From: an uncultured Ectothiorhodospiraceae bacterium
Lineage (GTDB): Bacteria; Pseudomonadota; Gammaproteobacteria; SZUA-152
Length of the DNA stretch: 64,000 nt
Direction of reading: 5' to 3'
Assembly (NCBI GenBank): GCA_964401355.1
Contig: CAYNYJ010000003.1
Location: 2,091-66,090, forward strand
The notes beneath the pieces are model-generated. The model had not been told where the DNA came from, did not search any database, and was given only the letters and a program-made list of their open reading frames with translations. How positions within the stretch are numbered: the stretch's first letter is position 1; each line of letters starts with the position of its first letter. The position numbers and the translations under genes were made by a program. This document shows positions 1 to 64,000 of this stretch, piece after piece.

Positions 1-1
1 G

Positions 2-82
2 CAATACATTCCCAACCGTTTGTTTTGGGCCCACAACGACGATGCCGACGATGAGCCCATGGAAAGCACACAACTGCATTAA
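2..82 (+). CDS. thiD: C-terminal fragment of hydroxymethylpyrimidine/phosphomethylpyrimidine kinase (runs off left edge)
   Basis: Frame from nt 2 reads QYIPNRLFWAHNDDADDEPMESTQLH*. The IPNRLFWA tail and the position just upstream of thiE-hemL fit the usual gammaproteobacterial thiD-thiE-hemL order. Confidence 0.55.
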   Translation, partial: QYIPNRLFWAHNDDADDEPMESTQLH

Positions 83-96
83 CGGTGTGGTTAACG

Positions 97-777
97 ATGC
101 GATATCTGGCCAGACCCCCAACCTACACCCTGCGTGAAAGACTGACTGGCCTCTACGCCATCACCGATGCCAACGACACAGACCCCTCACATCTTGTGGC
201 CGCCGTGGATCAAGCTCTTTCTGGCGGCGCGTCCATTATTCAGTACCGGGACAAAAGCCCCGCTACCGCAGAACATCAACAGCGCCGGGAAATAACCGCG
301 AATAGACTGCGCAGCCTCACCCAACAACACCACGCCTTACTGATCATCAACGACGATATCGCACTTGCCCAACACAGCAACGCCGATGGCGTACACCTTG
401 GTCAGCACGATAGCGACATCGCTGAAGCCCGAAAACGGTTAGGTGCCGATGCCATCATCGGCGTCTCGTGTTACAACCGTTTTTCGCTGGCACAACAGGC
501 GATTGACAACGGCGCCGATTACATCGCCTTCGGTCGCTTCTTTCCTTCCCGCACCAAGCCCGATGCGGCCCTCGCCAAACTGGAATTACTCCAGCAAGCC
601 AAATATGCTTTCACTGTCCCCATCGTCGCCATCGGCGGCATTACTGCCAACAACGGTGGAACACTGATTACCGCCGGTGCTGACATGCTTGCGGTGGTGG
701 ATGACCTGTTTGGAAAAACCAACATTGCATCCGCTGCCCATCGCTATCAATCTTTGTTCGATAGCAATATCGAATAA
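97..777 (+). CDS. thiE: Thiamine-phosphate synthase
   Basis: GLYAIT, IQYRDK, LIINDD, ADGVHLGQ, IGVSCYN, FFPSRTKP and VAIGGIT motifs. ATG at 97 preferred over GTG at 85. Confidence 0.95.
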   Translation: MRYLARPPTYTLRERLTGLYAITDANDTDPSHLVAAVDQALSGGASIIQYRDKSPATAEHQQRREITANRLRSLTQQHHALLIINDDIALAQHSNADGVHLGQHDSDIAEARKRLGADAIIGVSCYNRFSLAQQAIDNGADYIAFGRFFPSRTKPDAALAKLELLQQAKYAFTVPIVAIGGITANNGGTLITAGADMLAVVDDLFGKTNIASAAHRYQSLFDSNIE

Positions 778-797
778 CAGTATTTAGCCATCAAATT

Positions 798-980
798 ATT
801 AATCCGGCCGCTTTATAGACTGGGTTATTCTTGTAATAAAAGAGTACGGTGCAGGGACGCACCGCCGTTGGCGGTAGCCAACGCGAGCCCGCAAAACACA
901 AGAAAATTCGCACATTTTCGCCCGTGTTTTGCGGGCGACTCAAAATGAATCAGGATGATCTATTTTGAAGCCAGGTTAAT
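798..980. mobile_element. MITE-like structured repeat, family A, copy 1 (183 bp)
   Basis: Close paralog at 58178-58346. Imperfect terminal inverted repeats (ATTAATCCGGC at left; AGCCAGGTTAAT at right). Internal hairpins GTTGGC-GGTA-GCCAAC and CCCGCAAAACAC...GTGTTTTGCGGG. Confidence 0.75.
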
Positions 981-1061
981 AATACCTGTAGCGTCGTAAA
1001 TTGGAGTGATAACGTTTCACCCGGTCATGCTCATTTTCCCACGACGCATTTTCCAGAGACG

Positions 1062-1106
1062 AATTCCTCGGTAACAAATTCCTCAGTAACAAATTCCTCA
1101 GTAACA
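1062..1106. repeat. 15-bp tandem repeat x3 (AATTCCTCRGTAACA)
   Basis: Units at 1062, 1077 and 1092, with one mismatch. Confidence 0.9.
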
Positions 1107-1343
1107 AAAAGATACGCAACACCTTCGATCTCCGCAGCCATCACTAAAAAACGGAGTTCATCCTGCAAACCTGCGGTGTTTTTGTGTTGACGAATAGCGG
1201 GCGGCACAAACACACACAGTGCGCTGATACCACGCGGCCCTGTGATTTCCCGCACATCGGTTGCCAGCGCTCCCAAAACCCGCCAAAATATCGCTCCGAT
1301 TAAATAAATTTCATTATAAAACCCGTCCAAAACAGGTAAACCC

Positions 1344-2624
1344 ATGACACGTTCTCACGATCTTTTCGTTGCCGCCCAAAAACACATCCCCGGTGGCGTC
1401 AATTCACCGGTGCGCGCTTTCGCCGGTGTCGGCGGTGACCCGGTGTTTTTCAAATCCAGCAAGGGCGCGTACATCACCGATGAAGACGGCACAAGCTATG
1501 TGGATTACGTGGGTTCCTGGGGGCCAATGATCGTCGGCCATTCCCACCCCGAGGTGATCAAAGCGGTGCAGGACGTAGTCGCCAACGGCTTGGGATTTGG
1601 CGCACCTACCGCCCTCGAAACCACCATGGCCGACCGCGTCTGCGAGCTGGTACCGTCCATCGAGCTGGTGCGCATGGTCAGCTCTGGCACCGAAGCCACC
1701 ATGAGCGCAATCCGCCTGGCGCGCGGTTTCACCGGCCGTGACAAGATTGTGAAATTTGAGGGCTGTTATCACGGCCACGCTGACTCTCTGCTGGTGAAGG
1801 CCGGTTCTGGCGCATTGACCCTGGGCGTACCCACCTCACCGGGGGTGCCGGAAGCGCTGGCCTCGATGACCATCACCCTCACCTACAACGATATCGACTC
1901 GGTGAAACAGGCCTTTGCCGAAATCGGCAACGACGTGGCCTGCATCATCGTCGAACCCGTCGCCGGCAATATGAACTGCATCCCACCGCTACCCGGCTTC
2001 CTCGAAGGTCTGCGTGAAACCTGTGATGAATATGGCACGGTGCTGATCCTCGACGAGGTGATGACCGGCTTCCGCGTATCCCTCGGTGGTGCCCAGCAGC
2101 ACTACGGCATCACCCCTGATCTGACCACCCTGGGCAAAGTCATCGGCGGCGGCCTGCCGGTCGGTGCCTTTGGCGGCAAGCGTGAAATCATGGAACACAT
2201 CGCGCCGCTGGGCCCGGTATATCAGGCCGGCACCTTGTCGGGCAATCCGGTGTCCATGGCCGCCGGACTGAAAACCCTGGAACTGATTTCCAAACCGGGT
2301 TTTCACGATGGCCTCAGTACCGCCGCCACGGCCCTCTGCGAAGGCCTGAAAGCACGCGCCAAGGCTGCCGGAATTCCACTGACCACGAATCAAGTCGGCG
2401 GCATGTTCGGCTTCTTTTTCACGGAAGAAGAAACTGTCAGCAATTTTGCCCAGGTCTCGGCCTGTGATATCGAACGCTTCAAGACATTCTTCCACGGCAT
2501 GTTGGGCGAAGGGGTGTATCTGGCACCCTCCGCCTACGAGACCGGCTTTGTCTCTGCGGCCCACGGCGAGGCGGAAATTAACGCCACTCTGGACGCCGCC
2601 GAAAAAGTGTTCACCAGCTTGTAA
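1344..2624 (+). CDS. hemL: Glutamate-1-semialdehyde 2,1-aminomutase
   Basis: [48 protein letters not shown] lysine in [24 protein letters not shown]. Confidence 0.98.
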
Positions 2625-3718
2625 TGCGCCCGTACCCGGCAGGGATGCCATGTAGCGACACAGGGAGGCACTTCTTGCTCCTGCTGGGCTTGATGCTCAG
2701 CATGAGCAGTATTCCCGTTGCCGCCGAACCCATCCCGGTACGCGTCCAGCCCTTCGCCGAGCTGGCCATCTATCCCCCATTGAGCGCCCCGGCCACGGTG
2801 GTGAGTGACAATCACAGCCGCATCACGGCCGAGGTTACTGCCCGCATTATGGACATCCCGGTGCGTCTGGGCGACACCGTCATCAAAAGCACACTGCTGG
2901 TACGCCTCAATCAACAAGATTTTGAATTGGCATTAATCCGTGCAGGCGCCGCATTGGGCGTATTAAAAGCAAAACTCGACCTGGCAAAATACCAACTCAA
3001 ACGCGCTCGCGCATTATCCAAAAAACAGGTCGTCTCCGAGCAATTGCTCAAACAACGCGAGGCGGAACGTAATTCCCTGCTGGCCGAACAACAGGGCAAA
3101 CAGGCCGCCTTTGCCCAGGCTCAACAACAATTAGATAAAGCCGAGATCCGCGCACCCTTCAACGCCGTGATTGTGGAACGCCTCGCCCAGGTGGGCGAAC
3201 TCGCCCGCCCTGGCACCCCCCTGCTGCGCATCATCGACATCGACAATCTGGAACTGGCGGCGAAAATACAGCCGGGCCAAGCACGCGCATTGCGACAAGC
3301 CTCTTCATCCCCAGAGACCTCGCCCACCTTTATCAGTCACGGGCAACGTTATGCATTAACGCTGCGAACCATCACCCCGGTGTTGGATACCCGGGCCCGC
3401 ACCCAGGAGGTACGGCTGCAATTTAGCGGCGATAAACCCTTGCCGGGCGCGACAGGGAGACTGGTCTGGTCGCCGAGCCAGGCCCACCTACCGGCAGAAC
3501 TTATCAGCCAACGCGACGGCAAGCTCGGCGTCTTTATTCAGGTGACGGACAAGACCCGATTTATGGCGCTGCCTAATGCGGACACTGGCCGACCCGCTAT
3601 CGCCGATTTCCCGCCAGATACCGCCATCATCACTGAGGGACGTTATCGTTTGCAGGACGGTGATCGCATCACCGTGCAAAGCACCGCACAAAACCCACCC
3701 CCTTCAGAGTCACCCTGA
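2624..3718 (+). CDS. RND efflux periplasmic adaptor (membrane fusion protein)
   Basis: Hydrophobic N-terminus, lipoyl-like half motifs (ITAEVTARI...VRLGDTV; IRAPFNAVI) and a coiled-coil hairpin. Overlaps the hemL stop (TAATG) and precedes an RND permease. Confidence 0.9.
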   Translation: MRPYPAGMPCSDTGRHFLLLLGLMLSMSSIPVAAEPIPVRVQPFAELAIYPPLSAPATVVSDNHSRITAEVTARIMDIPVRLGDTVIKSTLLVRLNQQDFELALIRAGAALGVLKAKLDLAKYQLKRARALSKKQVVSEQLLKQREAERNSLLAEQQGKQAAFAQAQQQLDKAEIRAPFNAVIVERLAQVGELARPGTPLLRIIDIDNLELAAKIQPGQARALRQASSSPETSPTFISHGQRYALTLRTITPVLDTRARTQEVRLQFSGDKPLPGATGRLVWSPSQAHLPAELISQRDGKLGVFIQVTDKTRFMALPNADTGRPAIADFPPDTAIITEGRYRLQDGDRITVQSTAQNPPPSESP

Positions 3719-3782
3719 TCGTCCCACAAGTTGAGTACAGGCCTGACAAACAGCGTTCGCAGCAAAATAACCAAACATAAAT

Positions 3783-6700
3783 ATGTGGCTTAAATCCTTT
3801 CTTGGTAATCATGTGCTGGCCAACGCCACCTTCGCGGTGGTGTTGCTGGTCGGTACACTCAGTTATTTGCAAATGCCGCGCGCACAGGATCCGGAGGTCA
3901 ACTTCAACTGGATCAGCATTATTACCGCGCTACCCGGCGCTTCCGCCGAAGATGTGGAAAAACGGGTCACCAACCCACTGGAAGAAGCTATCCGCAAAGT
4001 GCAGGACATCAAGTTTGTTTCCAGTACCAGCCGCGAAGGAATTGCCGACATCCTGGTACGTTTTGACGATATCAGCCCGCGCTTGTTCGACAAGCGCATT
4101 AATGATCTTCGCCGCGAGATTCAAAACAAGGCCAATGCAGAATTACCGGCTGAAGTCATCGACCCGGTGATTCTGGAGATCACCACCTCCAACAATTTCC
4201 CCACCGCCACCTTGATTCTCACCGGCGCCGCCAACGATGAGCTATTACGCAAAACTGCGCTCAATGTGCGCAAGGATTTGGAGCGCATCAACGGTGTTAG
4301 CAGCGTCCTCGAAGCGGGCCTGTCGGACCCCGAAATCAACGTCGCATTTGACCCCTCGACACTGCGTGACAAAGGCATTTCACCCACCCAACTGGCCAAC
4401 ACCGTGCGCCGTTATTTTCGGGATGTGGTCGCCGGTGACATGCGCATCGGCCAACAATCGTGGTTAGTTCGGGTGATCGGCAGCGATGCCGACCCGGGAT
4501 ACCTGGCAAGCCTGCCCATCATCGGCAGCGAACAACACGTCAATATTGGCGAGGTGGCCGAGGTCAGTTGGAGCCACGACACATTCAGCAAACTGTCACG
4601 CCACAATGGCCGGCCTGGAATAACCCTCGCCGTCACCAAGCAGGCCTCGGCCAACATTCTCGACCTGGTCGAACGTATCAACCACTATCTTGAGCAAAAA
4701 GAAGCGCTGCTGACAGCATCCGGACTGGAGCTCACACTGCTCGACGACCAGACCGAAAGCACTCGCGAGGCCATCAAAATTATGCAGAGCAATGCCCTGC
4801 TCGGCTTAGCGCTGGTGGTATTGATCACCTGGATATTTCTTGGCGCACACATCGCCTTTTTTATCGGCATCGGTATTCCCTTCTCACTGGCCGGCACCTT
4901 TTGGCTACTCAGCGTTAGCGGACAAACGCTCAATCAAAATATTCTGCTCGGCGTAGTCATCGTGCTCGGCATGTTGGTGGATGATGCGGTGGTGGTGGTG
5001 GAAGCCATTTACTATCGCATCCAGCGAGGCGCGCAAAGTATGCAGGCGGCCATTGACGCCTTGAAAGAAGTCTTCACCCCGGTGACCGCCTCGGTGACCA
5101 CCACCATGGCGGCCTTCCTGCCGTTGATGCTCATGCCCGGCATCGTCGGGCAATTTATGTTCGTGGTGCCGTTTGTGGTATCCGTGGCGCTGGCCATCAG
5201 CCTGCTGGAAGCCTACTGGATGTTGCCGGTGCATATTTCCATGAGCAAACTCGATATGTCATCGCCGGGCAAGCTGCAACGCTGGCGCACACGATTCACT
5301 CACTGGCTGCGTCTCAAATACAGCAAACTGTTGATTCGGGTGCTGCGTAAACCCAAACGTTCAATCGCCGTGGTGCTCGCGTTGTTCCTGGTCGCAATAA
5401 CGATCATCGGCAGCGGCATGGTGCGCATCAATTTTTTTGCCTTCGACCCCATGCGCGCCTTTTACATCAATGTGGAGATGCCACCCGGCAGCACCCTGCA
5501 AGATACCCTGAATACCGTGGAAGCTATCGCCAACAAAGCGTCATTACATTTGCGTGATGACGAGAGCCGCGCAGTAAGCGCCACTGCCGGGCAGATGTTT
5601 ACTGATGTCGCGCCATTCTTTGGCGACAACTACGGCCAGGTGTTTATCAGCCTGAAGCCAAAGAGCGGCGACATGCGCGGCGTCAATGACATCATTGAAT
5701 CCATGCGCGCAGATGTGATGGCCACACCAGCGCCACGTCTGATCACTTTCTTCAAACTGTCCAAAGGACCACCGGTCACCAAAGCCATCAGCATCAAAGT
5801 GCGGGGAGACAATTTTGCCGAGTTGCGTGCAGCAACGGATGCTCTGCGCAACATTCTATCGGCGATTCCTGCGGTGAGTGATATCTCCGACAACGACAGC
5901 CCCGGAAAACACCAACTCAAACTGCAATTGGATAACGACGCCATCCACCGCAACGGTTTAAATCCCGCCGATGTGGCCAACACGGTGCGTCTGTTATTTG
6001 ATGGTGAGGTGGTCGCATCGATGCAACACGAATCAGAGCGCGTGGAAATCCGTGTGCAAGCAAAACGCACTCGCCTGCACAGCATCGATCAATTACTGGA
6101 AATACCACTCAGCCTGCCGCAGGGCGGCGAGATACCCCTGGGTCAATTACTCCACGCCGAAACCGGCCTCAGTCGCAGCAACATCCGTCACCATAATTTC
6201 CGCCGCGCCATCAGCGTCGAGGCCGAACTCGACAAACTGCAAATGAATACACTGGAGGCGAATAAACGGATCATGGCAGACTGGCAAAAAATTCACCTGC
6301 AGCACCCCACGGTCGATCTGGATTATTCCGGCGAACTGGAAGACATCCAGGAAAGCCTGGATGCCATGCTGGGGTTATTCCTGTTCGGTGTTGGGCTGAT
6401 TTATTTAATCATCGGCACCCAGTTCAGAAGCTACTGGCAACCGCTGATGATCCTCGCCACCGTGCCCTTGGCGTTTACCGGTGTCACCTTCGGCTTGCTA
6501 GCCACCGGTAATCCGTTAAGTTTGTTCACCCTGTACGGCGTCGTGGCGCTGGTGGGCATTGCAGTCAACGCCGCCATCGTCATGATCGACGCCGCCAATC
6601 GACGCTTAGCCGCTGGCATGAGCGTATTGCACGCCACCATTTATGCCGCACGCCGACGTGTAGTGCCGATTATCATCACCTCACTGACCACCATCGCCGG

Positions 6701-6860
6701 ATTATTTTCGCTGGCCACCGGACTGGCCGGTGAATCCTTGATCTGGGGGCCCGTGGCCTCGGCCATCGTCTGGGGACTGGCTTTCTCCACGGTGTTGACA
6801 CTTTTTGTTATACCGCTGCTGTACCTCACGTTTATGCGAAAGTCTCATTCACAATATTAA
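3783..6860 (+). CDS. RND family efflux permease (AcrB/AcrD/AcrF superfamily)
   Basis: 1025 aa with two 6-TM halves and large periplasmic loops. AEDVEKRVTNPLEEAI, GMLVDDAVVVVE proton-relay motif, RRVVPIIITSLTTIAG. Confidence 0.95.
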   Translation: MWLKSFLGNHVLANATFAVVLLVGTLSYLQMPRAQDPEVNFNWISIITALPGASAEDVEKRVTNPLEEAIRKVQDIKFVSSTSREGIADILVRFDDISPRLFDKRINDLRREIQNKANAELPAEVIDPVILEITTSNNFPTATLILTGAANDELLRKTALNVRKDLERINGVSSVLEAGLSDPEINVAFDPSTLRDKGISPTQLANTVRRYFRDVVAGDMRIGQQSWLVRVIGSDADPGYLASLPIIGSEQHVNIGEVAEVSWSHDTFSKLSRHNGRPGITLAVTKQASANILDLVERINHYLEQKEALLTASGLELTLLDDQTESTREAIKIMQSNALLGLALVVLITWIFLGAHIAFFIGIGIPFSLAGTFWLLSVSGQTLNQNILLGVVIVLGMLVDDAVVVVEAIYYRIQRGAQSMQAAIDALKEVFTPVTASVTTTMAAFLPLMLMPGIVGQFMFVVPFVVSVALAISLLEAYWMLPVHISMSKLDMSSPGKLQRWRTRFTHWLRLKYSKLLIRVLRKPKRSIAVVLALFLVAITIIGSGMVRINFFAFDPMRAFYINVEMPPGSTLQDTLNTVEAIANKASLHLRDDESRAVSATAGQMFTDVAPFFGDNYGQVFISLKPKSGDMRGVNDIIESMRADVMATPAPRLITFFKLSKGPPVTKAISIKVRGDNFAELRAATDALRNILSAIPAVSDISDNDSPGKHQLKLQLDNDAIHRNGLNPADVANTVRLLFDGEVVASMQHESERVEIRVQAKRTRLHSIDQLLEIPLSLPQGGEIPLGQLLHAETGLSRSNIRHHNFRRAISVEAELDKLQMNTLEANKRIMADWQKIHLQHPTVDLDYSGELEDIQESLDAMLGLFLFGVGLIYLIIGTQFRSYWQPLMILATVPLAFTGVTFGLLATGNPLSLFTLYGVVALVGIAVNAAIVMIDAANRRLAAGMSVLHATIYAARRRVVPIIITSLTTIAGLFSLATGLAGESLIWGPVASAIVWGLAFSTVLTLFVIPLLYLTFMRKSHSQY

Positions 6861-6917
6861 GGAAGAGACTGGTAAACTACCTGCTCGCAGTCTTAAACAA
6901 TACAGCAGCCGTAAAAC

Positions 6918-9821
6918 ATGGTTATAAATATAAAGCACATTGTATTATTATTTTCGGTACTTGTCGGCACAGCCTCTAATTTCAGTTTTGCCGCCCTCAC
7001 ACAAGACCCATCGTTGAACTGGAAAACACTCTACACCGAGCATTTCGAGATCCACTTTCATGAAGGTGAAACGCCCTTGGCAAAACGAGTGGGCAACATT
7101 GCCGAATCGGTACACACCCGGCTCACCAGCAGCTTGAACTGGACACCACGTCAGCGCACGCAAATCATACTGACCGACCGTTTTGATTTTGCCAATGGCT
7201 CAGCTACCCCCATCCCCCGCAACGAAATGCGTCTACTGGTCACGCCCCCTGCCAGCAACAGCGTGATCGCCGACCATGATGACTGGCTGGAGTTGCTCAT
7301 CATTCATGAATACACCCATATTCTGCATCTCGACAAAGTCAGTGGCCTGCCCGCTATGCTGCGCACACTGTTTGGCCGCAACCTGCTGCTGTTTCCTAAC
7401 CTGTTGCAGCCTCCCTGGCTCATCGAGGGTCTGGCGACCTACCAGGAAACGAATACAAAAACGGGCATCGGCCGCGGACAAAGCAGGCAGTTTCGCGGCC
7501 TGATGCGACAGGAAGTCGTCTCCGGCATCAAACCCCTGCACCAGGTCAACCAGCCATTAACCAGCTGGCCACTGAACACCGTGCGTTATCTCTACGGCGT
7601 GTATTTTTATCAGTTTATGGCAGAACGTTACGGCGCAGATAAAATCACCGAACTGGTGGAACAATACAGCAACAACCTGCTGCCCTTCGCCATTAACCGC
7701 AACAGCAAGCGTGTTCTGGGCAAAAACATGACGGATCTGTGGCAGGAATTTAACGATTATTTAAAGAAAGAATTTTCTCCTGAGATTAAACGCATTCAGG
7801 ACGCCGGTGAAGTTTCGGGTCAACAACTGACACACACGGGTTATTTCACACGCTCACCGCAGCTGGCCGCCAATGGCGATATTTACTACCTGCAAAATGA
7901 CCTGCAATCCGAGCCACGGCTTATGGTGCTCCGGCACCAAAACACTCAGACAGAAATCCTTGCCGAGGTACGTGGAAGCCGTTTTGATTTGCATCCCACT
8001 GCCGGCATCGTGGGTGCAGAAATCAACGCCATCAACACCACCAACCTGTTTTCAGACCTTTATCACATCGACCTCAGCACGGGTAACAAAACGGCATTGA
8101 CCCAAGGTGCACGTTACCTGTACGCGACCTGGAGCCCGGATGGCCAGGAAATTATCGCGGTACACAATCAGCTGGGGCAACATGCCCTGCATCGACTGGA
8201 TGCCCACGGCACTAAAATGGAAACCCTCTGGCAGGGTACGGACTTCACGGCTATTAGCGCCATTGACTGGTCTCCCGATGGCCGCACACTGATAATGTCG
8301 GTGTGGCGCCCCGCAAGCCTGTGGAACCTCGAGCGCTTTGATATTCATAGCCGCCAATGGACGCGACTCAGCCACAGCGAAAATATCGAAACCAGCCCAC
8401 GTTTTAACAGCAACGGAACCGCCATTATTTTCAGCGCCGACTATGACGGCGTATTTAATATTTACCGGCAAACACTGGACAGTGGCAAGCTGGAAAAAAT
8501 CACCCACCTCATCGGTGAAGCCCGTTCCCCGGCACTCCGCCGCACGGCATCTGGCGAGCAACTGGTTTACATCGGCCTGGGTGAAAACGGATACGACCTG
8601 TTTCAAATTCCACACATCAAACCACTTGTCGTCCTGAAAACTTTTGATGCGGCGGCAGCCACCAAACCAAATATCCAACCACACATTGAGGCTCATGCCC
8701 AGCAACAGCCCGACACGCAAGCGAGCATCATTGAGCCATACAATGCCTTGTCACGCATCACACCCACCTCCTGGTTTCCCTACTTCCAGTTTGATGATGT
8801 GCGCAGTGAAATCGGCCTCACCACCTTCGGCGCCGACCCACTGCGGCGACATTCTTACAATGCCTTGCTGGGATATGATACCGACCAACAATGGTTCGCC
8901 GGGCGCTTCAATTATATTTATGACCGCTGGAACCCCACCCTTAAATTTTCCTTTCATCGACAAATACTGGCCTTTTTGGACAACAGCAGAGAAGTGCAGC
9001 GTTACCGAAATTCAGACACTCTTTCCGCAGAAGCCGTCTGGCCTTTTTTTCGTTATGAGCAACAGTGGTTATTACATGCCGGGCTGATCAACGAATCGGA
9101 ATCTGATAAAAGAATCCTTTCCAGCTTTGGCCCGCTACAAACTTTTTATGATCGCATTACCGGGCTCGCCGTGAGTTACAACTCAGCCCGCCGCTATACG
9201 CGCTCCATCAGCCCCAGTTACGGCCGACAATTTCGATTGATAGCGGAAGACAATGAGATTCTTGACAGTGATTTTAGCGGCCAGGTCTACACCCTCGACT
9301 GGCGGGAGCTGATCGATCTGCCCGGGCAACACGTCTTCGCCGCTCGCACCGTTGTCGGTTGGGGGACGGACAGTCCACGCGCATTCCGCCTCGGCGGCAC
9401 CTTGGAGACCAGCGTACCGCCTTCGCCACAAGCTGCCGCTCGCGCAGTCACCCAGAATATTTTCGGCCAACGTCGTTACCCATTACACGGTTATAAAGAA
9501 GGCCGTGCCGATTTGCGCGGCCGGCGCATGGTACTGATCGAAGCGGAATGGCGTTTCCCCATTGCATTGATTGAACGTGGCTTCATGGCACCACCCATCG
9601 GTCTGCATCAAATCCACGGCAAACTGCGTTACAACTGGGGGGAAAGCTGGAATCAAAACGACATATTACCGGTACTGCGCCGCGGTGCCGGTATCGAAAT
9701 CACCGCCGAACTGGTAATCGGATACGGGTTGCCCATGAACCTGCGCATTGGTTACGCCCAGGGTTTTGATCAAGGCGGTGAAGAGCAAGCTTATATCGAA
9801 GCCCGCATACCCTTCATTTAA
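6918..9821 (+). CDS. Outer-membrane protein: N-terminal gluzincin-like peptidase domain + TolB/PD40 beta-propeller + C-terminal Omp85 (BamA/TamA)-like barrel
   Basis: Signal peptide; HEYTH followed by WLIEGLA (HExxH plus distal Glu); repeated WSPDG/FNSNG blades; barrel-like C-terminus with PLHGY...EAEWRFPI and an aromatic-rich end (AYIEARIPFI). Confidence 0.75.
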   Translation: MVINIKHIVLLFSVLVGTASNFSFAALTQDPSLNWKTLYTEHFEIHFHEGETPLAKRVGNIAESVHTRLTSSLNWTPRQRTQIILTDRFDFANGSATPIPRNEMRLLVTPPASNSVIADHDDWLELLIIHEYTHILHLDKVSGLPAMLRTLFGRNLLLFPNLLQPPWLIEGLATYQETNTKTGIGRGQSRQFRGLMRQEVVSGIKPLHQVNQPLTSWPLNTVRYLYGVYFYQFMAERYGADKITELVEQYSNNLLPFAINRNSKRVLGKNMTDLWQEFNDYLKKEFSPEIKRIQDAGEVSGQQLTHTGYFTRSPQLAANGDIYYLQNDLQSEPRLMVLRHQNTQTEILAEVRGSRFDLHPTAGIVGAEINAINTTNLFSDLYHIDLSTGNKTALTQGARYLYATWSPDGQEIIAVHNQLGQHALHRLDAHGTKMETLWQGTDFTAISAIDWSPDGRTLIMSVWRPASLWNLERFDIHSRQWTRLSHSENIETSPRFNSNGTAIIFSADYDGVFNIYRQTLDSGKLEKITHLIGEARSPALRRTASGEQLVYIGLGENGYDLFQIPHIKPLVVLKTFDAAAATKPNIQPHIEAHAQQQPDTQASIIEPYNALSRITPTSWFPYFQFDDVRSEIGLTTFGADPLRRHSYNALLGYDTDQQWFAGRFNYIYDRWNPTLKFSFHRQILAFLDNSREVQRYRNSDTLSAEAVWPFFRYEQQWLLHAGLINESESDKRILSSFGPLQTFYDRITGLAVSYNSARRYTRSISPSYGRQFRLIAEDNEILDSDFSGQVYTLDWRELIDLPGQHVFAARTVVGWGTDSPRAFRLGGTLETSVPPSPQAAARAVTQNIFGQRRYPLHGYKEGRADLRGRRMVLIEAEWRFPIALIERGFMAPPIGLHQIHGKLRYNWGESWNQNDILPVLRRGAGIEITAELVIGYGLPMNLRIGYAQGFDQGGEEQAYIEARIPFI

Positions 9822-9965
9822 GGAACCTCTGATTTATTCTGGACGAAGTAGGTTGTGATCTGAAATGTTCAGATTCACCACCAAAAGTAGGCGCTTTAGG
9901 CGACGCAGAAGCTGGATATTTCAGGCACAAGGTACGAGTTCATGAATAGATCAGAGATTCCTTAA
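9818..9965. mobile_element. MITE-like element, family B (148 bp, 22-bp TIRs ending in TTAA)
   Basis: Left TTAAGGAACCTCTGATTTATTC versus reverse complement of right end TTAAGGAATCTCTGATCTATTC (20/22). Internal hairpin GTGATCTGAA-ATG-TTCAGATTCAC. Related shorter copy at 29392. Confidence 0.75.
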
Positions 9966-9972
9966 AACGGCA

Positions 9973-10452
9973 TCAGGTCGAGGCTTTTGTACAACCACTG
10001 AGGCGTAATTGAGGCGGATTAAAACTGAAGGTGAAATCACCGGCCTTGCGTAAGGCGTTCAAACCCAGAATATGGCGGGTATTGCCGGGAAATACCGCGG
10101 CCTCCACAGCGTGCAGTACACAGTCTGCCCCCAGCCGTACATAGGCAATCCGGTAAACCGGATAAACGTTGCGCTGACCGTTGGCCAATATCCCGGTCAG
10201 TGGTTTGACGTAAGTCACTTCCCCTTTTTCACGCAAGATGGCCAGGGTGTGTTGGTTGATGGTCATGTAGCCGGAGCCGGTATCGAGCATAAACTCTGTC
10301 ACAGCCAAACCGCGAATACTGCCCTTAATGTAAAAGGTATTGGCGCTCTTATCGTGCATGGGAATGGGCTCTGCCAGCAACATCTGTATCGGCGCAAGCA
10401 TCAACAGCACTTGGCCTTTATTTCTTACCCCGTTTAACGTCCAGACCGACAA
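9973..10452 (-). CDS. Retropepsin-like (clan AA) aspartyl protease
   Basis: FMLDTGSGYMTI catalytic DTG motif, LANG flap and ILGLNAL motif. Start codon uncertain. Confidence 0.85.
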   Translation of the reverse strand: MSVWTLNGVRNKGQVLLMLAPIQMLLAEPIPMHDKSANTFYIKGSIRGLAVTEFMLDTGSGYMTINQHTLAILREKGEVTYVKPLTGILANGQRNVYPVYRIAYVRLGADCVLHAVEAAVFPGNTRHILGLNALRKAGDFTFSFNPPQLRLSGCTKAST

Positions 10453-10518
10453 TTCTTTGAATGAAAAGTCGTGTTTTACCCAGCAAATCCCGAGATTACC
10501 CAGCAGGCTTGCAAACCT

Positions 10519-12792
10519 TCAGCGGCCCGCGCGCACCAGCCCCCCCAAACCCGCATCTTCCAACGCTGCGTTAAGGAAATTACGAATCAAGTGTGCATAC
10601 TCAAAGGTCAGCGCCTCTTTCAATAACATCTGCGCCTTACGTTGGCTAAAGGTACGAATCACCCATTTCACACGCGGCAAATTTGCGGCACTCATGCTGA
10701 GGTTGTCGATGCCCATACCCAATAAAAGAATCGCGGCGGCCGGATCACCTGCCATTTCTCCACACACGCCAACGGTCGTTTTTTCTTCCTTGGCACCGTC
10801 CACAATTTGTTGCAAAGCACGCAACACAGCAGGGTGTAATGAATCATATAAATTGGCAACGCGGGCATTGTTACGATCGACCGCTAATAAATATTGTGTC
10901 AGATCATTGGTACCCACGGAAATAAAGTTAACGCGACGCGCCAACTCACGAACCTGATACACCGCAGAAGGCACTTCTATCATCACCCCAACATGCGGCA
11001 TGCTGATACTAACACCACTGTCAATCAGTTCGTGATATGCGCGCCGCAACAATCGCAAGGCATCGTCCACTTCGGCAACGTTGTTGATCATCGGGAACAA
11101 TATATTCATATTATTCAGGCCGACACTGGCGCGTAGCATGGCGCGCAATTGCAGCATAAAAATTTCCGGGTGGTCAAGACTGATGCGTATGCCGCGCCAG
11201 CCCAGAAACGGATTATCTTCCTCAATAGGAAAATACGGAAGGGTTTTATCGCCGCCGATATCCAGTGTGCGCAGCGTCACGGGCGCGGGCGCAAATGACT
11301 TCAGCACCTGCCGGTAAATTTGCGTCTGTTCATCTTCACCCGGAAAACAGTCACGCATCATAAACGGAAATTCAGTGCGGTACAGGCCCACGCCCTCTGC
11401 ACCACTTTTGCGTGATGGCGTTACGTCAGCCAACAGACCACTGTTAATGTAAAGAGGAATGCCGACATTATCCGGCGTTATTGCCGGCAGATCACGCAGT
11501 TCCCGTAATTCCTTAAACAGCTCGGCCTCTTCCCGCAATAAATGTTTGAACTCTTCACGAATAGTGCGAGAGGGATTGACGAACACACGTCCGGTGTATC
11601 CGTCGACAATAATACTGCGCCCATCCATTCGGCTCACCGGCAAATCATCCACGCCCATCACCGCAGACACGCCCATGGCGCGCGCCAGTATCGCCACATG
11701 CGAAGTTTGTGAGCCACGTTTGGAAACCACCCCAACCAATCGTTTGATCGGGACTTCAGCCAACATGGATGCGGTAATTTCATCACCGACCAGCACTGTC
11801 CGGATCGGAAATTTTTTCGGTTTTTGCGGTTCTTTGGAACGCAATTTTTCCAGAATTCGTCGCCCAAGATCACGCACATCGTCGGCACGCTCACGCAAAT
11901 ATGCATCTTCCATCGCATCGAAGGCATGTATGTGTTCGAGTATGGTTTCGCGCAGCGCACCAGAAGCCCAATTGCCCTTTTTGATACGGCGAATCACTTC
12001 ACCGGTAATCGCATCGCCTTCGAGCATTAACAGATAAGCATCAAACAGTGCGCGATCTTCCACCGGCAGCACTTCTTTCATGCGCTCTAACATAGATTGG
12101 ATGTCTTTGCGCACGTCAGCAACCGCTGTTTTGAACAAGCTTATTTCCTGCTTAACATCACCTGCGGAGCGATCCGGAATCGCCTCCAGATTCGCCAGGG
12201 CATAATTCACTACTGCGGTGCCTATCGCCACACCGGGCGCTCCGGGCTGCCCGTTTAAAGGGGCGACGTCCCGCGCTCCGCGTCTATTATTATTCAATCC
12301 GTTGATGCCGCCACTGACTTCTGCATGCGCAATGGCACCGGCCAACTGCGCGGCAATAGTCACCAGAAAAGTAACTTTATCTTCACTAAAATGCACCTTG
12401 GAAAGACGCTGCACCACTAACACCCCTTGCAGCTGTCGATGGTGAATAATCGGCACCCCCAGAAAAGCGTGATAACGCTCCTCACCGGACTCGGGAAAAT
12501 ATTGATAGCGCGGATGGGTGGGTGCTTCGGCCAGGTTCACCGGCTCTTTCCGCTCACCAACCAGACCAATGAGCCCTTGGTCGACCTTCAGGCGCACCAT
12601 GCCCACCGCCTCGTTATTCAGGCCATCCGTTGCCATCAACACATTTTCACAATGCACTTTATCGGTCAGGTAGATGGAACACACGTCTACTTCCATCGCC
12701 TTTTTTACACGCAGCACAATGACGTCCAACGCCTGATCAAGATCCTTGGCGGCGGTGACTTCCTGCACGATGCGCCGCAGCGTATTCAGCAT
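10519..12792 (-). CDS. ptsP: GAF-containing PEP-protein phosphotransferase (EI-Ntr)
   Basis: N-terminal GAF domain (MLNTLRRIVQEV), GSQTSHVAILAR phospho-His, GVGLYRTEF, TLRTLDIGGDK, NPFLGWRGIR, SVGTNDLTQY, CGEMAGDP. Lies downstream of rppH. Confidence 0.97.
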   Translation of the reverse strand: MLNTLRRIVQEVTAAKDLDQALDVIVLRVKKAMEVDVCSIYLTDKVHCENVLMATDGLNNEAVGMVRLKVDQGLIGLVGERKEPVNLAEAPTHPRYQYFPESGEERYHAFLGVPIIHHRQLQGVLVVQRLSKVHFSEDKVTFLVTIAAQLAGAIAHAEVSGGINGLNNNRRGARDVAPLNGQPGAPGVAIGTAVVNYALANLEAIPDRSAGDVKQEISLFKTAVADVRKDIQSMLERMKEVLPVEDRALFDAYLLMLEGDAITGEVIRRIKKGNWASGALRETILEHIHAFDAMEDAYLRERADDVRDLGRRILEKLRSKEPQKPKKFPIRTVLVGDEITASMLAEVPIKRLVGVVSKRGSQTSHVAILARAMGVSAVMGVDDLPVSRMDGRSIIVDGYTGRVFVNPSRTIREEFKHLLREEAELFKELRELRDLPAITPDNVGIPLYINSGLLADVTPSRKSGAEGVGLYRTEFPFMMRDCFPGEDEQTQIYRQVLKSFAPAPVTLRTLDIGGDKTLPYFPIEEDNPFLGWRGIRISLDHPEIFMLQLRAMLRASVGLNNMNILFPMINNVAEVDDALRLLRRAYHELIDSGVSISMPHVGVMIEVPSAVYQVRELARRVNFISVGTNDLTQYLLAVDRNNARVANLYDSLHPAVLRALQQIVDGAKEEKTTVGVCGEMAGDPAAAILLLGMGIDNLSMSAANLPRVKWVIRTFSQRKAQMLLKEALTFEYAHLIRNFLNAALEDAGLGGLVRAGR

Positions 12793-12991
12793 GTATTATC
12801 CCTTGTTGTCATCAATAAATGGTGCTAGAAACGATGGCGCTGCAAACAACATCCGACAACGCTAAAACCAAAAATGGCGCATCAACCAAGCCCCGAACTC
12901 ACTGAGTGAAGTTTTACCCCATGTCCCCAGCCACAATGAACGCCACAAGCTTAGCTTAACCTGCAGAGTGGGCGATGCCCGCAGCCAACGA

Positions 12992-13525
12992 CTAGCGCTC
13001 GCCGGTTTGATAAGATGCTGTTTGCCGCTCAATGGGCCTGGACGCATCCAGCATTGCATCCAGTAATGGCTGCAATTCTTGCAAGGCACTGTGATACACA
13101 TCCCGTTTGAATGACACCACCCCTTGCAGCGGGTACCAGTAGTCCACCCAACGCCAACCATCAAATTCGGGCTGATCACCGGCATCCAGCTGAACTTCGT
13201 CATCGTTGACTATCAGCCGTAACAGGTACCACACCTGCTTCTGGCCAATGCACAGGGGCGTGGTTCCGTACCGCAGATAACGTTTGGGCAGATCGTATCG
13301 CAGCCAGTCCTGCGTCGAACCCAGCAACTCGACCTGGCTGGAGGTCAAACCAATTTCTTCGTGCAACTCCCGAAACAGGGCCTCCTTACGGGTCTCATGC
13401 GGCAGGATGCCGCCCTGGGGAAACTGCCAGGCATCTTGGCCAATACGACGCGCCCACAGCAACCGGCCCTGTGAATTACACAGGATCATACCCACATTTG
13501 CTCGGTATCCCTCAGCATCAATCAT
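12992..13525 (-). CDS. rppH: RNA pyrophosphohydrolase (Nudix)
   Basis: [23 protein letters not shown], Nudix box [34 protein letters not shown]. Confidence 0.97.
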
Positions 13526-13746
13526 AGTTCAAACTTAACCCAATCCTTAATCAAGCCTTGATTCAACTCTTAGCTCAACCACAGTTCAATCAAAGACTTA
13601 TCGTAAAAAATTGCCTTGATTGTTCCACATTCGCCGCTCACCACGCAAGCGACGCCTGTTTCCCGCAAAGAAGCGCATTGGTTATGATGGCGTTCTGTTA
13701 TCGTTCACAGCGTAATGCACACAACCCCATTCAAGAGATTCACATC

Positions 13747-14430
13747 ATGAGCCTGGCCATTTTTGATCTGGACAACACCCTGCTAGGGGACGACAGCGAC
13801 TACCTGTGGGGCCAGTTTTTAGTGCAACAGGGCCTGGTGGACGGTGATTTTTACATGCGGGAAAACCAGCGGTTTTACCAGGATTACAAAACCGGCAATC
13901 TGGATATCCTCGAATTTCTAGCCTTCAGTCTGAAACCGCTCAGTGAGCATCCCCGTGAAAAACTCGACAATCTGCACCGGCAATTCATGCAAGAGGTGAT
14001 CGGCCCAGTGATGCTGCCCGCAGCCCAATTATTACTGGAAAAACACCGTACCCAGGGGGATACCTTGCTGATTATCACCGCCACCAACCGTTTCATCACG
14101 GGACCGATTGCTACGGCGCTGGAAGTGGAAAATCTTATCGCCACCGAACCGGAGATCATTGACGGCCGCTACACCGGTCGGGTCGACGGCACGCCCTGTT
14201 TTCAATCGGGAAAGGTGCAGCGGCTCGAAACTTGGCTCAACGCCCACCAGCAAAACCTCACCAACAGCTGTTTTTACAGTGATTCACACAACGACCTGCC
14301 ACTACTGGAACTCGTCACCCGGCCGGTCGCCGTGGATCCGGACGACACCCTCGCCGACCACGCCAACAGCAAGGGCTGGCCGATTATCAGTCTCAGGGGC
14401 AATGACAAACAGCTGGCCACAAGGGACTAA
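13747..14430 (+). CDS. HAD-IB family hydrolase (SerB-like)
   Basis: MSLAIFDLDNTLL motif I, IITAT motif II, GKV, FYSDSHNDLPLL motif IV. True start at 13747; the ORF-track extension from 13558 is probably not translated. Confidence 0.92.
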   Translation: MSLAIFDLDNTLLGDDSDYLWGQFLVQQGLVDGDFYMRENQRFYQDYKTGNLDILEFLAFSLKPLSEHPREKLDNLHRQFMQEVIGPVMLPAAQLLLEKHRTQGDTLLIITATNRFITGPIATALEVENLIATEPEIIDGRYTGRVDGTPCFQSGKVQRLETWLNAHQQNLTNSCFYSDSHNDLPLLELVTRPVAVDPDDTLADHANSKGWPIISLRGNDKQLATRD

Positions 14431-15147
14431 TCACTTAGCTGCCCCAATCGGCACCACACCAGCTAGTTGAACCGAGGCCTGCCGCCCGGTTTGAGCGTCT
14501 TCAAACGTATCCAGCCATTCTACCAATGGCGCCCAACGCGCACGATCTGATACCGTCCGGCTTTTTTCCAACTCATGCACCCCCAAACCCTGTTCAGAGG
14601 CACGAATATAATTCTGACTATCGCGCAAGATGGCCACCAACGGCAATTTGAGGGTGGAGAGAAAACGTTCCAAATCTTGGAACGCCAAGGTGTTTTCCCT
14701 CACCCGGTTGGCTACCACGGCGAGCCGCACACCGCTGCTGCGAATCTTGCCCACCAGCAATAAATCCTGAATAAAATGCGCCGCAGCGTGGATATCGATG
14801 GGCGATGGCAATACCGGCACCAAAATGGTGTCAACGCGTTGCACGTATTCCACCAGCCCCAAGCCCGAAACACCTGCGGGCACATCCATGATCACCCGTT
14901 CCGCCTCCATGGGCAGGCGCATCTGAAAAGCGCGAGTCACGTCACGGCGGCGCTGAAAAGCGGCAATACCGTGAATCGCCGGGCGCTCAGCATCACGCAG
15001 ACTCAACCAACGCATACTGGAACCCTGCGGATCATAGTCCAGCAGCGCCGTAACGCGTCCCTGATCCGCATAATAGCTAGCCAAATTGGTGGCCAATGTG
15101 GTTTTGCCACAGCCACCCTTGGCGTTGAGTACCAAAATACGATGCAT
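14431..15147 (-). CDS. Orphan ParA/MinD-family ATPase
   Basis: Deviant Walker A NAKGGCGKTT, LDYDPQGS, IMDVPAG, LVPVLPSPID. Confidence 0.9.
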   Translation of the reverse strand: MHRILVLNAKGGCGKTTLATNLASYYADQGRVTALLDYDPQGSSMRWLSLRDAERPAIHGIAAFQRRRDVTRAFQMRLPMEAERVIMDVPAGVSGLGLVEYVQRVDTILVPVLPSPIDIHAAAHFIQDLLLVGKIRSSGVRLAVVANRVRENTLAFQDLERFLSTLKLPLVAILRDSQNYIRASEQGLGVHELEKSRTVSDRARWAPLVEWLDTFEDAQTGRQASVQLAGVVPIGAAK

Positions 15148-15393
15148 ACCTATTTATACGACATATCGCTGGTCAAAACCTGATAACTCCTTCTCAAAAC
15201 CAACCGAGGCCACACAGAGCCAAAATCAGTCCCTGTGCCGGTGGTACCGTCCAAAATACGCTAAAGTCGGTCGGTGACTGTACGATACAGACAATACCGT
15301 CCTTTACGTTTTTTCAGCCCTGGCTGATTAGAACGGAAAGAAGCTCGATAACCCACATACAACGTTAATCTGAGAGAATATGAGACAGATATC

Positions 15394-15639
15394 ATGAGCA
15401 TCCCTGCCCTGAACGCCGGTATTAACGGGATCAATCAAGGCCTTCACAATTTGCGTCGTGATGCCGCCGCGGTTGCGCAGGCCGTTCGTGGCGACTCTAG
15501 TGCAACGACTGGCCCAGGCACAGACGTCACTTCAGCATTGGTCAATATGAAGCTGAACAGCTTGCAGGTTCAAGCCTCCGCCAAAGTCGTTGAAACCGTA
15601 CACGAACTGCTCGGCAGCCTGTTAGACGTTACTGCCTGA
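15394..15639 (+). CDS. Small protein resembling fused N- and C-terminal helices of flagellar rod/hook proteins
   Basis: ALNAGINGINQG start and DVTSALVNMKLNSLQVQASAKVVETVHELLGSLLD end, typical of the flagellar basal-body rod C-terminal helix. Confidence 0.65.
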   Translation: MSIPALNAGINGINQGLHNLRRDAAAVAQAVRGDSSATTGPGTDVTSALVNMKLNSLQVQASAKVVETVHELLGSLLDVTA

Positions 15640-15672
15640 AGCGCTTTCACCCCCCCAAGCGCGCACAACACC

Positions 15673-16407
15673 ATGCAAATCCCTGCTGTTAACAGCGCAG
15701 CCATTTCCCCCCTCAATCCGACTGCGTTGAGTCCTAAGGCAAATTCCAACGCCCCGACGATCAAGGATCCTGCCATCGCCCCAAGCGCCGTCGACAAAGT
15801 AGGTGCCCCCACCAGCACCGCCGACGCCACCAACACCAATAGCAGCGCAACCAGCAGCACGCCTGGCCGCAGCAACTCGTCCAATGGTACCCAACAGTTA
15901 ACCGATGCCGACCTGCGTCAGGTCGAACAATTACAGGTGCGTGATCGTGAAGTCCGCGCGCACGAGAGCGCACATAAGGCAGCCGCAGGTAACCTCGTCA
16001 AAGGAGGTGCCAACTACACCTATGAATCAGGCCCGGATGGACGACGCTATGCCGTCGGCGGTGAAGTCAGTATCGATACCGCCCCGGTGGCCAACGACCC
16101 GCAAGCCACCATACAAAAGGCCCAAACGATCCGCGCCGCAGCACTGGCCCCGGCACAACCCTCCAGCACCGATCGTGCGGTGGCTGCCAAAGCCAGTCAG
16201 ATCGAGTCCTCAGCACGGACAGAACTGTCCTCAGCCAAGGCCGAAGAATCTCAAATGAACCCGAAAGAAAACACAGAATTTTCAACAGTGCCAGACACAG
16301 AATCGCCAACGGCCAAATCGAATACGGGAATCGACCGTTATCAGGACACGCTCAATCCACGTGCACCATCTGATCTGCTCGGCCAACTGTTAAACACCTC
16401 GGTTTAA
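15673..16407 (+). CDS. SprA-related family protein (putative metalloprotease-like)
   Basis: Ser/Thr-rich N-terminus followed by RDREVRAHESAH...YTYESGPDGRRYAVGGEVSID...AALAPAQPSSTDRAVA. Confidence 0.8.
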   Translation: MQIPAVNSAAISPLNPTALSPKANSNAPTIKDPAIAPSAVDKVGAPTSTADATNTNSSATSSTPGRSNSSNGTQQLTDADLRQVEQLQVRDREVRAHESAHKAAAGNLVKGGANYTYESGPDGRRYAVGGEVSIDTAPVANDPQATIQKAQTIRAAALAPAQPSSTDRAVAAKASQIESSARTELSSAKAEESQMNPKENTEFSTVPDTESPTAKSNTGIDRYQDTLNPRAPSDLLGQLLNTSV

Positions 16408-16430
16408 AACAAAGCAATCAAAAGAACCAC

Positions 16431-16504
16431 TCAGTGGCAGCCCTGTGCAAAGGGACAAGAAACCATTTCAGTGGCAGCCCTGTGCAAAGGGACAAGAAAC
16501 CATT
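16431..16504. repeat. Perfect 37-bp tandem duplication
   Basis: TCAGTGGCAGCCCTGTGCAAAGGGACAAGAAACCATT at 16431 and again at 16468, between convergent genes. Confidence 0.95.
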
Positions 16505-16530
16505 TGCCGATAAATAATCACAAACACAAT

Positions 16531-17472
16531 TTAAGTCGGCAGAAAATCGATAGGGTAGGTCACCACCATCACTTCAACATCACGGGCACCGAAGTTTAGT
16601 AATTTAACCCTGGCAACCAATCTTCTTTCCAATCTTTCATCATTCAATTCACTGGATATTATTTTGCACGCGGTTACCCGCCCTGAAGCCGCAATGGTAA
16701 TTTCCAGCACCACTTTTCCTTGCAGGGTAGGATCCTTACGTAAGGCACGACTGTACAAAGAATAAATCGCTCCTTTATTTCTATCAAAGACAAGAGAAAC
16801 TTCTTCATAAGTGCGCGATAATTTTCCGGAACCCCCGCCACCCGTCACCCTGGGGCCAGCCTTTGCCACCATCTCCACCGGACTTTCCACTTGCGTAGTT
16901 TCACGTCCGGCAAGCGCACTACGGCCAACACCACTACTCAAGCGTGAAGTATCAATACCACCACTGCCCGACGCGCCAGAAGTCAGGATATTTCGCTTCA
17001 TGGCTTTCGCAGCTGTAGCGCCCTTGGCCAAAGGACGATTCTTATTCAGCGCCGTGGTGACAGGTGCATCCCGCAAATCAGCCAATTCATCAGCGAAAGC
17101 TAACAAGCCCGAAGAGGCGGCTTTTTTACGAGCTTCAGCGACACGATCAACCTCAGGTTTTTTCTCGACCTTCTTTTTAGGTTTTTCTTCCTTCTTTTTT
17201 TCTTTCTTCTTCTCTTCCTTTTTTTCTTTTTTCTTTTCTATTTTTTTAGGAACAGGTTTCGGTTTTTGTTTTTCCAATAATAACTGTGCCAAACGAGGCG
17301 GCAACTCTTCCACTTTATCCCGATCGACTTCCGGCAAGGGTATAAATGGAATACCCAAGCTAAATACAAACGTCAACCCCATCGCAATAACAAGAATTTT
17401 TCTGAAGCGACCTTCGTCGTCGTCCAGACGAGTCCAGGGCAATATATATGAGCGATAGACGAGTACAGACAC
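16531..17472 (-). CDS. TonB-C-like / AgmX-PglI C-terminal domain protein (GltG-like)
   Basis: Single TM helix, Lys/Glu/Pro-rich linker (KPKPVPKKIEKKKEKK) and C-terminal RTYEEVSLVFDRNKGAIYSLYSRALRKDPTLQGKVV...YPIDF. Confidence 0.75.
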   Translation of the reverse strand: MSVLVYRSYILPWTRLDDDEGRFRKILVIAMGLTFVFSLGIPFIPLPEVDRDKVEELPPRLAQLLLEKQKPKPVPKKIEKKKEKKEEKKKEKKKEEKPKKKVEKKPEVDRVAEARKKAASSGLLAFADELADLRDAPVTTALNKNRPLAKGATAAKAMKRNILTSGASGSGGIDTSRLSSGVGRSALAGRETTQVESPVEMVAKAGPRVTGGGGSGKLSRTYEEVSLVFDRNKGAIYSLYSRALRKDPTLQGKVVLEITIAASGRVTACKIISSELNDERLERRLVARVKLLNFGARDVEVMVVTYPIDFLPT

Positions 17473-17479
17473 GAATAAA

Positions 17480-17986
17480 TTATCCTTTGTCTCGTTTACG
17501 CAAAACAGCCAGAGAGATATTGGTGTAATTTGCCTTGGTACAGGTCAGCATGATCTTTTTCAGCAACGCAAAAGGAATTTTTTTGTCGCCCATAATTGTA
17601 ACTTCACGCGGCAGGGGCTTTCCATCTGCGGCAAACTTACGCACTGTTCGTTTTGCCAAACGTAGCAATTCATCTTTGAGCGGTTTGATTTCAATGCTTT
17701 TGGTTCGCGCTACTTCAGACACCGTGGCCACCTTTCTTCCCTGCACAATGATGTCTTTCTCGCTAACAATGATGACCACTGTTTCTTTGGGCAATTGATC
17801 AGAGATAGACTCAGGAAGCTTGATTTGCTTCGCACTCGGCAAATCCTGAACCGAAGAGGAACTTACCAATAGAAAAAATACCAGAATAGTAAAGATGTCC
17901 ATCAACGACACCATATTCAATGTGGCGTTACGTTTTGTACGCGCATGATGCCGCATCATACGTTTGGCGCGACGCGACTCACTCAT
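17480..17986 (-). CDS. ExbD/TolR family protein (AglS/AglQ-like)
   Basis: LNMVSLMDIFTILVFFLL TM helix with the conserved Asp; IMGDKKIPFALLKKIMLTC. Confidence 0.9.
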   Translation of the reverse strand: MSESRRAKRMMRHHARTKRNATLNMVSLMDIFTILVFFLLVSSSSVQDLPSAKQIKLPESISDQLPKETVVIIVSEKDIIVQGRKVATVSEVARTKSIEIKPLKDELLRLAKRTVRKFAADGKPLPREVTIMGDKKIPFALLKKIMLTCTKANYTNISLAVLRKRDKG

Positions 17987-18477
17987 GGCGCGTCACCAAT
18001 GGCAATCAATGGAAACAGCTCTTTCCTCACAACCGACGCGACTTCCACCACCTTTACTTCACGAACGGTATCCATGGCTTTGACCAACAATTCATATTCA
18101 ATATTTGGCTCAAGCAAAATACTGATATTTTGTTTCTCTGGGAATCGCGTTTTAAGTTTAATAAGAAGATCGGAAAGCGCTGAAAAATCATGCTTGCCAT
18201 CCACATTTTTTATCACTTTTAGAACGCCGCCAATAGTGTCTGCCACAACCAGCTTATCCTTGCGCACGATCACCTCGAAATTGCGCACCTTCTTTTGGTC
18301 ATTCTTGGTTTGCAACGTTGAATCTGGCGGAAGATTGAGCTCCAAAATGCTGAGTTGAGAAAATGCTGCAGACAACAGCAAGAACGGAATAAGCACCACC
18401 ATTAAATTCATAAAGGCTGTGACATCAAGTTCCGGCACGCTACGATGGGCACGTCTGACGCGTCTTCTTACTGACAT
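17983..18477 (-). CDS. ExbD/TolR family protein (second paralog)
   Basis: ELDVTAFMNLMVVLIPFLLLSA TM helix; ISILLEPNIEYELLVKAMD. ATGA overlap with the next gene. Confidence 0.88.
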   Translation of the reverse strand: MSVRRRVRRAHRSVPELDVTAFMNLMVVLIPFLLLSAAFSQLSILELNLPPDSTLQTKNDQKKVRNFEVIVRKDKLVVADTIGGVLKVIKNVDGKHDFSALSDLLIKLKTRFPEKQNISILLEPNIEYELLVKAMDTVREVKVVEVASVVRKELFPLIAIGDAP

Positions 18478-18492
18478 ACGAAATCGTTCCGC

Positions 18493-19149
18493 TTAATCTG
18501 CGCTACGAGCGCTTTCTTTACGAAACTCGGTGAGCGAGTTCAGAAACTTCACCGTTGCCATTTCCATGCTGTCAACAATCTCCGTTGTCTTGGTTTGCAG
18601 CACCGTAAACATCAACAGCAGCGGAATGGCCGCCATCAAACCAAAAGCAGTGGTATTCATGGCAACAGAAATACTCGCTGAAAGTAAATCCGCCTTATCC
18701 GCAGGATTAGCGTTTGCCACCGCACTAAAGGCCTGAATCAAACCAATAATAGTGCCTAACAAGCCCAGCAACGTAGCAATGTTCGCAAAGGTGGCCAGAT
18801 AATGTGTGCGCTTTTCAAGGCGAGGGATAACCTCCATCAAACCTTCTTCCATCGCAATTTCAATATCATCACGGTGACTGGTCAACCGCAAACGGCTCAA
18901 GCCGTATGACATAATTTTACCCACCTCAGATTTCGAACGGCTACTGATCGCCATCGCCTGTTTATAATTATTAACTTTCAGTAGCGGCGTTAATTTATTC
19001 CACATGCTACGATTTTTTAGCTTGGATACACTGAGGTACACATACCGCTCAATCGCAATTGCCGCACCCAACGCAAACACCACCAAGATGGGGTACATGA
19101 ACGGCCCCCCCTCCTGGAAAAATTTTACAATCGCGTTAAAGACTTCCAT
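18493..19149 (-). CDS. MotA/TolQ/ExbB proton-channel protein (AglR-like)
   Basis: Three TM helices; ATLLGLLGTIIGLIQAF and ISVAMNTTAFGL motifs. Confidence 0.93.
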   Translation of the reverse strand: MEVFNAIVKFFQEGGPFMYPILVVFALGAAIAIERYVYLSVSKLKNRSMWNKLTPLLKVNNYKQAMAISSRSKSEVGKIMSYGLSRLRLTSHRDDIEIAMEEGLMEVIPRLEKRTHYLATFANIATLLGLLGTIIGLIQAFSAVANANPADKADLLSASISVAMNTTAFGLMAAIPLLLMFTVLQTKTTEIVDSMEMATVKFLNSLTEFRKESARSAD

Positions 19150-19289
19150 ACCCTTCTCCTTACATCACAATATGTCATCATTATGCTGATATTTATGAGC
19201 ATTAAGGCACTCATCATGTCATAAACACGCCGCTAAGCGCTTGATGTAGCTCACAACATCCGCAGTAGATCACACCAGAAACACAGTAT

Positions 19290-19316
19290 TAAACGGCCAT
19301 CTATTGAGGTTCTTGA
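19290..19316 (-). promoter_or_regulatory. Possible internal sigma28-like promoter upstream of the TolQ-like gene
   Basis: Minus strand reads TCAA-N15-GCCGTTTA versus consensus TAAA-N15-GCCGATAA, within a 240-bp intergenic gap in the operon. Imperfect match. Confidence 0.25.
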
Positions 19317-19391
19317 AATTTATCGATAAAACGAGGAAAACCAACCCAAATTTTTACGACAGATACTTGATCAACAACCCACAACTAGAAG

Positions 19392-19667
19392 TTATTTAAC
19401 CCCAGCATCATATAACATTCCATAATATTCAACCTGACGCTGAAAAACATCCCTATCCAAAACTTCCCATGAAGTATCAAACGAGCTGCTACCAGCACCA
19501 CCCAATAGCGAACCCAAACGTGAGCTCTTCCACGGCACGATATACAGTATCTTCGGCAGCTCGCGGCTACCCTGAATAGCCGTTGAATCCAGCTCGATTC
19601 GATCCGCAGCAAATATATCCGGCGAGGTGAAAATGATCATGGCGGCAGCAACAAGATAAAATCTCAT
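19392..19667 (-). CDS. Small exported protein (GltF-like)
   Basis: Signal peptide, then IELDSTAIQGSRELPKILYIVPWK. Sits between the TPR and TolQ genes, where gltF lies in agl/glt-like clusters. Confidence 0.6.
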   Translation of the reverse strand: MRFYLVAAAMIIFTSPDIFAADRIELDSTAIQGSRELPKILYIVPWKSSRLGSLLGGAGSSSFDTSWEVLDRDVFQRQVEYYGMLYDAGVK

Positions 19668-20263
19668 TATTTTTTGGCCCTACGCGCTAAATCAACGATC
19701 CATTTCATCACTTCCTTGTCTTCCGTTTTGTTTTCTGCTCTGGCCAATTCCTGGTAACGTTTATAATGCACTAACGCTTCTGTCAGCTTGCCCATATACA
19801 GCTCAAGCAATATACCAAGATTGAGATGAGCATAAGCGTAATCAGGCTCAACCTGCAAGGCCTTTTCATAATAGGCAAAAGCTTCTTTAAATTTTCCCTC
19901 GGCGCGGTTAATAATTCCCAAGTGGTTTAGGCTGACGATATTTTTTGCATTAATGTTAAGCGCTTGTAGAAATTCGCTTTTCGCTTGCTCCATTTTATTC
20001 GCACGAAAATAAAGGATCCCCAGATTTGCGTGCGGCCCAGAGTAACTCGGATACCGTTCAATTAATTGTCGCAAAGCAGACTCTGCCTGCGCGTAATTGC
20101 CCTCACGCATTGCCGACAGGGCATGTTCATAGGCCGTCGTAATTTTTGGATCAACCGTGGGAAGAAGTTTGCTTGTCTCTTTCTCACTCAAGCTACCAGG
20201 GCCCGTTGCCGCGCACCCGACAAGCAGCATAACGATAAAAACAATTTGTCCAAAACGCGTCAC
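19667..20263 (-). CDS. TPR lipoprotein (GltE-like)
   Basis: Lipobox LLVGC; TPR units HANLGILY, SLNHLGII, AHLNLGILLELY. Confidence 0.85.
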   Translation of the reverse strand: MTRFGQIVFIVMLLVGCAATGPGSLSEKETSKLLPTVDPKITTAYEHALSAMREGNYAQAESALRQLIERYPSYSGPHANLGILYFRANKMEQAKSEFLQALNINAKNIVSLNHLGIINRAEGKFKEAFAYYEKALQVEPDYAYAHLNLGILLELYMGKLTEALVHYKRYQELARAENKTEDKEVMKWIVDLARRAKK

Positions 20264-20396
20264 ATAGAACTCCTGCCAATAAAGGCCAAAGACAGCTTTA
20301 AATCTACATTACGGTCCATCACCCCTCCTAGCAACCAATCTTTTAAACCAAACCTAAACACGCTTTCCGTTGCAATATCGTTTCAACAATCCACAA

Positions 20397-23234
20397 TTAA
20401 TGAATTAATTTTGAAACCATTTCGCTTCTTTCAGACTTGGCATAACGTATTGGGTTAAGCATTTTTAACTTACTAAAACTTTTTTCCATCCACTCGTCAT
20501 ACATCCCTTCACTGACACGACCAACATTTGATTCATGAATGTTAATCGACGTTTCTTCGAACGGGTAGGCTTGTTCTTCCAACAAAATATCATATTGCTC
20601 AAGCTCTTCTTCCGATAATCCAGACGGCCGCTCAGAACCCATCAATTCTTGACCAAACTCATTATAAATTTCCGCCAACCAGTAGACAGAAGCCGTTGTC
20701 ACTTCTGCAATACCGTAATCTGCTGCCAAGGTATAAGCCGCAACAGCCTCTTCCATTTTTTGTTTCTTGCGTTTCAGATTTTTCTTCAGCGGCCGCACCA
20801 ACTTAATTTGCTGATAAGACTTCATCACCGGCGATGCCAATTCAAACGCCGCGGTTGCCGCCAGATACTGTGTACGCGCAGTGCTCGCGGCTCCTGCAGC
20901 TTTATCCCGACGCAGAATCTCCTTTAACCAGTAGCGGCGATCACCTTGCCGCCCCGCCTTACCGTAAAGCACCGCAAGTTTATTACGTGCTTCCGTCGCC
21001 TGCTCCATCGGCTCAGGAAACATGCCAATATAACGTTTATAAGTACTCACTACCTTTTCCTGTACGCCGGCCTTTTCGTACAACTCAGCAGCCTGCCATA
21101 CCGCTTCGCGCTTAATCTCAGGATCAGACTGACTCGCAGACATATTTTCCAGTTCACCAGCAGCCTTCACCGACTTTCCCATCTCCAGATAGGCTTTAAC
21201 AAGATTCCCAGAAACCCTTTCCGCCAATGGATGATTTGGATTTTTTTCACGAAAGGTAGAAAACTTTTCAACAGCTTGCGCCCATCGTTTAGACTCCATC
21301 AAGCTTGCGGCAATATCAAATTCTGCGGACACGATAACAGAAGAGCCAGGCGATACTTGTTTAACACGTGAAAACTGGGCAATCGCTCCTTGCAAATTAC
21401 CCTTGGACTTCATGTACTCGCCCTGTTTATAAACAGCTGCCGCCAAACCATCAACTAACAGTTTTCGGCCTTGATCATCTTTTCCCATTAAACTCAAGGC
21501 GACCTTATATGCCACTTCCGCCCGGGTATAATCGCCTTTTTCGAATTCTGCACGGGCAATAATTTTCCAGGCCGTGCGCCGCGTTTCCGCCTTCGCCCCC
21601 TGTGAAATCTCAAGTATTTCTCGCGCAGCCACTGCCGCTTGCGCATATTTCTTTAACGCAAACATGTCCTGCGCGGCCTTGGTCAGCACTTCCGCAGCAC
21701 GCGTGTCATCAGGAAAGGTTTTCCCAAAACGCAATGCGCTCCCCACCGCTAGACGGCTGAAAGTCAACTTTTGTTTCCCGCTCGCCTGTTTTTCCGCTTC
21801 AGCATACGACAACAAGGCCGCATAACCAGCTTCTGCATCTCTGCCGAAACGCAAATACTGATATGCTGTTTTTTCAAATTGCTTCGCGGAGCTTTCAAAC
21901 TTGCCAGCTTCAAATAACAGCTCTGCATATAGAAAATTGAGTTTCTGCGAACTCTTGCTTTGTCGAAACCATTTTAGATGTTTGCGATACCAAACAAATG
22001 CCTGTTGATAACTTTCAGGCGTTTTTGTTTTTTGCGCCTGGGCATGAACATGTCTGACAACATCTTCGGAATTTTTTCTTAAGGCTATTTTCAGCTGGGC
22101 CAGGATTGTGTCTTCCTGCTCTTCATATCGTTGCCAGTACGACCCATTAATCCGATAACGTTTAACAAAACTTTTTTTCTCTTCAATCAATACACTGGCG
22201 AACCCTGCCGCCGTATATGTTTCTATTGCTTTGAGATCAAACTCATAGGCTTGCTCATGCATGGGATACGCTTCTGAGAAGGCATGATAGGCAGTAGCCG
22301 CATCGCGCACTCGCCCTTGTTTGACATAAAACTCCGCTAATGCCTCGTATATCTGTATTTCATAATCACGCCGCGCCGAGCCTTTAAAAAAATCTTTTAT
22401 AGCGTCAGGGCCACCCAATTCGTTGAAGCTCAGAATCGCAACCCGAAATACGTCATCAACGAGTTCTTTATCACCACGGCTTAATTCTTTCTTTGCGACA
22501 AGGCCAACGGAAGGTTTTAATTTACGATCCACCAATTCAAAAAAAGCGCGCAATGCACGTTGGTATTTTTCCTGCTTAAACAAGGCCCAACCCCGCTGGG
22601 CCATGGCCTTTTCAAAATAACGTGATTTTGAGCCCACCGTCAGCACCTGTGTATATGCCAGTTCTGCGGGTTTAAATCGGCGTAGGCCGAACATCAATTC
22701 ACCCCGGCGAAATTGCAGTTCATCCCTGTTTTCTGCGCGCGAATTTATTGCCAATAAACTCTTCAAGGCGTTCAAGGCTTTTTCTGGCTGACCGGCCTGC
22801 TCGTAGGCTTTGGACAACTGGTAAAGCAGACCAGCACTTTGTGCTCCACCACTCGCCACCTTCAAAGCATCTTCGTATAATTTTATCGCGCCCCGATAGG
22901 TGATGTTACGCAAGGTGTCCAGATCGGCATCGACGCCCGCATCTCCCTGACCAAAAACCTCCATCTGTTTCTGGAAGCGTTCTTCACTACGCTCCATTTC
23001 CAAATCTGCCAGACGACGCATTGCCTCAACCTTTTGCGATTCCTGTTTGGCCCCGGCCATGAATTCCCAATAATTATCCATCGCCTTATCGCGGCCACCG
23101 ATGATGGGAGATTCCGTATCAATCTGGATATCAAGCTCATCCAGATCGCCCAGGGTTTGCTGTTTGGGAGCACCGGCACAACCTGCCAATATCACACCCG
23201 TAATCGCCGCCAGAATCCATAAACGTCGACTCAT
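20397..23234 (-). CDS. Large TPR lipoprotein (GltD/AgmU-like)
   Basis: Lipobox ILAGC after start 23234 (ATGA overlap with the upstream gene); many TPR helices; C-terminal YDILLEEQAYPFEETSINIHESN...WMEKSF. Confidence 0.85.
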   Translation of the reverse strand: MSRRLWILAAITGVILAGCAGAPKQQTLGDLDELDIQIDTESPIIGGRDKAMDNYWEFMAGAKQESQKVEAMRRLADLEMERSEERFQKQMEVFGQGDAGVDADLDTLRNITYRGAIKLYEDALKVASGGAQSAGLLYQLSKAYEQAGQPEKALNALKSLLAINSRAENRDELQFRRGELMFGLRRFKPAELAYTQVLTVGSKSRYFEKAMAQRGWALFKQEKYQRALRAFFELVDRKLKPSVGLVAKKELSRGDKELVDDVFRVAILSFNELGGPDAIKDFFKGSARRDYEIQIYEALAEFYVKQGRVRDAATAYHAFSEAYPMHEQAYEFDLKAIETYTAAGFASVLIEEKKSFVKRYRINGSYWQRYEEQEDTILAQLKIALRKNSEDVVRHVHAQAQKTKTPESYQQAFVWYRKHLKWFRQSKSSQKLNFLYAELLFEAGKFESSAKQFEKTAYQYLRFGRDAEAGYAALLSYAEAEKQASGKQKLTFSRLAVGSALRFGKTFPDDTRAAEVLTKAAQDMFALKKYAQAAVAAREILEISQGAKAETRRTAWKIIARAEFEKGDYTRAEVAYKVALSLMGKDDQGRKLLVDGLAAAVYKQGEYMKSKGNLQGAIAQFSRVKQVSPGSSVIVSAEFDIAASLMESKRWAQAVEKFSTFREKNPNHPLAERVSGNLVKAYLEMGKSVKAAGELENMSASQSDPEIKREAVWQAAELYEKAGVQEKVVSTYKRYIGMFPEPMEQATEARNKLAVLYGKAGRQGDRRYWLKEILRRDKAAGAASTARTQYLAATAAFELASPVMKSYQQIKLVRPLKKNLKRKKQKMEEAVAAYTLAADYGIAEVTTASVYWLAEIYNEFGQELMGSERPSGLSEEELEQYDILLEEQAYPFEETSINIHESNVGRVSEGMYDEWMEKSFSKLKMLNPIRYAKSERSEMVSKLIH

Positions 23235-24754
23235 TGGCCGCTGCCCCAACGCTTCGAGGCATAATCATAGATTTGCGCCATGGAAAAACGCGCCTCGCCT
23301 GCATAACCCAGCAAACGTTGTTGACGCTTTTCCAGTTCTTCCAATGCCAACACCTTGAGGTGAGTTTGCAGACGTTCCACCATGCCAATCACTTGGCCTT
23401 GCAAGCTCGCAATTTTCCCATTAAGTTTTTGGCGGTGCTGAGGTGCTAAATCATCACTGTCATCAATCTCCGATGACCATTGTTCCAGGCGTCCCATCGA
23501 CAAGCGCAACTGTGCATAATTTTTTAAGGTTTCCTGAAATTCGTGGGTGGCAAACAATTGCCATAAATATCGACCCCCTGGAGTCTTGGGTAGTTCCGTC
23601 AAAACCCAGCTTTCTGCCATTCCCTGATTACCGACGGCACGCGCCAACCTGTCCATCATCGAACCATTTTTAACCGCCGTTTCAGCCAGCGTTACCTGTT
23701 CCATCTCACTTTTAAAGGAGGCCAGCGCCTGTTGGTAATACTGTAATGCCTGCTTGTACGCATCCAGTTTGCCAAACGCAAAGGGCACCGCCAGCAGGCC
23801 GTCTTGCACGGCAGAATCACTGGGATTTTGCTTGATCAATTCCAACCATGGCACCAGGGACTTTTTATATTGCTGTTTCGCCGAATACGCGCGCCCCAGG
23901 CCTAACAGAGATTTGCTCGACATCGGGCCTTGCAAACGTGTTTTTACGAAATAGGACTGCGCCTGATCCGGGTCTTTTTTACTGAGGTAATGGTATGCGA
24001 GGGTCAGGTTCGCCTTGTCACGCAAGGCGCGACTCTCTTCGCTGTGCGCGTCAGCAGCCCCTAGGTCGGCCAGCAGTTGACGACCTTCCTGCACCTCACC
24101 CTGACGAAATAGCGCGACCCCAAGATTGAATCGACCGTAAGTCGCCCATACGGATTTTTCACTGAGTTGCTGTACCAGAGATTTTTGCCCCAGCTGGCGC
24201 AAATGCGTTTCCGCTTCATCGAAGCGCTGCTGTTGCATCAACAACATCGCACTCAACAATAAATACTCCTGCTGTGCCGGGCCGGACAAGGCAGTGACGA
24301 TGCGTTTTAGCGTGGCCAACGCCTCGTCGATCTGCCGACGCTGATATTGCACTTTCGCTAGGCGCAGCCAGGCCAGATCGCGCAGCTGTTGTGGCTGGCC
24401 GCTCTCGCCCAACGCGGTGAATATTTCAGCGGCCTTATGATGCGCCCCGTAAGCAAGATACATCCCGCCCAACGCAAGCTGTAGTTGCGCAGGCGGCCCC
24501 TTGATGCGCCCCTGTAACTGATCGGCCTTTAATTGGGTAAGAGCGGCAAAGGGGTTTCCCAGCAGCAAATCAAACTGTGCAGCGCGCACCATGGGGTCTT
24601 CAAGCTGTTGCCAGGCGACCGGGGCTGCGAGCGTGAAGCCAAAGGGGAGCAGGGCGAATGTACCCACGCCCAGCAGCCATGCCCGCAAACCGGGCAGGGA
24701 TTTCTCCTGTGGACTGATCTTGCCCCGCTTATTCCCTCGCATCGACAACTCCAT
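23231..24754 (-). CDS. TPR-containing exported protein
   Basis: N-terminal hydrophobic segment; TPR-like DLAWLRLAKVQY, YGRFNLGVAL, ANLTLAY; coiled-coil C-terminus. Confidence 0.8.
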   Translation of the reverse strand: MELSMRGNKRGKISPQEKSLPGLRAWLLGVGTFALLPFGFTLAAPVAWQQLEDPMVRAAQFDLLLGNPFAALTQLKADQLQGRIKGPPAQLQLALGGMYLAYGAHHKAAEIFTALGESGQPQQLRDLAWLRLAKVQYQRRQIDEALATLKRIVTALSGPAQQEYLLLSAMLLMQQQRFDEAETHLRQLGQKSLVQQLSEKSVWATYGRFNLGVALFRQGEVQEGRQLLADLGAADAHSEESRALRDKANLTLAYHYLSKKDPDQAQSYFVKTRLQGPMSSKSLLGLGRAYSAKQQYKKSLVPWLELIKQNPSDSAVQDGLLAVPFAFGKLDAYKQALQYYQQALASFKSEMEQVTLAETAVKNGSMMDRLARAVGNQGMAESWVLTELPKTPGGRYLWQLFATHEFQETLKNYAQLRLSMGRLEQWSSEIDDSDDLAPQHRQKLNGKIASLQGQVIGMVERLQTHLKVLALEELEKRQQRLLGYAGEARFSMAQIYDYASKRWGSGQ

Positions 24755-24757
24755 GAA

Positions 24758-25441
24758 CTACTTCCATTCCTTGAACGACAACTCGGGAAAGGCCTGATTT
24801 TTGCCGGTGGCGATACGCAGTTCGACCACGCGTCGTCCCACGCCGGAAATAATCACCAGGGTGGCCTCAAGCTGAAAATCGGGATCTTTGGGTACCCGCC
24901 CCATCAACACAGCCGTCAGTTGATGACGACCCGCGGGCACATTATCCCAAAACAGCCGATGACTGCCGCCCTTCGAAAGCGCCTCCAGTTCTACTTTCGC
25001 ATACTGATGAAACGAGGCTGTCTGTTCACCAATCTGCAATTGAATGCTGTCTAACTGAAAAAATGCTGTGGGCTCTACCGACACCAATACCAGTAACTGG
25101 GTCTTGGAAGACAGCTCACGCGTCTCTTCCAAAACCGCCATGTCAGCGCCCAGGCTAACAACGTCATTGAGGATTTGTTCGACTTCCGCATCCAGTTGCT
25201 GGAAGCGTATCTCACTGTCTGTGCCCGCAGACACACTTATCGCGATATCCGGTGTGGCCGCATACACCGAGCCTGCACCGATTGCCCCCATCCCAAAAAA
25301 CCAGGATCCGATAAACCAGAGTCCAATAAACCAACGTCCAACAAACCAAAGCACCGACAGCGGTCGCTTTGTGTTTACTTGTTTCATACTACTCCACTCA
25401 GCCTTGTGTGGCCTTTCAGCATACCCCAACATTACTGACAA
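24758..25441 (-). CDS. Exported hypothetical protein, first gene of the TPR/TolQR operon
   Basis: Hydrophobic N-terminus, short coiled coil, beta-rich C-terminus. Three nucleotides from the next gene. True start may be near 25387. Confidence 0.7.
   Translation of the reverse strand: MSVMLGYAERPHKAEWSSMKQVNTKRPLSVLWFVGRWFIGLWFIGSWFFGMGAIGAGSVYAATPDIAISVSAGTDSEIRFQQLDAEVEQILNDVVSLGADMAVLEETRELSSKTQLLVLVSVEPTAFFQLDSIQLQIGEQTASFHQYAKVELEALSKGGSHRLFWDNVPAGRHQLTAVLMGRVPKDPDFQLEATLVIISGVGRRVVELRIATGKNQAFPELSFKEWK
25298..25348. repeat. Imperfect 15-bp tandem repeat inside coding sequence
   Basis: AAACCA recurs at 25298, 25313, 25328 and 25343, encoding WFVGR-WFIGL-WFIGS-WF on the minus strand. Confidence 0.8.
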
Positions 25442-25824
25442 CCCAATGCCGGAATGCCTCGAAACGCGGCTTCTTCCCCTTAAGGCTCACCCACTGGCCT
25501 TTTTTGCGCATTTTATGAACGATTTTCGTGTAAAAATGGCTTTCCACTCAAAAAGTGGCATATCGTAAAATCATGTTTCTGATGCAGGGTTCAACATTTT
25601 TTCATATATTCAAACACACGGTATGGGAAAGCAAACAAAAGAAACCATCCGGCGAAGCCAAACGTGTAGTAACCTGTAAAGTGATCCGCGGGCTTAAATT
25701 TCAAAACAATTTCAAAAAGCGACGGGGCAAACTGCGGCTGACGACAGTCAAAAATAAATTTATCATCAGCGCACCGCTGAACTGCAAGCATTCTATACTG
25801 GCCTGCCCCGCCAACGAATGATCA

Positions 25825-27444
25825 ATGGAAGGATACGCATCAATGTTTCAGTCAAACGAACACAACGGTTCCGTTGTTTACGTCACAGACTCAAAATCGT
25901 CGCGTACTTCATCCCCCGACACTCCCGCAGAATCGGAACCGGCAACAGAAAAACTGCCCGGCCAACGGAAATCGCCTTTTGGCGCTTTTTCCGTCAAGAG
26001 CATTGCCTATGCCTGCGCCACCCTCATCATCGTCCTGTTTCTATCGATCACAGTCACCAATTTACTGCTCTCCAAAACCTATTTCCAAGGCCCGGAAGAC
26101 AATGCTCTAAGCCAGCGTCTGGCGGACAAAGCCCAGACACTGGAAACCCAGCTGGCCTTTTTTCAGCAAATCGTCGATCACCTTGCGACCCAGCCCACTA
26201 CCCAGGATCTCCTTGAAAATAAAGATGAGATCGGCGCCCAGACCTGGTCTCTGCAAATGCAACGTTTCCTGCCCCAAGCCATGGGCGTGGCCTTGCTGAC
26301 GACCACCGGTCAATTGCTGGGAATACCCGCCGACGCCCAACTCAGTCCACAAAGCCTCACGGATCTCGCCAAACTCAGCCAGGGTGAACTTATCAGCATG
26401 CCGCCCGTGCACCGCCACACAGAAGAAACCAGCCATTTTGATCTGGTCGCTCCAGTATTGGATGAAGCCGATTTTCCACTCGGCATGGTGTTCGTCAGTT
26501 TTGGCCTGACGACCCTCCAGTCCGCGCTGCAAAACAACACTGGCAGCGGGCAAAAACTGGTATTAATCGACGGCTATGGCAATGTCATCGGCCAACAAGA
26601 CCGTACAGCCCACACTGGCAACATCCTTGAAAAGCGCATCTTCCTCCAAGGGAGCGACTGGCAGCTCAGCCTCAGCGAGAATATCACCGGCTCATTGCCC
26701 AGCTTTTTGAGCCTGGTAATCTTCAATATTTCCGCCATATTGCTCATCATCGGCATCATCACCTTTATTGTGCGTCACTCCCTGCGCACATTGAGTACGG
26801 ATTTTGCGCAAATCAAAGGCCTACTCAATGGTCTCGCGGAAGGAGAAATGCTGGAAGAGGAATTCGCCACCCCACTGCTGCGCGAGACCGCCGAAATCCT
26901 GCCGTCCATCAGCCACATCCAGCGCGGTATCGAGAAAAAACAACAACTGCTGGATCACCGGCAGCTCAGTGACGAACTCACCGGTCTGGCCAATCGTCGC
27001 CAGTTCAATATTGAATTCGCCCGCGCTTACAACTTCGCGCGACGCGGCACCCCGGTCTGCGTGACTCTGATCCAGCTGCAAAATCTGCATCGGCTCGACC
27101 CGCAACAATGCTCGCAAGTCGTCAAACTGCTGGCCAAAACACTCAATGAACACGCCCGCAAGGTCGACCACATCGCTCGTCTGGAGCCCGATCAGTTCGC
27201 GTTGCTGATGTTTGGCATGTCCGCAGAAGGAACCACGCCCTGTCTGGAGCGCATGCACAAATCTTTCCTGGGTCATCAGGCCCAGCATCCGGCGATCCCG
27301 GATGAACTCATCAGCAGCCTGGTATTCGGCTATACCCTGATCCACCCCCACCGCGATAATAACGCCGCTGAAGTACTGAAACGCGCCGAGGCCGCGCTGG
27401 CAGAGGCGCAGGAATCTGACGAACGCTGTATCATCACCGCATGA
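25825..27444 (+). CDS. Membrane sensor with periplasmic Cache-like domain and degenerate GGDEF domain
   Basis: Two TM helices flank a periplasmic domain; DELTGLANRRQF; RKVD I-site followed 5 aa later by EPDQF in place of GGDEF. Confidence 0.85.
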   Translation: MEGYASMFQSNEHNGSVVYVTDSKSSRTSSPDTPAESEPATEKLPGQRKSPFGAFSVKSIAYACATLIIVLFLSITVTNLLLSKTYFQGPEDNALSQRLADKAQTLETQLAFFQQIVDHLATQPTTQDLLENKDEIGAQTWSLQMQRFLPQAMGVALLTTTGQLLGIPADAQLSPQSLTDLAKLSQGELISMPPVHRHTEETSHFDLVAPVLDEADFPLGMVFVSFGLTTLQSALQNNTGSGQKLVLIDGYGNVIGQQDRTAHTGNILEKRIFLQGSDWQLSLSENITGSLPSFLSLVIFNISAILLIIGIITFIVRHSLRTLSTDFAQIKGLLNGLAEGEMLEEEFATPLLRETAEILPSISHIQRGIEKKQQLLDHRQLSDELTGLANRRQFNIEFARAYNFARRGTPVCVTLIQLQNLHRLDPQQCSQVVKLLAKTLNEHARKVDHIARLEPDQFALLMFGMSAEGTTPCLERMHKSFLGHQAQHPAIPDELISSLVFGYTLIHPHRDNNAAEVLKRAEAALAEAQESDERCIITA

Positions 27445-27725
27445 TTGTTATTCACGACCGAAAAGGCCTTTGTACGCTGATGACGCTGGAGATCGACAGC
27501 CTGCAAAACGCCGATCTGCGCGATGCCAACCTCGAAAATGCCAACCTGGTGCAGTACGACCTGCAAGGGGCTGACCTGCGCGGTGCCAATCTCATCGGCG
27601 CGGACTTGCGACTGGCCAACCTCAGCGGCGCCGACCTGCGCGGCGCGGATCTCAGCACCGCCGATTTTGCAGGTGCCAATCTGGAAGGGACGAAAACGGA
27701 TACCCCGTTATTACCCGTTAGCTAA
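27441..27725 (+). CDS. Pentapeptide repeat protein
   Basis: ADLRD-ANLEN-ANLVQ-YDLQG-ADLRG-ANLIG... A(D/N)Lxx repeats. ATGA overlap with the GGDEF gene. Confidence 0.9.
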   Translation: MIVIHDRKGLCTLMTLEIDSLQNADLRDANLENANLVQYDLQGADLRGANLIGADLRLANLSGADLRGADLSTADFAGANLEGTKTDTPLLPVS

Positions 27726-27771
27726 AAATACCGACGAGTCAGAGCTGGAATCCCGTGCGTTATGACATTCT

Positions 27772-27798
27772 CTGGATCCCGGCCTACGCCAGGATGAC
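27772..27798. repeat. REP-like palindromic element
   Basis: CTGGATCCCGGCCTACGCCAGGATGAC, between convergent genes; resembles the widespread CTGGATCCC...GATGAC REP type. Confidence 0.5.
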
Positions 27799-27841
27799 GG
27801 TAAAAATTATTGCCCAATAAATATTGAACGCAACGTGTCAT

Positions 27842-28762
27842 TTAACGAGTTTCAGCAGGCCACAGCCACGCGGCGCCCCGTACTCCACTGGAGTCCCCAT
27901 GTTTTGGCGGTACTAATCGCGTACGCACCGGCTCCCCCACCCGTCCGGTACTGAATACGTATTCACTCCACAACATCGGCACGGCCTCGTACAGGCGCGC
28001 AATATTCGACAAACCACCGCCCAGCACGATGACCTCCGGATCCAGTAAATTGATCACCGAAGCCAGGGCGCGCGCCATGCGCCGTTCGTAACGTTGCAGA
28101 CTGGCCTCGGCTGCAATATCCCCCGAGGCTGCCAACGCGACGATGTGCGCCGCATCCTGCGATTCGCCGACCACCGACTGATGATCCCGTGCCAGACCCG
28201 GCCCGGACAGAAAGGTCTCGATACAACCGCGTTTACCGCAATAGCAGTCCGGCCCTGGCAACTCCTCCGGCGCAGGCCACGGCAGCGGATTATGCCCCCA
28301 CTCACCGGTAATCGCGTTGGCACCGCGCAACAACTGACCATTGACCACTACGCCGCCACCCGTGCCGGTGCCGACAATCACCCCGAACACCACCGAGGCT
28401 CCCGCCGCTGCGCCGTCCGTCGCCTCAGAAAGCGCAAAACAATCGGCATCGTTGGCCATTCGCACCGAGCGCTGCAACGCGGATTCCAGGTCGGCTTGCA
28501 GCGATTGGCCGTTGAGGCACACGGAATTGGCATTTTTCAACCGACCGCTACCCGGTGCAATCGCCCCCGGCGTCGCCACCCCCACGCTGGCGGTCTGCCC
28601 CAGGGACTGCTCCAGCGCCAGCACCAGATCCCGGATCGCGCGAACCGTAGCCACGTAATCATCCACGGGGGTAGTCACCCGTTGCCGGGCCAAAGTCACA
28701 CCACACACATCCAGTGCAATGGCTTCGATTTTACTGCCGCCAAGATCAACGCCGATACGCAT
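27842..28762 (-). CDS. mak: ROK family sugar kinase (fructokinase Mak-like)
   Basis: MRIGVDLGGSKIE, ANDADCFALSEA, GTGTGGG, GEWGHNPLPWP, CYCGKRGCIETFLSG, GDSSGVRGAAWLW. Confidence 0.9.
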   Translation of the reverse strand: MRIGVDLGGSKIEAIALDVCGVTLARQRVTTPVDDYVATVRAIRDLVLALEQSLGQTASVGVATPGAIAPGSGRLKNANSVCLNGQSLQADLESALQRSVRMANDADCFALSEATDGAAAGASVVFGVIVGTGTGGGVVVNGQLLRGANAITGEWGHNPLPWPAPEELPGPDCYCGKRGCIETFLSGPGLARDHQSVVGESQDAAHIVALAASGDIAAEASLQRYERRMARALASVINLLDPEVIVLGGGLSNIARLYEAVPMLWSEYVFSTGRVGEPVRTRLVPPKHGDSSGVRGAAWLWPAETR

Positions 28763-28772
28763 CATTGCCCAT

Positions 28773-29015
28773 TCAGTCACCCACCTTTTTGATCTTCTGC
28801 AACTTATTCTTCACATCAACGCGCAACACAAACTCGCCGTACACCCCTTGGTGCGACACAAAAGGACGCAGGATATCAGCAGGAAATTGCAGATGTTGCC
28901 CATCGGCCAGCGTCACCACCACCTGATGTGCAACCCCCTCGTAATAAGCCAGATATTTTTCGGCCGAAATGGCCAGTCGAAATCGATACTCACGCATGGC
29001 GCGCGCTCGCGTCAT
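28773..29015 (-). CDS. DUF2835 family small protein
   Basis: FRLAISAEKYLAYYEG...LQFPADILRPFVSHQGVYGEF pattern. Confidence 0.75.
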   Translation of the reverse strand: MTRARAMREYRFRLAISAEKYLAYYEGVAHQVVVTLADGQHLQFPADILRPFVSHQGVYGEFVLRVDVKNKLQKIKKVGD

Positions 29016-29359
29016 TCCCGCAAGGCCCGCTCAATGGCCTGCGGATTGAAACCGCGCAGCACATTATTGTTCACCAGCAGCAGCGGCACACCATTGCCTT
29101 GCAAGGCCTTGAACTGACGCTGCCCCTCCGGTGATTTTTCCACGTCATATTCAAAGAAGGGAATATTATTTTTGCGCAGATAAGCCCGCGTCATCTTGCA
29201 GTTGCCGCACCAGTCGGTGCCGTACATCACCACCGGCTCCGTGTGCAAGGCCGCGAAATCAGGCCGCGCCACCAACAGCCCGTGCACCGAACTCCAGTTC
29301 AGAGCCAGCACTGCAACCAGCACCGCCGCCACCGAAAAACTCACCAACATTTTTTTCAT
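29012..29359 (-). CDS. Membrane-anchored glutaredoxin/NrdH-like protein
   Basis: N-terminal TM helix; VVMYGTDWCGNC, FFEYDVEK, GVP cis-Pro. Confidence 0.88.
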   Translation of the reverse strand: MKKMLVSFSVAAVLVAVLALNWSSVHGLLVARPDFAALHTEPVVMYGTDWCGNCKMTRAYLRKNNIPFFEYDVEKSPEGQRQFKALQGNGVPLLLVNNNVLRGFNPQAIERALRE

Positions 29360-29391
29360 ACTTTACACACGCCACGTCATAGCAGATATTG

Positions 29392-29455
29392 AAGGAGCCT
29401 CTGATTAAGTCATAAACGAAAATCTTGAGAGCCCAGATTTAAGCAGAGGTTCCTT
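29392..29455. mobile_element. Internally deleted family B MITE (64 bp)
   Basis: AAGGAGCCTCTGATTAAGTC versus reverse complement of right end AAGGAACCTCTGCTTAAATC (17/20). Ends match the 9818 element. Confidence 0.65.
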
Positions 29456-29490
29456 AGTTCATCTTAGCCCGAAGGACAAATATTTTCATT

Positions 29491-30048
29491 ATGCACATCG
29501 ACATGCACATCGACCCCAAAACCGGCCTGCTCGACGCCGCAAAACAAGTGCCCTCGCCCAATTTCGATGCACGCCCAAACGACAGCGCCATCAACTTACT
29601 GGTGATTCACGCCATCAGCCTGCCCGCCGGCGAATTCGGTGGCCCGTGGATTGACGACCTATTCTGCAACCGACTCGAACCGACGACGCACGCCGACTTT
29701 ACCGAAATTTGTCAGCTCACCGTCTCCGCCCACCTGCTGATTCGCCGCGACGGTGAGATCATTCAATACGTGCCCTTTCAGCAACGCGCCTGGCACGCGG
29801 GCGAATCGCGTTTTCAAGACCGCGAACACTGCAATGATTTTTCCATCGGCATTGAATTGGAAGGCTACGATGCACACGCCTTCGAGCCCGTTCAATACCA
29901 ACAACTCGCACAACTCACACGTGCCCTGATGAAGGCCTATCCCGGCATCACCCGCGAACGCATCACCGGCCACAGCGACATCGCCCCCGGCCGTAAAACC
30001 GACCCCGGCCCTCTGTTTGACTGGCCCTTGCTGTGGCAACTGTTGTGA
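29491..30048 (+). CDS. ampD: 1,6-anhydro-N-acetylmuramyl-L-alanine amidase
   Basis: SPNFDARP, VIHAISLP, VSAHLLIRRDG, AWHAG, CNDFSIGIELEG, GHSDIAPGRKTDPG. Confidence 0.97.
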   Translation: MHIDMHIDPKTGLLDAAKQVPSPNFDARPNDSAINLLVIHAISLPAGEFGGPWIDDLFCNRLEPTTHADFTEICQLTVSAHLLIRRDGEIIQYVPFQQRAWHAGESRFQDREHCNDFSIGIELEGYDAHAFEPVQYQQLAQLTRALMKAYPGITRERITGHSDIAPGRKTDPGPLFDWPLLWQLL

Positions 30049-30069
30049 CAACTGTTGTGACAACTGTTG
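30037..30069. repeat. 12-bp tandem repeat (CAACTGTTGTGA) x2.75 including the ampD stop
   Basis: Units at 30037, 30049 and 30061. Confidence 0.9.
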
Positions 30070-30147
30070 AAACCCGACCCGCACTAAACTCAAACACCGC
30101 AATTCCGTTATGATGGAAAAAACCACCACCAAGAGTAGTCAGCCACC

Positions 30148-31188
30148 ATGTCCCTGCTTGCCATACTGATCAGTCTCGCCCTGGAAAAACTGGCACCCGC
30201 CATCGACGGCCTGCGCAGCCTGAACTGGTTTCAACAGTATCATCACTGGATTCACGCTCGACTCGCCAACCGCAAAAACTGGCAAGGCATTCCCAGTCTG
30301 CTCATCATCATCTTATTGCCCGTCCTCGGCATCGCCGTCATTCAGCATTTTCTTAACGACCTGTTAGCACTCTTCAGCTTTTTATTCAGCATCGCAGTAC
30401 TCGTCTATTGCCTCGGCCCCAAAGACGAACACCGCCGAGTGAACGATTACCTGGATGCCATCGAAGACAAAAACAGAAGCGATAACGACAGCCTACAAAC
30501 CGACCTGTCAGAAATACTGCGCGCCGGCGGGATCGTTAGCCGTGACATCGGAACAACAGAAAATGAAACAACCCGCATCGACAAGCTGATCAAAGCCATA
30601 CTCATCATCACCCATGACCGCATGCTCGCCATCCTGTTCTGGTTCGTCATTCTCGGCCCCATGGGCGCGCTGCTGTACCGGCTGACGCTGGCGCTGTTAC
30701 AAATTGAAGAACAAAATAAAGAACAAAGTGATTCTCAAAACATGCCGCAAACGGTGGAAGACGACGCAAACGAACAAACAGAAAAAGTGACACTAAACGC
30801 AGAGACCGACACCGAACTCACTAGCAACAGTGACTTCAACAGCGCCGTTAAAAAACTGCACCACCTGCTCGGCTGGATACCCAGCCACCTCACCGCCCTC
30901 AGCTACGCAGTGATGGGCAGCTTCGTGCATGCCCTGCGCGCCTGGCAAAATACACCCAACGAATATTCGATAGAAATTTCCGAGGACGACACAGACAGCG
31001 CCGAAGAAACAAACACAACCAGCAACCACAATCTGCTACTGCGCATCGGCATGGCCTCTTTGCAATTCGACAGAAAATCCCCCGAAGATAACGATGCCGT
31101 GCGTGAAACGCTGGGGATGTGTGGGCGCAGTTTGGTGGCGTGGGTGACTATTTTGGCATTGATGACATTGGCGGGCTGGGCAAGTTGA
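30148..31188 (+). CDS. ampE: AmpE/CobD-CbiB-like membrane protein with acidic insertions
   Basis: Follows ampD; MSLLAILISLALE, VLVYCLGP, MLAILFWFVILGPMGALLYR, LGWIP motifs. Confidence 0.8.
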   Translation: MSLLAILISLALEKLAPAIDGLRSLNWFQQYHHWIHARLANRKNWQGIPSLLIIILLPVLGIAVIQHFLNDLLALFSFLFSIAVLVYCLGPKDEHRRVNDYLDAIEDKNRSDNDSLQTDLSEILRAGGIVSRDIGTTENETTRIDKLIKAILIITHDRMLAILFWFVILGPMGALLYRLTLALLQIEEQNKEQSDSQNMPQTVEDDANEQTEKVTLNAETDTELTSNSDFNSAVKKLHHLLGWIPSHLTALSYAVMGSFVHALRAWQNTPNEYSIEISEDDTDSAEETNTTSNHNLLLRIGMASLQFDRKSPEDNDAVRETLGMCGRSLVAWVTILALMTLAGWAS

Positions 31189-31289
31189 TGGCTTGCGAAA
31201 AGCAAGAATATGCGCTTGTTCATTGCTCGCACTAATAATCACATGCAGCGCAAAGCGCTCCGATTATTGCACCCCACGAGCTAAAAAAT

Positions 31290-31814
31290 ATGTCCCCATT
31301 ATCTGAAAAAGGTTTTCTTGGCACAGAAATCAATAATTGGATCCCTAGAATACGGGAAGCACATCCTGAGTTTTTTCAGTTGGTAAACGATCTTAATACA
31401 TACTGCCAGAAATCCATGTTTCAATTCGACGTACATAATAGAGACAAACAAGAACTTTTAGTTTCAACACTCTTTATTAGAATACTAGAAAATTATCAAG
31501 CCGCTATTTTATTGGCTGAAAGAAGATCACTGCCACCATCACGTTCATTGGCTCGCATAATAATTGATGCCTTATTTGTTTTATGTGCAATATCAAAAAA
31601 TGAGAAATATGCAGATGAGTTTATTCATGAAGACCAGATAAGCCGCCGTAAATTCTTGAATAAATACCGCGAATTACATCGAGACTTACCCACTGAAATA
31701 GACAAGGAAGAAATAGATTCTCCTGAAAAAGAAATACAAGAAGAAATACAAAACGACGGAATAAAAAGGAAATCTTTTGAACAGCGCGTAGGTTGGGGTG
31801 AATGTTTTTTATGA
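31290..31814 (+). pseudogene. AT-rich DUF5677-like gene truncated by a REP element
   Basis: Helical protein (LFIRILENYQAAILLAE...LARIIIDALF). The reading frame runs into the REP at 31787 and stops inside it. GC is well below the flanks. Confidence 0.55.
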
Positions 31815-31975
31815 ACCCCAACATGCCAAGGTAACAATTTACCTCCAAAGCTATACTCAAGCTACAGCAAGAAGATTCATTTCAATGATCGTGGCCAACG
31901 GGACGTTTACATTCCGCACCATGATCATGTTGGGGTTCGTGCCTTTTATGCCCTTTGGGTACACCCCAACCTACG
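31787..31975. repeat. Inverted pair of REP sequences (REPIN/BIME-like)
   Basis: CGTAGGTTGGGGTG...AACCCCAACAT at 31787-31824 and an opposite-strand copy ATGTTGGGGTT...CACCCCAACCTACG at 31927-31975. Confidence 0.75.
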
Positions 31976-32063
31976 GCCCTACGCTCAAACAACAATTGCT
32001 TAACCCAATGAAGACTGCGATGCTCGGCTGCATCGAAGGGAGGAAGGTCAACAACAAAACCAT

Positions 32064-32163
32064 CCCCTCTCCCAAAACTGGGAGAGGGCTAGGGTGAGGG
32101 TTCATGAAACAACCTCCGAGCAATCACCCCTCACCCCAACCCTCTCCCCCAAGGGGAGAGGGA
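32064..32163. repeat. Inverted pair of CCCTCTCCC-N-GGGAGAGGG palindromic repeats
   Basis: CCCCTCTCCCAAAACTGGGAGAGGGCTAGGGTGAGGG followed by CCCCTCACCCCAACCCTCTCCCCCAAGGGGAGAGGG. Confidence 0.75.
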
Positions 32164-32205
32164 GTAAAACCAGCTCTCGGAAATCTACGACTCTGTTCAG
32201 ACCAC

Positions 32206-32240
32206 GTAGGGCGCAATAACCGAAGGGCATTGCGCCCTAC
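32206..32240. repeat. REP-like hairpin, possible terminator for the 32245-33201 gene
   Basis: GTAGGGCGCAAT-AACCGAAGGGC-ATTGCGCCCTAC forms a perfect 12-bp stem with a GTAG end. Confidence 0.7.
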
Positions 32241-32244
32241 AAAA

Positions 32245-33201
32245 TTATGAGCCCTCACTTCCTCCACCAAACCAAAACGCCGAATCCTTCTCAAGAAATT
32301 CCGAATACGGCATGTAGTGCGAACCATCGCAGGAAAAGGTCAAGCTGATTAATCCGTTGAAAATATTCACCGAGGCGGAACGTAAATAAATAGTGTCATC
32401 GGCAAAGCGCAGAGTTTGTAATCCGCGCAAGATCGGCCCTATTTTCTCAAACGGTATTGATGCGTCATCCGGGTAAGTGCGACGCGGATAGGCCAGGCAC
32501 ACGTCAGGGTCTGAAAAGGCGTCGCTCTGCAGGATGCGATAGCGATAGGGGTCGGCCATGGTCCAAACCGTGGCGCGGCTGCTGGAGAAATGCAACACAC
32601 ATTGAAACACGCCGCGGGCGACGATCAGTTCTTCCATGATCGACATGGCCTGATCGATGCCTTTATCCAGCTGACTTTCCACTCGCGTTTGTTGAAACAC
32701 AGTGCCGCGAATGGACGGGTCGCCTTTTATCTGCTGCCATTGCACCGGCTCAACATAAAGCTCGCCCGTGGCGGGCACGTTACGCAAATCAAGATCAACG
32801 CCCAAATAACCGACCGCTTGGCCATTTTGATAAAGCGTTTGAATGGCGGTTAACGAGGGGCGTTGCGCGGACAAGCTGATGTAGGCATCGGAGAGTACAA
32901 AGTCCCGGTCCGGCCGCACTTCCTTCATATAAGGACGCGGCGAACGGTCTCGTCCAAAATGTTCGGGCATCCGCCCTGCGCTACCGACATTGTCCGACAT
33001 CTGTATGCCCTGCATGTCCACCACGTACATGTAGGTGCAGTAAGGCATGGTGTCGAAATGGGATAGCAAACTGTTTGTCAGTTGATCCCGGTCTGGCCAG
33101 GCCTTTTCACAATCTGTCGCCGCCTGTTGCACGGGTACAGCGAGCAACTCGAACACCGCGATGCGCTGTTCCCGAATGCTGTCTTTCCACGATGTGAACA
33201 T
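32245..33201 (-). CDS. Soluble protein with N-terminal PDC/Cache-like domain and conserved C-terminal domain of unknown function
   Basis: FGRDRSPRPY, FVLSDAYIS...RPSLTAI and GYLGVDLDL resemble Cache/PDC folds. No TM segment or output domain seen. Confidence 0.6.
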   Translation of the reverse strand: MFTSWKDSIREQRIAVFELLAVPVQQAATDCEKAWPDRDQLTNSLLSHFDTMPYCTYMYVVDMQGIQMSDNVGSAGRMPEHFGRDRSPRPYMKEVRPDRDFVLSDAYISLSAQRPSLTAIQTLYQNGQAVGYLGVDLDLRNVPATGELYVEPVQWQQIKGDPSIRGTVFQQTRVESQLDKGIDQAMSIMEELIVARGVFQCVLHFSSSRATVWTMADPYRYRILQSDAFSDPDVCLAYPRRTYPDDASIPFEKIGPILRGLQTLRFADDTIYLRSASVNIFNGLISLTFSCDGSHYMPYSEFLEKDSAFWFGGGSEGS

Positions 33202-33348
33202 GGCCGCTTAACTTTCCCCAACGGAATAAAGAGAAATAAACCCAATCATAAATCATTGATGCTGACCGACGGTTTTTTCTCTGCCTGTCGCACTATAAAC
33301 CATCACGATAAAACATAACGATAAACAGTCGTCATAAACGGATACGGG

Positions 33349-34614
33349 TCATCTTCTCCGTGCAGTTTTGTGACCACGCGCATTTTCACCGGAACGCTGA
33401 CCATCACGATGACCCACTCTTGGTTGCTTGGGTTTTTTAGGTTTGAAAGGGCGAGTATTCAACTGCGATTCCGGCAAGTCATGCACCGGTTCAAAACCAT
33501 CCATCAATTTTCGTGGTAACAGTTTCTTGATCAGTCGTTCAATGTCCGAGAGCTGCTTGAACTCATCGGCACTGACCAGCGACACCGCCTGACCGGTAGC
33601 TCCGGCACGACCGGTACGACCGATGCGATGCACATAATCTTCCGGCACATTGGGCAAGTCAAAGTTGACCACCTGCGGCAATTGCTCGATGTCCAGACCA
33701 CGGGCGGCAATATCCGTCGCCACCAACACCTTGATCTTGCCGCGCTTGAAATCAGCCAGCGCCTTGGTACGCGCACCCTGACTTTTATTACCGTGAATCG
33801 CCACCGCGCGAATACCCTTTTCATCCAGGTATCGACTCAAGCGGTTGGCGCCGTGTTTGGTTCGGCTGAACACCAGCACTTGCTGCCAATCATTGTCGCG
33901 AATCAAATGCGTGAGCAAGGCGGACTTTTGTTTTTTGTCCACCGGGTGTATCCACTGTTCGACGGTGGGCGCGGCGGTGTTGCGCGGGCTGACCGAAATC
34001 TCCAGAGGATTATGCACCATGCCTTTGGCGAGTCGGCGAATGTCATCCGAAAAGGTCGCGGAGAACATCAGATTTTGACGTTGCTTGGGCAAAGCGGCAA
34101 GGATTTTACGAATATCGTGAATGAAGCCCATGTCCAGCATGCGATCGGCCTCGTCCAGCACCAGCACTTCCAGGTGTTGAAATTTCACCGCATTTTGATT
34201 GTAAAGATCCAGCAACCGTCCCGGCGTGGCAATCAGCACATCAACGCCTTTGCGCAGTTTCATCATCTGCGGGTTGATCTTGACGCCACCAAACACCACC
34301 ATCGAGCGTAACGGTAAATGTTTACCGTAGGTGGCGACGCTCTCTGCAACCTGTGCGGCCAGCTCGCGGGTCGGGGTTAAAATCAGCGCGCGCGCCTGAT
34401 TGGCCTGCGCGGCTTCGCCTCTCGACAACAGCTCCAATATTGGCAGTGTAAACCCTGCGGTCTTGCCGGTGCCGGTCTGGGCGGCGGCCATCACGTCGCG
34501 ACCCTGGATCACCGCAGGGATCGCTTCAAACTGGATCGGCGAAGGGGTGTCGTAACCTTTTTCGGCAACGGCTTTAAGAATAGGGGCGGATAGGCCCAAG
34601 TCGGCAAAACTCAT
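33349..34614 (-). CDS. rhlE: DEAD-box RNA helicase (RhlE-like)
   Basis: Q motif, [53 protein letters not shown] and a basic tail. Confidence 0.93.
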
Positions 34615-34809
34615 AGGTTTGTCTCTGCTGGCAGATGTTCGGAACGGAAATGTCGGTACTACTCGAAACTACGAATGTCGGTACTCACTAGTGTAGTGCT
34701 GAATTCAGGATAGTGGCCGGAGGTACGACGGGCGTGCAGCTTACAGGAACTCACCGCGCGACGCTATCCATACCCCAAACCGGGTGACGGCGTCCCGCAA
34801 CACGCTGGT

Positions 34810-35883
34810 TTATTCCACCACCAAACCCACATGAAACACCACGTCTGGCGAGGCGTGTACGGTGAGATCTTCGCTCACCATCAACTCCAGGCGAATGTTC
34901 TTTGTCAGCTGAAAATCACCGCCCATGAGCAATTGCACGGCGTTGGCACTGATCTGCTGCAGCGCGCTTTTGTCGTAGAGCGCGCTGTGAAAATCCGCCT
35001 GTAATTTCAGGGTCAACCACGGCAGCACGCGTGCGCCCGCACCGAGGCTGGCAAAGGCGGCGACACGGCGCTGTTGATCTGCCAGCACATCGCCATCGCC
35101 CATCAGCAACAACCCGCCGCCACCGAACAGCTTGCCGGCGTAACCGAACCACTGCGCACGGCGATCCGCCGTTGCCCAAAGCGCGACTTCGACAGCGCCG
35201 CTGCCACGCAGCGCATCGCTATCACCAGTGGGCAAACTCAGCGCCCCGCGCAAGGCCAGCCGAGTGCCGTCAGCCACAGTCTGCCACTGTTTGGCGGCGG
35301 TCAGGCGCAGGTCACCGATGCCGATGCTGCGCTCGGTCAACGACAGTTCAGTGATGCCGTTGCGCTGGTATTGATAGATAAACCGATTGCGCGGCGCAGT
35401 ATCACGCCCACCCTGCGGCAGGCCGAAGGTGTCATGCCAATCTTCGATGAAAGCGTCCAGCCACCCTGGGCCGTGATCGATATAGGGAATCTGCAACCCC
35501 CATTCCCAGCCACTGCCCACGCCCCGCGCATAGGCAAACGTGCTGCGAAGGGTTTCGCCGTCGAACAACAGGCTTTCGGTGGTGCTTCCAGTGACAACCG
35601 TTTTAAAGGTGTAGTTGCTGGCGAGGTCGCTGATCAGCCGGTAACGCGCCCGTCCCGCCTCCAACAGCTGCGCGTTGTCAATGGCGGGCAGGGCATGGAT
35701 TTGGATGATCGGGCTTTGATTGGCGCTGAAAAAAGGCGTGACGATTTCTCGTGCCACAGCATCTTGAGCAACGACGCTGTGCGCGAGGCTAAAAGACAAC
35801 AACGCGACGCAAGCTCCAAACAGCCCGCGTCGCAAATGCACTATTCGGCCCACTAGCCGGCTTAAGCGTTGTCGGATAACCAC
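34810..35883 (-). CDS. DUF3187-like outer-membrane beta-barrel protein
   Basis: Signal peptide; [36 protein letters not shown] motifs; C-terminal PDVVFHVGL. Start uncertain. Confidence 0.7.
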
Positions 35884-37256
35884 GTGCGGGCACGCCCCGC
35901 CGCTGCACGCACTTGCGCCGGCGCGGTGCCGCCCAGATGGTCGCGCGCTGCAACCGAGCCTTCCAGAGTCAGCACCTCGAAAACATCCTCTGCAATTTTG
36001 TCGGAAAACTCCTGCAACTCTTGCAGCGACATTTCCGACAAATCACGCTCGCTATCCACACCCAGACGCACGGCCTTGCCCACCACCTCGTGGGCATCCC
36101 GGAACGCCACACCTTTGCGCACCAAATAATCGGCCAAGTCCGTTGCCGTGGAAAAACCCCGTCGCGCCGCTTCTCGCATGTTGTCGTGCTTGGCGCTGAT
36201 CGCGGGAATCATGTCAGCAAACACACGAAGGCTGGCGCGCAGGTTATCCACCGTGTCGAACAGTGGCTCTTTGTCTTCCTGGTTGTCTTTGTTGTAGGCC
36301 AGCGGCTGGCCCTTCATCAGCATCAACAGGCTCATCAGATTGCCGGTGATACGTCCGGCTTTGCCCCGGATCAGCTCCGGCACGTCAGGATTTTTTTTCT
36401 GCGGCATGATCGATGAACCGGTGCAAAAGCTGTCGCCTAACTCGATAAAGTTAAACTGCGCCGAGGCCCACAGAATCAACTCCTCGGAGAAGCGCGACAA
36501 ATGCACCATGGTCAACGCCGCCGCTGAAATAAATTCAATAACGAAATCACGATCACTCACCGCATCCAGTGAATTTTCCGTGGGCGCATCAAAACCCAGC
36601 AACACGGCAGTGTAGGCGCGGTCAATGGGATAAGAAGTGCCGGCCAGCGCCGCAGCACCCAGCGGCATCACGTTGACGCGCTTGGCGCAATCCGTGAACC
36701 GACCATGATCGCGTTTCAGATTTTCAAACCAGGCCAGCAGGTGATGGCCGAAGGTCACCGGCTGGGCGGTTTGCAAATGGGTGAACCCGGGCATGATGGT
36801 ATCGGCTTGCTGCGCCGCCAACTCCACCAACGCGGCCTGCAAACGAACCAGTTCCGCAATAATGGTTTTCAATTCATCACGCAGGTAAAGCCGAATATCC
36901 GTTGCCACTTGATCGTTACGCGAACGCCCGGTGTGGAGTTTTTTACCGACCTCGCCAATGTTTTCAATCAGTCGCGCTTCGATATTCATGTGCACATCTT
37001 CACGCGCAATAGACCACTGAAAGTCACCGTTTTCGATTTCGGTTTTAATCGCCCGCAGCCCATCGTTAATGGCCGCGCATTCGTCCGTCGTCAGCACGCC
37101 GATTTTCGCCAACATGCTGGCATGGGCAATGGAACCTGCGATGTCGTGCGCGTACAAACGCTTGTCGAACGTCACCGAGGCAGTGAAAGCTTCGACAAAG
37201 GCATCGGTGGGTTCGGTGAAACGTCCGCCCCAGGGTTTTTCAACGGTGTCGGTCAT
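35862..37256 (-). CDS. argH: Argininosuccinate lyase
   Basis: [54 protein letters not shown]. True start at 37256. Confidence 0.98.
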
Positions 37257-37452
37257 AATCGTTACGGCTCTTTTCGTTTTCGGGCCCGATTTTCGGGTGC
37301 GGTTTTCAGGCTCTGTTTTCCGGTTAAAGACAGCGCCCTCAAGATGACGCGCATTATAGACGATAAACCCTTTAGCCCCTACTGCAAGCGCCCATCGCCC
37401 AATGGCCTTGCGTGTTTCCAGTAACGACACACTCCGTTAAACTCGACAAGCA

Positions 37453-38571
37453 ATGAGCCACCGCCCAAAAACCACCCACCAACCGAACGCTGCTGCCCGT
37501 CAGCCAGCCGATAACTTCTTCCTGCCGGACTTTTGCAATGTGCGCATGGTGTTCGCAGTAGTGGTGATCAGCGAACTGCTGGCCATCGTACTCACTCTGT
37601 CACCCCTGAAAGGCAGCGGCGACCGCTGGAATGATCTCAGCATCATCTCACTGTTTGTGCAGTGGGTGGGACTGAGCAGCGCCGCGGTGCTGTGCCTGTC
37701 ACGCCCCTGGCTGGCGCGCATGTCTAAAACTCGTTCCGCCACGATCAGCTACCTACTGTTATTACTAACGACGTTAGCGATCACCGAACTGGCGCTCTGG
37801 ATTGGCGGCCTCATTCAAGTGGAAAATCTACAAACCAGTAGCGGACATCAAGATCTGCTGCTGCGCAACCTGGGCATCAGCGCGATCGTCAATATGATTG
37901 TGCTGCGTTATTTTTATATCCAGCATCAATGGAAACAGAACGTACGAGCTGAAGCTCAAGCACGTTTGCAGGCGCTGCAATCGCGCATTCGTCCACACTT
38001 TTTGTTCAACAGTCTCAACACCATCGCCAGCCTCACTCAGATTAATGCCGACCAAGCCGAAGCGGCGGTGGAAAATCTGGCCGACCTGTTCCGCAATAAC
38101 CTGGCCGATGCTAGCCTCCACACCAGCCTGGCTGATGAATTACAACTGACACGGCGCTATCTCGAGATTGAAAAACTGCGCCTTGGCAAGCGTCTGCAAC
38201 TGCGCTGGAGTATCGACGATTTACCCGGTGAAGCCTCGGTGCCGCGGTTGATACTGCAACCGCTGTTGGAAAACGCCATCTACCACGGCATCGAACCCAT
38301 GCGCCACGGCGGCACCATCGGTATTGACGGACATGTTTACGACCAGGATATTTACATTTCAATCAGTAATCCGCGCCCTTCCAAACAGGATAGCGAGCAG
38401 CACAAAGGTAACCAGATTGCGCAGGATAATGTACGCCAACGATTGGCCGCTATTTATGGTGAGGCCGGAAAGCTCAGCGTGCAGGAAGATGAGAATGAAT
38501 ATATTATTACCTTAATCTTTCCCTTCCAAAAATATAACGTGGCAACAGCTGCCGAAAAAACCGCACCATGA
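37453..38571 (+). CDS. algZ: LytS-type sensor kinase AlgZ/FimS
   Basis: FFLPDFC N-terminus, four TM helices, ALQSRIRPHFLFNSLNTIA, LQPLLENAIYHG. Divergent from argH, as in pseudomonads. Confidence 0.88.
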   Translation: MSHRPKTTHQPNAAARQPADNFFLPDFCNVRMVFAVVVISELLAIVLTLSPLKGSGDRWNDLSIISLFVQWVGLSSAAVLCLSRPWLARMSKTRSATISYLLLLLTTLAITELALWIGGLIQVENLQTSSGHQDLLLRNLGISAIVNMIVLRYFYIQHQWKQNVRAEAQARLQALQSRIRPHFLFNSLNTIASLTQINADQAEAAVENLADLFRNNLADASLHTSLADELQLTRRYLEIEKLRLGKRLQLRWSIDDLPGEASVPRLILQPLLENAIYHGIEPMRHGGTIGIDGHVYDQDIYISISNPRPSKQDSEQHKGNQIAQDNVRQRLAAIYGEAGKLSVQEDENEYIITLIFPFQKYNVATAAEKTAP

Positions 38572-39311
38572 AAATACTCATTGTCGATGACGAACCCCTG
38601 GCACGCCTGCGCATGAGCCGACTGTTGGAAGGTATTTCCAATACGGACATCGTCGGCGAAGCAAAGAGTGGCAAAGAGGCTTTATTACGTTCCAGCGTTT
38701 TACACCCGGATATTGTATTGCTGGACATTCGCATGCCGGAGATGGATGGGCTGGAAACCGCGTTGCATCTTGCAACAATGCAACACCCACCCGCCGTCAT
38801 TTTCACCACTGCTTTCAGCGAGCACGCCCTCGCCGCCTTCGAAGCCAACGCCGTTGACTATTTGCTCAAACCGATTCGCCGTGAGCGACTGGAGGCCGCG
38901 CTCAATAAAGCACAAAAAATTAATCGCGCACAATTGCTGGAATTGGGAAAACAGGAACAGGCCACACGCTCGCGCAGCCACATCAGCGCTTACATGGGCG
39001 GCAACTTGCAGTTAGTGCCATCGGAGAAAATTTACTACTTTCAGGCGGAGCAAAAATATGTGTCCGTACACCATAGCGAGGGGCAGTTGCTTATCGACGA
39101 TTCACTGAAATCACTGGAAGATGAATACGCGGATCGCTTCCTGCGTGTCCACCGGAATACTCTGGTGGCTGTCGACTACGTGGAAAGCCTGGAAAAAAAT
39201 TCTGACGGTCACTATCACATTCGTTTTCGTGACAGCGATGACAAGGTGGAGGTCAGCCGACGCCTGGTCGCTGCGACTCGCCGCCGATTAAAAGAAATGG
39301 GCAAGGTCTAG
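38568..39311 (+). CDS. algR: LytTR response regulator AlgR
   Basis: VDDEPLAR, LLDIRMP, FTTA, AVDYLLKP and a LytTR domain (FLRVHRN, VSRR). ATGA overlap with algZ. Confidence 0.92.
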   Translation: MKILIVDDEPLARLRMSRLLEGISNTDIVGEAKSGKEALLRSSVLHPDIVLLDIRMPEMDGLETALHLATMQHPPAVIFTTAFSEHALAAFEANAVDYLLKPIRRERLEAALNKAQKINRAQLLELGKQEQATRSRSHISAYMGGNLQLVPSEKIYYFQAEQKYVSVHHSEGQLLIDDSLKSLEDEYADRFLRVHRNTLVAVDYVESLEKNSDGHYHIRFRDSDDKVEVSRRLVAATRRRLKEMGKV

Positions 39312-39330
39312 ACGCTGACCCAATCAGCCA

Positions 39331-39936
39331 TCAACGTGCGGCTAACACCACGCCATCATTACGCATCGTCAAAATCTGCTGGGAAACATCAATGGCTGTA
39401 TCCAGGTAACTGGCATACAAACCCGGCGTCTGATAACCGATAATCATCGGCACCAGCTCTTTGCCTTTCGCATCGACCAAGGCCAATGTCGGCGTCACCT
39501 GCACACCTTGCTGGATACCGAACGATTCTGCATTCTGCTCCTGGCCGGAGAAATCACGCAGCGTATCGTATTCATCCATCATCACTTTGCGCACGATCAC
39601 CCGGCTCATGTCGCTGCTGTTCAGCCCCATGGGGCCCAGCACTTCCTCTTCCAGCCGCATGCAAAAATCGCAATCTTCGGCGGAATACATAATCAAAATC
39701 GGCAGGCCTCTGTTCTTTGCGATTGCACCCACGGCAGCCAGATTATCTGTCATTACCAATTGCAGCTGTTCCGGCACGGCATCGTCCTCGCCATAATCCA
39801 TATCGGCCTCTTGCGCGGCGATGGCATGACCAGCCACGACCCACGAAAAGACCAGCAACACCGCAAGCACGGCCATCCGGCCAAAACGAAGCAACGTTAA
39901 ATCAAACAACATAAATCTCTCCTGAGTTCTCGACAC
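39331..39936 (-). CDS. Exported thioredoxin-fold protein (SoxW/DsbD-gamma-like)
   Basis: Signal peptide; PILIMYSAEDCDFC CxxC motif and VTPT cis-Pro loop. Confidence 0.8.
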   Translation of the reverse strand: MSRTQERFMLFDLTLLRFGRMAVLAVLLVFSWVVAGHAIAAQEADMDYGEDDAVPEQLQLVMTDNLAAVGAIAKNRGLPILIMYSAEDCDFCMRLEEEVLGPMGLNSSDMSRVIVRKVMMDEYDTLRDFSGQEQNAESFGIQQGVQVTPTLALVDAKGKELVPMIIGYQTPGLYASYLDTAIDVSQQILTMRNDGVVLAAR

Positions 39937-40048
39937 ACATCCTCTAAGTATAGCTCCTGTAATGCACGCCTGCCGACTATTTTTGTCGGCAGATAAGGAT
40001 GGCTATTTTTGAATAGCAACCCACGCTGCACCCGCAATAGTGAACGCA

Positions 40049-42061
40049 CTAGCTCAACATTTCCCGCAGATTGGATAAATGGGCCCGGCCTCGTTGCTGC
40101 CGTTCTTCAGGGTCCACTTCATGGCCACGCCCCTCCCAGGCGAGGTCGTCTTCCGGTAACTCCGCCAAAAAGCGGCTGGGTTCGCAATCCACGGTCTCGC
40201 CGTGTTTGCGACGCCGCGCCGCCATGGTGAAGGTCAGGGTTTTCTGGGCGCGAGTGATACCGACATAGGCCAGCCGACGCTCCTCTTCTATATCGTCCGC
40301 TTCCACACTTACATGATGGGGGAGCAGGTTTTCTTCCATGCCGACCACGAAAACATGTGGAAATTCAAGGCCTTTGGCTGCATGTAGGGTCATCAGCGAA
40401 ACACAGTCATCGCGTGCCTCTTCCTCATTCCGCTCCAGAATGTCCATCAGGGTCATCTGCGCCACCAGCTCGCCGAGGCTGGCATCGTCCTCCGATTTTT
40501 CCGCCATGCGCCCCAGCCAGTCCATCAGATCATTGACGTTTTCCATACGCCGCTCGGCAGTTTTGGGGTCGTTGCTGATGTCCAGCAGCCAGTCCTGATA
40601 GCGAATATCGCTGACCAGCTCTTTGACCGCGGCGACCGGATCACCGCGTTCGGCCAACTCCGATTTCGCTCGCAGCCAGCTAATAAACTCCCGCACCCGG
40701 GTCATGGCGCGGGGTGTCAACTGGGTTTCCAGCCCGATTTCGTCACAGGCATCGCACAGGCTCACCTGACGCTCGGCGGCATAATTGGCGATCTTTTCCA
40801 GGGTCACCGGGCCGATCTCGCGGCGCGGGGTGTTGATGATGCGCACGAAGGCGTTATCGTCGTCGGGATTCACCAGCAGCCGCAGGTAGGCCATGATGTC
40901 CTTCACTTCCTGATAGGCGAAAAACGAGGTGCCGCCGGAGATCTGATAGGGCAGCTGGTTCTCGCGCAGCGCCTTTTCAAACAGCCGCGACTGGTGGTTG
41001 CCGCGATACAGAATCGCGTAATCGCTAAAGCGTCCAGCGCTCTGGAATTTATGCGCCAGCAGGCGCGACACCACCTGCTCGGCCTCGTGCTCTTCGGTGC
41101 GCGCCTGGATCACCTTGATGGGGTCGCCGTAACCCAGCTCCGACCACAGGCGTTTTTCAAACACGTGTGGGTTGTTGCCGATGAGCTGATTGGCAGCTTT
41201 CAGAATGCGCCCGCTGGAACGGTAGTTCTGCTCCAGCTTGATGACTTTCAGAGTGGGGAAATCCTGATTCAACAGCGCCAGGTTTTCCGGCTGGGCGCCG
41301 CGCCAGGCGTAAATGGATTGATCATCATCGCCCACCACGGTGAGCGCACCACGCACCCCGACCAGATTCTGCACCAGCCGATATTGAGCGCTGTTGGTGT
41401 CCTGATATTCGTCCACCAGCAGGTAGCGAATACGATTTTGCCAGCGATCCAGCACCTCGGGGAATTCGCTGAACAGGCGCGCCGGCAGGCCGATGAGATC
41501 GTCAAAATCCACCGCATTGTAGGCCAGCAAATGACGATTGTATTCGGTGAACAACATCGAGGCAGCGGTGAGTTTGGGATCACCTTTGGCATTGGCTTCC
41601 AACTGCGCCTGCTCGGGTGTCGTCATGTCGTTTTTCCAGCTGGAAATCTGCCACTGCATTTCCTTGGCCTCGTCATCGACATCAAAGGCGCGGCGCATCA
41701 GCTCCTTGATCAGCGCCTGTGAATCCTGCGAATCATAGATGGAAAAGCCCTTGCGCAAGCCCAGCACTTTACCGTCGCTCTTGAGGATATTCAGGCCCAG
41801 GTTATGAAAGGTGGAAATGCGCATACCGCGCTTTTCTTTGGCCGAAAGCTCACCGCCAATGCGCGCCTTCATCTCACGCGAGGCCTTGTTGGTGAAGGTC
41901 ACGGCAGTAATGTGGTGGCCTTTGATATCGCAGTTCTGCACCAGGTGCACGATCTTTTGGGTGATCACACGGGTCTTGCCGGAACCGGCACCAGCCAGCA
42001 CCAACAGGGGGCCATCAATATAACGCACCGCCTCTTTCTGGCGGGGATTGAGATCGGGCAT
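40049..42061 (-). CDS. rep: ATP-dependent DNA helicase Rep
   Basis: LNPRQKEAV, VLAGAGSGKT, TFTNKA, VDEYQDTN, VGDDDQSIY, LEQNYRS, LMTLHAAKGLEF, EERRLAYVGITRA. 670 aa from ATG 42061. Confidence 0.93.
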   Translation of the reverse strand: MPDLNPRQKEAVRYIDGPLLVLAGAGSGKTRVITQKIVHLVQNCDIKGHHITAVTFTNKASREMKARIGGELSAKEKRGMRISTFHNLGLNILKSDGKVLGLRKGFSIYDSQDSQALIKELMRRAFDVDDEAKEMQWQISSWKNDMTTPEQAQLEANAKGDPKLTAASMLFTEYNRHLLAYNAVDFDDLIGLPARLFSEFPEVLDRWQNRIRYLLVDEYQDTNSAQYRLVQNLVGVRGALTVVGDDDQSIYAWRGAQPENLALLNQDFPTLKVIKLEQNYRSSGRILKAANQLIGNNPHVFEKRLWSELGYGDPIKVIQARTEEHEAEQVVSRLLAHKFQSAGRFSDYAILYRGNHQSRLFEKALRENQLPYQISGGTSFFAYQEVKDIMAYLRLLVNPDDDNAFVRIINTPRREIGPVTLEKIANYAAERQVSLCDACDEIGLETQLTPRAMTRVREFISWLRAKSELAERGDPVAAVKELVSDIRYQDWLLDISNDPKTAERRMENVNDLMDWLGRMAEKSEDDASLGELVAQMTLMDILERNEEEARDDCVSLMTLHAAKGLEFPHVFVVGMEENLLPHHVSVEADDIEEERRLAYVGITRAQKTLTFTMAARRRKHGETVDCEPSRFLAELPEDDLAWEGRGHEVDPEERQQRGRAHLSNLREMLS

Positions 42062-42157
42062 CGGGGACAGGCTACCAATAGCGGAAAAATGAGGAGGCCA
42101 TTCTACCCCAGGCTGCTGGCCTGATGATCGACGGATCAAAAAAAACCGGCCACTCGC

Positions 42158-42201
42158 TTGACTCTCGCCCAGCGTATTACTATAGTTCGAAACATGTCGA
42201 A
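42158..42201 (+). promoter_or_regulatory. Sigma70 promoter and overlapping palindromic operator of arsR-arsM
   Basis: TTGACT (42158) - 17 nt - TATAGT (42181). The TTCGA-N6-TCGAA inverted repeat (42186-42201) spans the ATG at 42194. Confidence 0.7.
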
Positions 42202-42529
42202 TAATAGTAATGAAATACGAGAGACAGACCCGGTTCAATTGGCCGAAGCCTTCAAAGCTCTGTCCAACCCCAACCGGCTCAAGATATTCCAGCAGTTGTT
42301 GAACTGCTGCACGCCGGGCACGGTGTGCTCCGCCGAGCAGGCGATCAAACACTGCGTGGGGGATTTAGGCAACGGCCTGAATATCGCACCGTCTACCCTT
42401 TCACACCACATCAAAGAATTAAGCCGCGCCGGGCTGATCCAGATGGAACGCCGAGGTCAACATGTGGATTGCTGGGTTGAGCCCGACACCGTGCAAGCCT
42501 TGGCACAATTTTTTCAGAGCGAAGCTTGA
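42194..42529 (+). CDS. arsR: ArsR/SmtB family repressor
   Basis: AEAFKALSNPNRLKI, Cys cluster CCTPGTVC...CVGDL, HTH STLSHHIKEL, ERRGQ wing. Upstream of arsM. Confidence 0.9.
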   Translation: MSNNSNEIRETDPVQLAEAFKALSNPNRLKIFQQLLNCCTPGTVCSAEQAIKHCVGDLGNGLNIAPSTLSHHIKELSRAGLIQMERRGQHVDCWVEPDTVQALAQFFQSEA

Positions 42530-42567
42530 ACCGGCCCGCTTTAACAACGATTTTCAGGAGAAACGTC

Positions 42568-43404
42568 ATGAACACCAAAACCACCCCCAAAACCCAGGAC
42601 GATATCCGTCAACACGTGCGCGAAAGTTACGCGGAAGTGGCCGAGGCCAGCAACGCTGGCGATAGTTGTGGAGTCGAGGCCAGTTGCTGCGGGGTGTCGG
42701 ACGACACCGCCATCAACACCCTGATTTCCACCCGCATGGGCTATTCGCAGGAGGATCTCGACGCCGTACCCGAGGGCGCCGACATGGGGCTGGGCTGTGG
42801 CAATCCGCGCGCCATCGCCAGCCTGAAGGCCGGTGAAGTGGTGGTGGATCTGGGCAGCGGCGGCGGCTTCGATGCCTTTCTGGCCGCGCAGGAAGTGGGC
42901 AAAACAGGCCGTGTGATCGGCGTGGACATGACCCCGACGATGATCAGCAAGGCCCGCGCCAACGCCGACAAAGGCCAGTACTCGCAGGTGGAATTCCGTC
43001 TCGGCGAGATCGAGCACCTGCCCATCGCCGACGACAGCGTCGATGTGATCATTTCCAATTGTGTAATTAATCTTTCGCCCAACAAACGCCAGGTCTTTGC
43101 CGATGCCTTTCGGGTGCTCAAGGCCGGTGGTCGGCTGGCCATCTCCGACGTGGTGGCCAGTGCCGAGATGCCCGCCGAGATGAAAAATGATCCCTTGCTA
43201 CACGCGGGCTGCATGGCCGGCGCGGAACTGGTGGAAAATTTGGAAACGATGATAGCTGATGCGGGCTTCGAACAAATTCGCATTGCCCCCAAAGACGCCT
43301 CCAAACAATTCATCAAGGATTGGGCGCCGGGACAGGGGATTGAAGACTATGTGCTGTCCGCTACCATCGAGGCCATCAAGCCCGGGGCAGACTGCTGCGC
43401 GTAG
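42568..43404 (+). CDS. arsM: Arsenite S-adenosylmethionine methyltransferase
   Basis: SCCG, LGLGCGNP, DLGSGGGFD, VIGVDMT, RLGEIEHLP, ISNCVINL, GCMAGA. RBS AGGAGA before ATG 42568. Confidence 0.95.
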   Translation: MNTKTTPKTQDDIRQHVRESYAEVAEASNAGDSCGVEASCCGVSDDTAINTLISTRMGYSQEDLDAVPEGADMGLGCGNPRAIASLKAGEVVVDLGSGGGFDAFLAAQEVGKTGRVIGVDMTPTMISKARANADKGQYSQVEFRLGEIEHLPIADDSVDVIISNCVINLSPNKRQVFADAFRVLKAGGRLAISDVVASAEMPAEMKNDPLLHAGCMAGAELVENLETMIADAGFEQIRIAPKDASKQFIKDWAPGQGIEDYVLSATIEAIKPGADCCA

Positions 43405-43406
43405 TG

Positions 43407-43430
43407 GGCATTCACTACCATGTGAATGCC
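43407..43430 (+). terminator. Hairpin after arsM
   Basis: GGCATTCAC-TACCAT-GTGAATGCC 9-bp stem directly after the stop; weak U-tract. Confidence 0.55.
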
Positions 43431-43526
43431 TGTTAATTACCCCGGATAAATTCCCCGTAACTTGCTACAACACGCGCAGGTCAAGTTGCGTCCGCTACCC
43501 AACAGCCGCTTGTCACGTGGCCTAAT

Positions 43527-46068
43527 CCCCTAATCAATACGCTCGGGAAGAGCGCGACGCTATCTCGACTGCGCCGCGCATTGTGGGCGCAAGTTTCAAT
43601 CCACGCGCTCGGGAAGAGCGCGACCACCAAAAACCGGAACGGAAGCACAAAAGCAGAGTTTCAATCCACGCGCTCGGGAAGAGCGCGACCCTGTGTAACC
43701 ATCCGATGACAACCCGCGCAGGTGTTTCAATCCACGCGCTCGGGAAGAGCGCGACCCCGCTCGACGCATCAACGGCGAGCCCCTATCCACAGTTTCAATC
43801 CACGCGCTCGGGAAGAGCGCGACGCCCTGGCAGATATGAAACGGTTGGCTGAACAGGAGTTTCAATCCACGCGCTCGGGAAGAGCGCGACCCATTAAAAC
43901 GATAAACAGCCCCAATTCCTGATCTGTTTCAATCCACGCGCTCGGGAAGAGCGCGACCCGCTCGGCAGTGAGTGGTGCCGCAGTTGGAGTGGTTTCAATC
44001 CACGCGCTCGGGAAGAGCGCGACTTGCTCCCAGCGTGCAAACCATGGGGCCATGGTGTTTCAATCCACGCGCTCGGGAAGAGCGCGACACAAACATACCG
44101 TAATATTCATCAATGCGCACTTGTTTCAATCCACGCGCTCGGGAAGAGCGCGACTGGGGGCAACGATGTGGTGGGTGCGGTGGGGCCTGTTTCAATCCAC
44201 GCGCTCGGGAAGAGCGCGACCGATCTGGGTGGTGCTGATATGGCTGGTGCCTACGTTTCAATCCACGCGCTCGGGAAGAGCGCGACCACCAAAAACCGGA
44301 ACGGAAGCACAAAAGCAGAGTTTCAATCCACGCGCTCGGGAAGAGCGCGACGATGGACAGATTAATGCTCCAGCTGAAGATCCAAGTTTCAATCCACGCG
44401 CTCGGGAAGAGCGCGACATCCTCAACATACAAATGACACGAACATCTTCCAGTTTCAATCCACGCGCTCGGGAAGAGCGCGACCTTGCGCCTAGGACGCT
44501 GTTTAGCTCGCAGCTCCTGTTTCAATCCACGCGCTCGGGAAGAGCGCGACTACGGCAGTCGATATCTGAGATCGCGTTAACGCAGTTTCAATCCACGCGC
44601 TCGGGAAGAGCGCGACACAATTTAAGCGCTTAAATGATGAAAATTCTATCGTTTCAATCCACGCGCTCGGGAAGAGCGCGACAATGAAATTTAATGTTAT
44701 GGAAGTGGACACAGGGGTTTCAATCCACGCGCTCGGGAAGAGCGCGACCATCCACCAAGTTATTTATGCTGCATGTTTGGTTGTTTCAATCCACGCGCTC
44801 GGGAAGAGCGCGACAGACCGCGAAAGTAGGAGTCCCGCGAAGGCCAGGTTTCAATCCACGCGCTCGGGAAGAGCGCGACAGTCTGGTGAGCCGTCTTATC
44901 GCTCGTACGGCAGGTTTCAATCCACGCGCTCGGGAAGAGCGCGACAACACCACTACCGTCCTCTACATACAAATGGCATGTTTCAATCCACGCGCTCGGG
45001 AAGAGCGCGACAAGCGCTCTTTCGGTTAGAAAACAGCACTTGGCATGTTTCAATCCACGCGCTCGGGAAGAGCGCGACGACCGTGAGATCAGCAGCCCGG
45101 CAAAGGCCAAGAGTTTCAATCCACGCGCTCGGGAAGAGCGCGACATCAGAGAGACCCACAAACGTGAGGATTAATAATGTTTCAATCCACGCGCTCGGGA
45201 AGAGCGCGACGGCCCGACGAGCGGTGCAAAAACACACATAAAAAGTTTCAATCCACGCGCTCGGGAAGAGCGCGACTTCGCTTATAGTGCTAAAAACCTC
45301 TAAATCCTCTGTTTCAATCCACGCGCTCGGGAAGAGCGCGACGATAACTTTTGGTTCGTCTTGGGTCATGAGTTAGTTTCAATCCACGCGCTCGGGAAGA
45401 GCGCGACACATTAGCCATAATTCAACCTTAAAAGTTATAACGTTTCAATCCACGCGCTCGGGAAGAGCGCGACCGCTTCACGAATTGCATCAATGTCGTA
45501 AACCTCTGTTTCAATCCACGCGCTCGGGAAGAGCGCGACGTGCCTCCTGGGTGGGGTTTTGCTTGGATATCAGGTTTCAATCCACGCGCTCGGGAAGAGC
45601 GCGACCCGCTGGGCAGGGTGTAGCGGGGGTTGGTAATGATGTTTCAATCCACGCGCTCGGGAAGAGCGCGACGTGAGCCATGGCCATGTTGCGGATAATG
45701 TCATGCTGTTTCAATCCACGCGCTCGGGAAGAGCGCGACGATTTTCCGTTGTGTGCGTACCATGAGGAGCGGGGTTTCAATCCACGCGCTCGGGAAGAGC
45801 GCGACGCCCACATGAACACCACATGAACCCCACCCCTATGTTTCAATCCACGCGCTCGGGAAGAGCGCGACGAGCCATGGCCATGTTGCGGATAATGTCA
45901 TGCTGTTTCAATCCACGCGCTCGGGAAGAGCGCGACAATTTAATGAGCTGCGCCTGCAAACCCAGCGCCTGTTTCAATCCACGCGCTCGGGAAGAGCGCG
46001 ACAATAAATCGCCAGACTCAAATACGGCAACCAGACGTTTCAATCCACGCGCTCGGGAAGAGCGCGAC
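43527..46068 (-). CRISPR. Type I-C CRISPR array: 38 intact 32-bp repeats, 1 degenerate trailer repeat, 38 spacers of about 33-36 nt
   Basis: Repeat on minus strand GTCGCGCTCTTCCCGAGCGCGTGGATTGAAAC (stem CGCGCTC/GAGCGCG). First intact copy at 43593, last ends at 46068. The degenerate copy at 43527-43558 marks the trailer end. Confidence 0.99.
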
Positions 46069-46244
46069 CGCTCGATTCTAACGTCCTAATTTTTAAAGAA
46101 CAAATACTACTTATCCGCTAACTTAATACAAGATGGGCAAAAAAACCTATCACATCCACCCAACTATTTAATTTTCGTCTTCAAATCATGAGCTTATGCT
46201 TCCGCTAACCGCTATAGGATTTTATGAGAGCACAGGGTTAGCGT
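46069..46244 (-). promoter_or_regulatory. CRISPR leader
   Basis: AT-rich non-coding stretch between the cas2 stop and the first repeat, at the opposite end from the degenerate repeat. Confidence 0.8.
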
Positions 46245-46538
46245 TCATAAGATTAATGTATCACGCACAGGATCCGATACTGCTTTTGCTCCAAGATGTT
46301 CTACTCTTTGCCTTCCTTTCTTTCCGAGCATGTAAAACCGAAGGCTGTCTTCTTCTGGTTCATAAATTTCAATTAACTCATTTTTCAACATGGTGAATTG
46401 TGCAGGATCAACTTCACATTCAAAAACTGAATTTTGTACGCGCATTCCGTAATCCTGGCAGGTCTTAGCAATTCTACGTAATCGTCTTTTCCCTCCTTCG
46501 GATATAACGCTGACATCATAGGTTATAAGTACCAGCAT
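46245..46538 (-). CDS. cas2: CRISPR-associated endoribonuclease Cas2
   Basis: MLVLITYDV, RLRRIAKTCQDYGMRVQNSVFEC, DSLRFY. Confidence 0.97.
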   Translation of the reverse strand: MLVLITYDVSVISEGGKRRLRRIAKTCQDYGMRVQNSVFECEVDPAQFTMLKNELIEIYEPEEDSLRFYMLGKKGRQRVEHLGAKAVSDPVRDTLIL

Positions 46539-46540
46539 AA

Positions 46541-47557
46541 TTATTTCACCAGATAGGGTGTATAAAATTCTGTATCACCACGTATGTGCCGAGCCAGTAA
46601 CATTGCCTGACAATGAGGTAGCAGGCCTATAGGTACCTGTTCTTCTAAATATGGATGCATTATTTCCACTTGCTTTCGCTCTTGCCAAGCCGTTAGCATT
46701 TTCTTTCTCGCATCATCTGATAAACGCACTGCACCGCTGGCTTCAGTAACAAAATCTTTGAGCTGAACTTGTTGGCGATTGATCAGCGTTAAAACAAACC
46801 GATCTGCCCATGGCGCTCGAAACTCTTCTAATAAATCCAGTGCAAGGCTCAGTCTACCGGGTCGATCCTGATGCAAAAAACCAACATAGGGATCTAAACC
46901 TACCCCCTGCAATGCCGAGGCACATTCATGGGTTATTAATGTATATGCAAATGATAATAACGCATTAACCGGATCGGTCGGGGGGCGGCGAACACGGCCG
47001 CCAAAAGCAAAACCACTCCCACGCAAAAGCGCGTTAAACACCCCAAAATAAGTGCTCGCTGCGTCACCTTCGATACCCATAGCTTCTGCTACGGTAACAG
47101 CATTACGAGCACGCCTTAAACTGGTTGCAAGTCGTTTGGCAGCGGTTTCAATTATCTGGTTTTCACCATGATTGCGAATTTCTCGCATCAGTACCGAACG
47201 GCAATTTGCTATTTTAGCAGCCACCATCAACCGGGCAATAAAAATAAATTTTTGCTCATCATCCGCCCACCGATACTGGGTACGTCGTAGCAAAACATTG
47301 CCTGTTTGCTTGCCCTGTATTCGCGCAAGATATTTTCCATATTCTGTATAAAATGACAGCCCTATTCCTTTTTCAGCGCAGTAACCCATCAAAAATGGTG
47401 ATACGGAAATCTGGCCGAAACATAAAATATTGCTTATTGTTAACGCAGGAAACTGTCCAAGCTTATCCTTGCCCTGTTTAATGACAATGGTCTCTCGCTC
47501 TTTATGCAGGTAACTTTCCTGACGAGTAATATAGAGTGTATTCAGAAGTTTTTTCAT
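46541..47557 (-). CDS. cas1: Type I-C Cas1
   Basis: MKKLLNTLYIT, GNVLLRRTQY, MGIEGDAASTYF, RRPPTDPVNALLSF, GFLHQDRPGR, DLLEEFR. Confidence 0.98.
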   Translation of the reverse strand: MKKLLNTLYITRQESYLHKERETIVIKQGKDKLGQFPALTISNILCFGQISVSPFLMGYCAEKGIGLSFYTEYGKYLARIQGKQTGNVLLRRTQYRWADDEQKFIFIARLMVAAKIANCRSVLMREIRNHGENQIIETAAKRLATSLRRARNAVTVAEAMGIEGDAASTYFGVFNALLRGSGFAFGGRVRRPPTDPVNALLSFAYTLITHECASALQGVGLDPYVGFLHQDRPGRLSLALDLLEEFRAPWADRFVLTLINRQQVQLKDFVTEASGAVRLSDDARKKMLTAWQERKQVEIMHPYLEEQVPIGLLPHCQAMLLARHIRGDTEFYTPYLVK

Positions 47558-48183
47558 TCCTGCCCTTCAAATAGCTCATCGATATATTGGCCAGAATGAT
47601 CATTTCTGAAAGTGTCCGGCTCACATAAATCAGTAAGTGAACAGGCTCGGCAACGTTTGACTACTGAGGTAGGTGATGGCGTCTTGCCCGATAGCAGTAA
47701 ATCATGCGCGCCATTTATAACTGCGATAGTAGAAGCACGTAATGCTGCATCAATCTTCACAGGTTCACGACGTCTTACCTCCCAATACCAGATTGCGCCT
47801 TCTGTTACCTGTGTATCGCGCATCTCTTCTATGCATAGCGCCTGTGCGCAAACCTGTATGCGATCCCAGTCCTGCACCTTTGGTTTTCCCCGCTTGTATT
47901 CCACGGGAAAATAACGCGCCTGATCACCAGTTTCTATTTCCAGCAAGTCCATTTTTCCGGTTAGTCCATAGCGTTGCGATTTCAACAAAACACCTCGTTC
48001 ATATCGCACATGCTTGCGCTGCTCAGCAACTCCGGAGTCAACACGTTTGTGCAGAATATTACCTTCTGCTGTAAAGCGATTATCCTCCCACACCTGTTCG
48101 ATATGAATCAGCGCAAACTGGCGTGGACAATAAGCATAGTGTTGCAGGGCAGAGAGCATAATAATTTGTGTATCATCGCTCAT
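47554..48183 (-). CDS. cas4: Cas4 exonuclease
   Basis: LSALQHYAYCPRQ, GKMDLLE, PVEYKRGK, QVCAQALC and C-terminal CRACSLTDLC Fe-S cysteines. Confidence 0.97.
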   Translation of the reverse strand: MSDDTQIIMLSALQHYAYCPRQFALIHIEQVWEDNRFTAEGNILHKRVDSGVAEQRKHVRYERGVLLKSQRYGLTGKMDLLEIETGDQARYFPVEYKRGKPKVQDWDRIQVCAQALCIEEMRDTQVTEGAIWYWEVRRREPVKIDAALRASTIAVINGAHDLLLSGKTPSPTSVVKRCRACSLTDLCEPDTFRNDHSGQYIDELFEGQE

Positions 48184-49187
48184 TTATTCTTATCTTTATT
48201 CTGTAACGCTACCAGCTTGTCAAAGTCTGATTCAAATAGCTTGTCTTGCACAATACGGTATTTCTCAAACTCAGTTTCGGCATAACCCCTGGCAATTTTG
48301 CTGGTAATTTTGCCGCTGCCTTGCAATATGTCGCGTTCATCAAATTCCAGAAATAAATCGAGGCGTTTTATCCAATCCTCCATAGTCATAGGAATTTTGC
48401 GTTTAGCGCGATCTTCGGCCAGATCAAGATAGGCGTTAACGATACGTCCCAGTGATTCAAGTTCTTCCTTTTGCAGATAATTCTTAGCGATGGCAACATC
48501 GGTTTTTACAATTTTTCCCTCGGGAACTTTGTCCCAACTGGTTAGGCCCATGTGCTGTTTTTCACTGTCAGCACGTTGCATGATGAGTTCAGCCGCCGTC
48601 TGTCCATGAATGGCAAAATGAAGTTTATTTTGCACTCTGGCAAAGAAATCCTGGGTGGTTTTATCACTTTTGTTGTAGTCCATGCTGGTGGCATATATAT
48701 CGGTGATTTTTTGGTAGAAGCGGCGTTCGCTCAAACGTATTTCACGAATTTCTGACAGCAATCTTTCAAAGTAGTCTTCATTCAGAAAAGCGCCATTCTC
48801 AAGACGTTTGTTATCCAGCACAAAACCTTTAATGGCAAATTCTCTTAATACCCGGGTCGCCCACTGGCGAAACTGGGTCGCGCGTTTGGAATTGACGCGA
48901 TAACCCACTGATATAATCATGTCCAGATTATAAAAGTTGGTGGGTTTGGTAGAAAATTCGGAATTTCCGAATTTTCTCAGTGTTGCGGCCTCATTCAGCT
49001 CATCGTCGCTGTAGATATTTTTTATATGCTCATTAATTGTCGAAACAGATTTTTCAAACAGCTCAGCAATTAGTTTTTGAGTCAACCAGACCGTCTCATT
49101 CTCAACCCTGACTTCAATGCTGTCCTCCCCTGCCTGGGCCGTAAAAATTAAAAATTCAGCGGTTGAGTTGCGGATTAATTTTTTCAT
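48180..49187 (-). CDS. rhuM: RhuM-family (virulence RhuM) protein inside the cas operon
   Basis: ETVWLTQKLIAELF, STINEHIKNIY, YNLDMIISVGYRVNSKRATQFRQWAT, DYFERLLSEIREIRLSERRFYQKITDIYATS, VQNKLHFAIHGQTAAELI, IAKNYL. TGA overlaps the cas4 ATG. Confidence 0.9.
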   Translation of the reverse strand: MKKLIRNSTAEFLIFTAQAGEDSIEVRVENETVWLTQKLIAELFEKSVSTINEHIKNIYSDDELNEAATLRKFGNSEFSTKPTNFYNLDMIISVGYRVNSKRATQFRQWATRVLREFAIKGFVLDNKRLENGAFLNEDYFERLLSEIREIRLSERRFYQKITDIYATSMDYNKSDKTTQDFFARVQNKLHFAIHGQTAAELIMQRADSEKQHMGLTSWDKVPEGKIVKTDVAIAKNYLQKEELESLGRIVNAYLDLAEDRAKRKIPMTMEDWIKRLDLFLEFDERDILQGSGKITSKIARGYAETEFEKYRIVQDKLFESDFDKLVALQNKDKNK

Positions 49188-49200
49188 TGTGTGTTGTCAC

Positions 49201-50355
49201 TCATCCTGTTGAGTGGAAGTAACCATTGATTGCCAAATCCTTCAAAGGCATCGCTTTTACTTGTTCGGACAGGGAAAATGACTTATCCCCCGGATATACA
49301 ATAACAACTTCTTCCAGATCTAAATCAGACAACGCCGAGCGAATGGAAGGTGTTATCCGGGGAGCATCTGTGCGCTTACATTCAATGCCCACCATGCGGC
49401 CATCTTTACGCAGCAGTAGATCAATCTCAGCCCCCTGATGCGTGGCCCAGAACCAGGCGTCATCAGGCTGCGCCGCAGACAAAACTTCTTCAAGCGCATA
49501 GCCTTCCCAGGATGCGCCAATCTTAGGATGGGTCAACAAATCACGTTGGCTGGTGATACCCAATAATTGATGCAACAAGCCTGAATCGTGAATGTAGATT
49601 TTGGGTGATTTAACCTGTCGTTTACGAATATTGGCATGCCAGGGTTGAAGCTGCCGCACCATAAAAGCATCACTCAACAAATCCAGATAACGACGAGTTG
49701 TGGATTCACTCACACCCATCGCCCGTGCAAACTCAGCGGCATTCCAGATTTGACCATGATAATGCGCCAACATGCTCCAAAATCGCCATAGGGCAGTCGC
49801 CGCAGTGCGTACACCCCACTGAGGAAAATCCCGTTCCAACAGGGTTTGAATAAACTCTTTACGCCAGGCCAGGCTATCCGCCTCATTCGTGGCGAGATAA
49901 GACAACGGAAACCCACCGCGCAACCAATGCTGCTCTTGCTGACTCTCCCCCAACTCCTGCAAACTAAAACCCCGTAAATACAACATTTCCATGCGCCCGG
50001 CCAGAGATTCAAATGACTGCTTCAATAAACCCCCTGAAGCACTCCCCAATATCAGAAACTGCCCGGCAAAGGATCGACGATCCACCAATACCCGCAACAC
50101 CGGAAACAGCTCCGGTCGGCGCTGAATCTCGTCAATCACAATCAAACCCTGTAATGATTCCAGAGCGGTCATGGGCTCATCCAGCCGAACAAGGCTAACT
50201 GGGTCTTCAAGATCAAAATAATTGACAGAATCTTCCGGCACAAAATCTCGCGCCAGCGTGGTTTTGCCGCATTGGCGCGGCCCCACCAGGGTAATGATCC
50301 GGCTGCGTTGCAATGCAGCTTGAATCCGCTTGTGCCAGTGAGTGCGCTTGATCAT
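49201..50355 (-). CDS. AAA+ ATPase (AAA_14) with C-terminal DUF4143 nuclease-like domain
   Basis: VGPRQCGKTT, IDEIQ, ILGS, ESLAGR, WLRGGFP, KSPKIYIHDSGL and C-terminal EIDLLL...GIECK (PD-(D/E)xK-like). Confidence 0.9.
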   Translation of the reverse strand: MIKRTHWHKRIQAALQRSRIITLVGPRQCGKTTLARDFVPEDSVNYFDLEDPVSLVRLDEPMTALESLQGLIVIDEIQRRPELFPVLRVLVDRRSFAGQFLILGSASGGLLKQSFESLAGRMEMLYLRGFSLQELGESQQEQHWLRGGFPLSYLATNEADSLAWRKEFIQTLLERDFPQWGVRTAATALWRFWSMLAHYHGQIWNAAEFARAMGVSESTTRRYLDLLSDAFMVRQLQPWHANIRKRQVKSPKIYIHDSGLLHQLLGITSQRDLLTHPKIGASWEGYALEEVLSAAQPDDAWFWATHQGAEIDLLLRKDGRMVGIECKRTDAPRITPSIRSALSDLDLEEVVIVYPGDKSFSLSEQVKAMPLKDLAINGYFHSTG

Positions 50356-50394
50356 GCGATGACTTTACCATGATAATCCGTCACCATGCTTATG

Positions 50395-50645
50395 TTATTT
50401 CATGGCAAAAACGGCTTGAATGTTGAACGGAATCATAACCAACACTGGCGCATGGATATTTGTGATTTTCTCATAAAAACGCTTCTCTGAGCTGCGGATA
50501 TCCTGAATGCGCCGCAGCCGTTCACCAAAATAGCGGAACAGTACACCTGGGGCTTTCAGGTGTTTGTCATCCAAACGAACCTCAAGGCGGGTTTGGCCGT
50601 CTTTAGTTTGGTGAATGAGGGATTGGGGGGTGGTGGGTTGGGCAT
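50395..50645 (-). pseudogene. Second, internally deleted and frameshifted rhuM-family remnant
   Basis: ATG at 50645. After a one-base shift in a C-run it reads QSLIHQTKDGQTRLEVRLDD...YFGERLRRIQDIRSSEKRFYEKITNIHA, matching the RhuM N-terminus fused to the IRxSExRFYxKITDI motif. Confidence 0.8.
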
Positions 50646-50649
50646 AGGA

Positions 50650-51489
50650 TTAAAAACCGTCTATTTCTTCCGCTTTTAAGTTATCCAGTGCTTCAAACTG
50701 ATAACTACCATCAGTATTGACTGTAAGACTATGGTGGACTTTTGCGGATGAATATTGTCCCGATTTATTGTTATGCTTCCACCAGATAACTTTTTCAATT
50801 GCCATGCTGCCTTCAGGTCGTGCGGATGAAGAATCACCCTCAAATAATTTTGGTAAGACTTGTTTAATTTTATCAGCATCCTCATCACTAAAATCTGTCC
50901 GCTCTGCTAGCTGTGGTGACATTGCTCCATAAGTCACATAAATAGCTTTATCAACGCGGTGTTTCATGCCCATGGTATCTGAACTTTTCTTGGTGCCATC
51001 ACCTTCGCCGCTGACACTTTTAGTAATTTGTGTGCTCGTTATGTTGACTGGCTCTACGCTAAAAGCAGATTGAATTGAAACTGGGCCACGAATAGGAATA
51101 GACACACCATCTTTATTTTCACTTTTAAAGGCAAATAATTGACCAAAAGTACGAACATCCATCCATTTTTTGTTAGCAAGACGCGCCGTTTCATCTGGAG
51201 AGGTTTTCTTAACATTGAAAGCGTCTTTACCTAAACCATGCTCATCCGATTCAGCACGAACTTTAAGGCTTGGCATACCATCCGTTTTCTTTTCATCTGT
51301 CTGCACAAATATTGTTTCGCCAGACTCTTGTAGCCGATCACGGATTTTTCGTTTAAGGCAAACATCCGTTACTTCGCCAAAACCATCATAATCAGTACGA
51401 GGTCGGTTTCCATTGAGCGGATCACCATTAGGGTTGGCATTTTTTACACTAAAGATTAGTGCAAAATCAATTTTATTTGTTAATGACAT
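50650..51489 (-). CDS. cas7: Type I-C Cas7 (Csd2)
   Basis: NANPNGDPLNGNRPR, TDVCLKRKIR, DVRTFGQLF, IRGPVSIQ, ITSTQITKS, DTMGMKH, SARPEG. Confidence 0.97.
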   Translation of the reverse strand: MSLTNKIDFALIFSVKNANPNGDPLNGNRPRTDYDGFGEVTDVCLKRKIRDRLQESGETIFVQTDEKKTDGMPSLKVRAESDEHGLGKDAFNVKKTSPDETARLANKKWMDVRTFGQLFAFKSENKDGVSIPIRGPVSIQSAFSVEPVNITSTQITKSVSGEGDGTKKSSDTMGMKHRVDKAIYVTYGAMSPQLAERTDFSDEDADKIKQVLPKLFEGDSSSARPEGSMAIEKVIWWKHNNKSGQYSSAKVHHSLTVNTDGSYQFEALDNLKAEEIDGF

Positions 51490-53531
51490 TAGCTGTCTCC
51501 TTTTAAGGTTTTAGAATCGTTATCATCTGTGCTGTGTTCTTTAAGTATCCACTGTCCATTTTTTAGTTTGTGCTCTCTTAACCATTTTCGTTGGCAATGG
51601 AAACCTAATAGATATTCTCCCTTAAGTTTGGTTGACGAATTAAACTCATCCACCTCAAAAGCATCGGAAATATCATCAAGCAATCGTTTGTAACCTTCTT
51701 CAAGAGGTGCGATTTTACTTCTCAATCTTTGCTGATAAGGAACGATTCCTTTTACAATTACTAACCAGGTGGCTGCGGGGTAATCGACAAATCTTTGCAT
51801 CAAACGACTGGCATTCGTTGACCTAGGTTTTTCATCAGCAACTATCATTGCCATTTCTTCAATTTTTTCTGCAACAGCTAATAAACGACCATAAAGATAG
51901 TCTCGGTTTTTTCTGTCTACTTCTAATGTCATGATGTAATTTCTCCTTTCATTTTCAATTGGTTTTCTTCGGTCATAGCCCTTGAAAAGAGCGCATGCAA
52001 TACAGAGATGTTTTTCCCATAACCATTGCTCATCGTTTTTATAGGCATTACGATTCGTCGCTCTTTGTACAGCTTTCAAAACTAAATCAATGGGAAATGG
52101 GCGCACTTCAACAATGCAAGGCAATATACGTTCTATAGTGTTTTTCTTTAGTGAGTCGTTGACGTTTGTGCCATATACAGCTTCCCAAATTGAACGTGGT
52201 GATGGTGCGCTGATTGGCCATACCGTTTTTTTAGCAGGCTTTGATTTTCCAACATCCACTTCAATTGAATGTCGTTGGTACCATGCAAAATCATTATGCC
52301 ATTGTGAAATACGTTCAATATATTCTTTCGGGAAAAGTTCCTGATGGTAAGTCACTGCCATACGTCCGGGTGTTGCTGAGTCCAGCCCCATAATTACAAT
52401 ATTATCTGTCTCCTTTAATTTAGCCTGATAACCCGCCATATATTTACCTAACGCTTTAGCAAATGACTGACCAAGGTCAATTGTGTGATCAATCTGGTTT
52501 TTCGCTTCAGGTAATGGGGTGGATATTTCCTGAATTTCATCATCAAGATGATCCCAGATATCTTCCATAGGTTGAGGTATTTCTCTTCCTGATACTGCCC
52601 AGGCCACCACTGCTTGATCGCCATTGCGAAAACCTTGCCGTGAAATCAACCACCGTAGCGCATTGTGCGCTTTTTGGGTTACGTCAAAAGAAATCCCAAC
52701 TGACTGTGCGCCTTGTTTTCCCATGCTGTTTTTGGAATCCGTAAACCGGCCTCTAAATGTATAACCAGACATATCATTTGATGACACAAGTTTGGCTTTA
52801 TCTCCAGTATGACGAAGCTTAGCTGGGTGGTTAACGGCCAATGGCGTTTCTTTGCCTGTTATATAGCAAAGCCCCGTTTGATCACTATTAGCTAATTCAT
52901 AATCTACCCATGCTTTTTGTAAATCAGGATCTTTCCATGTATCGCTAACCGGATCTCCTTGTCTCTCTTCGACGCTCCAGCAAACCAACGCATTTCCCTG
53001 GTCGAGCATTCCCTTTTCTTTCGGCAAAACCTTGAATATCTTGGGGGCATCACTCTCGCTGTCTTTTGGCCACGATAGCAATAAGTTACCCTGCTCATCG
53101 ACAAATAGGATTTTATGTTCAACCAAATCCTGAACCACCGCGCCTTTCTCAACATATTTCTTGACTGCTTGCGCTTTAGGGTGGGTATGGGCTGAGCTAC
53201 ACCATCCATCAAGTTGTTTGAGAAAACCGTCAAAATACCCTGGTTTTTTGCCACCATATTTCGGATAATCCTTGGCGACATATTGGATTTTATCTGCCAA
53301 TGGGTGTGGTGCTTCACCGCTACTCCTGCCCGCTGACTTTTCTGTTGCAGGCAAGACTATCTGTGTTTTTTCCAGCACTTCTGCTCGCTTAAAATTTCCA
53401 TCGCTATCAATAGTGATTTTTATATGTGCATTTTGCAGGGTATGACTAATTGGCATGGGTTTCTCTGACTCAGACAGATCAAGTCGCATACCAGATTCAT
53501 AGGTTTCATATAGTTTGGCCATCCAACTCAT
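51489..53531 (-). CDS. cas8c: Type I-C Cas8c (Csd1)
   Basis: MSWMAKLYETY, HPLADKIQY, CYITG, KLVSSND, SQKAHNALRWLI-like motif, LDSATPGRMA, DYLYGRLLAVAE, YLLGFHCQR. Confidence 0.95.
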   Translation of the reverse strand: MSWMAKLYETYESGMRLDLSESEKPMPISHTLQNAHIKITIDSDGNFKRAEVLEKTQIVLPATEKSAGRSSGEAPHPLADKIQYVAKDYPKYGGKKPGYFDGFLKQLDGWCSSAHTHPKAQAVKKYVEKGAVVQDLVEHKILFVDEQGNLLLSWPKDSESDAPKIFKVLPKEKGMLDQGNALVCWSVEERQGDPVSDTWKDPDLQKAWVDYELANSDQTGLCYITGKETPLAVNHPAKLRHTGDKAKLVSSNDMSGYTFRGRFTDSKNSMGKQGAQSVGISFDVTQKAHNALRWLISRQGFRNGDQAVVAWAVSGREIPQPMEDIWDHLDDEIQEISTPLPEAKNQIDHTIDLGQSFAKALGKYMAGYQAKLKETDNIVIMGLDSATPGRMAVTYHQELFPKEYIERISQWHNDFAWYQRHSIEVDVGKSKPAKKTVWPISAPSPRSIWEAVYGTNVNDSLKKNTIERILPCIVEVRPFPIDLVLKAVQRATNRNAYKNDEQWLWEKHLCIACALFKGYDRRKPIENERRNYIMTLEVDRKNRDYLYGRLLAVAEKIEEMAMIVADEKPRSTNASRLMQRFVDYPAATWLVIVKGIVPYQQRLRSKIAPLEEGYKRLLDDISDAFEVDEFNSSTKLKGEYLLGFHCQRKWLREHKLKNGQWILKEHSTDDNDSKTLKGDS

Positions 53532-54262
53532 AAGGCTGCCTCCTCAGTTTCCACTGAAAGCAGGTTGTTACCTTCTTCAAACTGCTTGGCTAGCATGGGG
53601 CGGATAAAACGGCTCACGGTACATGCTTCTGGCCGGGGGAATTCCAGAATACCTTTTTTCATGACGGCATTCCAAAATCGGCTGTGTAATTTGTCCTTGC
53701 CTGTTTCATCCGGGTAATCAAAGCCATGGAACATCAGGCCAAAATCCAGTTCATCAATATCATCGTAAGCACCTTTCCCTTCACCAAATTCACAAGGTTC
53801 AACATAAGCCTGACAATCCCGCGTACCGAGAAATATATCTTGTCTTCCGCCTTTTTCTATTGAGCGTTTTGCTATGGCAAAATGTTTGCCATCAATGCGA
53901 TCTTTGGCTAGTTCAGGCCGGTGCTCATTCCATTCAAAATGCGCCTCTACCTGATATTCCACATCATGCAGGAATGTATAAATTGCAAGGCTATTGCCAC
54001 CACTCCAAACCAGTGGTTTTGTGCCTTTAGTTTGTGTGCGCAGTGATTTCATTACTCTGACTTTATCGACATGCCAGATAAACGTGGGTTTCCAGTAAAT
54101 GGACTTCAATACGCCTTTTATGGCTTCATAAGTAGGCAAGTGATAAGTACTTTTCTCGCCACCAATCTTGGTTACGGGGTCAGTAAACAGGGCATAACGG
54201 GCATACACTTTAAAACTGACACTGTTTTTTGGTGTTTTATGCATTCGAGTTCCTCCTAACAA
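53528..54262 (-). CDS. cas5: Type I-C Cas5 (Cas5d, pre-crRNA processing)
   Basis: YALFTDP...GEKSTYHLPTYEAIKG, IYWKPT, LHDVEY, FLGTRDC, LMFHGFDYP. Confidence 0.96.
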   Translation of the reverse strand: MLGGTRMHKTPKNSVSFKVYARYALFTDPVTKIGGEKSTYHLPTYEAIKGVLKSIYWKPTFIWHVDKVRVMKSLRTQTKGTKPLVWSGGNSLAIYTFLHDVEYQVEAHFEWNEHRPELAKDRIDGKHFAIAKRSIEKGGRQDIFLGTRDCQAYVEPCEFGEGKGAYDDIDELDFGLMFHGFDYPDETGKDKLHSRFWNAVMKKGILEFPRPEACTVSRFIRPMLAKQFEEGNNLLSVETEEAAL

Positions 54263-56682
54263 TGATTGAAATCCATTGAGCTACACCGCTTATCCGACAA
54301 GCCAAACTCATCGCTATAATATTGTTTGTCCAGCCAATAAATACCTTCACCGGGCTGTATTTCATAAACGGCTTTTTCTTTTTGCAGCCGTTTCCATACA
54401 TTGGGAAATACATTAACACTGAATCTTTGTGCTTGCTTGAGTAGCTGTCTATATGTTTTCACATCAAATTCTTTTGCAACACGACCTAGCTCAGCTATCA
54501 GGTGTTTAGCCTCGTCATTATAAGGAACTATCACTGCCTGAGTGGGTGAGTCGATAGCTTTAAAGGCTTTTCCAGCAGCCATGAAGGACTGTTGCAGTAA
54601 TCCTGATTTTTCACTGCGACCTATATTTTTTGTATTATTGCTTAATAGGTTTAATAAATTATCATTCCTTCCGATTTGCCTAGCAGTGACAGGGTAAGCC
54701 ATTTCATCAGCACGGTCATAAAAATAATAATTAAAGTATTGCTTTATGGCATTTGGTGCTAATAAATCATCAAATTTCTCATCGAAAATACGCTGAGCCT
54801 TATCTATACCAATCTTTATATCTTTTAATAGATCAATTTTTTCTTCGCAAGGATTGATAACATGAACGGTTGCCATTTCTTGAAGTCCATTACGGTTGCA
54901 GCGTCCTGCTGCCTGAGCAATAGAATCTAACCCCGCAAGAAAACGTATAACAGAAGCGAAATCTACATCGACACCCGCCTCAATAAGTTGGGTGCTGACA
55001 CATAGCACGGGTAGGCTTTGTTCTAATCGCTGACGAATTTTTTTAAATATCGCTTTGCGATGTGCCGGGCAAAGGTTAGTGCTTAATTGAAAGATTGATT
55101 CATTGTCTACTTTAGGACTTAAAGCCTGATAAAGTTGTTGCGCCCATGACTTTGTATTGACAATAATAAGGCAGCTACCTAGTTTTTCAAATTCACTGAA
55201 AGCCAGTTCCGAAATTTGTTCTGCCGTCCACCCTTCTGGTTTTAGGTTAGGTACAACTTTTGCGCGCTGTAAATCTTCGAATAGTTTTGTCACATTACCC
55301 GCCAGTTCATTTTCTTTAGGTATTGTTAACTGTCCTTTCTCTGGTGTTTTAAGATTATCAAGCAAAGGCTGTGTAGCCGTGCAAAGCACAGCGGTTGTAT
55401 TGCAGTAGTTGGTGAGAAAATTAAGTGCATTGCAAAATAGGTGCGTGCAGTTAATGGGCAGGGTCTGGATTTCATCAAATATCAGCACGCTATTGGCCAG
55501 TTGGTGCATTTTCCTTGCGCCTCTTGTCCCTCCTGAAAATAGCACTTCGAGAAATTGCACCATGGTGGTCATTACAATCGGCGCATCCCAGTTCTCTGAA
55601 ACGATTTTGCTATGCCATGTTTGTGTCTCAGGCTCTAAATTGGAATGTTGTTCCAGCACCCACGGGCATTCATCTTTTGAACACTCAATGAGTTCGCGTA
55701 TCGCTTGTGCATTTTGTTCAATAATGGACGTGAAAGGAATAATGTAGATAATACGGTCTGATTTATGCTCTTCTGCATGATGAAGGGCGTAACGCAAACT
55801 TGCATAAGTTTTGCCTCCACCCGTTGGTACAGTAAGGCTGTAAATACCTTGTTTGCCTTTTGCGCGTTGTTTGCAGTTGTCTGAAATATTTCGTCGCAAC
55901 TTATCTATGGGCTTTTCGCCACTGAATTCTTTAATAGCGGATTCAAGACGGTTGACTGGAATTGACCAATTTACAGGAGAGTTGTTTCTGTGCTGTGTAT
56001 TTTCAGGACATTCAAAATCAGCACTGTTAATTCGATCTGCATCAACCAGGCAACTGAATAACATACGCGTCCAGAAACCTAAATTAAACGATTGGATAGT
56101 TACTGGAAGTTTCTCATTTTCAATTTTAATGATTTTCTTTAGTTGAGTTAATATATTTTTCAACAACTCTTTATCTGCCAAATCACTTATCTTTTCCAGA
56201 TAGTGTTGTGGTGCATTTTTCAGGCATTCATTTTTATGTGTTTTATCGTCTGGTTTGTTCATTCTGTCTGAAAAGCCATTATCACCATCTGGTTTAAGGC
56301 AATCAATTAGGCCGCTGTGATGAGACGCAACACATAAGGCGAGTATCTGACCAACAAGTTGACCTTGTGCGCCCCACTTTCCATAACTTTGCCACACCCA
56401 TTGAGCACCAGCACTGGAATGATCTATTTTTCCTTTTAGACTTTTAAAGTCCACATACTCATCTTCATCAGGATTGATCTTTCCAGTCGCAGATCCAATA
56501 TAGTCCTGAAAGACTTGGCTATATTTACCTAAGTCATGCAGTAAGCCGAGTAGTTGTCCAGCACCAGAAACCTCCAGCTTGGCTGCTAAACGTCCAGCTA
56601 TTTCACCTACTTCATCAAGGTGGGTTCCCAACGTCTGGTCTTTTGCATCTTTTTTTCTATGATGCGCTATGAACTTTTTCAT
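54256..56682 (-). CDS. cas3: Cas3 HD nuclease-helicase
   Basis: HD domain (HLDEV, LLHDLGK, SHHSGL, LVDADR), TVPTGGGKT, DEIQ, STQLIEAGVDVD, QAAGRCNR. Confidence 0.97.
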   Translation of the reverse strand: MKKFIAHHRKKDAKDQTLGTHLDEVGEIAGRLAAKLEVSGAGQLLGLLHDLGKYSQVFQDYIGSATGKINPDEDEYVDFKSLKGKIDHSSAGAQWVWQSYGKWGAQGQLVGQILALCVASHHSGLIDCLKPDGDNGFSDRMNKPDDKTHKNECLKNAPQHYLEKISDLADKELLKNILTQLKKIIKIENEKLPVTIQSFNLGFWTRMLFSCLVDADRINSADFECPENTQHRNNSPVNWSIPVNRLESAIKEFSGEKPIDKLRRNISDNCKQRAKGKQGIYSLTVPTGGGKTYASLRYALHHAEEHKSDRIIYIIPFTSIIEQNAQAIRELIECSKDECPWVLEQHSNLEPETQTWHSKIVSENWDAPIVMTTMVQFLEVLFSGGTRGARKMHQLANSVLIFDEIQTLPINCTHLFCNALNFLTNYCNTTAVLCTATQPLLDNLKTPEKGQLTIPKENELAGNVTKLFEDLQRAKVVPNLKPEGWTAEQISELAFSEFEKLGSCLIIVNTKSWAQQLYQALSPKVDNESIFQLSTNLCPAHRKAIFKKIRQRLEQSLPVLCVSTQLIEAGVDVDFASVIRFLAGLDSIAQAAGRCNRNGLQEMATVHVINPCEEKIDLLKDIKIGIDKAQRIFDEKFDDLLAPNAIKQYFNYYFYDRADEMAYPVTARQIGRNDNLLNLLSNNTKNIGRSEKSGLLQQSFMAAGKAFKAIDSPTQAVIVPYNDEAKHLIAELGRVAKEFDVKTYRQLLKQAQRFSVNVFPNVWKRLQKEKAVYEIQPGEGIYWLDKQYYSDEFGLSDKRCSSMDFNHC

Positions 56683-56770
56683 TATGTGTATCCGTGTGTT
56701 TATTCACTGTATTGGTATTCTTCATATGCTGGTATTCCAACGCCCGAACTCATCACTATTGCCCCAATTT

Positions 56771-57328
56771 TCATTTCAACAACCGATTGACGGCATCCAC
56801 ATCAAACGCCTCCGCATCGAAATCATCGCCCATCCATTCAACGATCTCTTCGTGCTCTTCATTTTTGAGGTCATAAAATGCTTCGAGCATATTGGCGTAA
56901 CCGGGCGGGCCACCGCAATCTTCGGGCGGACAGGCGCGTTGGCCGTCGAGGCAGACGGGATAATGGGCGCCCGGTTCGGCGGGCAGTATCTTTTCAATTT
57001 CGAGATCGTGTTCCCAGCTATCGCCAAAATCGTAATCGTAGATGAAGCTGCTGCCTGTATTGGCGATTTTGTCGAGACGTACGTTATGTTCGTTTTTTAC
57101 GTCGCCGGGGAAGTCGGGATCGGGTTCACCGTAGTGATCACGGCCAACGCGAAAGCCGTGCAGGTGGGCATTATCCCAGCCCATCACATCCTGCAGGATG
57201 CTGTGCAGTTCTCCCAGTTTGGTATCTGCCCTTACCAGGAAGTGCCTACAGACGAGCGGCTCTATGTAACGCAGGGTGATCTTGATTTGATAGATGCTGT
57301 TGCTGTGACCGGCTGTTTTTTTGCTCAT
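56771..57328 (-). CDS. Plasmid pRiA4b ORF-3 family protein
   Basis: YQIKITL, LHSILQDVMGWDNAHLHGF, YDYDFGDSWEH, CLDGQRACPPEDCGG. Confidence 0.88.
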   Translation of the reverse strand: MSKKTAGHSNSIYQIKITLRYIEPLVCRHFLVRADTKLGELHSILQDVMGWDNAHLHGFRVGRDHYGEPDPDFPGDVKNEHNVRLDKIANTGSSFIYDYDFGDSWEHDLEIEKILPAEPGAHYPVCLDGQRACPPEDCGGPPGYANMLEAFYDLKNEEHEEIVEWMGDDFDAEAFDVDAVNRLLK

Positions 57329-57419
57329 GGTTGTTATGCCTCATTATTCATACTGCCATTAAACTACTCGTCATTATTGTTGCATAGTCACTATCTCGCA
57401 GGATGAGACGGTACAAACT

Positions 57420-57699
57420 TATTTTTCGAATATTTGGCCGCTTCGTGCAATACATCCCGTATCCCTTCAACCGCGGTTCTTCTGTGGATTATTTGATATT
57501 CTCCGCACAATACACATGCATACAGGCTGATTTTGAAAAATTTTTTGCTTCCTGCCCATCTTGCTATCAATGCAGCCTGTCTATTATTTCCCCAAACAAC
57601 AAGTTATGGGGACACAACATCTATCTATCATTCTTTTCCAGCTTTGTTTACGATTTTTTAGTTTTGATACCCAAGCAATTAAGTATTGTGTCCCCAAAA
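57420..57699 (-). pseudogene. Possible decayed REP-associated tyrosine transposase (RAYT-like) remnant with inverted repeat
   Basis: Minus-strand frame contains WGNNRQ...KISLYACVL, resembling RAYT RGNNRQ...IYAYCLM. An 11-bp inverted repeat TGGGGACACAA (57607) / TTGTGTCCCCA (57686) lies alongside. Confidence 0.3.
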
Positions 57700-57821
57700 T
57701 TCTCTGGGTAGAGCCAGCCACTGTGCAAGCCTTGGCATAATTTTTTCAGAACAAGGCTCAGAATGACTCGTAGGCTCTCATAAAATCGACCACATTTACT
57801 GCCCATTCTATACCCACCATA

Positions 57822-58150
57822 TTCAGGAGAAACATCATGAACACCAAAACCACCGCCAAAATCCAGGACGATATCCGTCAACACGTGCTCGGAAGTAGCC
57901 TAGGCTAGTAACGCCGGAGATAATTGCGGGGTCGAAGCCAGTTGCTGCGGGGTGTCGGACGACACCGCCATCAACACCCTGATTTCCACTCGCATGGGCT
58001 ATTCGCAAGATGATCTCGACGCCGTACCCGAGGGTGCCGACCATGATCAGCAAGGCCCGCACCAACGCCGACAACAGCGTTGACGCGATCATTTCCAACT
58101 GCGGGATCAATCTCTCGCCCAACGCTACCATCGAGGCCATCAAACTTGGA
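57822..58150 (+). pseudogene. Eroded second copy of arsM
   Basis: Same RBS and start (TTCAGGAGAAAC-ATG AAC ACC AAA ACC) and long near-identical blocks versus 42553-43380. Carries three large internal deletions, frameshifts and stops. Confidence 0.92.
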
Positions 58151-58177
58151 GGGATTACTGCGCCAGCGACTGCTGCT

Positions 58178-58346
58178 ATTAATCCGGCCGCATTATAGAC
58201 TGGATTAATAATGCGGTGCAGGGACGCACCGCCGTTGGCGATAGCCAACGCGAGCCTGCAAAACACAAGCAAATTCGCATATTTGCGCCGTGTTTTGCAG
58301 GCGACTCAGAATGGATCAGAATGATCTATTTTGAAGCCGGGTTAAT
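58178..58346. mobile_element. MITE-like structured repeat, family A, copy 2 (169 bp)
   Basis: Aligns end to end with 798-980 apart from a short indel. TIR ATTAATCCGGC versus ATTAACCCGGC (10/11). Confidence 0.75.
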
Positions 58347-58910
58347 AGGTCAGCTAAAATGCGCCTATCCCTATGTAAAAGACATGGGCAATCACGTTAC
58401 CTATTGATCCTATCAGTAGGGGAATAAGCAATAATCCTACGAGTAGACCCTAATTGAAGCGATTATTAGCGTTCAGTTGATATTCATTGTTTTCAGTATG
58501 TTTAAAGTCATATGTTGTCAAGCTCACTGTGAGTGACTTTCAATAGAAGCCGCCAAAGGGAATGGTGGCTATCAGACATGTTTGCTGTGATGAACTCAAT
58601 GCATCACATCGTTTGTGGTTTCTACTAGAGGTTGTTGCCGTCATTTTCTTTAGTGGCAATCAGGAAACAATGCGAATAGATCAGAAGCCTATTGCGGTGT
58701 AGGTTATTCCTTGAAGACGAAATTCGCTCATCTTTCCACTTACTTCGAGATCAGATACAAACTGCTCATAGAGAAATAACGACGGAGCGATTCAGGAAGC
58801 CCACTCAGAAGTCCGGTGTCATCGATGCGGTCATAAACGTAATCGAGGACGGAGGATTACACAAATATTTCAGAAAGAATTGAAGACAACACATAACAAG
58901 CCCATTCGAT

Positions 58911-59687
58911 CTACATTGTTCTGTCGCCAATTTTTGGGTTGGCAGCATGTTCCAGCCAAGTAAGGTTCTGAATATAGATGGCGCGATTTTCGACGCGCAG
59001 AATACCTTTTCGGCGCAAGTCCCCCAGCACTTCGGTTACGGTTTGGCGGCTGGTGCCTATCATGTCGGCCATTTCTTGATGCGTAATGGGGATGTCCAGA
59101 TAGATGTCACTATGAATACGTTTGCCGTAACGGGCCGCTAACCGTGTAATGAGTTTGACGACTCGGGAGGTGACGTTGTCGGCAGCGACATTGAGGTGCA
59201 CATTACCCAGCTCGCGCAGGCGGCAGGAGAGTAGGTCGATGACGCTGGTGGAGGCTTGGGGGGATTGTTGTAAAAAGTGGGCAAAGGCATTTTGTCCAAT
59301 CACCAAAATTTCACTGTCGCAGCAGGATTGGGCAAAGACCTCGCGGCGACCACTGCGCAGTATTTCCGCTAGGCCAAATAACTCACCCGGAAAGCAAAAC
59401 CAGAGAATCACCTCGCGTCCCACGGATGACAGCTGGTAAATTTTTACCCGCCCTTCCAGCAGGATATAGACATATTCCCCCGGGGAACCGGCATGAAATA
59501 TGGTTTCGCCCTTACGGTAGTGTCGCGTTTCTCCCAAGGAGAGTAACTGGTTCTGGTTATTCTGGCCGACTTGCGAAAAGAAATCCGGTGGACGCACGTA
59601 CCACAATGCATCGTTTTTTCTTGATGAAGTTACAGTTTGTCGGCTGGGCGACCGAATTGCGGCAGCAATGTGTGATGTCATGGCCAA
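58911..59687 (-). CDS. Crp/Fnr family transcriptional regulator
   Basis: cNMP-binding fold (IFHAG, LLEGRVKI, GELFGLAE) and C-terminal HTH THQEMADMIGTSRQTVTEVL. Start uncertain. Confidence 0.92.
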   Translation of the reverse strand: MAMTSHIAAAIRSPSRQTVTSSRKNDALWYVRPPDFFSQVGQNNQNQLLSLGETRHYRKGETIFHAGSPGEYVYILLEGRVKIYQLSSVGREVILWFCFPGELFGLAEILRSGRREVFAQSCCDSEILVIGQNAFAHFLQQSPQASTSVIDLLSCRLRELGNVHLNVAADNVTSRVVKLITRLAARYGKRIHSDIYLDIPITHQEMADMIGTSRQTVTEVLGDLRRKGILRVENRAIYIQNLTWLEHAANPKIGDRTM

Positions 59688-59865
59688 TATCCTTTTGGCT
59701 GAATGTGTGTGGGCGTGCGGTGGTGGGCAGCGCGAGTAATAAGGTCAAAGATGCAGCAAAAATGCGCTATCACTCGCGATGCTCATCAATGTGCTCACTC
59801 TACGCATAAGCACACGGTTTGCACAAGAGCGGAAAGAAACAAGACGGAATTCCCCATGACAGGAG

Positions 59866-62271
59866 TTGACCATGGATAAAATGACGGACGCGGAACTGAG
59901 CCAAATACTGGGTGATTTCATCGCTCCCAAAGGCCTGTATGCGGACACCAAGGCCAGAGAATTTCTGGGCTCGGTGAGTTGCAATGTTACTCGCATCGAG
60001 GCCGGTTCCTGGCAGGAGATCGTGCTGGACTACGAGGTGGGTGCGGCTGGCCTGGCTGACGGTGCCTGGATCAAGGTCACGTTCAAATTTTATTCCGATT
60101 GGGCATTGTTTCAAACCACCGATCCCACGGCGGCCAATTATGTGTCAGCAGAGTATCAGGCCGGTTCCTTGGTGGAAGGACAAAGTCCGGCAACGGTGCA
60201 ATCGCTCAAGGTGCGGTTTGACCAGAAGGGCCACCAGCGCCCGTTTCAAAAGGCCGTTATTGTCGACACGGTGGACGGATTTTTGAAACCGGGCGACCAC
60301 ATCATTATTCGCCTCGGTGATCGTCGTGCCGGTGGCCCTGGCACGCGCGCTCAAACTTTTGTGGAAGAGGGCTTTCGATTTCGCTGTTACGCCGACCCTT
60401 TGGGGACTTCCCGGTTTGCTGCGATCCCCGGTGATGTGGTGATCGACATTGTATCGGGTGACCCCGCACAGCTGATTATTAACGGGCCGAGACTGGTGCG
60501 CACGGGCGAACCCATCAGTTTGAGAGTACGTGTGGAAGATTTGTGGGGAAACACCTGCTGGGATCTGAATGCCGATAGCGGCGGTGCCTTGCTGGATTTG
60601 ACTGGGCTCATGAATGGCGAGACGGTTTACGATAACAAGTTGCTGCTGGGGAAAACGGGCTGGGCGGTTTCCGCTATTGAAAAAATACCCAATGCTTACT
60701 CGGGTGAGTTCATACTGCGTGCGAGTCTGCCAGCGTATCCTGCGGTTGCGGAACGGTATTTTTACATCAGCCTCGATGACACACTACCATTCCCGCGCAG
60801 TTATTTTGGCGATTTGCACGTGCACTCCGACGACACCGTGGGCACCAATACTACGACGTACAATCTCACCTATGGCCGGGATGTGGCGGGGCTGGATGTG
60901 CTGGGGTACACCGCCAATGATTTTCAGATTACCAAGGATCGCTGGGAACAGGCGGTGGGTCTGTGTCGCGAGCTGAGCGTGGATGGAGAATTTGTCTGTT
61001 ACGCAGGCACCGAGTGGTGCGGTAATTCTTCTGCTGGCGGTGATCACAATGTGATTTTTCTGCATGATGAGACGCCTCAATTTCCGTTTGACAAAAATGG
61101 CAACATGGTTCGATCCTTCGAATGGAATGAAAACATGGGAGGGGAGACTATTCAGCCCGGTGCCTGGCCGTTGGAAGAATTGTGGGCAACTTACATTCAC
61201 GATCCGGAGGGACATTTGCTGATGCCCCACGTGGGTGGGCGGCGTTGTAATCTGGATTGGCATCACCCCGTGCTGGAACGTCTGGTTGAGGTTGGATCGG
61301 CCTGGGGACATTTCCCCTGGCTGTACGAAGAAACCATGCGCCGGGGTTATAAACTGGGTGCTTCGGCCAATGGCGATGAACACCGCGGTCGCTGTGGAGG
61401 AGGGGTGCCGGGTACCGCTGTGTTTGGCACCAAAGGTGGCGTTACCGGTATTATTGCCGATGCGCTGGATCGAAAAAGTATCGGCACAGCATTGCGGGCG
61501 CGACACACGTATGCCACCACCGGTGAGCGCATCGTCGGCCTGACGCGTTGCGGCAGTTATATTCAGGGTGACGAGTTTACACACCATGGCCCCGCGCAAC
61601 TGGAATATCGTTTTCTGGGTGATGCGGGTTGGGATGAGATTACGGCCTATGATCACACCGGCTGTTTCTGGCGTCGCAACTTGCAGGAAGAACAGACGTT
61701 TTCCGAACGCCGAATACGTCTGCGCTGGGGTGGGGCGCGCATCAAAGATCGCTATCGATGGGCAGAATGGCGTGGCACGATCACCATTACCAACGGTATT
61801 ATCAATAGTTTTAGTGGTCTCGGCTTCGAACACAAAGAAGAAACCTGCTGGCGTGAAAATGCCACCAGCATCGGTTTTCGATCCGATACCTACGGCGATG
61901 CTGATAGTATCGAACTGGATATCAGCAATTTTGAAAAATGCAGAATTCGCGTTGAAGGCACTATTGATGGTTATGTCAAAGTGGGAGACCCGCTGAAAGG
62001 AAACCCCTTTGTGCATTGCCCCACATTTTCATTTGAAGTCAACGGTGCGCAATTATTAAATTCCGGTTCGTTACGACAAGACCTGGGCGGAGCCGATTTA
62101 TTCCTGGCCTTGGAAAGGCTCAGTGATCAGCCCATGCCGCGCGAAGTGAATGGCAGTATTGAGCTGGATGCCAACAATGGGCCGCACGGTTTCCGGCCTG
62201 TATACCTGGTGGGACGACAAATCGACGATGCCAAAGTATGGACATCGGCGATGTTTATTGATTTTAGTTAG
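59866..62271 (+). CDS. Large DUF3604/PHP-like metallohydrolase of unknown function
   Basis: RBS AGGAG; YFGDLHVHSDDTVG, GLDVLGYTAND, GTEWC...GGDHNV, LMPHVGGR, NGDEHRGRCG metal-ligand pattern; beta-rich flanking domains. Confidence 0.75.
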   Translation: MTMDKMTDAELSQILGDFIAPKGLYADTKAREFLGSVSCNVTRIEAGSWQEIVLDYEVGAAGLADGAWIKVTFKFYSDWALFQTTDPTAANYVSAEYQAGSLVEGQSPATVQSLKVRFDQKGHQRPFQKAVIVDTVDGFLKPGDHIIIRLGDRRAGGPGTRAQTFVEEGFRFRCYADPLGTSRFAAIPGDVVIDIVSGDPAQLIINGPRLVRTGEPISLRVRVEDLWGNTCWDLNADSGGALLDLTGLMNGETVYDNKLLLGKTGWAVSAIEKIPNAYSGEFILRASLPAYPAVAERYFYISLDDTLPFPRSYFGDLHVHSDDTVGTNTTTYNLTYGRDVAGLDVLGYTANDFQITKDRWEQAVGLCRELSVDGEFVCYAGTEWCGNSSAGGDHNVIFLHDETPQFPFDKNGNMVRSFEWNENMGGETIQPGAWPLEELWATYIHDPEGHLLMPHVGGRRCNLDWHHPVLERLVEVGSAWGHFPWLYEETMRRGYKLGASANGDEHRGRCGGGVPGTAVFGTKGGVTGIIADALDRKSIGTALRARHTYATTGERIVGLTRCGSYIQGDEFTHHGPAQLEYRFLGDAGWDEITAYDHTGCFWRRNLQEEQTFSERRIRLRWGGARIKDRYRWAEWRGTITITNGIINSFSGLGFEHKEETCWRENATSIGFRSDTYGDADSIELDISNFEKCRIRVEGTIDGYVKVGDPLKGNPFVHCPTFSFEVNGAQLLNSGSLRQDLGGADLFLALERLSDQPMPREVNGSIELDANNGPHGFRPVYLVGRQIDDAKVWTSAMFIDFS

Positions 62272-62320
62272 GCAGCATTTAGTCTGCACCGTTTGTCTAG
62301 GGGCGAGTTGTGGGGGAAAG

Positions 62321-62356
62321 GGCGCTTGGTGAGTGTGATAGCCAGGCGCCTTTTTT
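62321..62356 (+). terminator. Rho-independent terminator
   Basis: GGCGCTTGG...CCAGGCGCC stem followed by TTTTTT, 50 nt after the stop at 62271. Confidence 0.7.
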
Positions 62357-62401
62357 ATGCGGACCGTGAATCGTTCACTCAGAAAAAAATTGATTCCCTA
62401 T

Positions 62402-62457
62402 TTTAAAACTCACAGTTTAAAACCCAGAGTTTAAAACCTAGATTTTAAAACTCTGGC
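62402..62457. repeat. Imperfect 14-bp tandem repeat x4 (TTTAAAAC core)
   Basis: TTTAAAAC at 62402, 62416, 62430 and 62444. Confidence 0.85.
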
Positions 62458-62465
62458 GCTAAAAG

Positions 62466-63410
62466 TCAGGGCGCGAAACAATCCATGTCATTGGCAAATT
62501 CAACAGGCCCGGGATATGATTTTTTGATTGCGCGCAGTGTCTCCTGTTCTTTGCCCAGGGTACGGCGCATACGATGGGAAAGCAGCAGTTTTTTAATGGC
62601 GGATTTTTTTGAAATCTTACCGATCACCGTGGGTGGCATGTGCAGCAAGCGTTCCACACCGCGTGCGCCTTCGGGCACGGCATTGTGTGCGAGCAAAATG
62701 TCTGCACCTTTGGCGAGTGTGGGTAGGGTTTCATAATCACCGTTCATGTCGCCACTGAAGACGATGGTTTTTCCTCCCAGTTCAACGTGCCAGGCCAGTG
62801 CCGGGAGTGAACCGTGATGCACGGCAATGGCAGTGATGATCACTCGTTGATTATTAAGCGCAGGCTGAATTTTTCGGTTTTTGACATCCAGCACCTTTGG
62901 CAATAAACGGTAGCCGTTGCTGCGGCCGTCATCGAGAAAGGCGGAGAGATAACGAAAGGCCCCTTCGATGCCAAACAGGGATTCGAGAAAATCCTCGGTG
63001 TCCGGCATAAAGTAGCCGTTACCAGACGGCCCAAACACGGGCAGATCGCGCCGACGCTCATCAAAAAAAGATGACTTGATCAGTGCAGGTAGATCGGCGC
63101 TATGATCCACGTGAAAGTGGCTAAACAAAATGGCATCGAGGTCTGCAAATTCAGCGCCACTACGCCCGAAATTATCACTGCTGCCCCCACCCACATCGAT
63201 CAGCACGCGCGCCTTGCCATCCAGCCACAACAGATAACTGCTGGAGGCGCGTTGATCGCCGACCTCCGGCCCACCGGAACCCAGTACTTGCAATTGCACA
63301 CCCTGGCCGGTGCAGCGCTCATCGGCTGCGTGCGCGATGATGGGGCAGAAGGAAAACAGGAAAAATATCGCTGTTGTGAGTAACGGGTAGTGTGAGCTGT
63401 GCCGGTGCAT
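62466..63410 (-). CDS. Exported MBL-fold metallohydrolase (RNase Z/arylsulfatase AtsA-like)
   Basis: Signal peptide; LQVLGSGGP, IDVGGG, SHFHVDH, VHHG, FSGD, LSH motifs. Confidence 0.88.
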   Translation of the reverse strand: MHRHSSHYPLLTTAIFFLFSFCPIIAHAADERCTGQGVQLQVLGSGGPEVGDQRASSSYLLWLDGKARVLIDVGGGSSDNFGRSGAEFADLDAILFSHFHVDHSADLPALIKSSFFDERRRDLPVFGPSGNGYFMPDTEDFLESLFGIEGAFRYLSAFLDDGRSNGYRLLPKVLDVKNRKIQPALNNQRVIITAIAVHHGSLPALAWHVELGGKTIVFSGDMNGDYETLPTLAKGADILLAHNAVPEGARGVERLLHMPPTVIGKISKKSAIKKLLLSHRMRRTLGKEQETLRAIKKSYPGPVEFANDMDCFAP

Positions 63411-63492
63411 GTTGTTGGCTATTGGTTGATTTTTTGTATTATGCCTGAAATATTATGTCAGTATCCGGGACGTGTTTACACCTGTTTGTCCA

Positions 63493-63999
63493 TTATTCTG
63501 ACAGCCGTTGGTGAATCAGTTCGGCGATATTTTTCCATGCGAGGAAACCCCGGCTGAGAGTGTCGATCTGTTTGTCGTGTTGCCAGATCAGGCTGGGGAA
63601 TCCTTGTACGCCAGCCTGGCGACTGCGTTTGAAGTGTTCCTGGGTGAGAGAACGTAACTCATCAGAAGAGAATATTTCCAGGAAGGGTTTTTTTTCAATA
63701 CCGAAGGGTTTGGCAAGATTACTCAGCACATCGGATTGCGCCACGTCCTGTCCCTGTGTGTAAAATGCCGATTGAATTGCGGAAAAATAGGCGAGGGTGT
63801 CGGTGGGCTTTAATTTTCCAATGCTTAAAACGGCGCGACTAGCCGGTTCTGTGTCATACACAAAACCTTCGGGCATGGCATTGTCGAATTCAAAAGGCTG
63901 GCCGGTCAGGCGCTGGACTTGGTGCCAGTGATGCAGAATTTCATCACGCAGTTGGCTGGACATGGGTTCCGTGGTGCCGGGTCGCAGTCCACCGAGGTT
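63493..63999 (-). CDS. DsbA-family (DSBA-like thioredoxin fold) protein, N-terminus beyond the right edge
   Basis: LGGLRPG...ILHHWHQV...TGQPF, YDTEPASRAV, AFYTQG, GVQGFPSL. Frame remains open to the window end. Confidence 0.85.
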   Translation of the reverse strand, partial: NLGGLRPGTTEPMSSQLRDEILHHWHQVQRLTGQPFEFDNAMPEGFVYDTEPASRAVLSIGKLKPTDTLAYFSAIQSAFYTQGQDVAQSDVLSNLAKPFGIEKKPFLEIFSSDELRSLTQEHFKRSRQAGVQGFPSLIWQHDKQIDTLSRGFLAWKNIAELIHQRLSE

Positions 64000-64000
64000 G

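Follow-up and report, generated by a model that had tools for sequence, protein, structure and literature searches.

Nine co-oriented open reading frames occupy positions 16531-25441 of the minus strand of the window, the whole 64,000-nt stretch of DNA from an uncultured Ectothiorhodospiraceae bacterium that was analysed here. Read directly, the frames and their junctions agree with an earlier interpretation made from the letters alone (the sequence-only reading), which had described nine co-oriented genes with overlapping junctions. In gene order, the features are:

g1, 24758-25441, minus strand, 227 aa: exported helix and beta-sandwich protein, the conserved opening gene of the unit
g2, 23231-24754, minus strand, 507 aa: secreted TPR protein at the GltC position
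g3, 20397-23249, minus strand, 950 aa: large TPR lipoprotein, GltD (AgmU) homologue
g4, 19667-20263, minus strand, 198 aa: small TPR lipoprotein, GltE-like
g5, 19392-19667, minus strand, 91 aa: small exported protein, the "extra" core gene
g5-g6 spacer, 19150-19391, minus strand, 242 nt: AT-rich, with an AAGGAG ribosome-binding site at its 3' end
g6, 18493-19149, minus strand, 218 aa: AglR-type TolQ/ExbB proton-channel subunit
g7, 17983-18477, minus strand, 164 aa: AglQ-type TolR/ExbD with Asn instead of the proton-binding Asp
g8, 17480-17986, minus strand, 168 aa: AglS-type TolR/ExbD with the proton-binding Asp
g9, 16531-17472, minus strand, 313 aa: GltG-type TonB-like force transducer

The g1/g2 and g8/g9 junctions are gaps of 3 and 7 nt, g4/g5 and g7/g8 overlap by 1 and 4 nt, g2 overlaps g3 (as ATGA if an internal ATG is the g3 start), and gaps of 133 and 242 nt follow g3 and g5, respectively. 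Translation of g1 probably begins at the ATG near 25390 (M18). Of 80 gammaproteobacterial loci with sufficient flank, including one from Thioalkalivibrio, nearly all have the same nine-gene order, whereas their flanks are not conserved. Given that identity across the loci falls to ~30% for g1-g5 (64-88% for the TolQ protein) while the flanks vary, conservation of the unit is far beyond chance. The 242-nt spacer is specific to this lineage, g5 and g6 being directly adjacent in most other loci; it has no Rfam match, and a promoter scan gave no signal above chance.

The neighbours in the window are a divergent GGDEF/Cache gene, a SprA-related gene, a ParA-like gene, a ROK kinase gene and HAD genes, and, as the sequence-only reading had stated, no TonB-dependent receptor, tolB or pal gene lies among them. 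Elsewhere, the genome encodes a canonical ybgC-tolQRAB-pal-cpoB operon (contig C77), two ExbBD pairs (contigs C69 and C53), one of which adjoins a receptor gene, and two MotAB pairs; the window motor is thus an additional system.

We compared the proteins with references from Cystobacter, which were validated by NCBIfam equivalogs with the exception of AglR. The g6 protein matches MotA_ExbB (PF01618, 102 bits), scores under the tolQ and exbB equivalog cut-offs, and belongs to a family whose HMM gives 2e-46 against AglR versus 3.6e-22 against another TolQ paralogue. In our tree, this family forms a clade (96/99) outside the TolQ, ExbB and MotA clades. Its sister is Cystobacter fuscus AglR (87/95, with a bootstrap of 87 being moderate), a single myxobacterial AglR identified by best match and R-Q-S gene order rather than by a curated model. 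The two ExbD (PF02472) proteins divide similarly: g7 (49.9 bits) matches AglQ at 2.8e-20 and AglS at 4.7e-07, while g8 (67.1 bits) matches AglS at 7.4e-32.

The g6 family retains T145, T178 and P187 and has Val or Ile at the position of TolQ E173 and ExbB E176 in all 74 orthologues, and the g7 family has Asn at the position of TolR D23 and ExbD D25 in 74 of 76. By contrast, Cystobacter AglR and AglQ retain the TM3 Glu and the Asp where g6 has Val and g7 has Asn. The proton-binding Asp is kept in 74/74 orthologues of g8, and, as judged from the alignment, it is the sole carboxylate in the transmembrane stretches that align with TM2-TM3 of TolQ/ExbB and TM1 of TolR/ExbD. With two of the usual acidic residues lost, the motor could differ in its working from the 5:2 rotary model. 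This single-carboxylate pattern is new relative to Luciano et al. 2011.

Among the scaffold proteins, g3 is a GltD homologue: its family HMM matches GltD with an E of 4.5e-53 (HMM positions 20-913 of 933), and hhalign gives 99.9% over 860 columns. The g4 family matches GltE at 3.4e-37 (hhalign 98.2%), and since g4 scores 42.8 bits against the GltE model NF033758 (cut-off 225), it ranks as a homologue rather than an equivalog. Both carry lipoboxes (LAGC in g3, LVGC in g4) and TPRs, confirming the two TPR lipoproteins described earlier. The g2 protein matches TPR_19 and TPR_16 and lacks an internal segment of ~140 residues carried by most orthologues. Tgr7_0543, of the same position and class, is listed as a homologue of MXAN_2541 (GltC) (Luciano et al. 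2011, PLoS Genet 7:e1002268), while g2 itself has no match to the GltC equivalog NF033756 and reaches only 37.5% with Cystobacter GltC in hhalign; it is GltC-like by position only, and the GltC assignment is weak.

The remaining two scaffold proteins have no Pfam or NCBIfam family match. The g1 gene lies upstream of g2 in 62/80 loci (a count limited by flank length) and has no equivalent in the core gene list of Luciano et al. 2011 (Table S3). It is not a TPR protein: the conserved regions of its family alignment comprise a coiled-coil helix and a beta domain, with QPEFxxxEW at the C-terminus; the AF2 model has a mean pLDDT of 80, with at least about 90 in the beta-sandwich, and Foldseek returns generic Ig- or transthyretin-like matches only, none with E < 0.001. 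The g5 gene, found in 80/80 loci, encodes a small exported protein, as first read, with a signal peptide and an invariant core, G..ELP....VPWK....D; folded alone by AF2, it is mostly unstructured (pLDDT 67). Its identification as GltF was rejected (hhalign 1.4% against GltF/CglF); its counterpart in Luciano et al. is the "additional gene without myxobacterial homologue".

In g9, a single N-terminal TM helix with a short cytoplasmic tail is joined to a TonB-C-type domain by a linker rich in Lys, Glu and Pro (24, 12 and 7 of 70 residues, respectively). The protein passes the curated AgmX/PglI C-terminal model NF033768 (68.2 bits, cut-off 40) and the tonB_Cterm model TIGR01352 (32 bits, cut-off 27.1), consistent with the TonB-C-like protein with a Lys/Pro/Glu linker that had been proposed, and it matches the C-terminus of Cystobacter GltG (hhalign 97.9%). 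No other copy of this AgmX/PglI-type domain occurs in the genome.

Although the window operon encodes no outer-membrane protein, a GltA/B-type partner, for which a search had been suggested, is present on another contig. There (C9), a second, motor-less paralogous set (g1'-g2'-g3'-g5') is headed by a thioredoxin-DUF4266-DUF3570 redox module and adjoins GltA/B-type outer-membrane barrels, including the only full TIGR04565 barrel of the genome. In Cystobacter, the proteins at the GltB and GltA positions beside the curated GltC are TIGR04565 barrels, and in most relatives of the window operon, parts of the redox module lie directly upstream of it. In a sample of 401 genomes of this class, a TIGR04565 barrel was found in 55, of which 53 also have the motor, often 9-20 kb away on the same contig. 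The barrel is not universal: 22 of the 75 genomes with the motor lack a TIGR04565 match. The second motor-less set, the upstream redox module and the barrel co-occurrence are new relative to Luciano et al. 2011.

The placement of the operon within the Agl/Glt core complex draws on homology, conservation of synteny, phylogeny, residue patterns and co-occurrence, and it agrees with the trans-envelope energised machine proposed from the letters. We consider it very likely, from these sequence comparisons, that it specifies a Tol/Ton-like, proton-motive-force-driven, envelope-spanning machine with an output other than gliding. The operon is a non-gliding relative of the Myxococcus gliding motor, and its gene set has been known since 2011 and is common in gammaproteobacteria. 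The published core comprises gltC-D-E-G, aglR-Q-S and one extra small gene, with gltF absent (Luciano et al. 2011). Accordingly, of the gltD-E-F-G plus aglR-Q-S architecture first assigned to the locus, D, E, G, R, Q and S stand on profile matches and the tree, and gltF does not. The profile comparison proposed at the time bears this out for g3, g4 and the g9 tail, and neither of the outcomes named as telling against it was found: g6 is sister to AglR rather than nested in a canonical Tol-Pal or Ton clade, and the TPR proteins match GltD and GltE.

In gene order and protein sizes, the window operon matches, gene by gene, clusters of 2011 such as Tgr7_0536-0543, Maqu_1595-1602 and Sfri_1223-1230, from Thioalkalivibrio sp. 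HL-EbGR7, Marinobacter and Shewanella frigidimarina, respectively. Sizes in these clusters (the small gene left aside) are about 320 aa for GltG, 165-185 for AglS/AglQ, 220 for AglR, 190-260 for GltE, 920-1016 for GltD and 550-690 for GltC. The window differs in its g2, about 140 residues short of the usual length, in counting g1 as a ninth gene, and in having the barrel/redox module on another contig with the motor-less set rather than adjacent.

Other machines could present similar components. An extra ExbB-ExbD-ExbD-TonB set energising TonB-dependent receptors encoded elsewhere would be comparable to the Vibrio TonB2/TtpC clusters or the Xanthomonas exbD1/exbD2 arrangement. The ExbB, ExbD and TonB-C folds, the tonB_Cterm match of g9 and the occurrence of two ExbD paralogues in some Ton loci speak for it. 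Yet no receptor gene is found beside the operon in the window or among the annotated members of the 25 most recurrent flank-gene clusters, g6 falls outside the ExbB clades, and the g9 tail is of the AgmX/PglI subtype, with Pfam TonB_C at 20.4 (cut-off 24.6). The operon is also always tied to five scaffold genes that are Glt-homologous or Glt-like in placement, and the genome already has its two ExbBD pairs, making an alternative Ton system highly improbable. We assign just as little probability to a second Tol-Pal-like system for outer-membrane integrity or constriction, in which YbgF/CpoB-like TPRs replace TolB/Pal. The tolQ model is indeed the top NCBIfam match of g6 (64.9 bits), the repeats of g3 score 50.6 bits against YbgF/CpoB and 41.9 against BamD, and g9 matches TolA faintly (E 0.0056), but the scores are far under the curated cut-offs (221, 90.1 and 81.4). 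Moreover, the tree sets g6 apart from TolQ, neither the operon nor its immediate neighbours in the window include a TolB or Pal gene, and a complete Tol-Pal operon is encoded on C77.

Least probable of all is that the operon drives gliding or surface motility here, as in its myxobacterial descendant, an output that the sequence-only reading had entertained. Homology to the Agl/Glt parts and the GltA/B-type barrels would fit, and the M. xanthus Agl-Glt and Agl-Nfs (spore coat) machines do share the AglR-AglQ-AglS motor, the GltG transducer and the GltD and GltE scaffold with g6-g9, g3 and g4. However, no MglA homologue was found (phmmer, E 1e-3, genome ORFs of at least 60 aa), a domain search of g9 found no counterpart to the cytoplasmic FHA domain of Cystobacter GltG, GltF is missing, and the similarity of the window genes to GltJ is confined to the shared C-terminal tail of g9. 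The genome also has flagellar stator and chemotaxis genes, and the core was argued not to be sufficient for motility (Luciano et al. 2011). Also unlike the myxobacterial machine, the operon carries the extra genes g1 and g5.

The window motor has homologues in the solved 5:2 complexes of ExbB-ExbD and TolQ-TolR (such as 5SV0, 6TYI and 8ODT), with which it has in common the channel and plug folds, the conserved Thr of TM2 and of TM3, and the Pro; g9 likewise has the one anchoring helix, extended linker and C-terminal domain of Tol/Ton transducers. Unlike in those systems, the motor is a separate clade without the TM3 Glu, the plug is predicted to be heteromeric with a single Asp, and obligate TPR lipoprotein partners replace TonB-dependent receptors or TolB/Pal. 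By this homology, a g6 pentamer would enclose a g7-g8 heterodimer in the inner membrane, and proton flow would drive conformational cycling of g9. The TM helix of g9 may dock on the motor, an AglR-GltG interaction having been reported in M. xanthus (PMC3169522), with its linker spanning the periplasm and its C-terminal domain engaging a partner near the outer membrane. The g1-g4 proteins and the short g5 peptide would form a periplasmic and outer-membrane-proximal scaffold, ending most likely in one or more GltA/B-type barrels (TIGR04565) or perhaps the DUF3570 barrel. By analogy with AglRQS, which serves both Glt and Nfs scaffolds in M. xanthus (PMC3858216), one motor may be shared by the window and C9 sets. 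The role outside myxobacteria, called unresolved in the sequence-only reading, is still so in bioRxiv 10.1101/2020.07.22.216333; the most likely output would be mechanical work on an outer-membrane module, for example to expose, release or assemble a component of the surface or outer membrane.

The lineage of the window operon is uncultured, its MAGs from seawater and subsurface metagenomes being labelled Chromatiales or Gammaproteobacteria. [quoted passage not shown] 2021, eLife 10:e66878). In many relatives, genes of these four families immediately precede the Glt-core operon in the same orientation. Unlike in the clusters so described, no ApbE gene adjoins the C9 module, and the ApbE homologues of this genome are instead encoded on contigs C4 and C134.

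The nine genes g1-g9 are co-oriented on the minus strand at 16531-25441, and their junctions are close or overlapping, save at two points: 133 nt separate g3 from g4, and 242 nt separate g5 from g6.

Genes of the operon and adjoining features (window coordinates)
g1: 24758-25441, minus strand, 227 aa
g2: 23231-24754, minus strand, TPR protein, 507 aa
g3: minus strand, TPR protein, 950 aa
g4: minus strand, TPR protein, 198 aa
g5: minus strand, small exported protein, 91 aa
Spacer between g5 and the TolQ gene: 19150-19391, AT-rich, 242 nt
g6: minus strand, TolQ-like protein, 218 aa
g7: minus strand, first TolR (TolR1), 164 aa
g8: minus strand, second TolR (TolR2), 168 aa
g9: 16531-17472, minus strand, TonB-C-like protein, 313 aa
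Cache-GGDEF diguanylate cyclase gene: 25825-27444, plus strand, divergent from g1
SprA-related (PF12118) protein gene: 15673-16407, plus strand, convergent with g9

Pfam and NCBIfam searches place TPR repeats in g2-g4, a MotA_ExbB domain in g6 (102 bits) and ExbD domains in g7 and g8, and give no family match for g1 or g5. Lipoboxes are found in g3 and g4, and a signal peptide in g5. These assignments agree with the sequence-only reading, which had described nine co-oriented genes with several overlapping junctions and the same domain types. Besides the divergent GGDEF/Cache gene and the SprA-related gene, the neighbours are ParA-like, ROK and HAD genes; inspection of the neighbouring genes in the window finds no adjoining TonB-dependent receptor, tolB or pal, as that reading had also held.

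Operons of this kind are widespread and have been on record since 2011. The core complex of Luciano et al. (PLoS Genet 7:e1002268; PMC3169522) comprises gltC, gltD, gltE, gltG, aglR, aglQ and aglS (the Group B genes of that study). These genes share a single locus in Geobacter, in Fibrobacter, in a betaproteobacterium and in several Gammaproteobacteria, where a further gene without a counterpart in myxobacteria accompanies them. Two Myxococcus machines, for gliding and for spore-coat assembly, are proposed to descend from this complex. Table S3 of that study includes the Thioalkalivibrio set Tgr7_0536-0543.

Thioalkalivibrio core set (Luciano et al. 2011, Table S3)
GltG, 535 aa
AglS, 170 aa
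AglQ, 168 aa
AglR, 222 aa
Gene number skipped between AglR and GltE (Tgr7_0540), no length
GltE, 190 aa
GltD, 922 aa
GltC (Tgr7_0543), 620 aa

Equivalent sets are listed there for Marinobacter, Saccharophagus, Shewanella, Cellvibrio, Hahella and Teredinibacter; their GltG homologues measure 321-334 aa. The window operon matches the listed sets gene for gene: all core genes lie in one locus with an additional small gene, g5, which sits where Tgr7_0540 is skipped and is the "extra" core gene. When compared to the 2011 list, a difference we observe is g1, a ninth conserved member that is absent from it. The core named in the sequence-only reading, gltD-E-F-G with aglR-Q-S, stands for GltD, GltE, GltG and AglR/Q/S, but gltF does not belong to the core. 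The small protein g5 has no detectable similarity to GltF (hhalign 1.4%), and this identity is rejected. What is new here is that the member belongs to an uncultured lineage of marine and subsurface origin and has a split, two-locus arrangement. Searches by locus tag (Maqu_1598, Sde_2957, CJA_3315, Sfri_1226, Tgr7_0539, TERTU_1853) found no paper.

The TolQ-like protein, used as query against one genome per species, returned more than 560 relatives. The best 80 loci were analysed; they come from Chromatiales, Thiogranum, Thiohalobacter, Thioalkalivibrio, Woeseiaceae, Acidiferrobacterales and unclassified MAGs. The nine-gene order is retained in nearly all of these 80 loci that have a flank of sufficient length. 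Identity among them is 64-88% for TolQ and only ~30-40% for g1-g5, and the genes beyond the nine vary outside the nearest relatives. The nine-gene arrangement is not a product of chance, and the comparison delimits a unit of nine genes, two of which, g1 and g5, had been overlooked. Cultured carriers of the core operon include Marinobacter, Shewanella frigidimarina, Cellvibrio japonicus and Saccharophagus.

The myxobacterial reference was Cystobacter fuscus Cbf 10, whose complete genome was reached via MglA and in which GltC, GltE, GltF (CglF), GltG and GltH (CglE) exceed the NCBIfam equivalog cut-offs. Profiles built from the 80-locus families and searched against the Cystobacter proteins match GltD (g3 family, E 4.5e-53 over almost the whole profile), GltE (g4 family, E 3.4e-37), GltG, and a TolQ-TolR-TolR trio of identical order. 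Within this trio, the g6 profile prefers AglR (2e-46) to another paralogue (3.6e-22), the g7 profile prefers the first TolR, AglQ (2.8e-20), to the second, AglS (4.7e-07), and the g8 profile matches AglS (7.4e-32), such that the R-Q-S order is that of the Cystobacter locus (L187). Profile-profile comparison by hhalign gives 99.9% for g3 and GltD over 860 columns, 98.2% for g4 and GltE, and 97.9% for g9 and GltG. By this homology and their lipoboxes, g3 and g4 correspond to the large and small TPR lipoproteins GltD and GltE.

The alternatives of a canonical Tol-Pal or a Ton system have the domain types in their favour; for the TolQ-like protein they were weighed with a maximum-likelihood tree (IQ-TREE) of 30 sequences, comprising family TolQ/ExbB/MotA proteins, all paralogues from the window's genome, and sequences from Cystobacter, a Geobacter and E. 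coli. The core TolQ family forms one clade (support 96/99) that is sister to Cystobacter AglR (87/95), and TolQ, ExbB and MotA sequences fall outside this grouping. Family models agree: compared with Tol-Pal, scores are 64.9 for the tolQ model (cut-off 221) and 22-25 for the tolR model (cut-off 127), with no tolB or pal near the operon, and compared with Ton, the exbB model scores 41.8 against 206. The 25 flank-gene clusters listed as most recurrent, of which a part is annotated, include no receptor gene. The sequence-only reading had taken TolQ/R placement in canonical Tol or Ton clades, with TPR proteins lacking Glt homology, as evidence against its proposal; the TolQ tree and hhalign give the opposite result, and a profile comparison of the kind that it suggested finds matches to GltD/E/G and AglR/Q/S in Cystobacter. 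Elsewhere, the genome encodes a canonical ybgC-tolQRAB-pal-cpoB operon (contig C77), two ExbBD pairs, two MotAB pairs and one further MotA-like gene, and the window operon is therefore an additional system. The further MotA-like gene, the seventh of the MotA/ExbB family in this genome, is assigned to none of Tol, Ton, Mot and Glt; it lies outside the window at C37:5123-6907 and encodes a 324-aa protein with a long N-terminal part, with a gene for a 260-aa membrane protein after it.

Two of the motor subunits differ from their Cystobacter counterparts at usually acidic positions. The TolR proteins were aligned with AglQ and AglS of Cystobacter and with the TolR and ExbD both of E. coli and of the window's genome itself. 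The proton-binding Asp (TolR D23, ExbD D25) is kept in g8 and in 74/74 g8 orthologues, whereas g7 and 74/76 of its orthologues have Asn at this position; in Cystobacter, Asp is present in both AglQ and AglS. Likewise, the position of TolQ E173/ExbB E176 is Val or Ile in 74/74 g6 orthologues, whereas Cystobacter AglR and every canonical protein checked have Glu. T145, T178 and P187 are invariant in the channel subunit. Because g7 has lost the Asp, g6 the Glu, and g8 has kept its Asp, the gammaproteobacterial core motor is, judging from these alignments, left with one carboxylate in the stretches aligned with TolQ/ExbB TM2-TM3 and TolR/ExbD TM1. The comparison thus points to a conserved, single-carboxylate and presumably heteromeric stator.

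In the putative transducer g9, a conserved LPW motif and a single TM helix are accompanied by a linker rich in Lys, Glu and Pro and by a C-terminal domain. It passes the curated AgmX/PglI C-terminal domain model NF033768 (68.2 bits, cut-off 40), which makes it a GltG-type TonB-like protein, and it scores 32 against 27.1 for TIGR01352, 20.4 against 24.6 for Pfam TonB_C, and 36.7 against 650 for the full-length GltG equivalog. The last score is low because g9 is without the FHA and long linker parts: Cystobacter GltG matches FHA models, whereas g9 has only ~25 cytoplasmic residues and no FHA match. A PDB sequence search with g9 gave chance-level matches only.

The remaining proteins are less clearly placed. 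In position and size class, g2 equals Tgr7_0543, which Luciano et al. listed as a GltC homologue; hhalign against curated Cystobacter GltC gives only 37.5% (E 3.5e-4), with 0.6% against GltD, and the GltC equivalog NF033756 is not matched at E <=0.01. By these comparisons, g2 would be GltC-like in position and class only. A ~140-residue internal segment that is present in most orthologues is missing from g2. The AF2 model of g1 (pLDDT 80) combines a long helix with a beta-sandwich after it; the sandwich is modelled with confidence and has no specific relative by structure. Identity of g1 with GltA, B, C, F or H is rejected (hhalign <=3.5%). The g5 protein has ~60 mature residues with an invariant core, G..ELP....VPWK...D, and alone does not fold in its AF2 model (pLDDT 67), which would fit a partner-binding segment.

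A second, motor-less Glt-like set lies outside the window on another contig of the same genome (C9:15545-29214), on one strand with the genes that precede it, and a GT2 glycosyltransferase gene comes after it. It contains paralogues of g1 (3e-25), g2 (4e-73; this copy has the internal segment), g3 (1.5e-195) and g5 (2e-14), and no copy of g4, TolQ/R or GltG.

Genes preceding the paralogous set on C9, all on the same strand
Gene 1: 971-aa lipoprotein with CxxCH motifs
Gene 2: SH3 and barrel protein
Gene 3: TIGR04565 "OMP_myx_plus" barrel (164.6 bits, cut-off 60)
Gene 4: TlpA-like thioredoxin
Gene 5: DUF4266 CxC lipoprotein
Gene 6: DUF3570 barrel

The two positions immediately before curated GltC in Cystobacter, those of GltB and GltA, hold TIGR04565 proteins, and such proteins also head a second A-to-H-type cluster there. 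We therefore take TIGR04565 to be the GltA/B family; the C9 barrel is the candidate GltA/B-like outer-membrane partner for which the sequence-only reading had proposed a genome search. Flank ORFs of the 80 loci were clustered, and among the 56 loci with a usable flank, the same-strand genes upstream of g1 include a thioredoxin (46/56), ApbE (36/56), DUF3570 (23/56) and the TIGR04565 barrel (18/56), the latter two counts being limited by the ~3.6 kb flank. The operon is thus repeatedly linked on the chromosome to a redox module associated with flavinylation. Flavinylation of DUF3570 by ApbE has been shown (PMC8238504); the passages of that paper on DUF3570 flavinylation do not mention a Tol/Exb-type motor. 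In the window's own clade (L002-L013), the upstream module is not beside the motor operon, and the C9 g3 paralogue is sister to this clade (support 99). Since the module is missing there, this placement points to a probable partial duplication at the base of the lineage, followed by division of the parts between two loci.

Among 401 evenly sampled genomes of the class, AglR-type TolQ occurs in about a fifth of species (75/401) and the TIGR04565 barrel above cut-off in 55/401, with both in 53 genomes (Fisher 1e-45, uncorrected for phylogeny). The two are often on one contig, 9-20 kb apart, and the comparison thus yields a candidate outer-membrane partner of GltA/B type whose occurrence follows that of the motor.

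The most likely scheme combines a proton-driven stator, g9, a scaffold and a barrel. By homology to solved 5:2 complexes, a g6 pentamer would enclose a g7/g8 heterodimer in a Tol/Ton-like, proton-driven stator, which would cycle the GltG-like transducer g9, much as AglR binds GltG in M. xanthus (PMC3169522). The C-terminal domain of g9 would engage a scaffold of TPR lipoproteins (g2-g4, joined by g1 and g5) and, either by way of this scaffold or by direct contact, the C9-encoded barrels of GltA/B type, possibly also DUF3570. The energised trans-envelope machine of the sequence-only reading has the Agl/Glt core homology on its side. Its surface motility option is unlikely, because no MglA was found among the genome's ORFs of 60 aa or more, GltF has no counterpart among the window genes by hhalign, and g9 carries no FHA domain. 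A complete Myxococcus-type gliding machine would include Group A (GltF, H, I, J, K), a platform (MglA, AglZ) and the FHA domain of GltG; the parts checked here were GltF, GltJ, MglA and the FHA domain, of which GltJ is matched only via a C-terminal tail shared with g9. The GltA/B-type barrels are present on C9. The Myxococcus literature suggests that the core might be enough for a function resembling secretion or for the exposure of surface components. The recurrence of redox genes as neighbours suggests a further reading of the output, which we hold only tentatively and as a whole: the gammaproteobacterial Glt core might be the force-generating half of a ~14-16-gene unit, whose other half would be an outer-membrane/periplasmic redox module of GltA/B-type barrels, an ApbE-flavinylated DUF3570 barrel, a DUF4266 CxC lipoprotein and a TlpA-like thioredoxin. 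In this rather doubtful case, the single-carboxylate motor would serve to assemble, gate or expose a redox component that lies outside the cytosol, at the outer membrane, and the window's lineage would have split the unit into two loci with one common motor.

Sequencing runs containing the stretch are DNA metagenomes only. The spacer between g5 and the TolQ gene is confined to the window's close relatives (~295 nt in L003), and g5 abuts TolQ in most loci. An Rfam scan of 15500-26500, which includes this spacer, gave no match, and a promoter scan gave no signal above chance, with no convincing promoter in the spacer. Terminator-like sites occur at ~2x the shuffle mean, none convincing; the best candidate 3' of g9 is at 16444-16423. 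G+C is 0.44-0.49 across the operon (16001-24000), lower than in both flanks (0.52-0.58); this agrees with the proposal of Luciano et al. that core complexes have been transferred horizontally. The SprA-related gene is again found downstream of the operon in four relatives (L006, L008, L009, L013). The adjacency of the Cache-GGDEF gene and g1 is retained in relatives L002-L013 at identities as low as 41%, and this adjacency hints at a c-di-GMP link to regulation of the operon in the window's lineage.

Follow-up and report, generated by a model that had tools for sequence, protein, structure and literature searches.

Two overlapping spacers in a type I-C CRISPR array of an uncultured deep-sea gammaproteobacterium probably record two diverged variants of one mobile-element gene

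How a single CRISPR array comes to hold two spacers that spell out nearly the same stretch of protein in different codons is the question raised by a locus of an uncultured deep-sea gammaproteobacterium (assembly of 3.24 Mb in 146 contigs). All coordinates given here refer to the window, that is, the whole stretch of 64,000 nucleotides that was analysed. An earlier note on this DNA had proposed that both spacers hit one coding motif in two sequence variants of an invader, and had offered two accounts of them, namely two related phage or plasmid genotypes, or an escape variant followed by primed re-acquisition.

The array (43527-46068, minus strand) consists of 39 repeats and 38 spacers. All repeats but one are perfect 32-nt copies, the single degenerate copy being the terminal one at 43527, which marks the trailer, and the leader-proximal, newest end lies at 46068. 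Spacers are numbered here from the old, trailer end (sp1 onwards), so that a higher window coordinate means a newer spacer. On the minus strand the repeat reads GTCGCGCTCTTCCCGAGCGCGTGGATTGAAAC; it begins with GTCGCGC, ends with GGATTGAAAC and folds into a 7-bp stem with a 5-nt loop and an 11-nt tail (-12.5 kcal/mol). This combination of a stem-loop and an 11-nt 3' tail, which gives rise to the 5' handle, is the type I-C repeat form, and the same form is found in relatives whose Cas1 is 82-86% identical. Spacer lengths of 33-36 nt across the array (43559-46036) likewise fit the range of about 33-37 nt typical of type I-C, in which the PAM-distal end varies. Comparison of the repeat with Rfam returned no family at the gathering score, and the exact repeat had no match in the GTDB genome contigs, where no other species representative carries it.

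The array is accompanied by a complete type I-C gene set (cas3, cas5c, cas8c or Csd1, cas7c, cas4, cas1 and cas2, without cas6), with Pfam matches for all seven genes on the minus strand between 46245 and 56682. The adaptation genes (46245-48183) are cas2 (46245-46538), cas1 (46541-47557) and cas4 (47554-48183), matching CRISPR_Cas2, Cas_Cas1 and Cas_Cas4, and the interference genes (50650-56682) are cas7c (50650-51489), cas8c/Csd1 (51489-53531), cas5c (53528-54262) and cas3 (54256-56682), matching Cas_Cas7, Cas_Csd1, Cas_Cas5d and Cas3_HD plus helicase, respectively. Inserted between cas7 and cas4 of this otherwise canonical operon are a RhuM-family gene (48180-49187) and a gene for an AAA_14/DUF4143 ATPase (49201-50355). 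The nearest Cas1 relatives, those at 82-86% identity, belong to metagenome-assembled gammaproteobacteria from deep-sea crustal fluids and hydrothermal sites, and an exact-sequence look-up of the host Cas2, meant to find other versions of the array, returned no record. Because the cas genes lie directly to the right of the array on the minus strand, the array is transcribed from that strand. An AT-rich leader (46069-46244, minus strand) separates cas2 from the first repeat, and minus-strand transcription together with a leader adjoining cas2 makes sp14 the older and sp22 the newer of the two entries in question.

In base composition the spacers range from 0.26 to 0.71 GC, against 0.506 for the genome, and appear over-dispersed. 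An AT-rich group includes sp9, sp14, sp17-19, sp25 and sp27-29, and a GC-rich group includes sp1, sp4, sp7, sp10, sp20, sp24 and sp32, which suggests that the invaders fall into two or more classes by composition. One member of the AT-rich group, sp17 (44617-44650), contains a perfect 16-nt palindrome (ATTTAAGCGCTTAAAT), seen in blastn-short as a self-match on the opposite strand; an inverted repeat, for instance an operator or a terminator, is likely in the target of this spacer.

The two spacers in question are sp14 (44418-44451, minus strand, 34 nt), which reads TGGAAGATGTTCGTGTCATTTGTATGTTGAGGAT in the crRNA sense, and sp22 (44946-44979, minus strand, 34 nt), which reads ATGCCATTTGTATGTAGAGGACGGTAGTGGTGTT. 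They overlap by 22 nt on the same strand, with sp22 starting at position 13 of sp14 (an offset of 12 nt downstream), and match at 18 of the 22 positions. The four differences fall at overlap positions 1, 4, 16 and 22, corresponding to positions 13, 16, 28 and 34 of sp14; all of them are silent and share one codon phase. Frame +1 of the crRNA sense is the only one of the six frames that is open in both spacers, and in it sp14 encodes GRCSCHLYVED and sp22 CHLYVEDGSGV, with no amino-acid change over the overlap. The earlier note had described seven shared codons with three silent differences; its reverse complements, the silence of the changes and their single phase all stand, but the count does not, since the note had left out the base with which sp22 begins, an A where sp14 has G, so that three differences over 21 nt were counted instead of four over 22. 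When mismatch patterns of period 3 are scored, the pair reaches 12.0, against a maximum of 7.5 in 40 shuffles. Phase-locked silent differences, a single open frame and a shared strand together argue that both spacers come from one coding locus, as had been proposed, and the chimeric peptide reconstructed from them, GRCSCHLYVEDGSGV, holds up as the only consistent reading of the two. The target gene, its mobile-element nature and its reading frame are read from the 46 nt that sp14 and sp22 jointly cover, and we infer them on that footing.

The PAM of the newer spacer can be read from the older one. Positions 10-12 of sp14 are TTC (44440-44442, minus strand; GAA on the plus strand), directly 5' of the start of the sp22 protospacer, where this triplet is the type I-C PAM as seen in the variant from which sp14 was taken (variant A). 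In Legionella, TTC accounts for about 90% of type I-C acquisitions (Rao et al. 2017, PMC5602111). The check for a 5'-TTC PAM that the earlier note had advised therefore comes out positive for sp22, being legible inside sp14 without the target in hand. From a TTC right before the sp22 site it follows that sp14 and sp22 share locus and strand, that the array has been oriented correctly (the opposite orientation would give the triplet ACC) and that the protospacer, or non-target, strand is the one that codes in the target. A second pair, sp20 and sp24, points the same way in part, in that the first two bases of sp24 (TC) coincide with the last two PAM positions in the register of sp20. The 5'-TTC PAM of type I-C thus appears to be present, as judged indirectly from the TTC in sp14 before sp22 and from the two of three PAM positions that sp24 fills for sp20.

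This second variant pair consists of the older sp20 (44815-44847, minus strand, 33 nt, LAFAGLLLSRS) and the newer sp24 (45079-45112, minus strand, 34 nt, LAFAGLLISR), which begins 2 nt upstream of the sp20 register. Aligned at this 2-nt offset, the two agree at 23 of 32 positions; of the nine differences, seven share a phase and eight are silent. The phase-aware score is 12.5 against a shuffled maximum of 7.5. In terms of overlap with differences, both sp14/sp22 (22 nt, four differences) and sp20/sp24 (32 nt, nine differences) beat every shuffle. The former pair is AT-rich (38-44% GC) whereas the latter is GC-rich (62-64%), so that the two probably derive from different source elements. Two further pairs are repeated captures of a single site. 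The 33-mers of sp2 (43625-43657, minus strand) and sp12 (44287-44319) are identical and have different neighbours, which argues that the same protospacer was acquired twice rather than that a block of the array was duplicated. Likewise, sp33 (45673-45707, minus strand, 35 nt) and sp36 (45872-45904, 33 nt) stem from the same protospacer, having a common PAM-proximal end and distal ends that differ by 2 nt. Redundant spacers thus amount to eight of the 38, in four pairs. A candidate third diverged pair, sp10 (44155-44188) and sp32 (45606-45640), overlaps by 26 nt with ten differences, seven of them in one phase; its phase score of 4.5 is within the shuffled range and is not significant.

The source of these spacers was sought in the host and in sequence collections. 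When all 38 spacers were compared by blastn-short with the 146 contigs of the host, the hits were confined to the array and to chance matches of 13-16 nt, with no second copy of any spacer, and a six-frame peptide search of the host genome likewise returned only the spacers. A self-targeting or prophage source was considered and rejected on these results; a 16-nt match on another contig (C104) reads DTDLYVEEF and has unrelated flanks. Since the rest of the host genome contains no copy of any spacer, their source is foreign to the assembly, and storage in a CRISPR array combined with absence from the host would point to a mobile element.

Spacers and target were also looked for in viral and plasmid collections, as the earlier note had advised, and in genome and metagenome contigs, and no target was recovered from them. 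Searches by blastn with each spacer against phages, and with the whole array against phages and plasmids, gave no protospacer among isolated phages and plasmids; the matches that did appear were repeat-to-repeat alignments with other type I-C arrays and chance matches of 17-28 nt, one of which straddles a repeat boundary. Seven codon-degenerate or exact patterns had no match in the IMG/VR viral contigs, and two target patterns had none in the GTDB genome contigs. Two matches from a single scan of metagenome contigs were dismissed as chance: one (L002) is not in an open frame, and the other (L003) falls within a Cof-type HAD hydrolase (…LELSCHLYVEDILYA…), with identity only where the pattern forced it and with different flanks. 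Neither a DNA search with the array nor a pattern allowing 3 mismatches recovered a protospacer from 32 family genomes, and 400 genomes sampled from the class yielded none either. Weak matches of sp24 in relatives were traced to hydrophobic …AFAGL… segments of ordinary chromosomal ORFs (22-25 of 34 positions identical, without TTC). Finally, none of 323 distinct spacers from related type I-C arrays is held in common with the host array.

Several explanations of the sp14/sp22 pair have to be weighed. That two unrelated spacers resemble each other by chance is hardly credible. The overlap is only 22 nt long and the best shuffled score (9) comes close to the observed one (10), but sp14/sp22 is the top non-identical alignment among all spacer pairs on both strands and none of 200 shuffled sets reached its score. 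Moreover, all four differences fall in one phase, for which the chance is 1/27, and change no amino acid in the sole open frame, a TTC stands at the exact junction, for which the chance is 1/64, and a second pair bears the same signature. More serious, though still improbable, is that one invader genome carried two diverged copies of the motif, as paralogous genes or as an internal repeat, in which case the array would have recorded a single genotype. Old paralogues would show silent, phase-locked differences just as well, the 46 nt offer no means of telling paralogues from alleles, and no target was recovered from the collections searched. Against them stands the second variant pair, whose base composition differs from that of the first, and same-register variant pairs occur in related type I-C arrays as well; to suppose duplicated genes in every invader is less economical than to suppose repeated meetings with related elements, and in the documented type I-C case, that of LME-1 (PMC5071653), the sequences are variants of one element.

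The best reading of the pair, to which we assign a probability of roughly 0.8, is therefore sequential capture of sp14 and then sp22 from two diverged variants of one mobile-element gene. The bacterium would have met variant A first and stored sp14, and later a relative carrying variant B, from which sp22 was stored, with Cas4-Cas1-Cas2 presumably cutting each prespacer beside a TTC; the same process would also have yielded sp20/sp24 and the two re-captures of identical sites (sp2/sp12 and sp33/sp36). The divergence between the two sources, four silent changes in 22 nt, is about 18%. Of the two accounts in the earlier note, that of two related genotypes fits best, silent differences at this level being those of diverged lineages. 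The visible changes do not look like escape mutations, since they leave the encoded peptide intact, are numerous and spare both PAM and seed of the older spacer, where selection for escape acts, and the part of the proposal that invoked an escape variant is not borne out. Each crRNA would protect mainly against its own variant. Because sp22 has mismatches to variant A at positions 1, 4, 16 and 22, two of them (1 and 4) in the seed, it should give no protection against A. Conversely, sp14 would face variant B with mismatches at positions 13, 16, 28 and 34, none of which is a flipped-out sixth position, and at the observed rate about two more probably lie within its unseen first 12 nt. With each spacer largely specific to its variant, holding both would widen immunity against the lineage.

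How sp22 came to be taken within the footprint of sp14 is a separate matter, internal to sequential capture. In primed adaptation, the sp14 crRNA would have bound the mismatched site of variant B and recruited Cas3 and Cas1-Cas2-Cas4; the rival is independent, naive capture at a hotspot. We put priming at even odds or slightly worse. By our own estimate for uniform sampling, an overlapping pair is expected in about 2 of about 1,250 choices of a TTC site in a 40-kb genome, and four overlapping or identical pairs among 38 spacers far exceed what uniform sampling of a phage-sized genome would give. Sampling was therefore non-uniform, for which priming, hotspots or a very small invader genome would each suffice. 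Type I-C priming works with mismatched and with perfect targets (PMC5602111), its acquisitions are enriched near the priming site and mostly on the same strand, as in both variant pairs here, and Rao et al. 2016 interpret their Legionella pairs likewise, as possible priming (PMC5071653). However, type I-C has strong sequence-intrinsic hotspots, irrespective of the priming strand, which would look alike without priming (PMC5602111), as would capture from a small invader genome. Both variant pairs overlap on the same strand, but with two of two pairs (p = 0.25) this is too weak to favour priming, and hotspots or a small genome would account for it equally well. In addition, the partners stand eight and four array positions apart, so that acquisition need not have been immediate.

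The pattern of sp14 and sp22 is already documented for type I-C in Legionella, and no new mechanism is revealed by it. In the type I-C array of L. pneumophila str. Toronto-2005, two overlapping spacer pairs are directed against LME-1, the older spacers being mismatched and the newer ones perfect (Rao et al. 2016, PMC5071653). The subtype is the same as here, and in both cases two pairs fall on overlapping regions of one element, were acquired at different times and differ in sequence between older and newer members. In Legionella, however, the target is known and the older spacers have PAM or seed mismatches to the current variant, whereas here the spacers alone are read, and their four (or nine) differences lie outside the seed of the older spacer and are silent or nearly so, which indicates a deeper divergence of about 18-28% over the overlap.

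Type I-C adaptation in L. pneumophila is further characterized by a TTC PAM, hotspots, an inexact PAM-distal ruler and a same-strand bias of 64-83% (Rao et al. 2017, PMC5602111). The present array resembles it in the TTC PAM, in spacers of 33-37 nt measured by an inexact PAM-distal ruler (compare sp33 and sp36, 35 and 33 nt) and in repeated capture of the same site, although those were laboratory experiments with plasmids and this is a natural array of an uncultured deep-sea bacterium. Arrays of L. pneumophila also re-sample the diverged capsid genes of Microviridae (Gokushovirinae) (Deecker et al. 2021 preprint, 10.1101/2021.03.08.434514). There, a small phage has diverged relatives whose conserved coding sequence is hit by many spacers, a setting in which overlapping spacers are expected; the spacers of the present array, by contrast, have no match in phage records or viral contigs.

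Related type I-C arrays hold about five comparable pairs in about 311 spacers, against four in 38 here. In Vreelandella utahensis DSM 3051 (L040), spacers 33 and 39 stand in the same register and differ at three positions, all of one phase; in another array (L038) spacers 6 and 10 overlap at an offset of 10 with two differences, and in a third (L030) spacers 16 and 22 are identical duplicates. Two species of one genus each carry a spacer from a common locus (L025, G003:C120, at 1173, and L027, G006:C270, at 783), with 21 of 30 positions identical at an offset of 3 and six of the nine differences in one phase, which is the same phenomenon as sp14/sp22 across genomes.

A broader idea, which we hold only tentatively and consider more probably wrong than right, is that the four redundant pairs document cross-variant ("heterologous") priming in nature, whereby old spacers with at least four mismatches would steer acquisitions into their own footprint when a relative of about 80% identity arrives, the invaders belonging to mobile-element lineages so far missing from viral, plasmid, genome and metagenome collections. 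Whatever the route of capture, the spacers alone yield the orientation of the array, the PAM, the coding strand and frame of the target and a silent divergence of about 18% between invader lineages. They tell of a deep-sea host that met related elements repeatedly and whose type I-C system samples its targets very unevenly.

Follow-up and report, generated by a model that had tools for sequence, protein, structure and literature searches.

Putatively independent RhuM and AAA_14/DUF4143 cargo genes at the effector/adaptation boundary of a recombinant type I-C CRISPR-Cas operon

The DNA analysed here, a 64,000-nucleotide stretch from an uncultured Ectothiorhodospiraceae bacterium (the window), carries a type I-C CRISPR-Cas operon in which a rhuM remnant, an AAA_14/DUF4143 ATPase gene and an intact rhuM gene lie between cas7 and cas4. 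Comparison with related loci showed the anatomy and the evolutionary history of this operon, which is, as judged by homology, a recombinant. The interpretation that we consider likely, if not assured, is that it carries independent single-gene cargo, with RhuM and the ATPase not being partners and each having a second-line defence or addiction role.

Results

Gene organisation of the I-C locus

ORF calls and Pfam matches placed the genes on the minus strand in the order cas3-cas5-cas8c-cas7-[rhuM remnant]-[AAA_14/DUF4143]-[rhuM]-cas4-cas1-cas2-array. An earlier description made from the window alone (the sequence-only reading) had given this order and the same junctions, and both were borne out by ORF calls, Pfam and coordinates. 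The features are as follows.

54256..56682, minus strand: cas3 (HD nuclease and helicase), first gene of the operon; Pfam Cas3_HD, DEAD, Cas3-like_C_2
53528..54262, minus strand: cas5 (Cas5d); Pfam Cas_Cas5d, E=4e-46
51489..53531, minus strand: cas8c (Csd1); Pfam Cas_Csd1, E=2e-124
50650..51489, minus strand: cas7 (Csd2), end of the 'type A' effector half; Pfam Cas_Cas7, E=9e-74; NCBIfam TIGR02589, I-C Cas7
50432..50640, minus strand: group-2 rhuM remnant, a pseudogene; Pfam PF13310, E=6.5e-11
49201..50406, minus strand: AAA_14/DUF4143 cassette (gene at 49201-50355 plus ~50 nt upstream); Pfam, PADLOC PDC-S01
48180..49187, minus strand: intact group-1 rhuM, 335 aa; Pfam PF13310, E=1.2e-107; PADLOC PDC-S05, E=1.8e-151
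47554..48183, minus strand: cas4; Pfam Cas_Cas4, E=1e-26; TIGR00372
46541..47557, minus strand: cas1; Pfam Cas_Cas1, E=1.8e-108
46245..46538, minus strand: cas2; Pfam CRISPR_Cas2, E=2.2e-26
46069-46244: AT-rich leader between the array and cas2
43527..46068, minus strand: CRISPR array, 38 repeats of 32 nt plus a degenerate terminal repeat; 37 spacers of 33-36 nt

The seven cas genes are full length by Pfam and NCBIfam, cas6 is absent and an array with repeats of ~32 nt adjoins, as defines type I-C. The repeat reads GTCGCGCTCTTCCCGAGCGCGTGGATTGAAAC on the cas strand, and its 38 copies are exact or near-exact. Searches within the window found no spacer targeting the window's own sequence and no I-F repeats, the latter sought in view of the closest relatives of the ATPase, at loci L087 and L089, which abut I-F arrays.

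As judged by coordinates and sequence, rhuM and cas4 overlap by 4 nt (ATGA), as do cas4 and cas1 (4 nt), and rhuM starts 13 nt from the stop codon of the ATPase gene. No terminator-like site was detected on the coding strand from cas7 to cas4, in a scan whose promoter and terminator counts were not above the shuffled expectation, which makes the predicted co-transcription of this stretch plausible. The sequencing runs that contain the sequence are DNA metagenomes only, with no RNA run among them.

The rhuM remnant and the homology blocks of the operon

The segment following cas7 includes an ORF of 59 aa (50395-50574) that matches PF13310 (E=6.5e-11). The remnant, a pseudogene, spans ~50640-50432 and retains the equivalents of RhuM residues ~8-33 fused to those of ~132-173, with an in-frame internal deletion, a 3' truncation and an N-terminal part that has no start codon. 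It is 69%/59% identical to the RhuM of locus L019, versus 46-49% for the intact RhuM of the window, and the DNA homology to L019, L023 and L030 continues from cas7 into the remnant and ends near 50432. In type-A loci, L019 and L030 among them, cas7 is followed by a group-2 rhuM, of which the remnant is a vestige.

Homology to the type-A loci thus ends at ~50432, that to loci with the ATPase covers ~50412-49200, and that to loci with RhuM1 begins at 49187-49199. These breakpoints, together with the group-2-like remnant, show the operon to be a recombinant.

RhuM at the cas4 junction

A total of 80 species-level GTDB loci, 1.13 Mb in all, were found with the Cas4 of the window. RhuM or a remnant lies directly upstream of cas4 in 11 of them (8 intact, 3 remnants), and every RhuM match in the 80 loci shares the strand of cas4 and precedes that gene by 0-98 nt. 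Homologues 75-91% identical to the RhuM of the window take this position, and the overlap with cas4 is usual there. Two RhuM groups, 1 and 2, are only ~50% identical to each other, and both show the overlap. The ATPase was found in none of the 80 loci. Hence, where the sequence-only reading had proposed a survey of the cas7-cas4 interval for enrichment of both genes, RhuM recurs position-specifically and beyond general defence-island clustering, whereas the ATPase shows no recurrent, position-specific linkage to cas genes.

RhuM1 or a remnant is present in every member of one Cas4+Cas1 clade (the window, L007, L009, L040, L008, L018, L170 and L022), although the clade spans effector types A, B and C with Cas7 identities of about 25-86%. 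Between the window and L003, RhuM is 90%, Cas1 85%, Cas2 77% and Cas4 70% identical, as against 36% for Cas7, 25% for Cas5 and 33% for Cas3, and the Cas7 of the window is 64-86% identical to that of L010, L014, L019, L021, L054 and others. RhuM1 thus travels with the adaptation module through effector swaps. In the L003/L002 lineage, RhuM1 was re-acquired at the same cas4 junction. RhuM has decayed in L008, L009 and L012, as in the remnant of the window, with cas4-cas1-cas2 intact in these loci. The earlier proposal that rhuM is not a random passenger is upheld by its recurrent position upstream of cas4, its co-inheritance with cas4-cas1-cas2 and a dN/dS of ~0.05.

Fifteen further loci of the 80 hold cargo other than RhuM just upstream of cas4, namely ParDE, Unstab_antitox with ParE, DUF433 with DUF5615, MNT with HepT, HicB, DUF4160 with DUF2442, an MqsA-like gene or NYN. 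KilA-N (L012, L011), MazE/PIN and other modules likewise occupy the slot of RhuM in sister loci. The toxin-antitoxin pairs fit the slot as tightly as RhuM does and in places have replaced it. At the neighbouring cas4/cas1 junction, sister loci carry Bro-N genes.

The RhuM protein and its occurrence away from CRISPR

The RhuM of the window belongs to family PF13310 (359 bits; cut-off 33.7) and matches PDC-S05 over its full length (502 bits). It is under strong purifying selection (dN/dS 0.05-0.065), with a dN ~5-fold below that of the adjoining cas4. No match to RhuM was found in PDB sequence and profile searches, and neither RhuM nor the ATPase matched any PHROGs family or NCBIfam model. An AlphaFold2 model built from 40 close homologues was poor (pLDDT 49, pTM 0.31); Foldseek searches with it returned DdrC and MarR-type winged helices (best E=1e-3, TM<0.4), and suggest, weakly, that the N-terminus is probably winged-helix-like and DNA-binding. 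The C-terminal part is highly conserved and probably helical, with polar residues invariant in the family.

The family-invariant motif H190-x-A-x4-T-A-A-E is unlike the Fido motif HxFx(D/E)GN(G/K)R, and no Fic Pfam match was obtained even at E<=10; a Fic/DOC (Fido) toxin was therefore rejected at the sequence level. RhuM-DOC fusions have been reported (PMC3710099), with an architecture different from that of the window's RhuM. A domain shared with the Bro-N proteins of the cas4/cas1 gap in sister loci was also rejected (hhalign probability 1.4%). No recurring small partner ORF that might encode a cognate antitoxin was found beside RhuM or the ATPase, whose neighbours are diverse, and neither gene has the adjoining antitoxin that defines a type II toxin-antitoxin module. 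The literature searched reports no tested function for RhuM.

RhuM is not confined to CRISPR-Cas loci. A Type I R-M operon (hsdS-GajA-GajB-RhuM-hsdR) holds a copy that is 77% identical to that of the window and whose gene overlaps hsdR, plasmid copies sit inside hsd operons, another 77% identical copy lies between an Mrr-like gene and a helicase, and one of 83% identity is solitary among housekeeping genes. On IMG/VR contigs, RhuM lies near hsd genes in 16 of 80 cases and near cas genes in none, other recurrent neighbours including integrases (prophage) and repressor-like genes. Between a spirochaete genome and gammaproteobacterial contigs, RhuM is 77% identical. By its occurrence, RhuM appears to be an autonomous single-gene unit and is not CRISPR-specific.

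The AAA_14/DUF4143 ATPase

The ATPase matches AAA_14 (E=2.3e-24, 86 bits) and DUF4143 (E=6.4e-45, 153 bits) in Pfam and PADLOC PDC-S01 over its full length (1e-90). Both Walker motifs are intact, A as GPRQCGKTT at aa 25-33 and B as VIDE at aa 73-76, and GPRQCGKT and VIDE do not vary among 33 homologues. The PD-(D/E)XK-like motif that the sequence-only reading had pointed out at the C-terminus (EID...IECK) holds up, since E310, D312, E325 and K327 are invariant in 33 homologues and DUF4143 is counted among the PD-(D/E)XK families (PMC3424549). With a P-loop, both Walker motifs and this DUF4143 domain, the protein belongs to AAA_14/DUF4143 (COG1373), that is, PDC-S01. Its AF2 model (pLDDT 70) resembles in fold the ATPases of the Walker-type, ORC/Cdc6, RuvB and STAND kinds; PDB sequence and profile searches gave marginal P-loop matches only.

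Upstream of the gene lie a conserved 9-bp inverted repeat (of the ACCATGAAA...TTTCATGGT type) and a -10-like box. Homology to loci L087-L091 starts at 50405-50412 and stops near the ATPase stop codon. The GC content of the gene is 0.506, versus 0.40-0.47 for the cas genes, and its dN/dS of 0.04-0.08 indicates purifying selection.

Elsewhere, the ATPase gene is usually solitary among housekeeping genes. No cas genes or convincing CRISPR arrays were detected near 80 metagenome homologues, whose neighbours include EF-G, ThrRS and LigA, and homologues of 62-74% identity had no cas match and no convincing array. CRISPR-Cas adjoins the ATPase genes of the window, L087 and L089, which make up half of the six nearest homologues (85% identity or more), so a lineage-specific CRISPR link of the ATPase is possible. 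The ATPase gene is a separate, self-contained, solitary mobile unit with a promoter-like element of its own.

Discussion

In the interpretation favoured here, the boundary between the effector (cas3-5-8c-7) and adaptation (cas4-1-2) halves is a cargo slot and recombination seam in this gammaproteobacterial I-C lineage, and its three occupants were acquired independently of each other: a dead group-2 rhuM carried over with the 'type A' effector half, a solitary, self-promoted ATPase gene whose product has a PD-(D/E)XK-like domain and matches PADLOC candidate PDC-S01, and a live group-1 rhuM (PDC-S05), translationally coupled to cas4, that moves together with cas4-cas1-cas2. Both live genes, rhuM and that of the ATPase, most likely are second-line toxin-like or abortive-infection defence genes or addiction genes, and both would exploit the cas operon for expression and spread. 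RhuM is predicted to be an effector that stays silent until triggered. As analogues we propose the toxin-antitoxin pairs that sister loci have in the same slot, and the cargo of the PrrC, Fic/DOC and RhuM types in Type I R-M operons.

The sequence-only reading had instead joined RhuM and the AAA_14/DUF4143 protein into one co-evolving module that the I-C system might have recruited, as an ATPase-gated nuclease or for abortive infection. The two genes are on the same strand 13 nt apart, the Walker motifs are intact in the ATPase, which also carries a PD-(D/E)XK-like motif, and the AAA-rhuM1 junction is older than the split between the lineages of the window and L087, so that the adjacency persisted for some time. 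However, RhuM and the ATPase did not co-occur and co-evolve across genomes. RhuM or its remnants are found in 11 of the 80 Cas4-anchored loci and the ATPase in none, and a survey of 83 AAA-anchored loci revealed, as traces of RhuM, just a 19-nt rhuM vestige in L087 and a weak 64-residue RhuM-like match 2.6 kb off in L140. L087 is the sole other locus derived from the same AAA-rhuM1 junction, and it has kept the ATPase with rhuM deleted. Each gene also occurs alone, their GC contents differ and an upstream element of its own precedes the ATPase gene. The co-occurrence counts largely refute the two-gene model, which we consider highly improbable.

It is improbable, too, that RhuM is a true accessory of I-C adaptation, coupled to Cas4 in a fixed ratio and modulating or guarding Cas4-Cas1-Cas2, for instance when prespacers are captured or processed, or as a sensor for inhibition of the PD-(D/E)XK nuclease. 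Such a role would fit the position of RhuM, which in the 80 loci is invariably just upstream of cas4 on the same strand, its co-inheritance with Cas4+Cas1 across effector swaps, the overlap of both ~50% identical groups with cas4, the re-acquisition in the L003/L002 lineage, a dN ~5-fold under that of cas4 and the PD-(D/E)XK-type nuclease domain that is also present in hsdR, the overlapped gene in R-M operons. Yet RhuM of 77-83% identity is found without cas genes, in an hsd operon, as a solitary gene and in an Mrr/helicase island, and IMG/VR contigs place none of 80 near cas. Most loci of the same Cas4 lineage have no RhuM, its decay leaves cas4-cas1-cas2 intact and toxin-antitoxin pairs sit as tightly in the same slot. 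A further reading, which we consider quite improbable, would dedicate RhuM to defence nucleases of the PD-(D/E)XK type as their partner or guard, with translational coupling to cas4 in I-C adaptation modules and to hsdR in R-M operons of Type I. RhuM would then either tune the nuclease, which for Cas4 means the processing of prespacers and the choice between self and non-self, or fire as a toxin once the nuclease is disabled by a phage inhibitor. If it were true, the I-C effector/adaptation seam would be a previously unrecognised selectable accessory slot and not a passive insertion site. Purely selfish cargo, with RhuM, the ATPase and the toxin-antitoxin pairs as addiction genes or junk at a permissive seam that do nothing for phage defence or CRISPR, is unlikely. 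The turnover of cargo in the slot, with several remnants and replacements, the classic addiction modules at the same site and the scattering of the ATPase among housekeeping genes, with RhuM also solitary in places, would agree with it; against it stand the very strong purifying selection, the 77% identity of RhuM between a spirochaete and gammaproteobacterial contigs, the recurrence in R-M and CRISPR operons and beside prophage integrases and repressors, which are typical positions of defence genes, the listing of both genes as defence candidates in PADLOC, and the lack of an evident cognate antitoxin for either gene.

We count the arrangement in the window as operon-embedded defence cargo, already a known kind. 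RhuM embedded in Type I R-M operons was described by Anantharaman et al. 2013 (PMC3710099), and SEED names such genes 'Putative DNA-binding protein in cluster with Type I restriction-modification system'. The RhuM of the window is of the same family (77% identity with the hsdR-overlapping copy) and shares the coding-strand position inside a defence operon, often with a 4-nt overlap with the neighbour; R-M operons with RhuM hold further cargo such as Gabija-like genes, a KAP NTPase, a Schlafen-type ATPase or a YhcG nuclease. It differs in that the host operon is type I-C CRISPR-Cas, that the overlapped gene is cas4 and that it is stably inherited with the adaptation module in one Cas4+Cas1 clade. 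RhuM-domain ORFs between cas1 and cas9 were merely noted in type II-C loci of Bacteroides fragilis (PMC5704556); by that description, they too are RhuM-family genes in a cas operon beside adaptation genes, although in another CRISPR class and another phylum. What the sequence-only reading took as its best candidate for an undescribed system is thus not undescribed, embedded RhuM having precedents in both papers and both genes matching PADLOC single-gene candidates. PDC-S05 (RhuM) and PDC-S01 (AAA_14/DUF4143) are candidates and not validated systems, no experimental validation of either was found in the papers searched, and their single-gene form fits the autonomy seen here; the cas4-coupled arrangement has no counterpart in the PADLOC description. 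In full-text searches on RhuM with Cas4, on DUF4143 and on CRISPRicity, the I-C arrangement was nowhere described.

The anticodon nuclease PrrC, whose gene lies within the Type I R-M operon of EcoprrI, serves as a guard toxin or backup that is freed on inhibition of the R-M enzyme. RhuM has been placed where DOC or PrrC-type toxins sit (PMC3710099), and by analogy may work like PrrC, as a latent effector gene inside a defence operon and co-expressed with it, although the two have no sequence or fold similarity; what is shown for RhuM here is its embedded position and its coupling. Type II toxin-antitoxin modules in or near cas operons occupy in sister loci the same slot as RhuM, whereas RhuM and the ATPase are single genes with no recognisable antitoxin partner.

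RhuM is very widespread and extremely conserved, and the cas4-locked I-C copy offers a compact test bed. The case of RhuM and the ATPase corrects the inference that adjacent genes form one system, which they need not do. The seam between I-C interference and adaptation genes collects toxin-antitoxin pairs, RhuM, KilA-N and NYN much as Type I R-M operons collect cargo at their own sites, and so bears on the recombination and stabilisation of CRISPR loci and on where to seek accessory and abortive-infection genes.

Genes between cas7 and cas4 in the type I-C operon

The low-GC type I-C locus of the window (GC 0.40-0.47, against ~0.53 in its flanks and elsewhere) contains seven cas genes, each full length by Pfam and NCBIfam, followed by an AT-rich leader and a CRISPR array with 38 repeats of 32 nt, essentially identical to one another, and a degenerate terminal repeat. 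The low GC is consistent with horizontal acquisition. As the locus is flanked by a UvrD-type helicase gene on one side and by PRiA4_ORF3 and Crp genes on the other, it is not part of a larger defence island. The array contains two copies of one spacer (CACCAAAAACCGGAACGGAAGCACAAAAGCAGA), at 43625-43657 and 44287-44319, with a distance of ten units between them. Three extra features separate the cas7 stop (50650) from the cas4 start (48183).

Features of the cas locus and its flanks
40049-42352, flank: UvrD-type helicase gene
46245-56682, minus strand: complete type I-C operon
48180-49187, minus strand: RhuM, 335 aa (Pfam)
49201-50355, minus strand: AAA_14+DUF4143 protein (ATPase), 384 aa (Pfam)
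~50640-50432, minus strand: stretch similar to RhuM, extending beyond the 59-aa ORF in which Pfam detects it (E=6.5e-11)
56771-57328, other flank: PRiA4_ORF3 gene, with a Crp gene

The cas4 start shares an ATGA with the rhuM stop, as at the cas4/cas1 overlap, and 13 nt lie between the ATPase stop and the rhuM start. The gene order, overlap and gap described in the sequence-only reading were all confirmed from gene calls, Pfam and sequence.

Linkage of RhuM to cas4 and the adaptation genes

In the protein database, the nearest homologues of the window's RhuM share 89-91% identity with it, and all those looked up directly precede cas4. Gene orders in homologous loci fetched for comparison (L-numbers) are as follows.

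Gene order around RhuM in related loci
L003 and L004: cas3-cas5-cas8c-cas7-RhuM-cas4-BroN-cas1-cas2
L002: RhuM-cas4-BroN
L005 and L006: RhuM, then a truncated cas4
L170: cas5-cas8c-cas7-RhuM-cas4-cas1-cas2 (RhuM 83% identical to the window's)

Between the window and L003, RhuM is 90%, Cas1 85%, Cas2 77% and Cas4 70% identical, whereas Cas7 (36%), Cas3 (33%) and Cas5 (25%) are far less so and no similarity was detectable for Cas8c. The identities are thus split by module, with a module-shuffling breakpoint that leaves RhuM with the adaptation genes.

Among 80 species-representative loci with a Cas4 at least 40% identical to the window's, which sample one I-C Cas4 lineage, a full-length RhuM is found upstream of cas4 in eight (L007, L018, L019, L022, L023, L026, L030 and L040) and a remnant in three more (L008, L009 and L012). 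All RhuM matches in the 1.13 Mb surveyed share the strand of cas4 and precede it by 0-98 nt, with none elsewhere in the flanks of these loci. The linkage is position-specific and not diffuse defence-island clustering. In a simple neighbour-joining tree of Cas4 and Cas1, built without support values, every locus of the clade formed by the window, L007, L009, L040, L008, L018, L170 and L022 carries a RhuM of the window's intact type (group 1) or a remnant, and the clade includes three strongly divergent effector types, with Cas7 >60%, ~35% and ~25% identical to that of the window. Members of this clade show uniform nucleotide identity over rhuM, cas4 and cas1, which fits co-inheritance. No earlier description of a cas4-coupled rhuM was found in full-text literature searches of incomplete coverage, and CRISPR-neighbourhood studies may list the arrangement in their supplementary tables.

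Cargo between the effector and adaptation genes

The interval upstream of cas4 carries cargo in 26 of the 80 Cas4-anchored loci, the commonest single item being RhuM. Other cargo occupies the same place in 15 further loci of this Cas4 lineage.

Cargo other than RhuM in the slot
RHH+ParE: L015, L020, L037, L038, L054
Unstab_antitox+ParE: L029, L032, L070
DUF433+DUF5615, with a cas4 fragment: L010
MNT+HepT: L028
HicB: L046
DUF4160+DUF2442: L064
MqsA-like gene: L034
NYN-domain genes: L053, L068
KilA-N, in addition to these 15 loci: L012 (beside the RhuM remnant), partly L011

The cas4 fragment in L010 (8851-9270, 139 aa), which lies between cas7 and the DUF433/DUF5615 pair with an intact cas4 downstream, is a trace left by recombination at this seam. 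Loci L012, L018, L029 and L075 have a third effector arrangement (Cas7 only ~25% identical to the window's), in which an HD-helicase Cas3 of ~795 aa is the last gene ahead of the slot and cas4. Hence, the seam lies between the effector and adaptation halves, and not strictly between cas7 and cas4.

The cas4/cas1 junction is occupied as well in many loci with this adaptation-module lineage. A Bro-N protein of ~285 aa, 78-84% identical between loci and often overlapping both cas4 and cas1, is present there in L003 (8590-9432), L004, L012 (10734-11603), L013 (762-1640), L017 (10639-11490), L040 (1899-2759) and L087 (4749-5633), with remnants in L010, L014 and L025. It is absent from between cas4 and cas1 in the window.

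The ATPase as a separate mobile gene

Walker A and Walker B are both intact in the ATPase, whose AF2 model (pLDDT 70) matches Walker-type, ORC/Cdc6, RuvB, MuB and STAND ATPases. The PD-(D/E)XK-like motif pointed out earlier in DUF4143 is borne out by a C-terminal D312...E325-x-K327 that is invariant among 33 homologues, and DUF4143 is counted among the PD-(D/E)XK families (PMC3424549).

The proposal that RhuM and the ATPase form one undescribed system predicted that both would be enriched between cas7 and cas4. RhuM or its remnant was present in 11/80 Cas4-anchored loci, whereas the ATPase was present in 0/80. The GC content of its gene (0.506; GC3 0.519) is above that of every cas gene of the window. 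Approximately 50 nt 5' of the start are conserved in six loci, the window and L087-L091, with otherwise unrelated flanks. This element, located ~15-50 nt before the start codon (50367-50406 in the window, L087:1834-1890 and equivalent positions in L088-L091), consists of a 9-bp inverted repeat, ACCATGAAA...TTTCATGGT, then a -10-like TAATAT; it is probably the gene's own promoter and operator, and the mobile unit has its left boundary there.

The flanks of 80 metagenomic homologues (61-87% identical) were compared with the window's I-C Cas proteins, other CRISPR types being covered by a repeat scan only. Near these homologues, neither a match to these Cas proteins nor a convincing CRISPR array was found, two short three-copy repeats being seen in L098 and L114. 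The 125 genes in the flanking ORFs fell into 108 clusters, with EF-G, ThrRS and LigA among them. The closest relatives are mixed in context: L088, L090 and L091 are in non-CRISPR surroundings, while in L089 (1-13155) the ATPase has cas6f of an I-F-variant system on one side and an I-F array of 97 repeats on the other. In L087, the ATPase is closely preceded by five I-F repeats (1323-1588) and followed by an I-C adaptation module, in the order I-F mini-array - ATPase - MqsA-like - MazE/PIN - cas4 - BroN - cas1 - cas2 - I-C array. The start of rhuM1 survives in L087 immediately behind the ATPase stop, with 18 of its first 19 nt kept. Hence, L087 and the window derive from the same ATPase-rhuM1 junction, and rhuM was lost later in L087, which argues against mutual dependence of the two genes.

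The RhuM+ATPase system accordingly does not exist, and the finding differs from what was proposed: the association beyond defence-island clustering holds for RhuM, with its fixed place upstream of cas4, and fails for the ATPase, a separate, solitary mobile gene unrelated to RhuM that landed in the same slot.

Recombinant origin of the window operon

The RhuM remnant of the window resembles the second RhuM type (group 2), as two segments are 69% and 59% identical to RhuM of L019 versus 46-49% to the intact window RhuM. Group-2 RhuM follows cas7 in loci with window-like (type A) effectors, namely L019, L030 and L023 (Cas7 82%, 76% and 75% identical, respectively; 64-86% for type A). These loci are homologous to the window at the DNA level from cas7 into the remnant, as far as about 50432, ATPase-bearing loci from ~50412 to ~49200, and group-1 RhuM loci from 49187-49199 onwards. 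Judged by these boundaries, the window operon is recombinant and consists, in order, of a type-A effector half with a dead resident rhuM, an ATPase cassette and a rhuM1-cas4-cas1-cas2 cassette.

RhuM outside CRISPR loci and its turnover

RhuM is neither CRISPR-specific nor permanent at the slot. It is decayed in L008, L009, L012 and the window remnant, where cas4-cas1-cas2 are intact, and the two groups found in the I-C slot are only ~50% identical to each other. At the DNA level, rhuM of L003 and L002 is 85-91% identical to that of the window but the adjoining cas4 only 58-70%; therefore, rhuM has also been exchanged alone, the rhuM/cas4 junction being the breakpoint.

The RhuM-anchored samples were small (nine look-ups) or biased (plasmids and viral contigs). 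In Leptonema illini (L175:1135-4895), a 77% identical RhuM and a Gabija-like pair (GajA, an OLD-family ATPase/TOPRIM, and GajB, a UvrD helicase) lie between hsdS and hsdR in one Type I R-M operon, hsdS-GajA-GajB-RhuM-hsdR, with RhuM overlapping hsdR by 4 nt. Copies on plasmids are likewise embedded in Type I R-M operons, where they overlap hsdM or hsdR. Of other relatives, one (83% identical) is solitary among housekeeping genes, one (77%) is flanked by an Mrr-like gene and a helicase, and one (82%) is separated by 4 kb from cas1-cas2 of I-E type (Pfam Cas2CT1978) and not coupled to them. In IMG/VR contigs, hsd genes are near 16 of 80 RhuM loci, integrases and repressor-like genes recur among the neighbours of the rest, and cas genes are near none (0/80).

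The conservation of RhuM is unusual: the 120 best database matches show 75-92% identity, the copies of a spirochaete genome and of gammaproteobacterial contigs are 77% identical, and dN is ~5-fold below that of the adjacent cas4.

Likely function of RhuM

Both proteins strongly match PADLOC single-gene phage-defence candidates (RhuM, PDC-S05, E=1.8e-151; ATPase, PDC-S01, E=1e-90), and both are under strong purifying selection (dN/dS 0.05-0.065 and 0.04-0.08, respectively). RhuM was predicted by Anantharaman et al. (PMC3710099) to be a toxin domain standing in place of the DOC- or PrrC-type effectors of R-M operons, and Tajkarimi and Wexler (PMC5704556) reported that II-C loci of B. fragilis carry RhuM ORFs flanked by cas1 and cas9. 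The residues R151, S153, E154, Q159, D163, H190, T197-A-A-E200 and K235-N-Y-L238, invariant across the family, would fit an enzymatic or nucleic-acid-binding effector. A relationship to Fic proteins was considered and rejected at the sequence level, as RhuM has neither a Fic motif nor a Fic HMM match. The structure model of RhuM was unreliable.

In I-C loci of this Cas4 lineage, RhuM shares its slot with toxin-antitoxin pairs; it is also found at prophage moron-like positions and recurs within R-M operons. Given this company, RhuM would most likely be an autonomous gene with a second-line (abortive-infection-like) or an addiction role, one that would borrow the expression of the cas operon and ride its horizontal transfer. 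The recurrent, position-specific rhuM-cas4 linkage inside a cargo slot at the I-C effector/adaptation seam would then be operon-embedded defence cargo, an arrangement of a known kind. Of the remaining readings, the most interesting is that RhuM may be tied specifically to Cas4 or adaptation in function.

Follow-up and report, generated by a model that had tools for sequence, protein, structure and literature searches.

The window, by which we mean the whole 64,000-nt stretch of DNA analysed here, contains a type I-C CRISPR-cas operon in which cas3, cas5, cas8c, cas7, cas4, cas1 and cas2 stand in this order next to a CRISPR array, with Pfam matches for all seven genes (Table 1). Between cas7 and cas4 lie 2.47 kb of non-cas DNA that hold the interval studied here, an ATPase gene and an intact rhuM gene, whose stop and the cas4 start overlap by 4 nt. 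The relic, the ATPase gene and the intact rhuM are all nested on the same strand within a multi-gene defence system, an arrangement that recurs in relatives. Pfam analysis of the window revealed no antitoxin-like partner of rhuM, and the arrangement is not that of a type II toxin-antitoxin system. Just upstream of cas3, a 185-aa ORF (56771-57328, minus strand) has a PRiA4_ORF3 Pfam match in the public annotation of an identical contig (L081, 2162-2719).

In this analysis, the rhuM type of the remnant is designated A, that of the window's intact gene B, and a third type C. L-numbers denote comparison loci; because all of these are metagenome contigs or MAGs, some of the frameshifts in them could be assembly errors.

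Table 1 Features of the type I-C operon and of the rhuM-A relic, in window coordinates.
Feature	Position	Strand	Basis or remark
cas3	54256-56682	-	Pfam
cas5	53528-54262	-	Pfam
cas8c	51489-53531	-	Pfam
cas7 (type I-C Csd2)	50650-51489	-	Pfam Cas_Cas7, E 9e-74; translation
rhuM-A relic, 5' piece	50567-50645	-	codons 1-26 of 341; ATG at 50645; L406 alignment
Deletion junction TTGGATGA	50567-50574	-	303-bp in-frame loss; imperfect direct repeat
rhuM-A relic, middle piece	50415-50574	-	codons ~126-187; 80.1% DNA identity to L406; Pfam RhuM
TTG ORF, 59 aa	50395-50574	-	by-product reading from the relic into the ATPase leader
3' truncation breakpoint, then ATPase leader	50356-50414	-	L082 alignment
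AAA_14 + DUF4143 ATPase (PADLOC candidate PDC-S01)	49201-50355	-	Pfam; PADLOC
rhuM-B, intact, 335 aa (PADLOC candidate PDC-S05)	48180-49187	-	Pfam, E 1e-107; PADLOC, E 2e-151
cas4	47554-48183	-	Pfam Cas_Cas4
cas1	46541-47557	-	Pfam
cas2	46245-46538	-	Pfam
CRISPR array, 38 identical 32-nt repeats and 37 spacers	43593-46068	-	repeat analysis

A decayed rhuM gene directly after cas7

The TAA stop codon of cas7 (50652-50650, minus strand) is followed, 4 nt on, by an ATG that opens MPNPPPPNPSFTKLK..., a frame that runs to a stop codon; the preliminary description of this DNA had reported just such a start, reading MPNPPP. The neighbouring frame of the interval encodes QSLIHQTKDGQTRLEVRLDD joined directly to KHLKAPGVLFRYFGERLRRIQDIRSSEKRFYEKITNIHA. 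Against the relic peptide, the Pfam profile Virulence_RhuM (PF13310) scored 41.5 bits (E 1.3e-10, profile positions 62-103), above the curated family cut-off of 33.7, while the window's intact copy scored 359 bits. Furthermore, tblastn with the intact A-type RhuM of L406 aligned 49 aa at 63% identity (E 2.5e-13, 50574-50428) and 26 aa at 77% identity (E 4.7e-6, 50640-50563), and the RhuM homology proposed earlier was thus confirmed by both kinds of search. A full-length RhuM consists of ~330-345 aa and combines an N-terminal winged-helix-like domain with the RhuM core in one open frame, an architecture that the relic has lost: some 86 of its 341 codons survive, spread over three frames. The interval is a pseudogene of a RhuM family member, not a working member.

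The remnant had been read as a diverged, different allele and not as a recent duplicate of the intact gene, and our comparisons agree. Its peptide shares 46% identity over 46 aa with the window's own RhuM, and no significant DNA match to rhuM-B was detected; therefore, recent duplication of that gene was rejected. Searching with an intact A-type relative and ranking the hits separated the two types: the best A-type proteins were 78-81% identical to the 5' piece and 65-67% to the middle piece, against 41% and 48%, respectively, for the best B-type proteins. By protein identity, the remnant falls into a clade other than that of the intact copy, grouping with the A-type and not the B-type proteins, which accords with the allelic difference proposed in the preliminary description. 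In the case of the three proteins that match it best, the gene always follows cas7 directly in a type I-C locus, and its nearest proteins in a larger collection all come from I-C loci. An idea that A-type RhuM is foreign to CRISPR loci had arisen from a scan of species-representative genomes with the A-type protein of L082, in which the best 80 loci were without nearby I-C cas genes; in view of the larger collection, it was discarded as a sampling effect. No further RhuM fragments, such as a displaced 3' half, were found in the window.

Lesions of the relic and constraint on the intact genes

To delineate the lesions, we aligned the relic with the intact 341-codon rhuM-A of L406, the best comparator, whose Cas8c and Cas7 are 88% and 79% identical to those of the window and whose rhuM-A follows cas7 after the same 4-nt spacer. 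Window positions 50676-50547, running from the last part of cas7 into rhuM-A, match L406 1427-1557 at 87.8% DNA identity, and positions 50559-50420 match L406 1848-1988; these two BLAST segments share 13 nt in the window, and in L406 they are separated by 303 nt. The first lesion is a 1-nt deletion at 50633/50634 (codons 4-5) that shifts the frame. A one-base slip had been placed within the run of C residues here; the frameshift holds, but it lies just upstream of that C6 run (50630-50625). The second lesion removed codons 27-127 (101 codons, 303 bp, in frame), so that the internal gap noted earlier is real but smaller than the ~130 codons then estimated. An imperfect direct repeat, whose copies in the intact gene of L406 are GGTTCGGCTGGAAGATGA and GGTTTTCTTCTGGATGATGA, coincides with this loss, and a 303-bp deletion at such a repeat is the signature of slippage or microhomology-mediated deletion. 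The third lesion is a 1-nt deletion after 50449, followed by small indels near 50420-50430, with homology continuing in a third frame to 50415. Lastly, the 3' half (codons ~188-341) is gone up to the leader of the inserted ATPase gene; homology to this leader (L082 4951-5000) starts at 50405, window 50405-48793 matching L082 4951-6566 at 78% identity by blastn.

The remnant had also been described as absent from the open reading frames of this DNA, which holds only in part: the mechanical ORF list includes the 59-aa TTG ORF, and the public gene call for it bears a PF13310 match. Conservation of this ORF was not found in relatives, where relics differ in length and contain stops.

Between the relic and the rhuM-A of L406, we obtained an omega of 0.18 (21 non-synonymous and 23 synonymous differences in 74 codons), compared with 0.018 (3 and 26 differences in 66 codons) between the intact rhuM-A genes of L406 and L082 in the matching region. 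The value for the relic, although drawn from 74 codons only, is about tenfold that of the intact A genes, and this small sample points to an appreciable period in which the relic evolved free of constraint on its protein. Its excess of non-synonymous substitutions amounts to roughly 0.1 per site, a considerable age for junk DNA in a bacterium. For rhuM-B, whole-gene comparisons with L402, L403 and L322 gave an omega of 0.05-0.07 (~33-38 non-synonymous and ~90-103 synonymous differences, dS 0.64-0.81), indicative of strong purifying selection on the intact gene.

No solved structure related to RhuM by sequence was found. An AlphaFold2 model of RhuM-B had a mean pLDDT of 57.6 and was confident only for the N-terminal residues 11-115, and Foldseek returned weak winged-helix-type matches for it (DdrC, E 1e-3; Ski-DHD; Mbp1; MarR). 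Residues 11-115 are modelled as a winged-helix-like DNA-binding domain, and the C-terminal part is predicted to be helical.

Contents of the cas7/cas4 slot in relatives

Subsequently, we compared the contents of the gap between the interference genes and cas4 across loci (Table 2). Three RhuM types occupy it, and in several loci the stubs of earlier occupants sit upstream of the current ones. An intact rhuM directly after cas7, which the preliminary description had expected in close relatives, is present in L406, L407, L408, L409 and L411, each time of type A. The full order in L406 is cas7, 4 nt, rhuM-A, a B-type fragment, HigBA, cas4, a Bro-N gene, cas1 and cas2. The rule that A and B are never both intact, considered at one point, is refuted by L411.

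Table 2 Cas7 identity to that of the window, and contents between the interference genes and cas4.
Locus	Cas7 identity	Slot contents
L409	85%	A alone, intact
L407	37%	A alone, intact
L323, L327	27%, 34%	B alone, without any stub
L411	81%	A stub of 41 codons (4-nt spacing as in the window), B intact, A intact
L082	25%	A intact, B stub of 25 codons, ATPase, B truncated at 136 aa
L406	79%	A intact, B fragment, HigBA
L392, L322, L402	84%, 36%, fragment only	A stub, then B
L029	76%	A stub, then intact type C (54% to B, 50% to A)
L002, L243	85%, 80%	both rhuM copies broken
L242	87%	empty slot, 3-nt gap

Decay of the two copies has also run the other way: L082 and L406 keep A with B broken. The ATPase gene inserted between the window's two rhuM genes is 86% identical to the copy of L082 and occupies the equivalent position there. 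Because the window and L082 share this insertion (78% DNA identity) but kept opposite rhuM genes, the tandem state predates the decay of A in the window.

It had been proposed that one rhuM decayed here while another was acquired or kept at the same operon position, and the slot contents of relatives support this; 'kept' suits the window better than 'acquired after loss', because A and B coexisted in tandem (L411, L082, L406). Repeated renewal of RhuM at one site, likewise suggested then, finds support in the three types in the slot, in the upstream stubs and in a tract of high identity limited to rhuM-B (see below). The further suggestion of selection for RhuM at this locus survives in part: the low omega of rhuM-B fits it, by inference, but L002 and L243 have lost both copies, L242 is empty, and the slot is not specific to RhuM. 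The earlier interpretation is, on this evidence, supported in its essentials.

Both cas7 and cas4 were identified in 140 I-C loci, and in 45 of these the two genes are more than 250 bp apart. About a third of the I-C loci bear other cargo in the slot, mostly toxin-antitoxin modules. The ORFs encode VapBC, ParDE, MazF, HigBA-like pairs, HipA with an HTH protein, Fic, Bro-N, DUF5615 and MqsA-like proteins, and a protein in which the N-terminal region of RhuM is fused to a Fic domain. RhuM-related sequence is present in ~5% of these I-C loci and in 7 of the 10 closest relatives of the window's Cas7. The cas7/cas4 slot is a general cargo hot spot and not a RhuM-specific site. Cargo of the toxin-antitoxin type is carried by L003, L009, L011, L018, L019, L020, L024, L054, L062, L066, L067 and L070, with Gp49/HI1420 as the HigBA-like pair. 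In the slot of L034 (8828-9859), a 343-aa protein unites a RhuM N-terminus (positions 1-70 of the Pfam profile) with a Fic/DOC domain and appears to be a natural domain swap on a common DNA-binding head.

Several loci bear traces of how cargo may enter. At L082 4825-4900 and L411 4808-4933, a stub comprising the first ~25-40 rhuM codons lies ahead of the inserted gene, and the stub is of the type of the next rhuM downstream (B stub, ATPase, B in L082; A stub, B, A in L411), which hints that entry may duplicate, or recombine within, the conserved 5' end of rhuM. In L027 (8894-10661) and in L286/L287 (~6707-6820 and 11167-11760), cargo is flanked by partial cas4 duplications, and the insertions there seem to lie within the 5' end of cas4. 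A search for flanking repeats that would mark a cassette gave only short matches at chance level.

The gap between cas4 and cas1 is a second cargo slot inside the operon. Many relatives carry a Bro-N gene there (L002 10763-11638; L029 10410-11471; L322 7627-8496; L406 4151-4771; L407 7064-7654; L409 7729-8136); the window, in which cas4 overlaps cas1, lacks it. Likewise, the cas4-cas1 gap measures 0.5-1.6 kb in the Neisseria and Pasteurellaceae I-C loci L015, L021, L028, L030 and L036.

Movement of rhuM alleles and modules

In comparisons of the window with L402, L403 and L322, DNA identity is 82-97% throughout rhuM-B and for ~80 nt into cas4, then drops to about 60-68% for the remainder of that gene, whereas L323 and L324 show a uniform identity of 70-80% over rhuM-B, cas4 and cas1. 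These two patterns suggest that in some lineages rhuM-B descended together with the adaptation module, and that in others it was exchanged as a tract the size of the gene. All rhuM-B relatives at 77-92% identity are located directly upstream of cas4, and the rhuM-cas4-cas1-cas2 block is joined to three interference modules: the canonical I-C module, a variant with a Cas7 of 34-37% identity, and one with cas7-cas3 order. The last occurs at L082 173-3456 and L323 2735-5445, where Cas7 is 25-27% identical to that of the window and the nearest model for Cas3 is that of type I-G, with scores well below that model's cut-off; the two loci appear to represent module shuffling exactly at the cargo slot.

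The closest rhuM-B relatives, at 89-92% identity, reside in decayed or rearranged loci (L403 1181-3427; L404/L405 ~540-1850; L402 4795-7723). In L403, rhuM, cas4 and BroN stand without cas1 or cas2; L404 and L405 have a cas4 fragment only; and in L402 the cas4-BroN pair is duplicated. From these remains, rhuM seems to outlast the CRISPR system surrounding it. Away from CRISPR loci, it is common for two or three divergent rhuM paralogues to lie within a few kb of one another (6 of 80 A-type loci), as seen at L233, L228, L230, L227, L203, L217, L326, L394 and L338, and tandem rhuM genes would thus be a general habit of the family.

Relatives of the ATPase at 63-74% identity (loci L083-L161) are spread over a great variety of phyla, among them Chloroflexota, Verrucomicrobiota, Planctomycetota, Nitrospirota and Bipolaricaulota, and this spread implies frequent horizontal transfer. 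A fixed pairing of ATPase and RhuM was considered and rejected, since rhuM lies nearby in only 1 of 80 ATPase loci.

Proposed history and alternatives

We consider the following account, taken as a whole, very probable. An A-type rhuM would once have begun 4 nt after cas7, as an intact gene of a type I-C operon. In this ancestor, two divergent rhuM paralogues would have lain in tandem, flanked by the interference module (cas3-5-8c-7) on one side and the adaptation module (cas4-1-2) on the other, with a DUF4143 ATPase gene inserted between the paralogues, a layout preserved in L082. In the window's lineage, the upstream A copy may have become dispensable and been broken by two 1-nt deletions, the 303-bp deletion, the small indels and a 3'-half deletion reaching the ATPase leader, while the downstream B copy would have remained intact, with its stop overlapping the cas4 start. 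More generally, rhuM alleles of types A, B and C, toxin-antitoxin modules and other genes may enter the slot by recombination, the losers decaying into 5' stubs. The order of these events, and recombination as the route of entry, are inferred.

Could the gene really be intact, with homopolymer errors or a collapsed repeat mimicking its lesions? One lesion does lie beside the C6 run, and a contig of run X1 breaks at 50508-50526, but two thirds of the gene are absent in any frame. Moreover, the interval, whose sequence occurs only in DNA metagenomes, is the same at every base in contigs assembled from two independent runs (identical over 50429-50662, the part spanned by run X3), and a JGI contig is identical to the window. 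The identical sequence in independent assemblies, together with the homology, therefore indicates a real feature, neither a chance match nor an assembly artefact, and we regard the latter as extremely improbable. A strict serial replacement, in which A was the sole original occupant and died first and B and the ATPase were acquired later in its place, would accord with the mobility of B alleles evident from the gene-sized tract that is more identical to L402, L403 and L322 than the flanking cas4, and with the several close I-C relatives that have A alone (L409, L407). Against it, L411 holds both copies intact in tandem, and L082 shares the arrangement of ATPase and B (78% DNA identity) with A still intact; we judge serial replacement rather unlikely.

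The relic is probably inert. A function could be imagined for it as a small protein modulating RhuM-B, encoded by the 59-aa ORF or the 29-aa MPNPPPP... ORF, or as an internal promoter or RNA element for the ATPase-rhuM-cas4-cas1-cas2 genes. Its RNA folding bias (z-score -2.05) and a weak promoter-like site at 50398-50370 point that way, as does its age for junk DNA, which would be compatible with a role in spacing or in regulating downstream genes. The folding bias is mild and not compelling, however; promoter and terminator sites in the relic occur at the counts expected from shuffled sequence, and Rfam yielded no match to it. A 5' stubs also persist upstream of B or C in at least seven loci, but these stubs are 17 to ~85 codons long, contain stops and have no common frame, and L323 and L327 have B without a stub. 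Taken with the tenfold elevation of omega, these features make a retained function very unlikely, and an inert remnant remains the preferred reading, for which the persistence of 5' stubs in many loci is the one loose end.

Discussion

A toxin role was predicted for RhuM, which lies within R-M operons and frequently occurs as a fusion with DOC domains (Anantharaman 2013, PMC3710099), and RhuM/PDC-S05 has been found embedded in type I R-M, BREX and DISARM operons (PMC3710099; Payne 2024, bioRxiv 10.1101/2024.01.29.577857). The candidates PDC-S05 and PDC-S01 were defined by their nesting in BREX, DISARM or type I R-M operons, and the survey of the defining study covered Hma, BREX, DISARM and type I R-M only. 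In E. coli, a PDC-S05 gene from a cold-seep metagenome lowered the plating of T7 and T5 ~1000-fold and that of T4 ~10-fold, and a PDC-S01 gene tested beside it was not among the protective genes (bioRxiv 10.1101/2024.09.26.614923). By analogy with these findings, the RhuM of our locus may be a single-gene anti-phage effector carried by the CRISPR operon. The locus shares with the known systems the PF13310 family, the same-strand nesting in a multi-gene defence operon and the frequent company of Fic/DOC, AAA ATPase or toxin-antitoxin genes. It differs in that the host operon is a type I-C CRISPR-cas operon, the site is the boundary of interference and adaptation modules, the rhuM stop overlaps the cas4 start, and the interval studied is a dead copy. 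Since the embedding of RhuM in defence operons was already known, the novelty is modest and consists of the cas7/cas4 slot and its allele turnover. The picture of defence genes within defence systems is thereby extended from R-M, BREX and DISARM to type I CRISPR-Cas. Although itself probably junk, the relic marks a defined slot at the interference/adaptation boundary of type I-C and related operons, in which candidate single-gene defences (RhuM/PDC-S05, the DUF4143 ATPase/PDC-S01) and toxin-antitoxin modules appear to be exchanged quickly, leaving stubs behind.

RhuM may be a working accessory of the Cas4-Cas1-Cas2 adaptation module and not a passenger. The accessory role is suggested by the overlap of its stop with cas4, by its travelling with cas4-cas1-cas2 through swaps of the interference module and by the renewal of its alleles at the slot; we nevertheless hold it to be unlikely, and we know of no protein interaction between RhuM and Cas proteins. 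If it were true, RhuM could serve as an abortive back-up when interference fails, or could make the operon hard to lose. The natural series of genotypes (A only, B only, both, none) could be used to learn the role of RhuM and any interaction with Cas4 or Cas1.

Two further known arrangements invite comparison. The PrrC anticodon nuclease is embedded in the EcoprrI type Ic R-M operon and is held in check by the host R-M proteins. It is cited in PMC3710099. Like RhuM here, it is a stand-alone abortive-type effector inside another immune operon, and it is the model for defence by a 'second line' that is tied to the system hosting it; it differs in its protein family, which is unrelated to RhuM, and in its control by the host R-M proteins. 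CreTA RNA toxin-antitoxin pairs, made up of two small RNAs repressed by Cascade, safeguard type I CRISPR-Cas systems. These pairs have been reviewed elsewhere (PMC12737573). They resemble the present case as toxic cargo inside a cas operon that could make loss of the operon hard; unlike them, the cargo here is protein-coding, and neither an antitoxin partner nor control by Cascade is evident.

RhuM-domain ORFs have been reported between cas1 and cas9 in type II-C loci of Bacteroides fragilis (Tajkarimi 2017, PMC5704556). Both there and here, rhuM lies within a CRISPR-cas operon beside adaptation genes; the B. fragilis loci belong to another CRISPR class and another phylum, and that report (PMC5704556) does not describe allele turnover, stubs or pseudogenes. 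In our collection, a Bacteroidaceae MAG (L400, 6001-8749) carries a rhuM 64% identical to B immediately upstream of distant cas1 and cas2 genes (26-29%), an arrangement consistent with the published B. fragilis type II-C observation.
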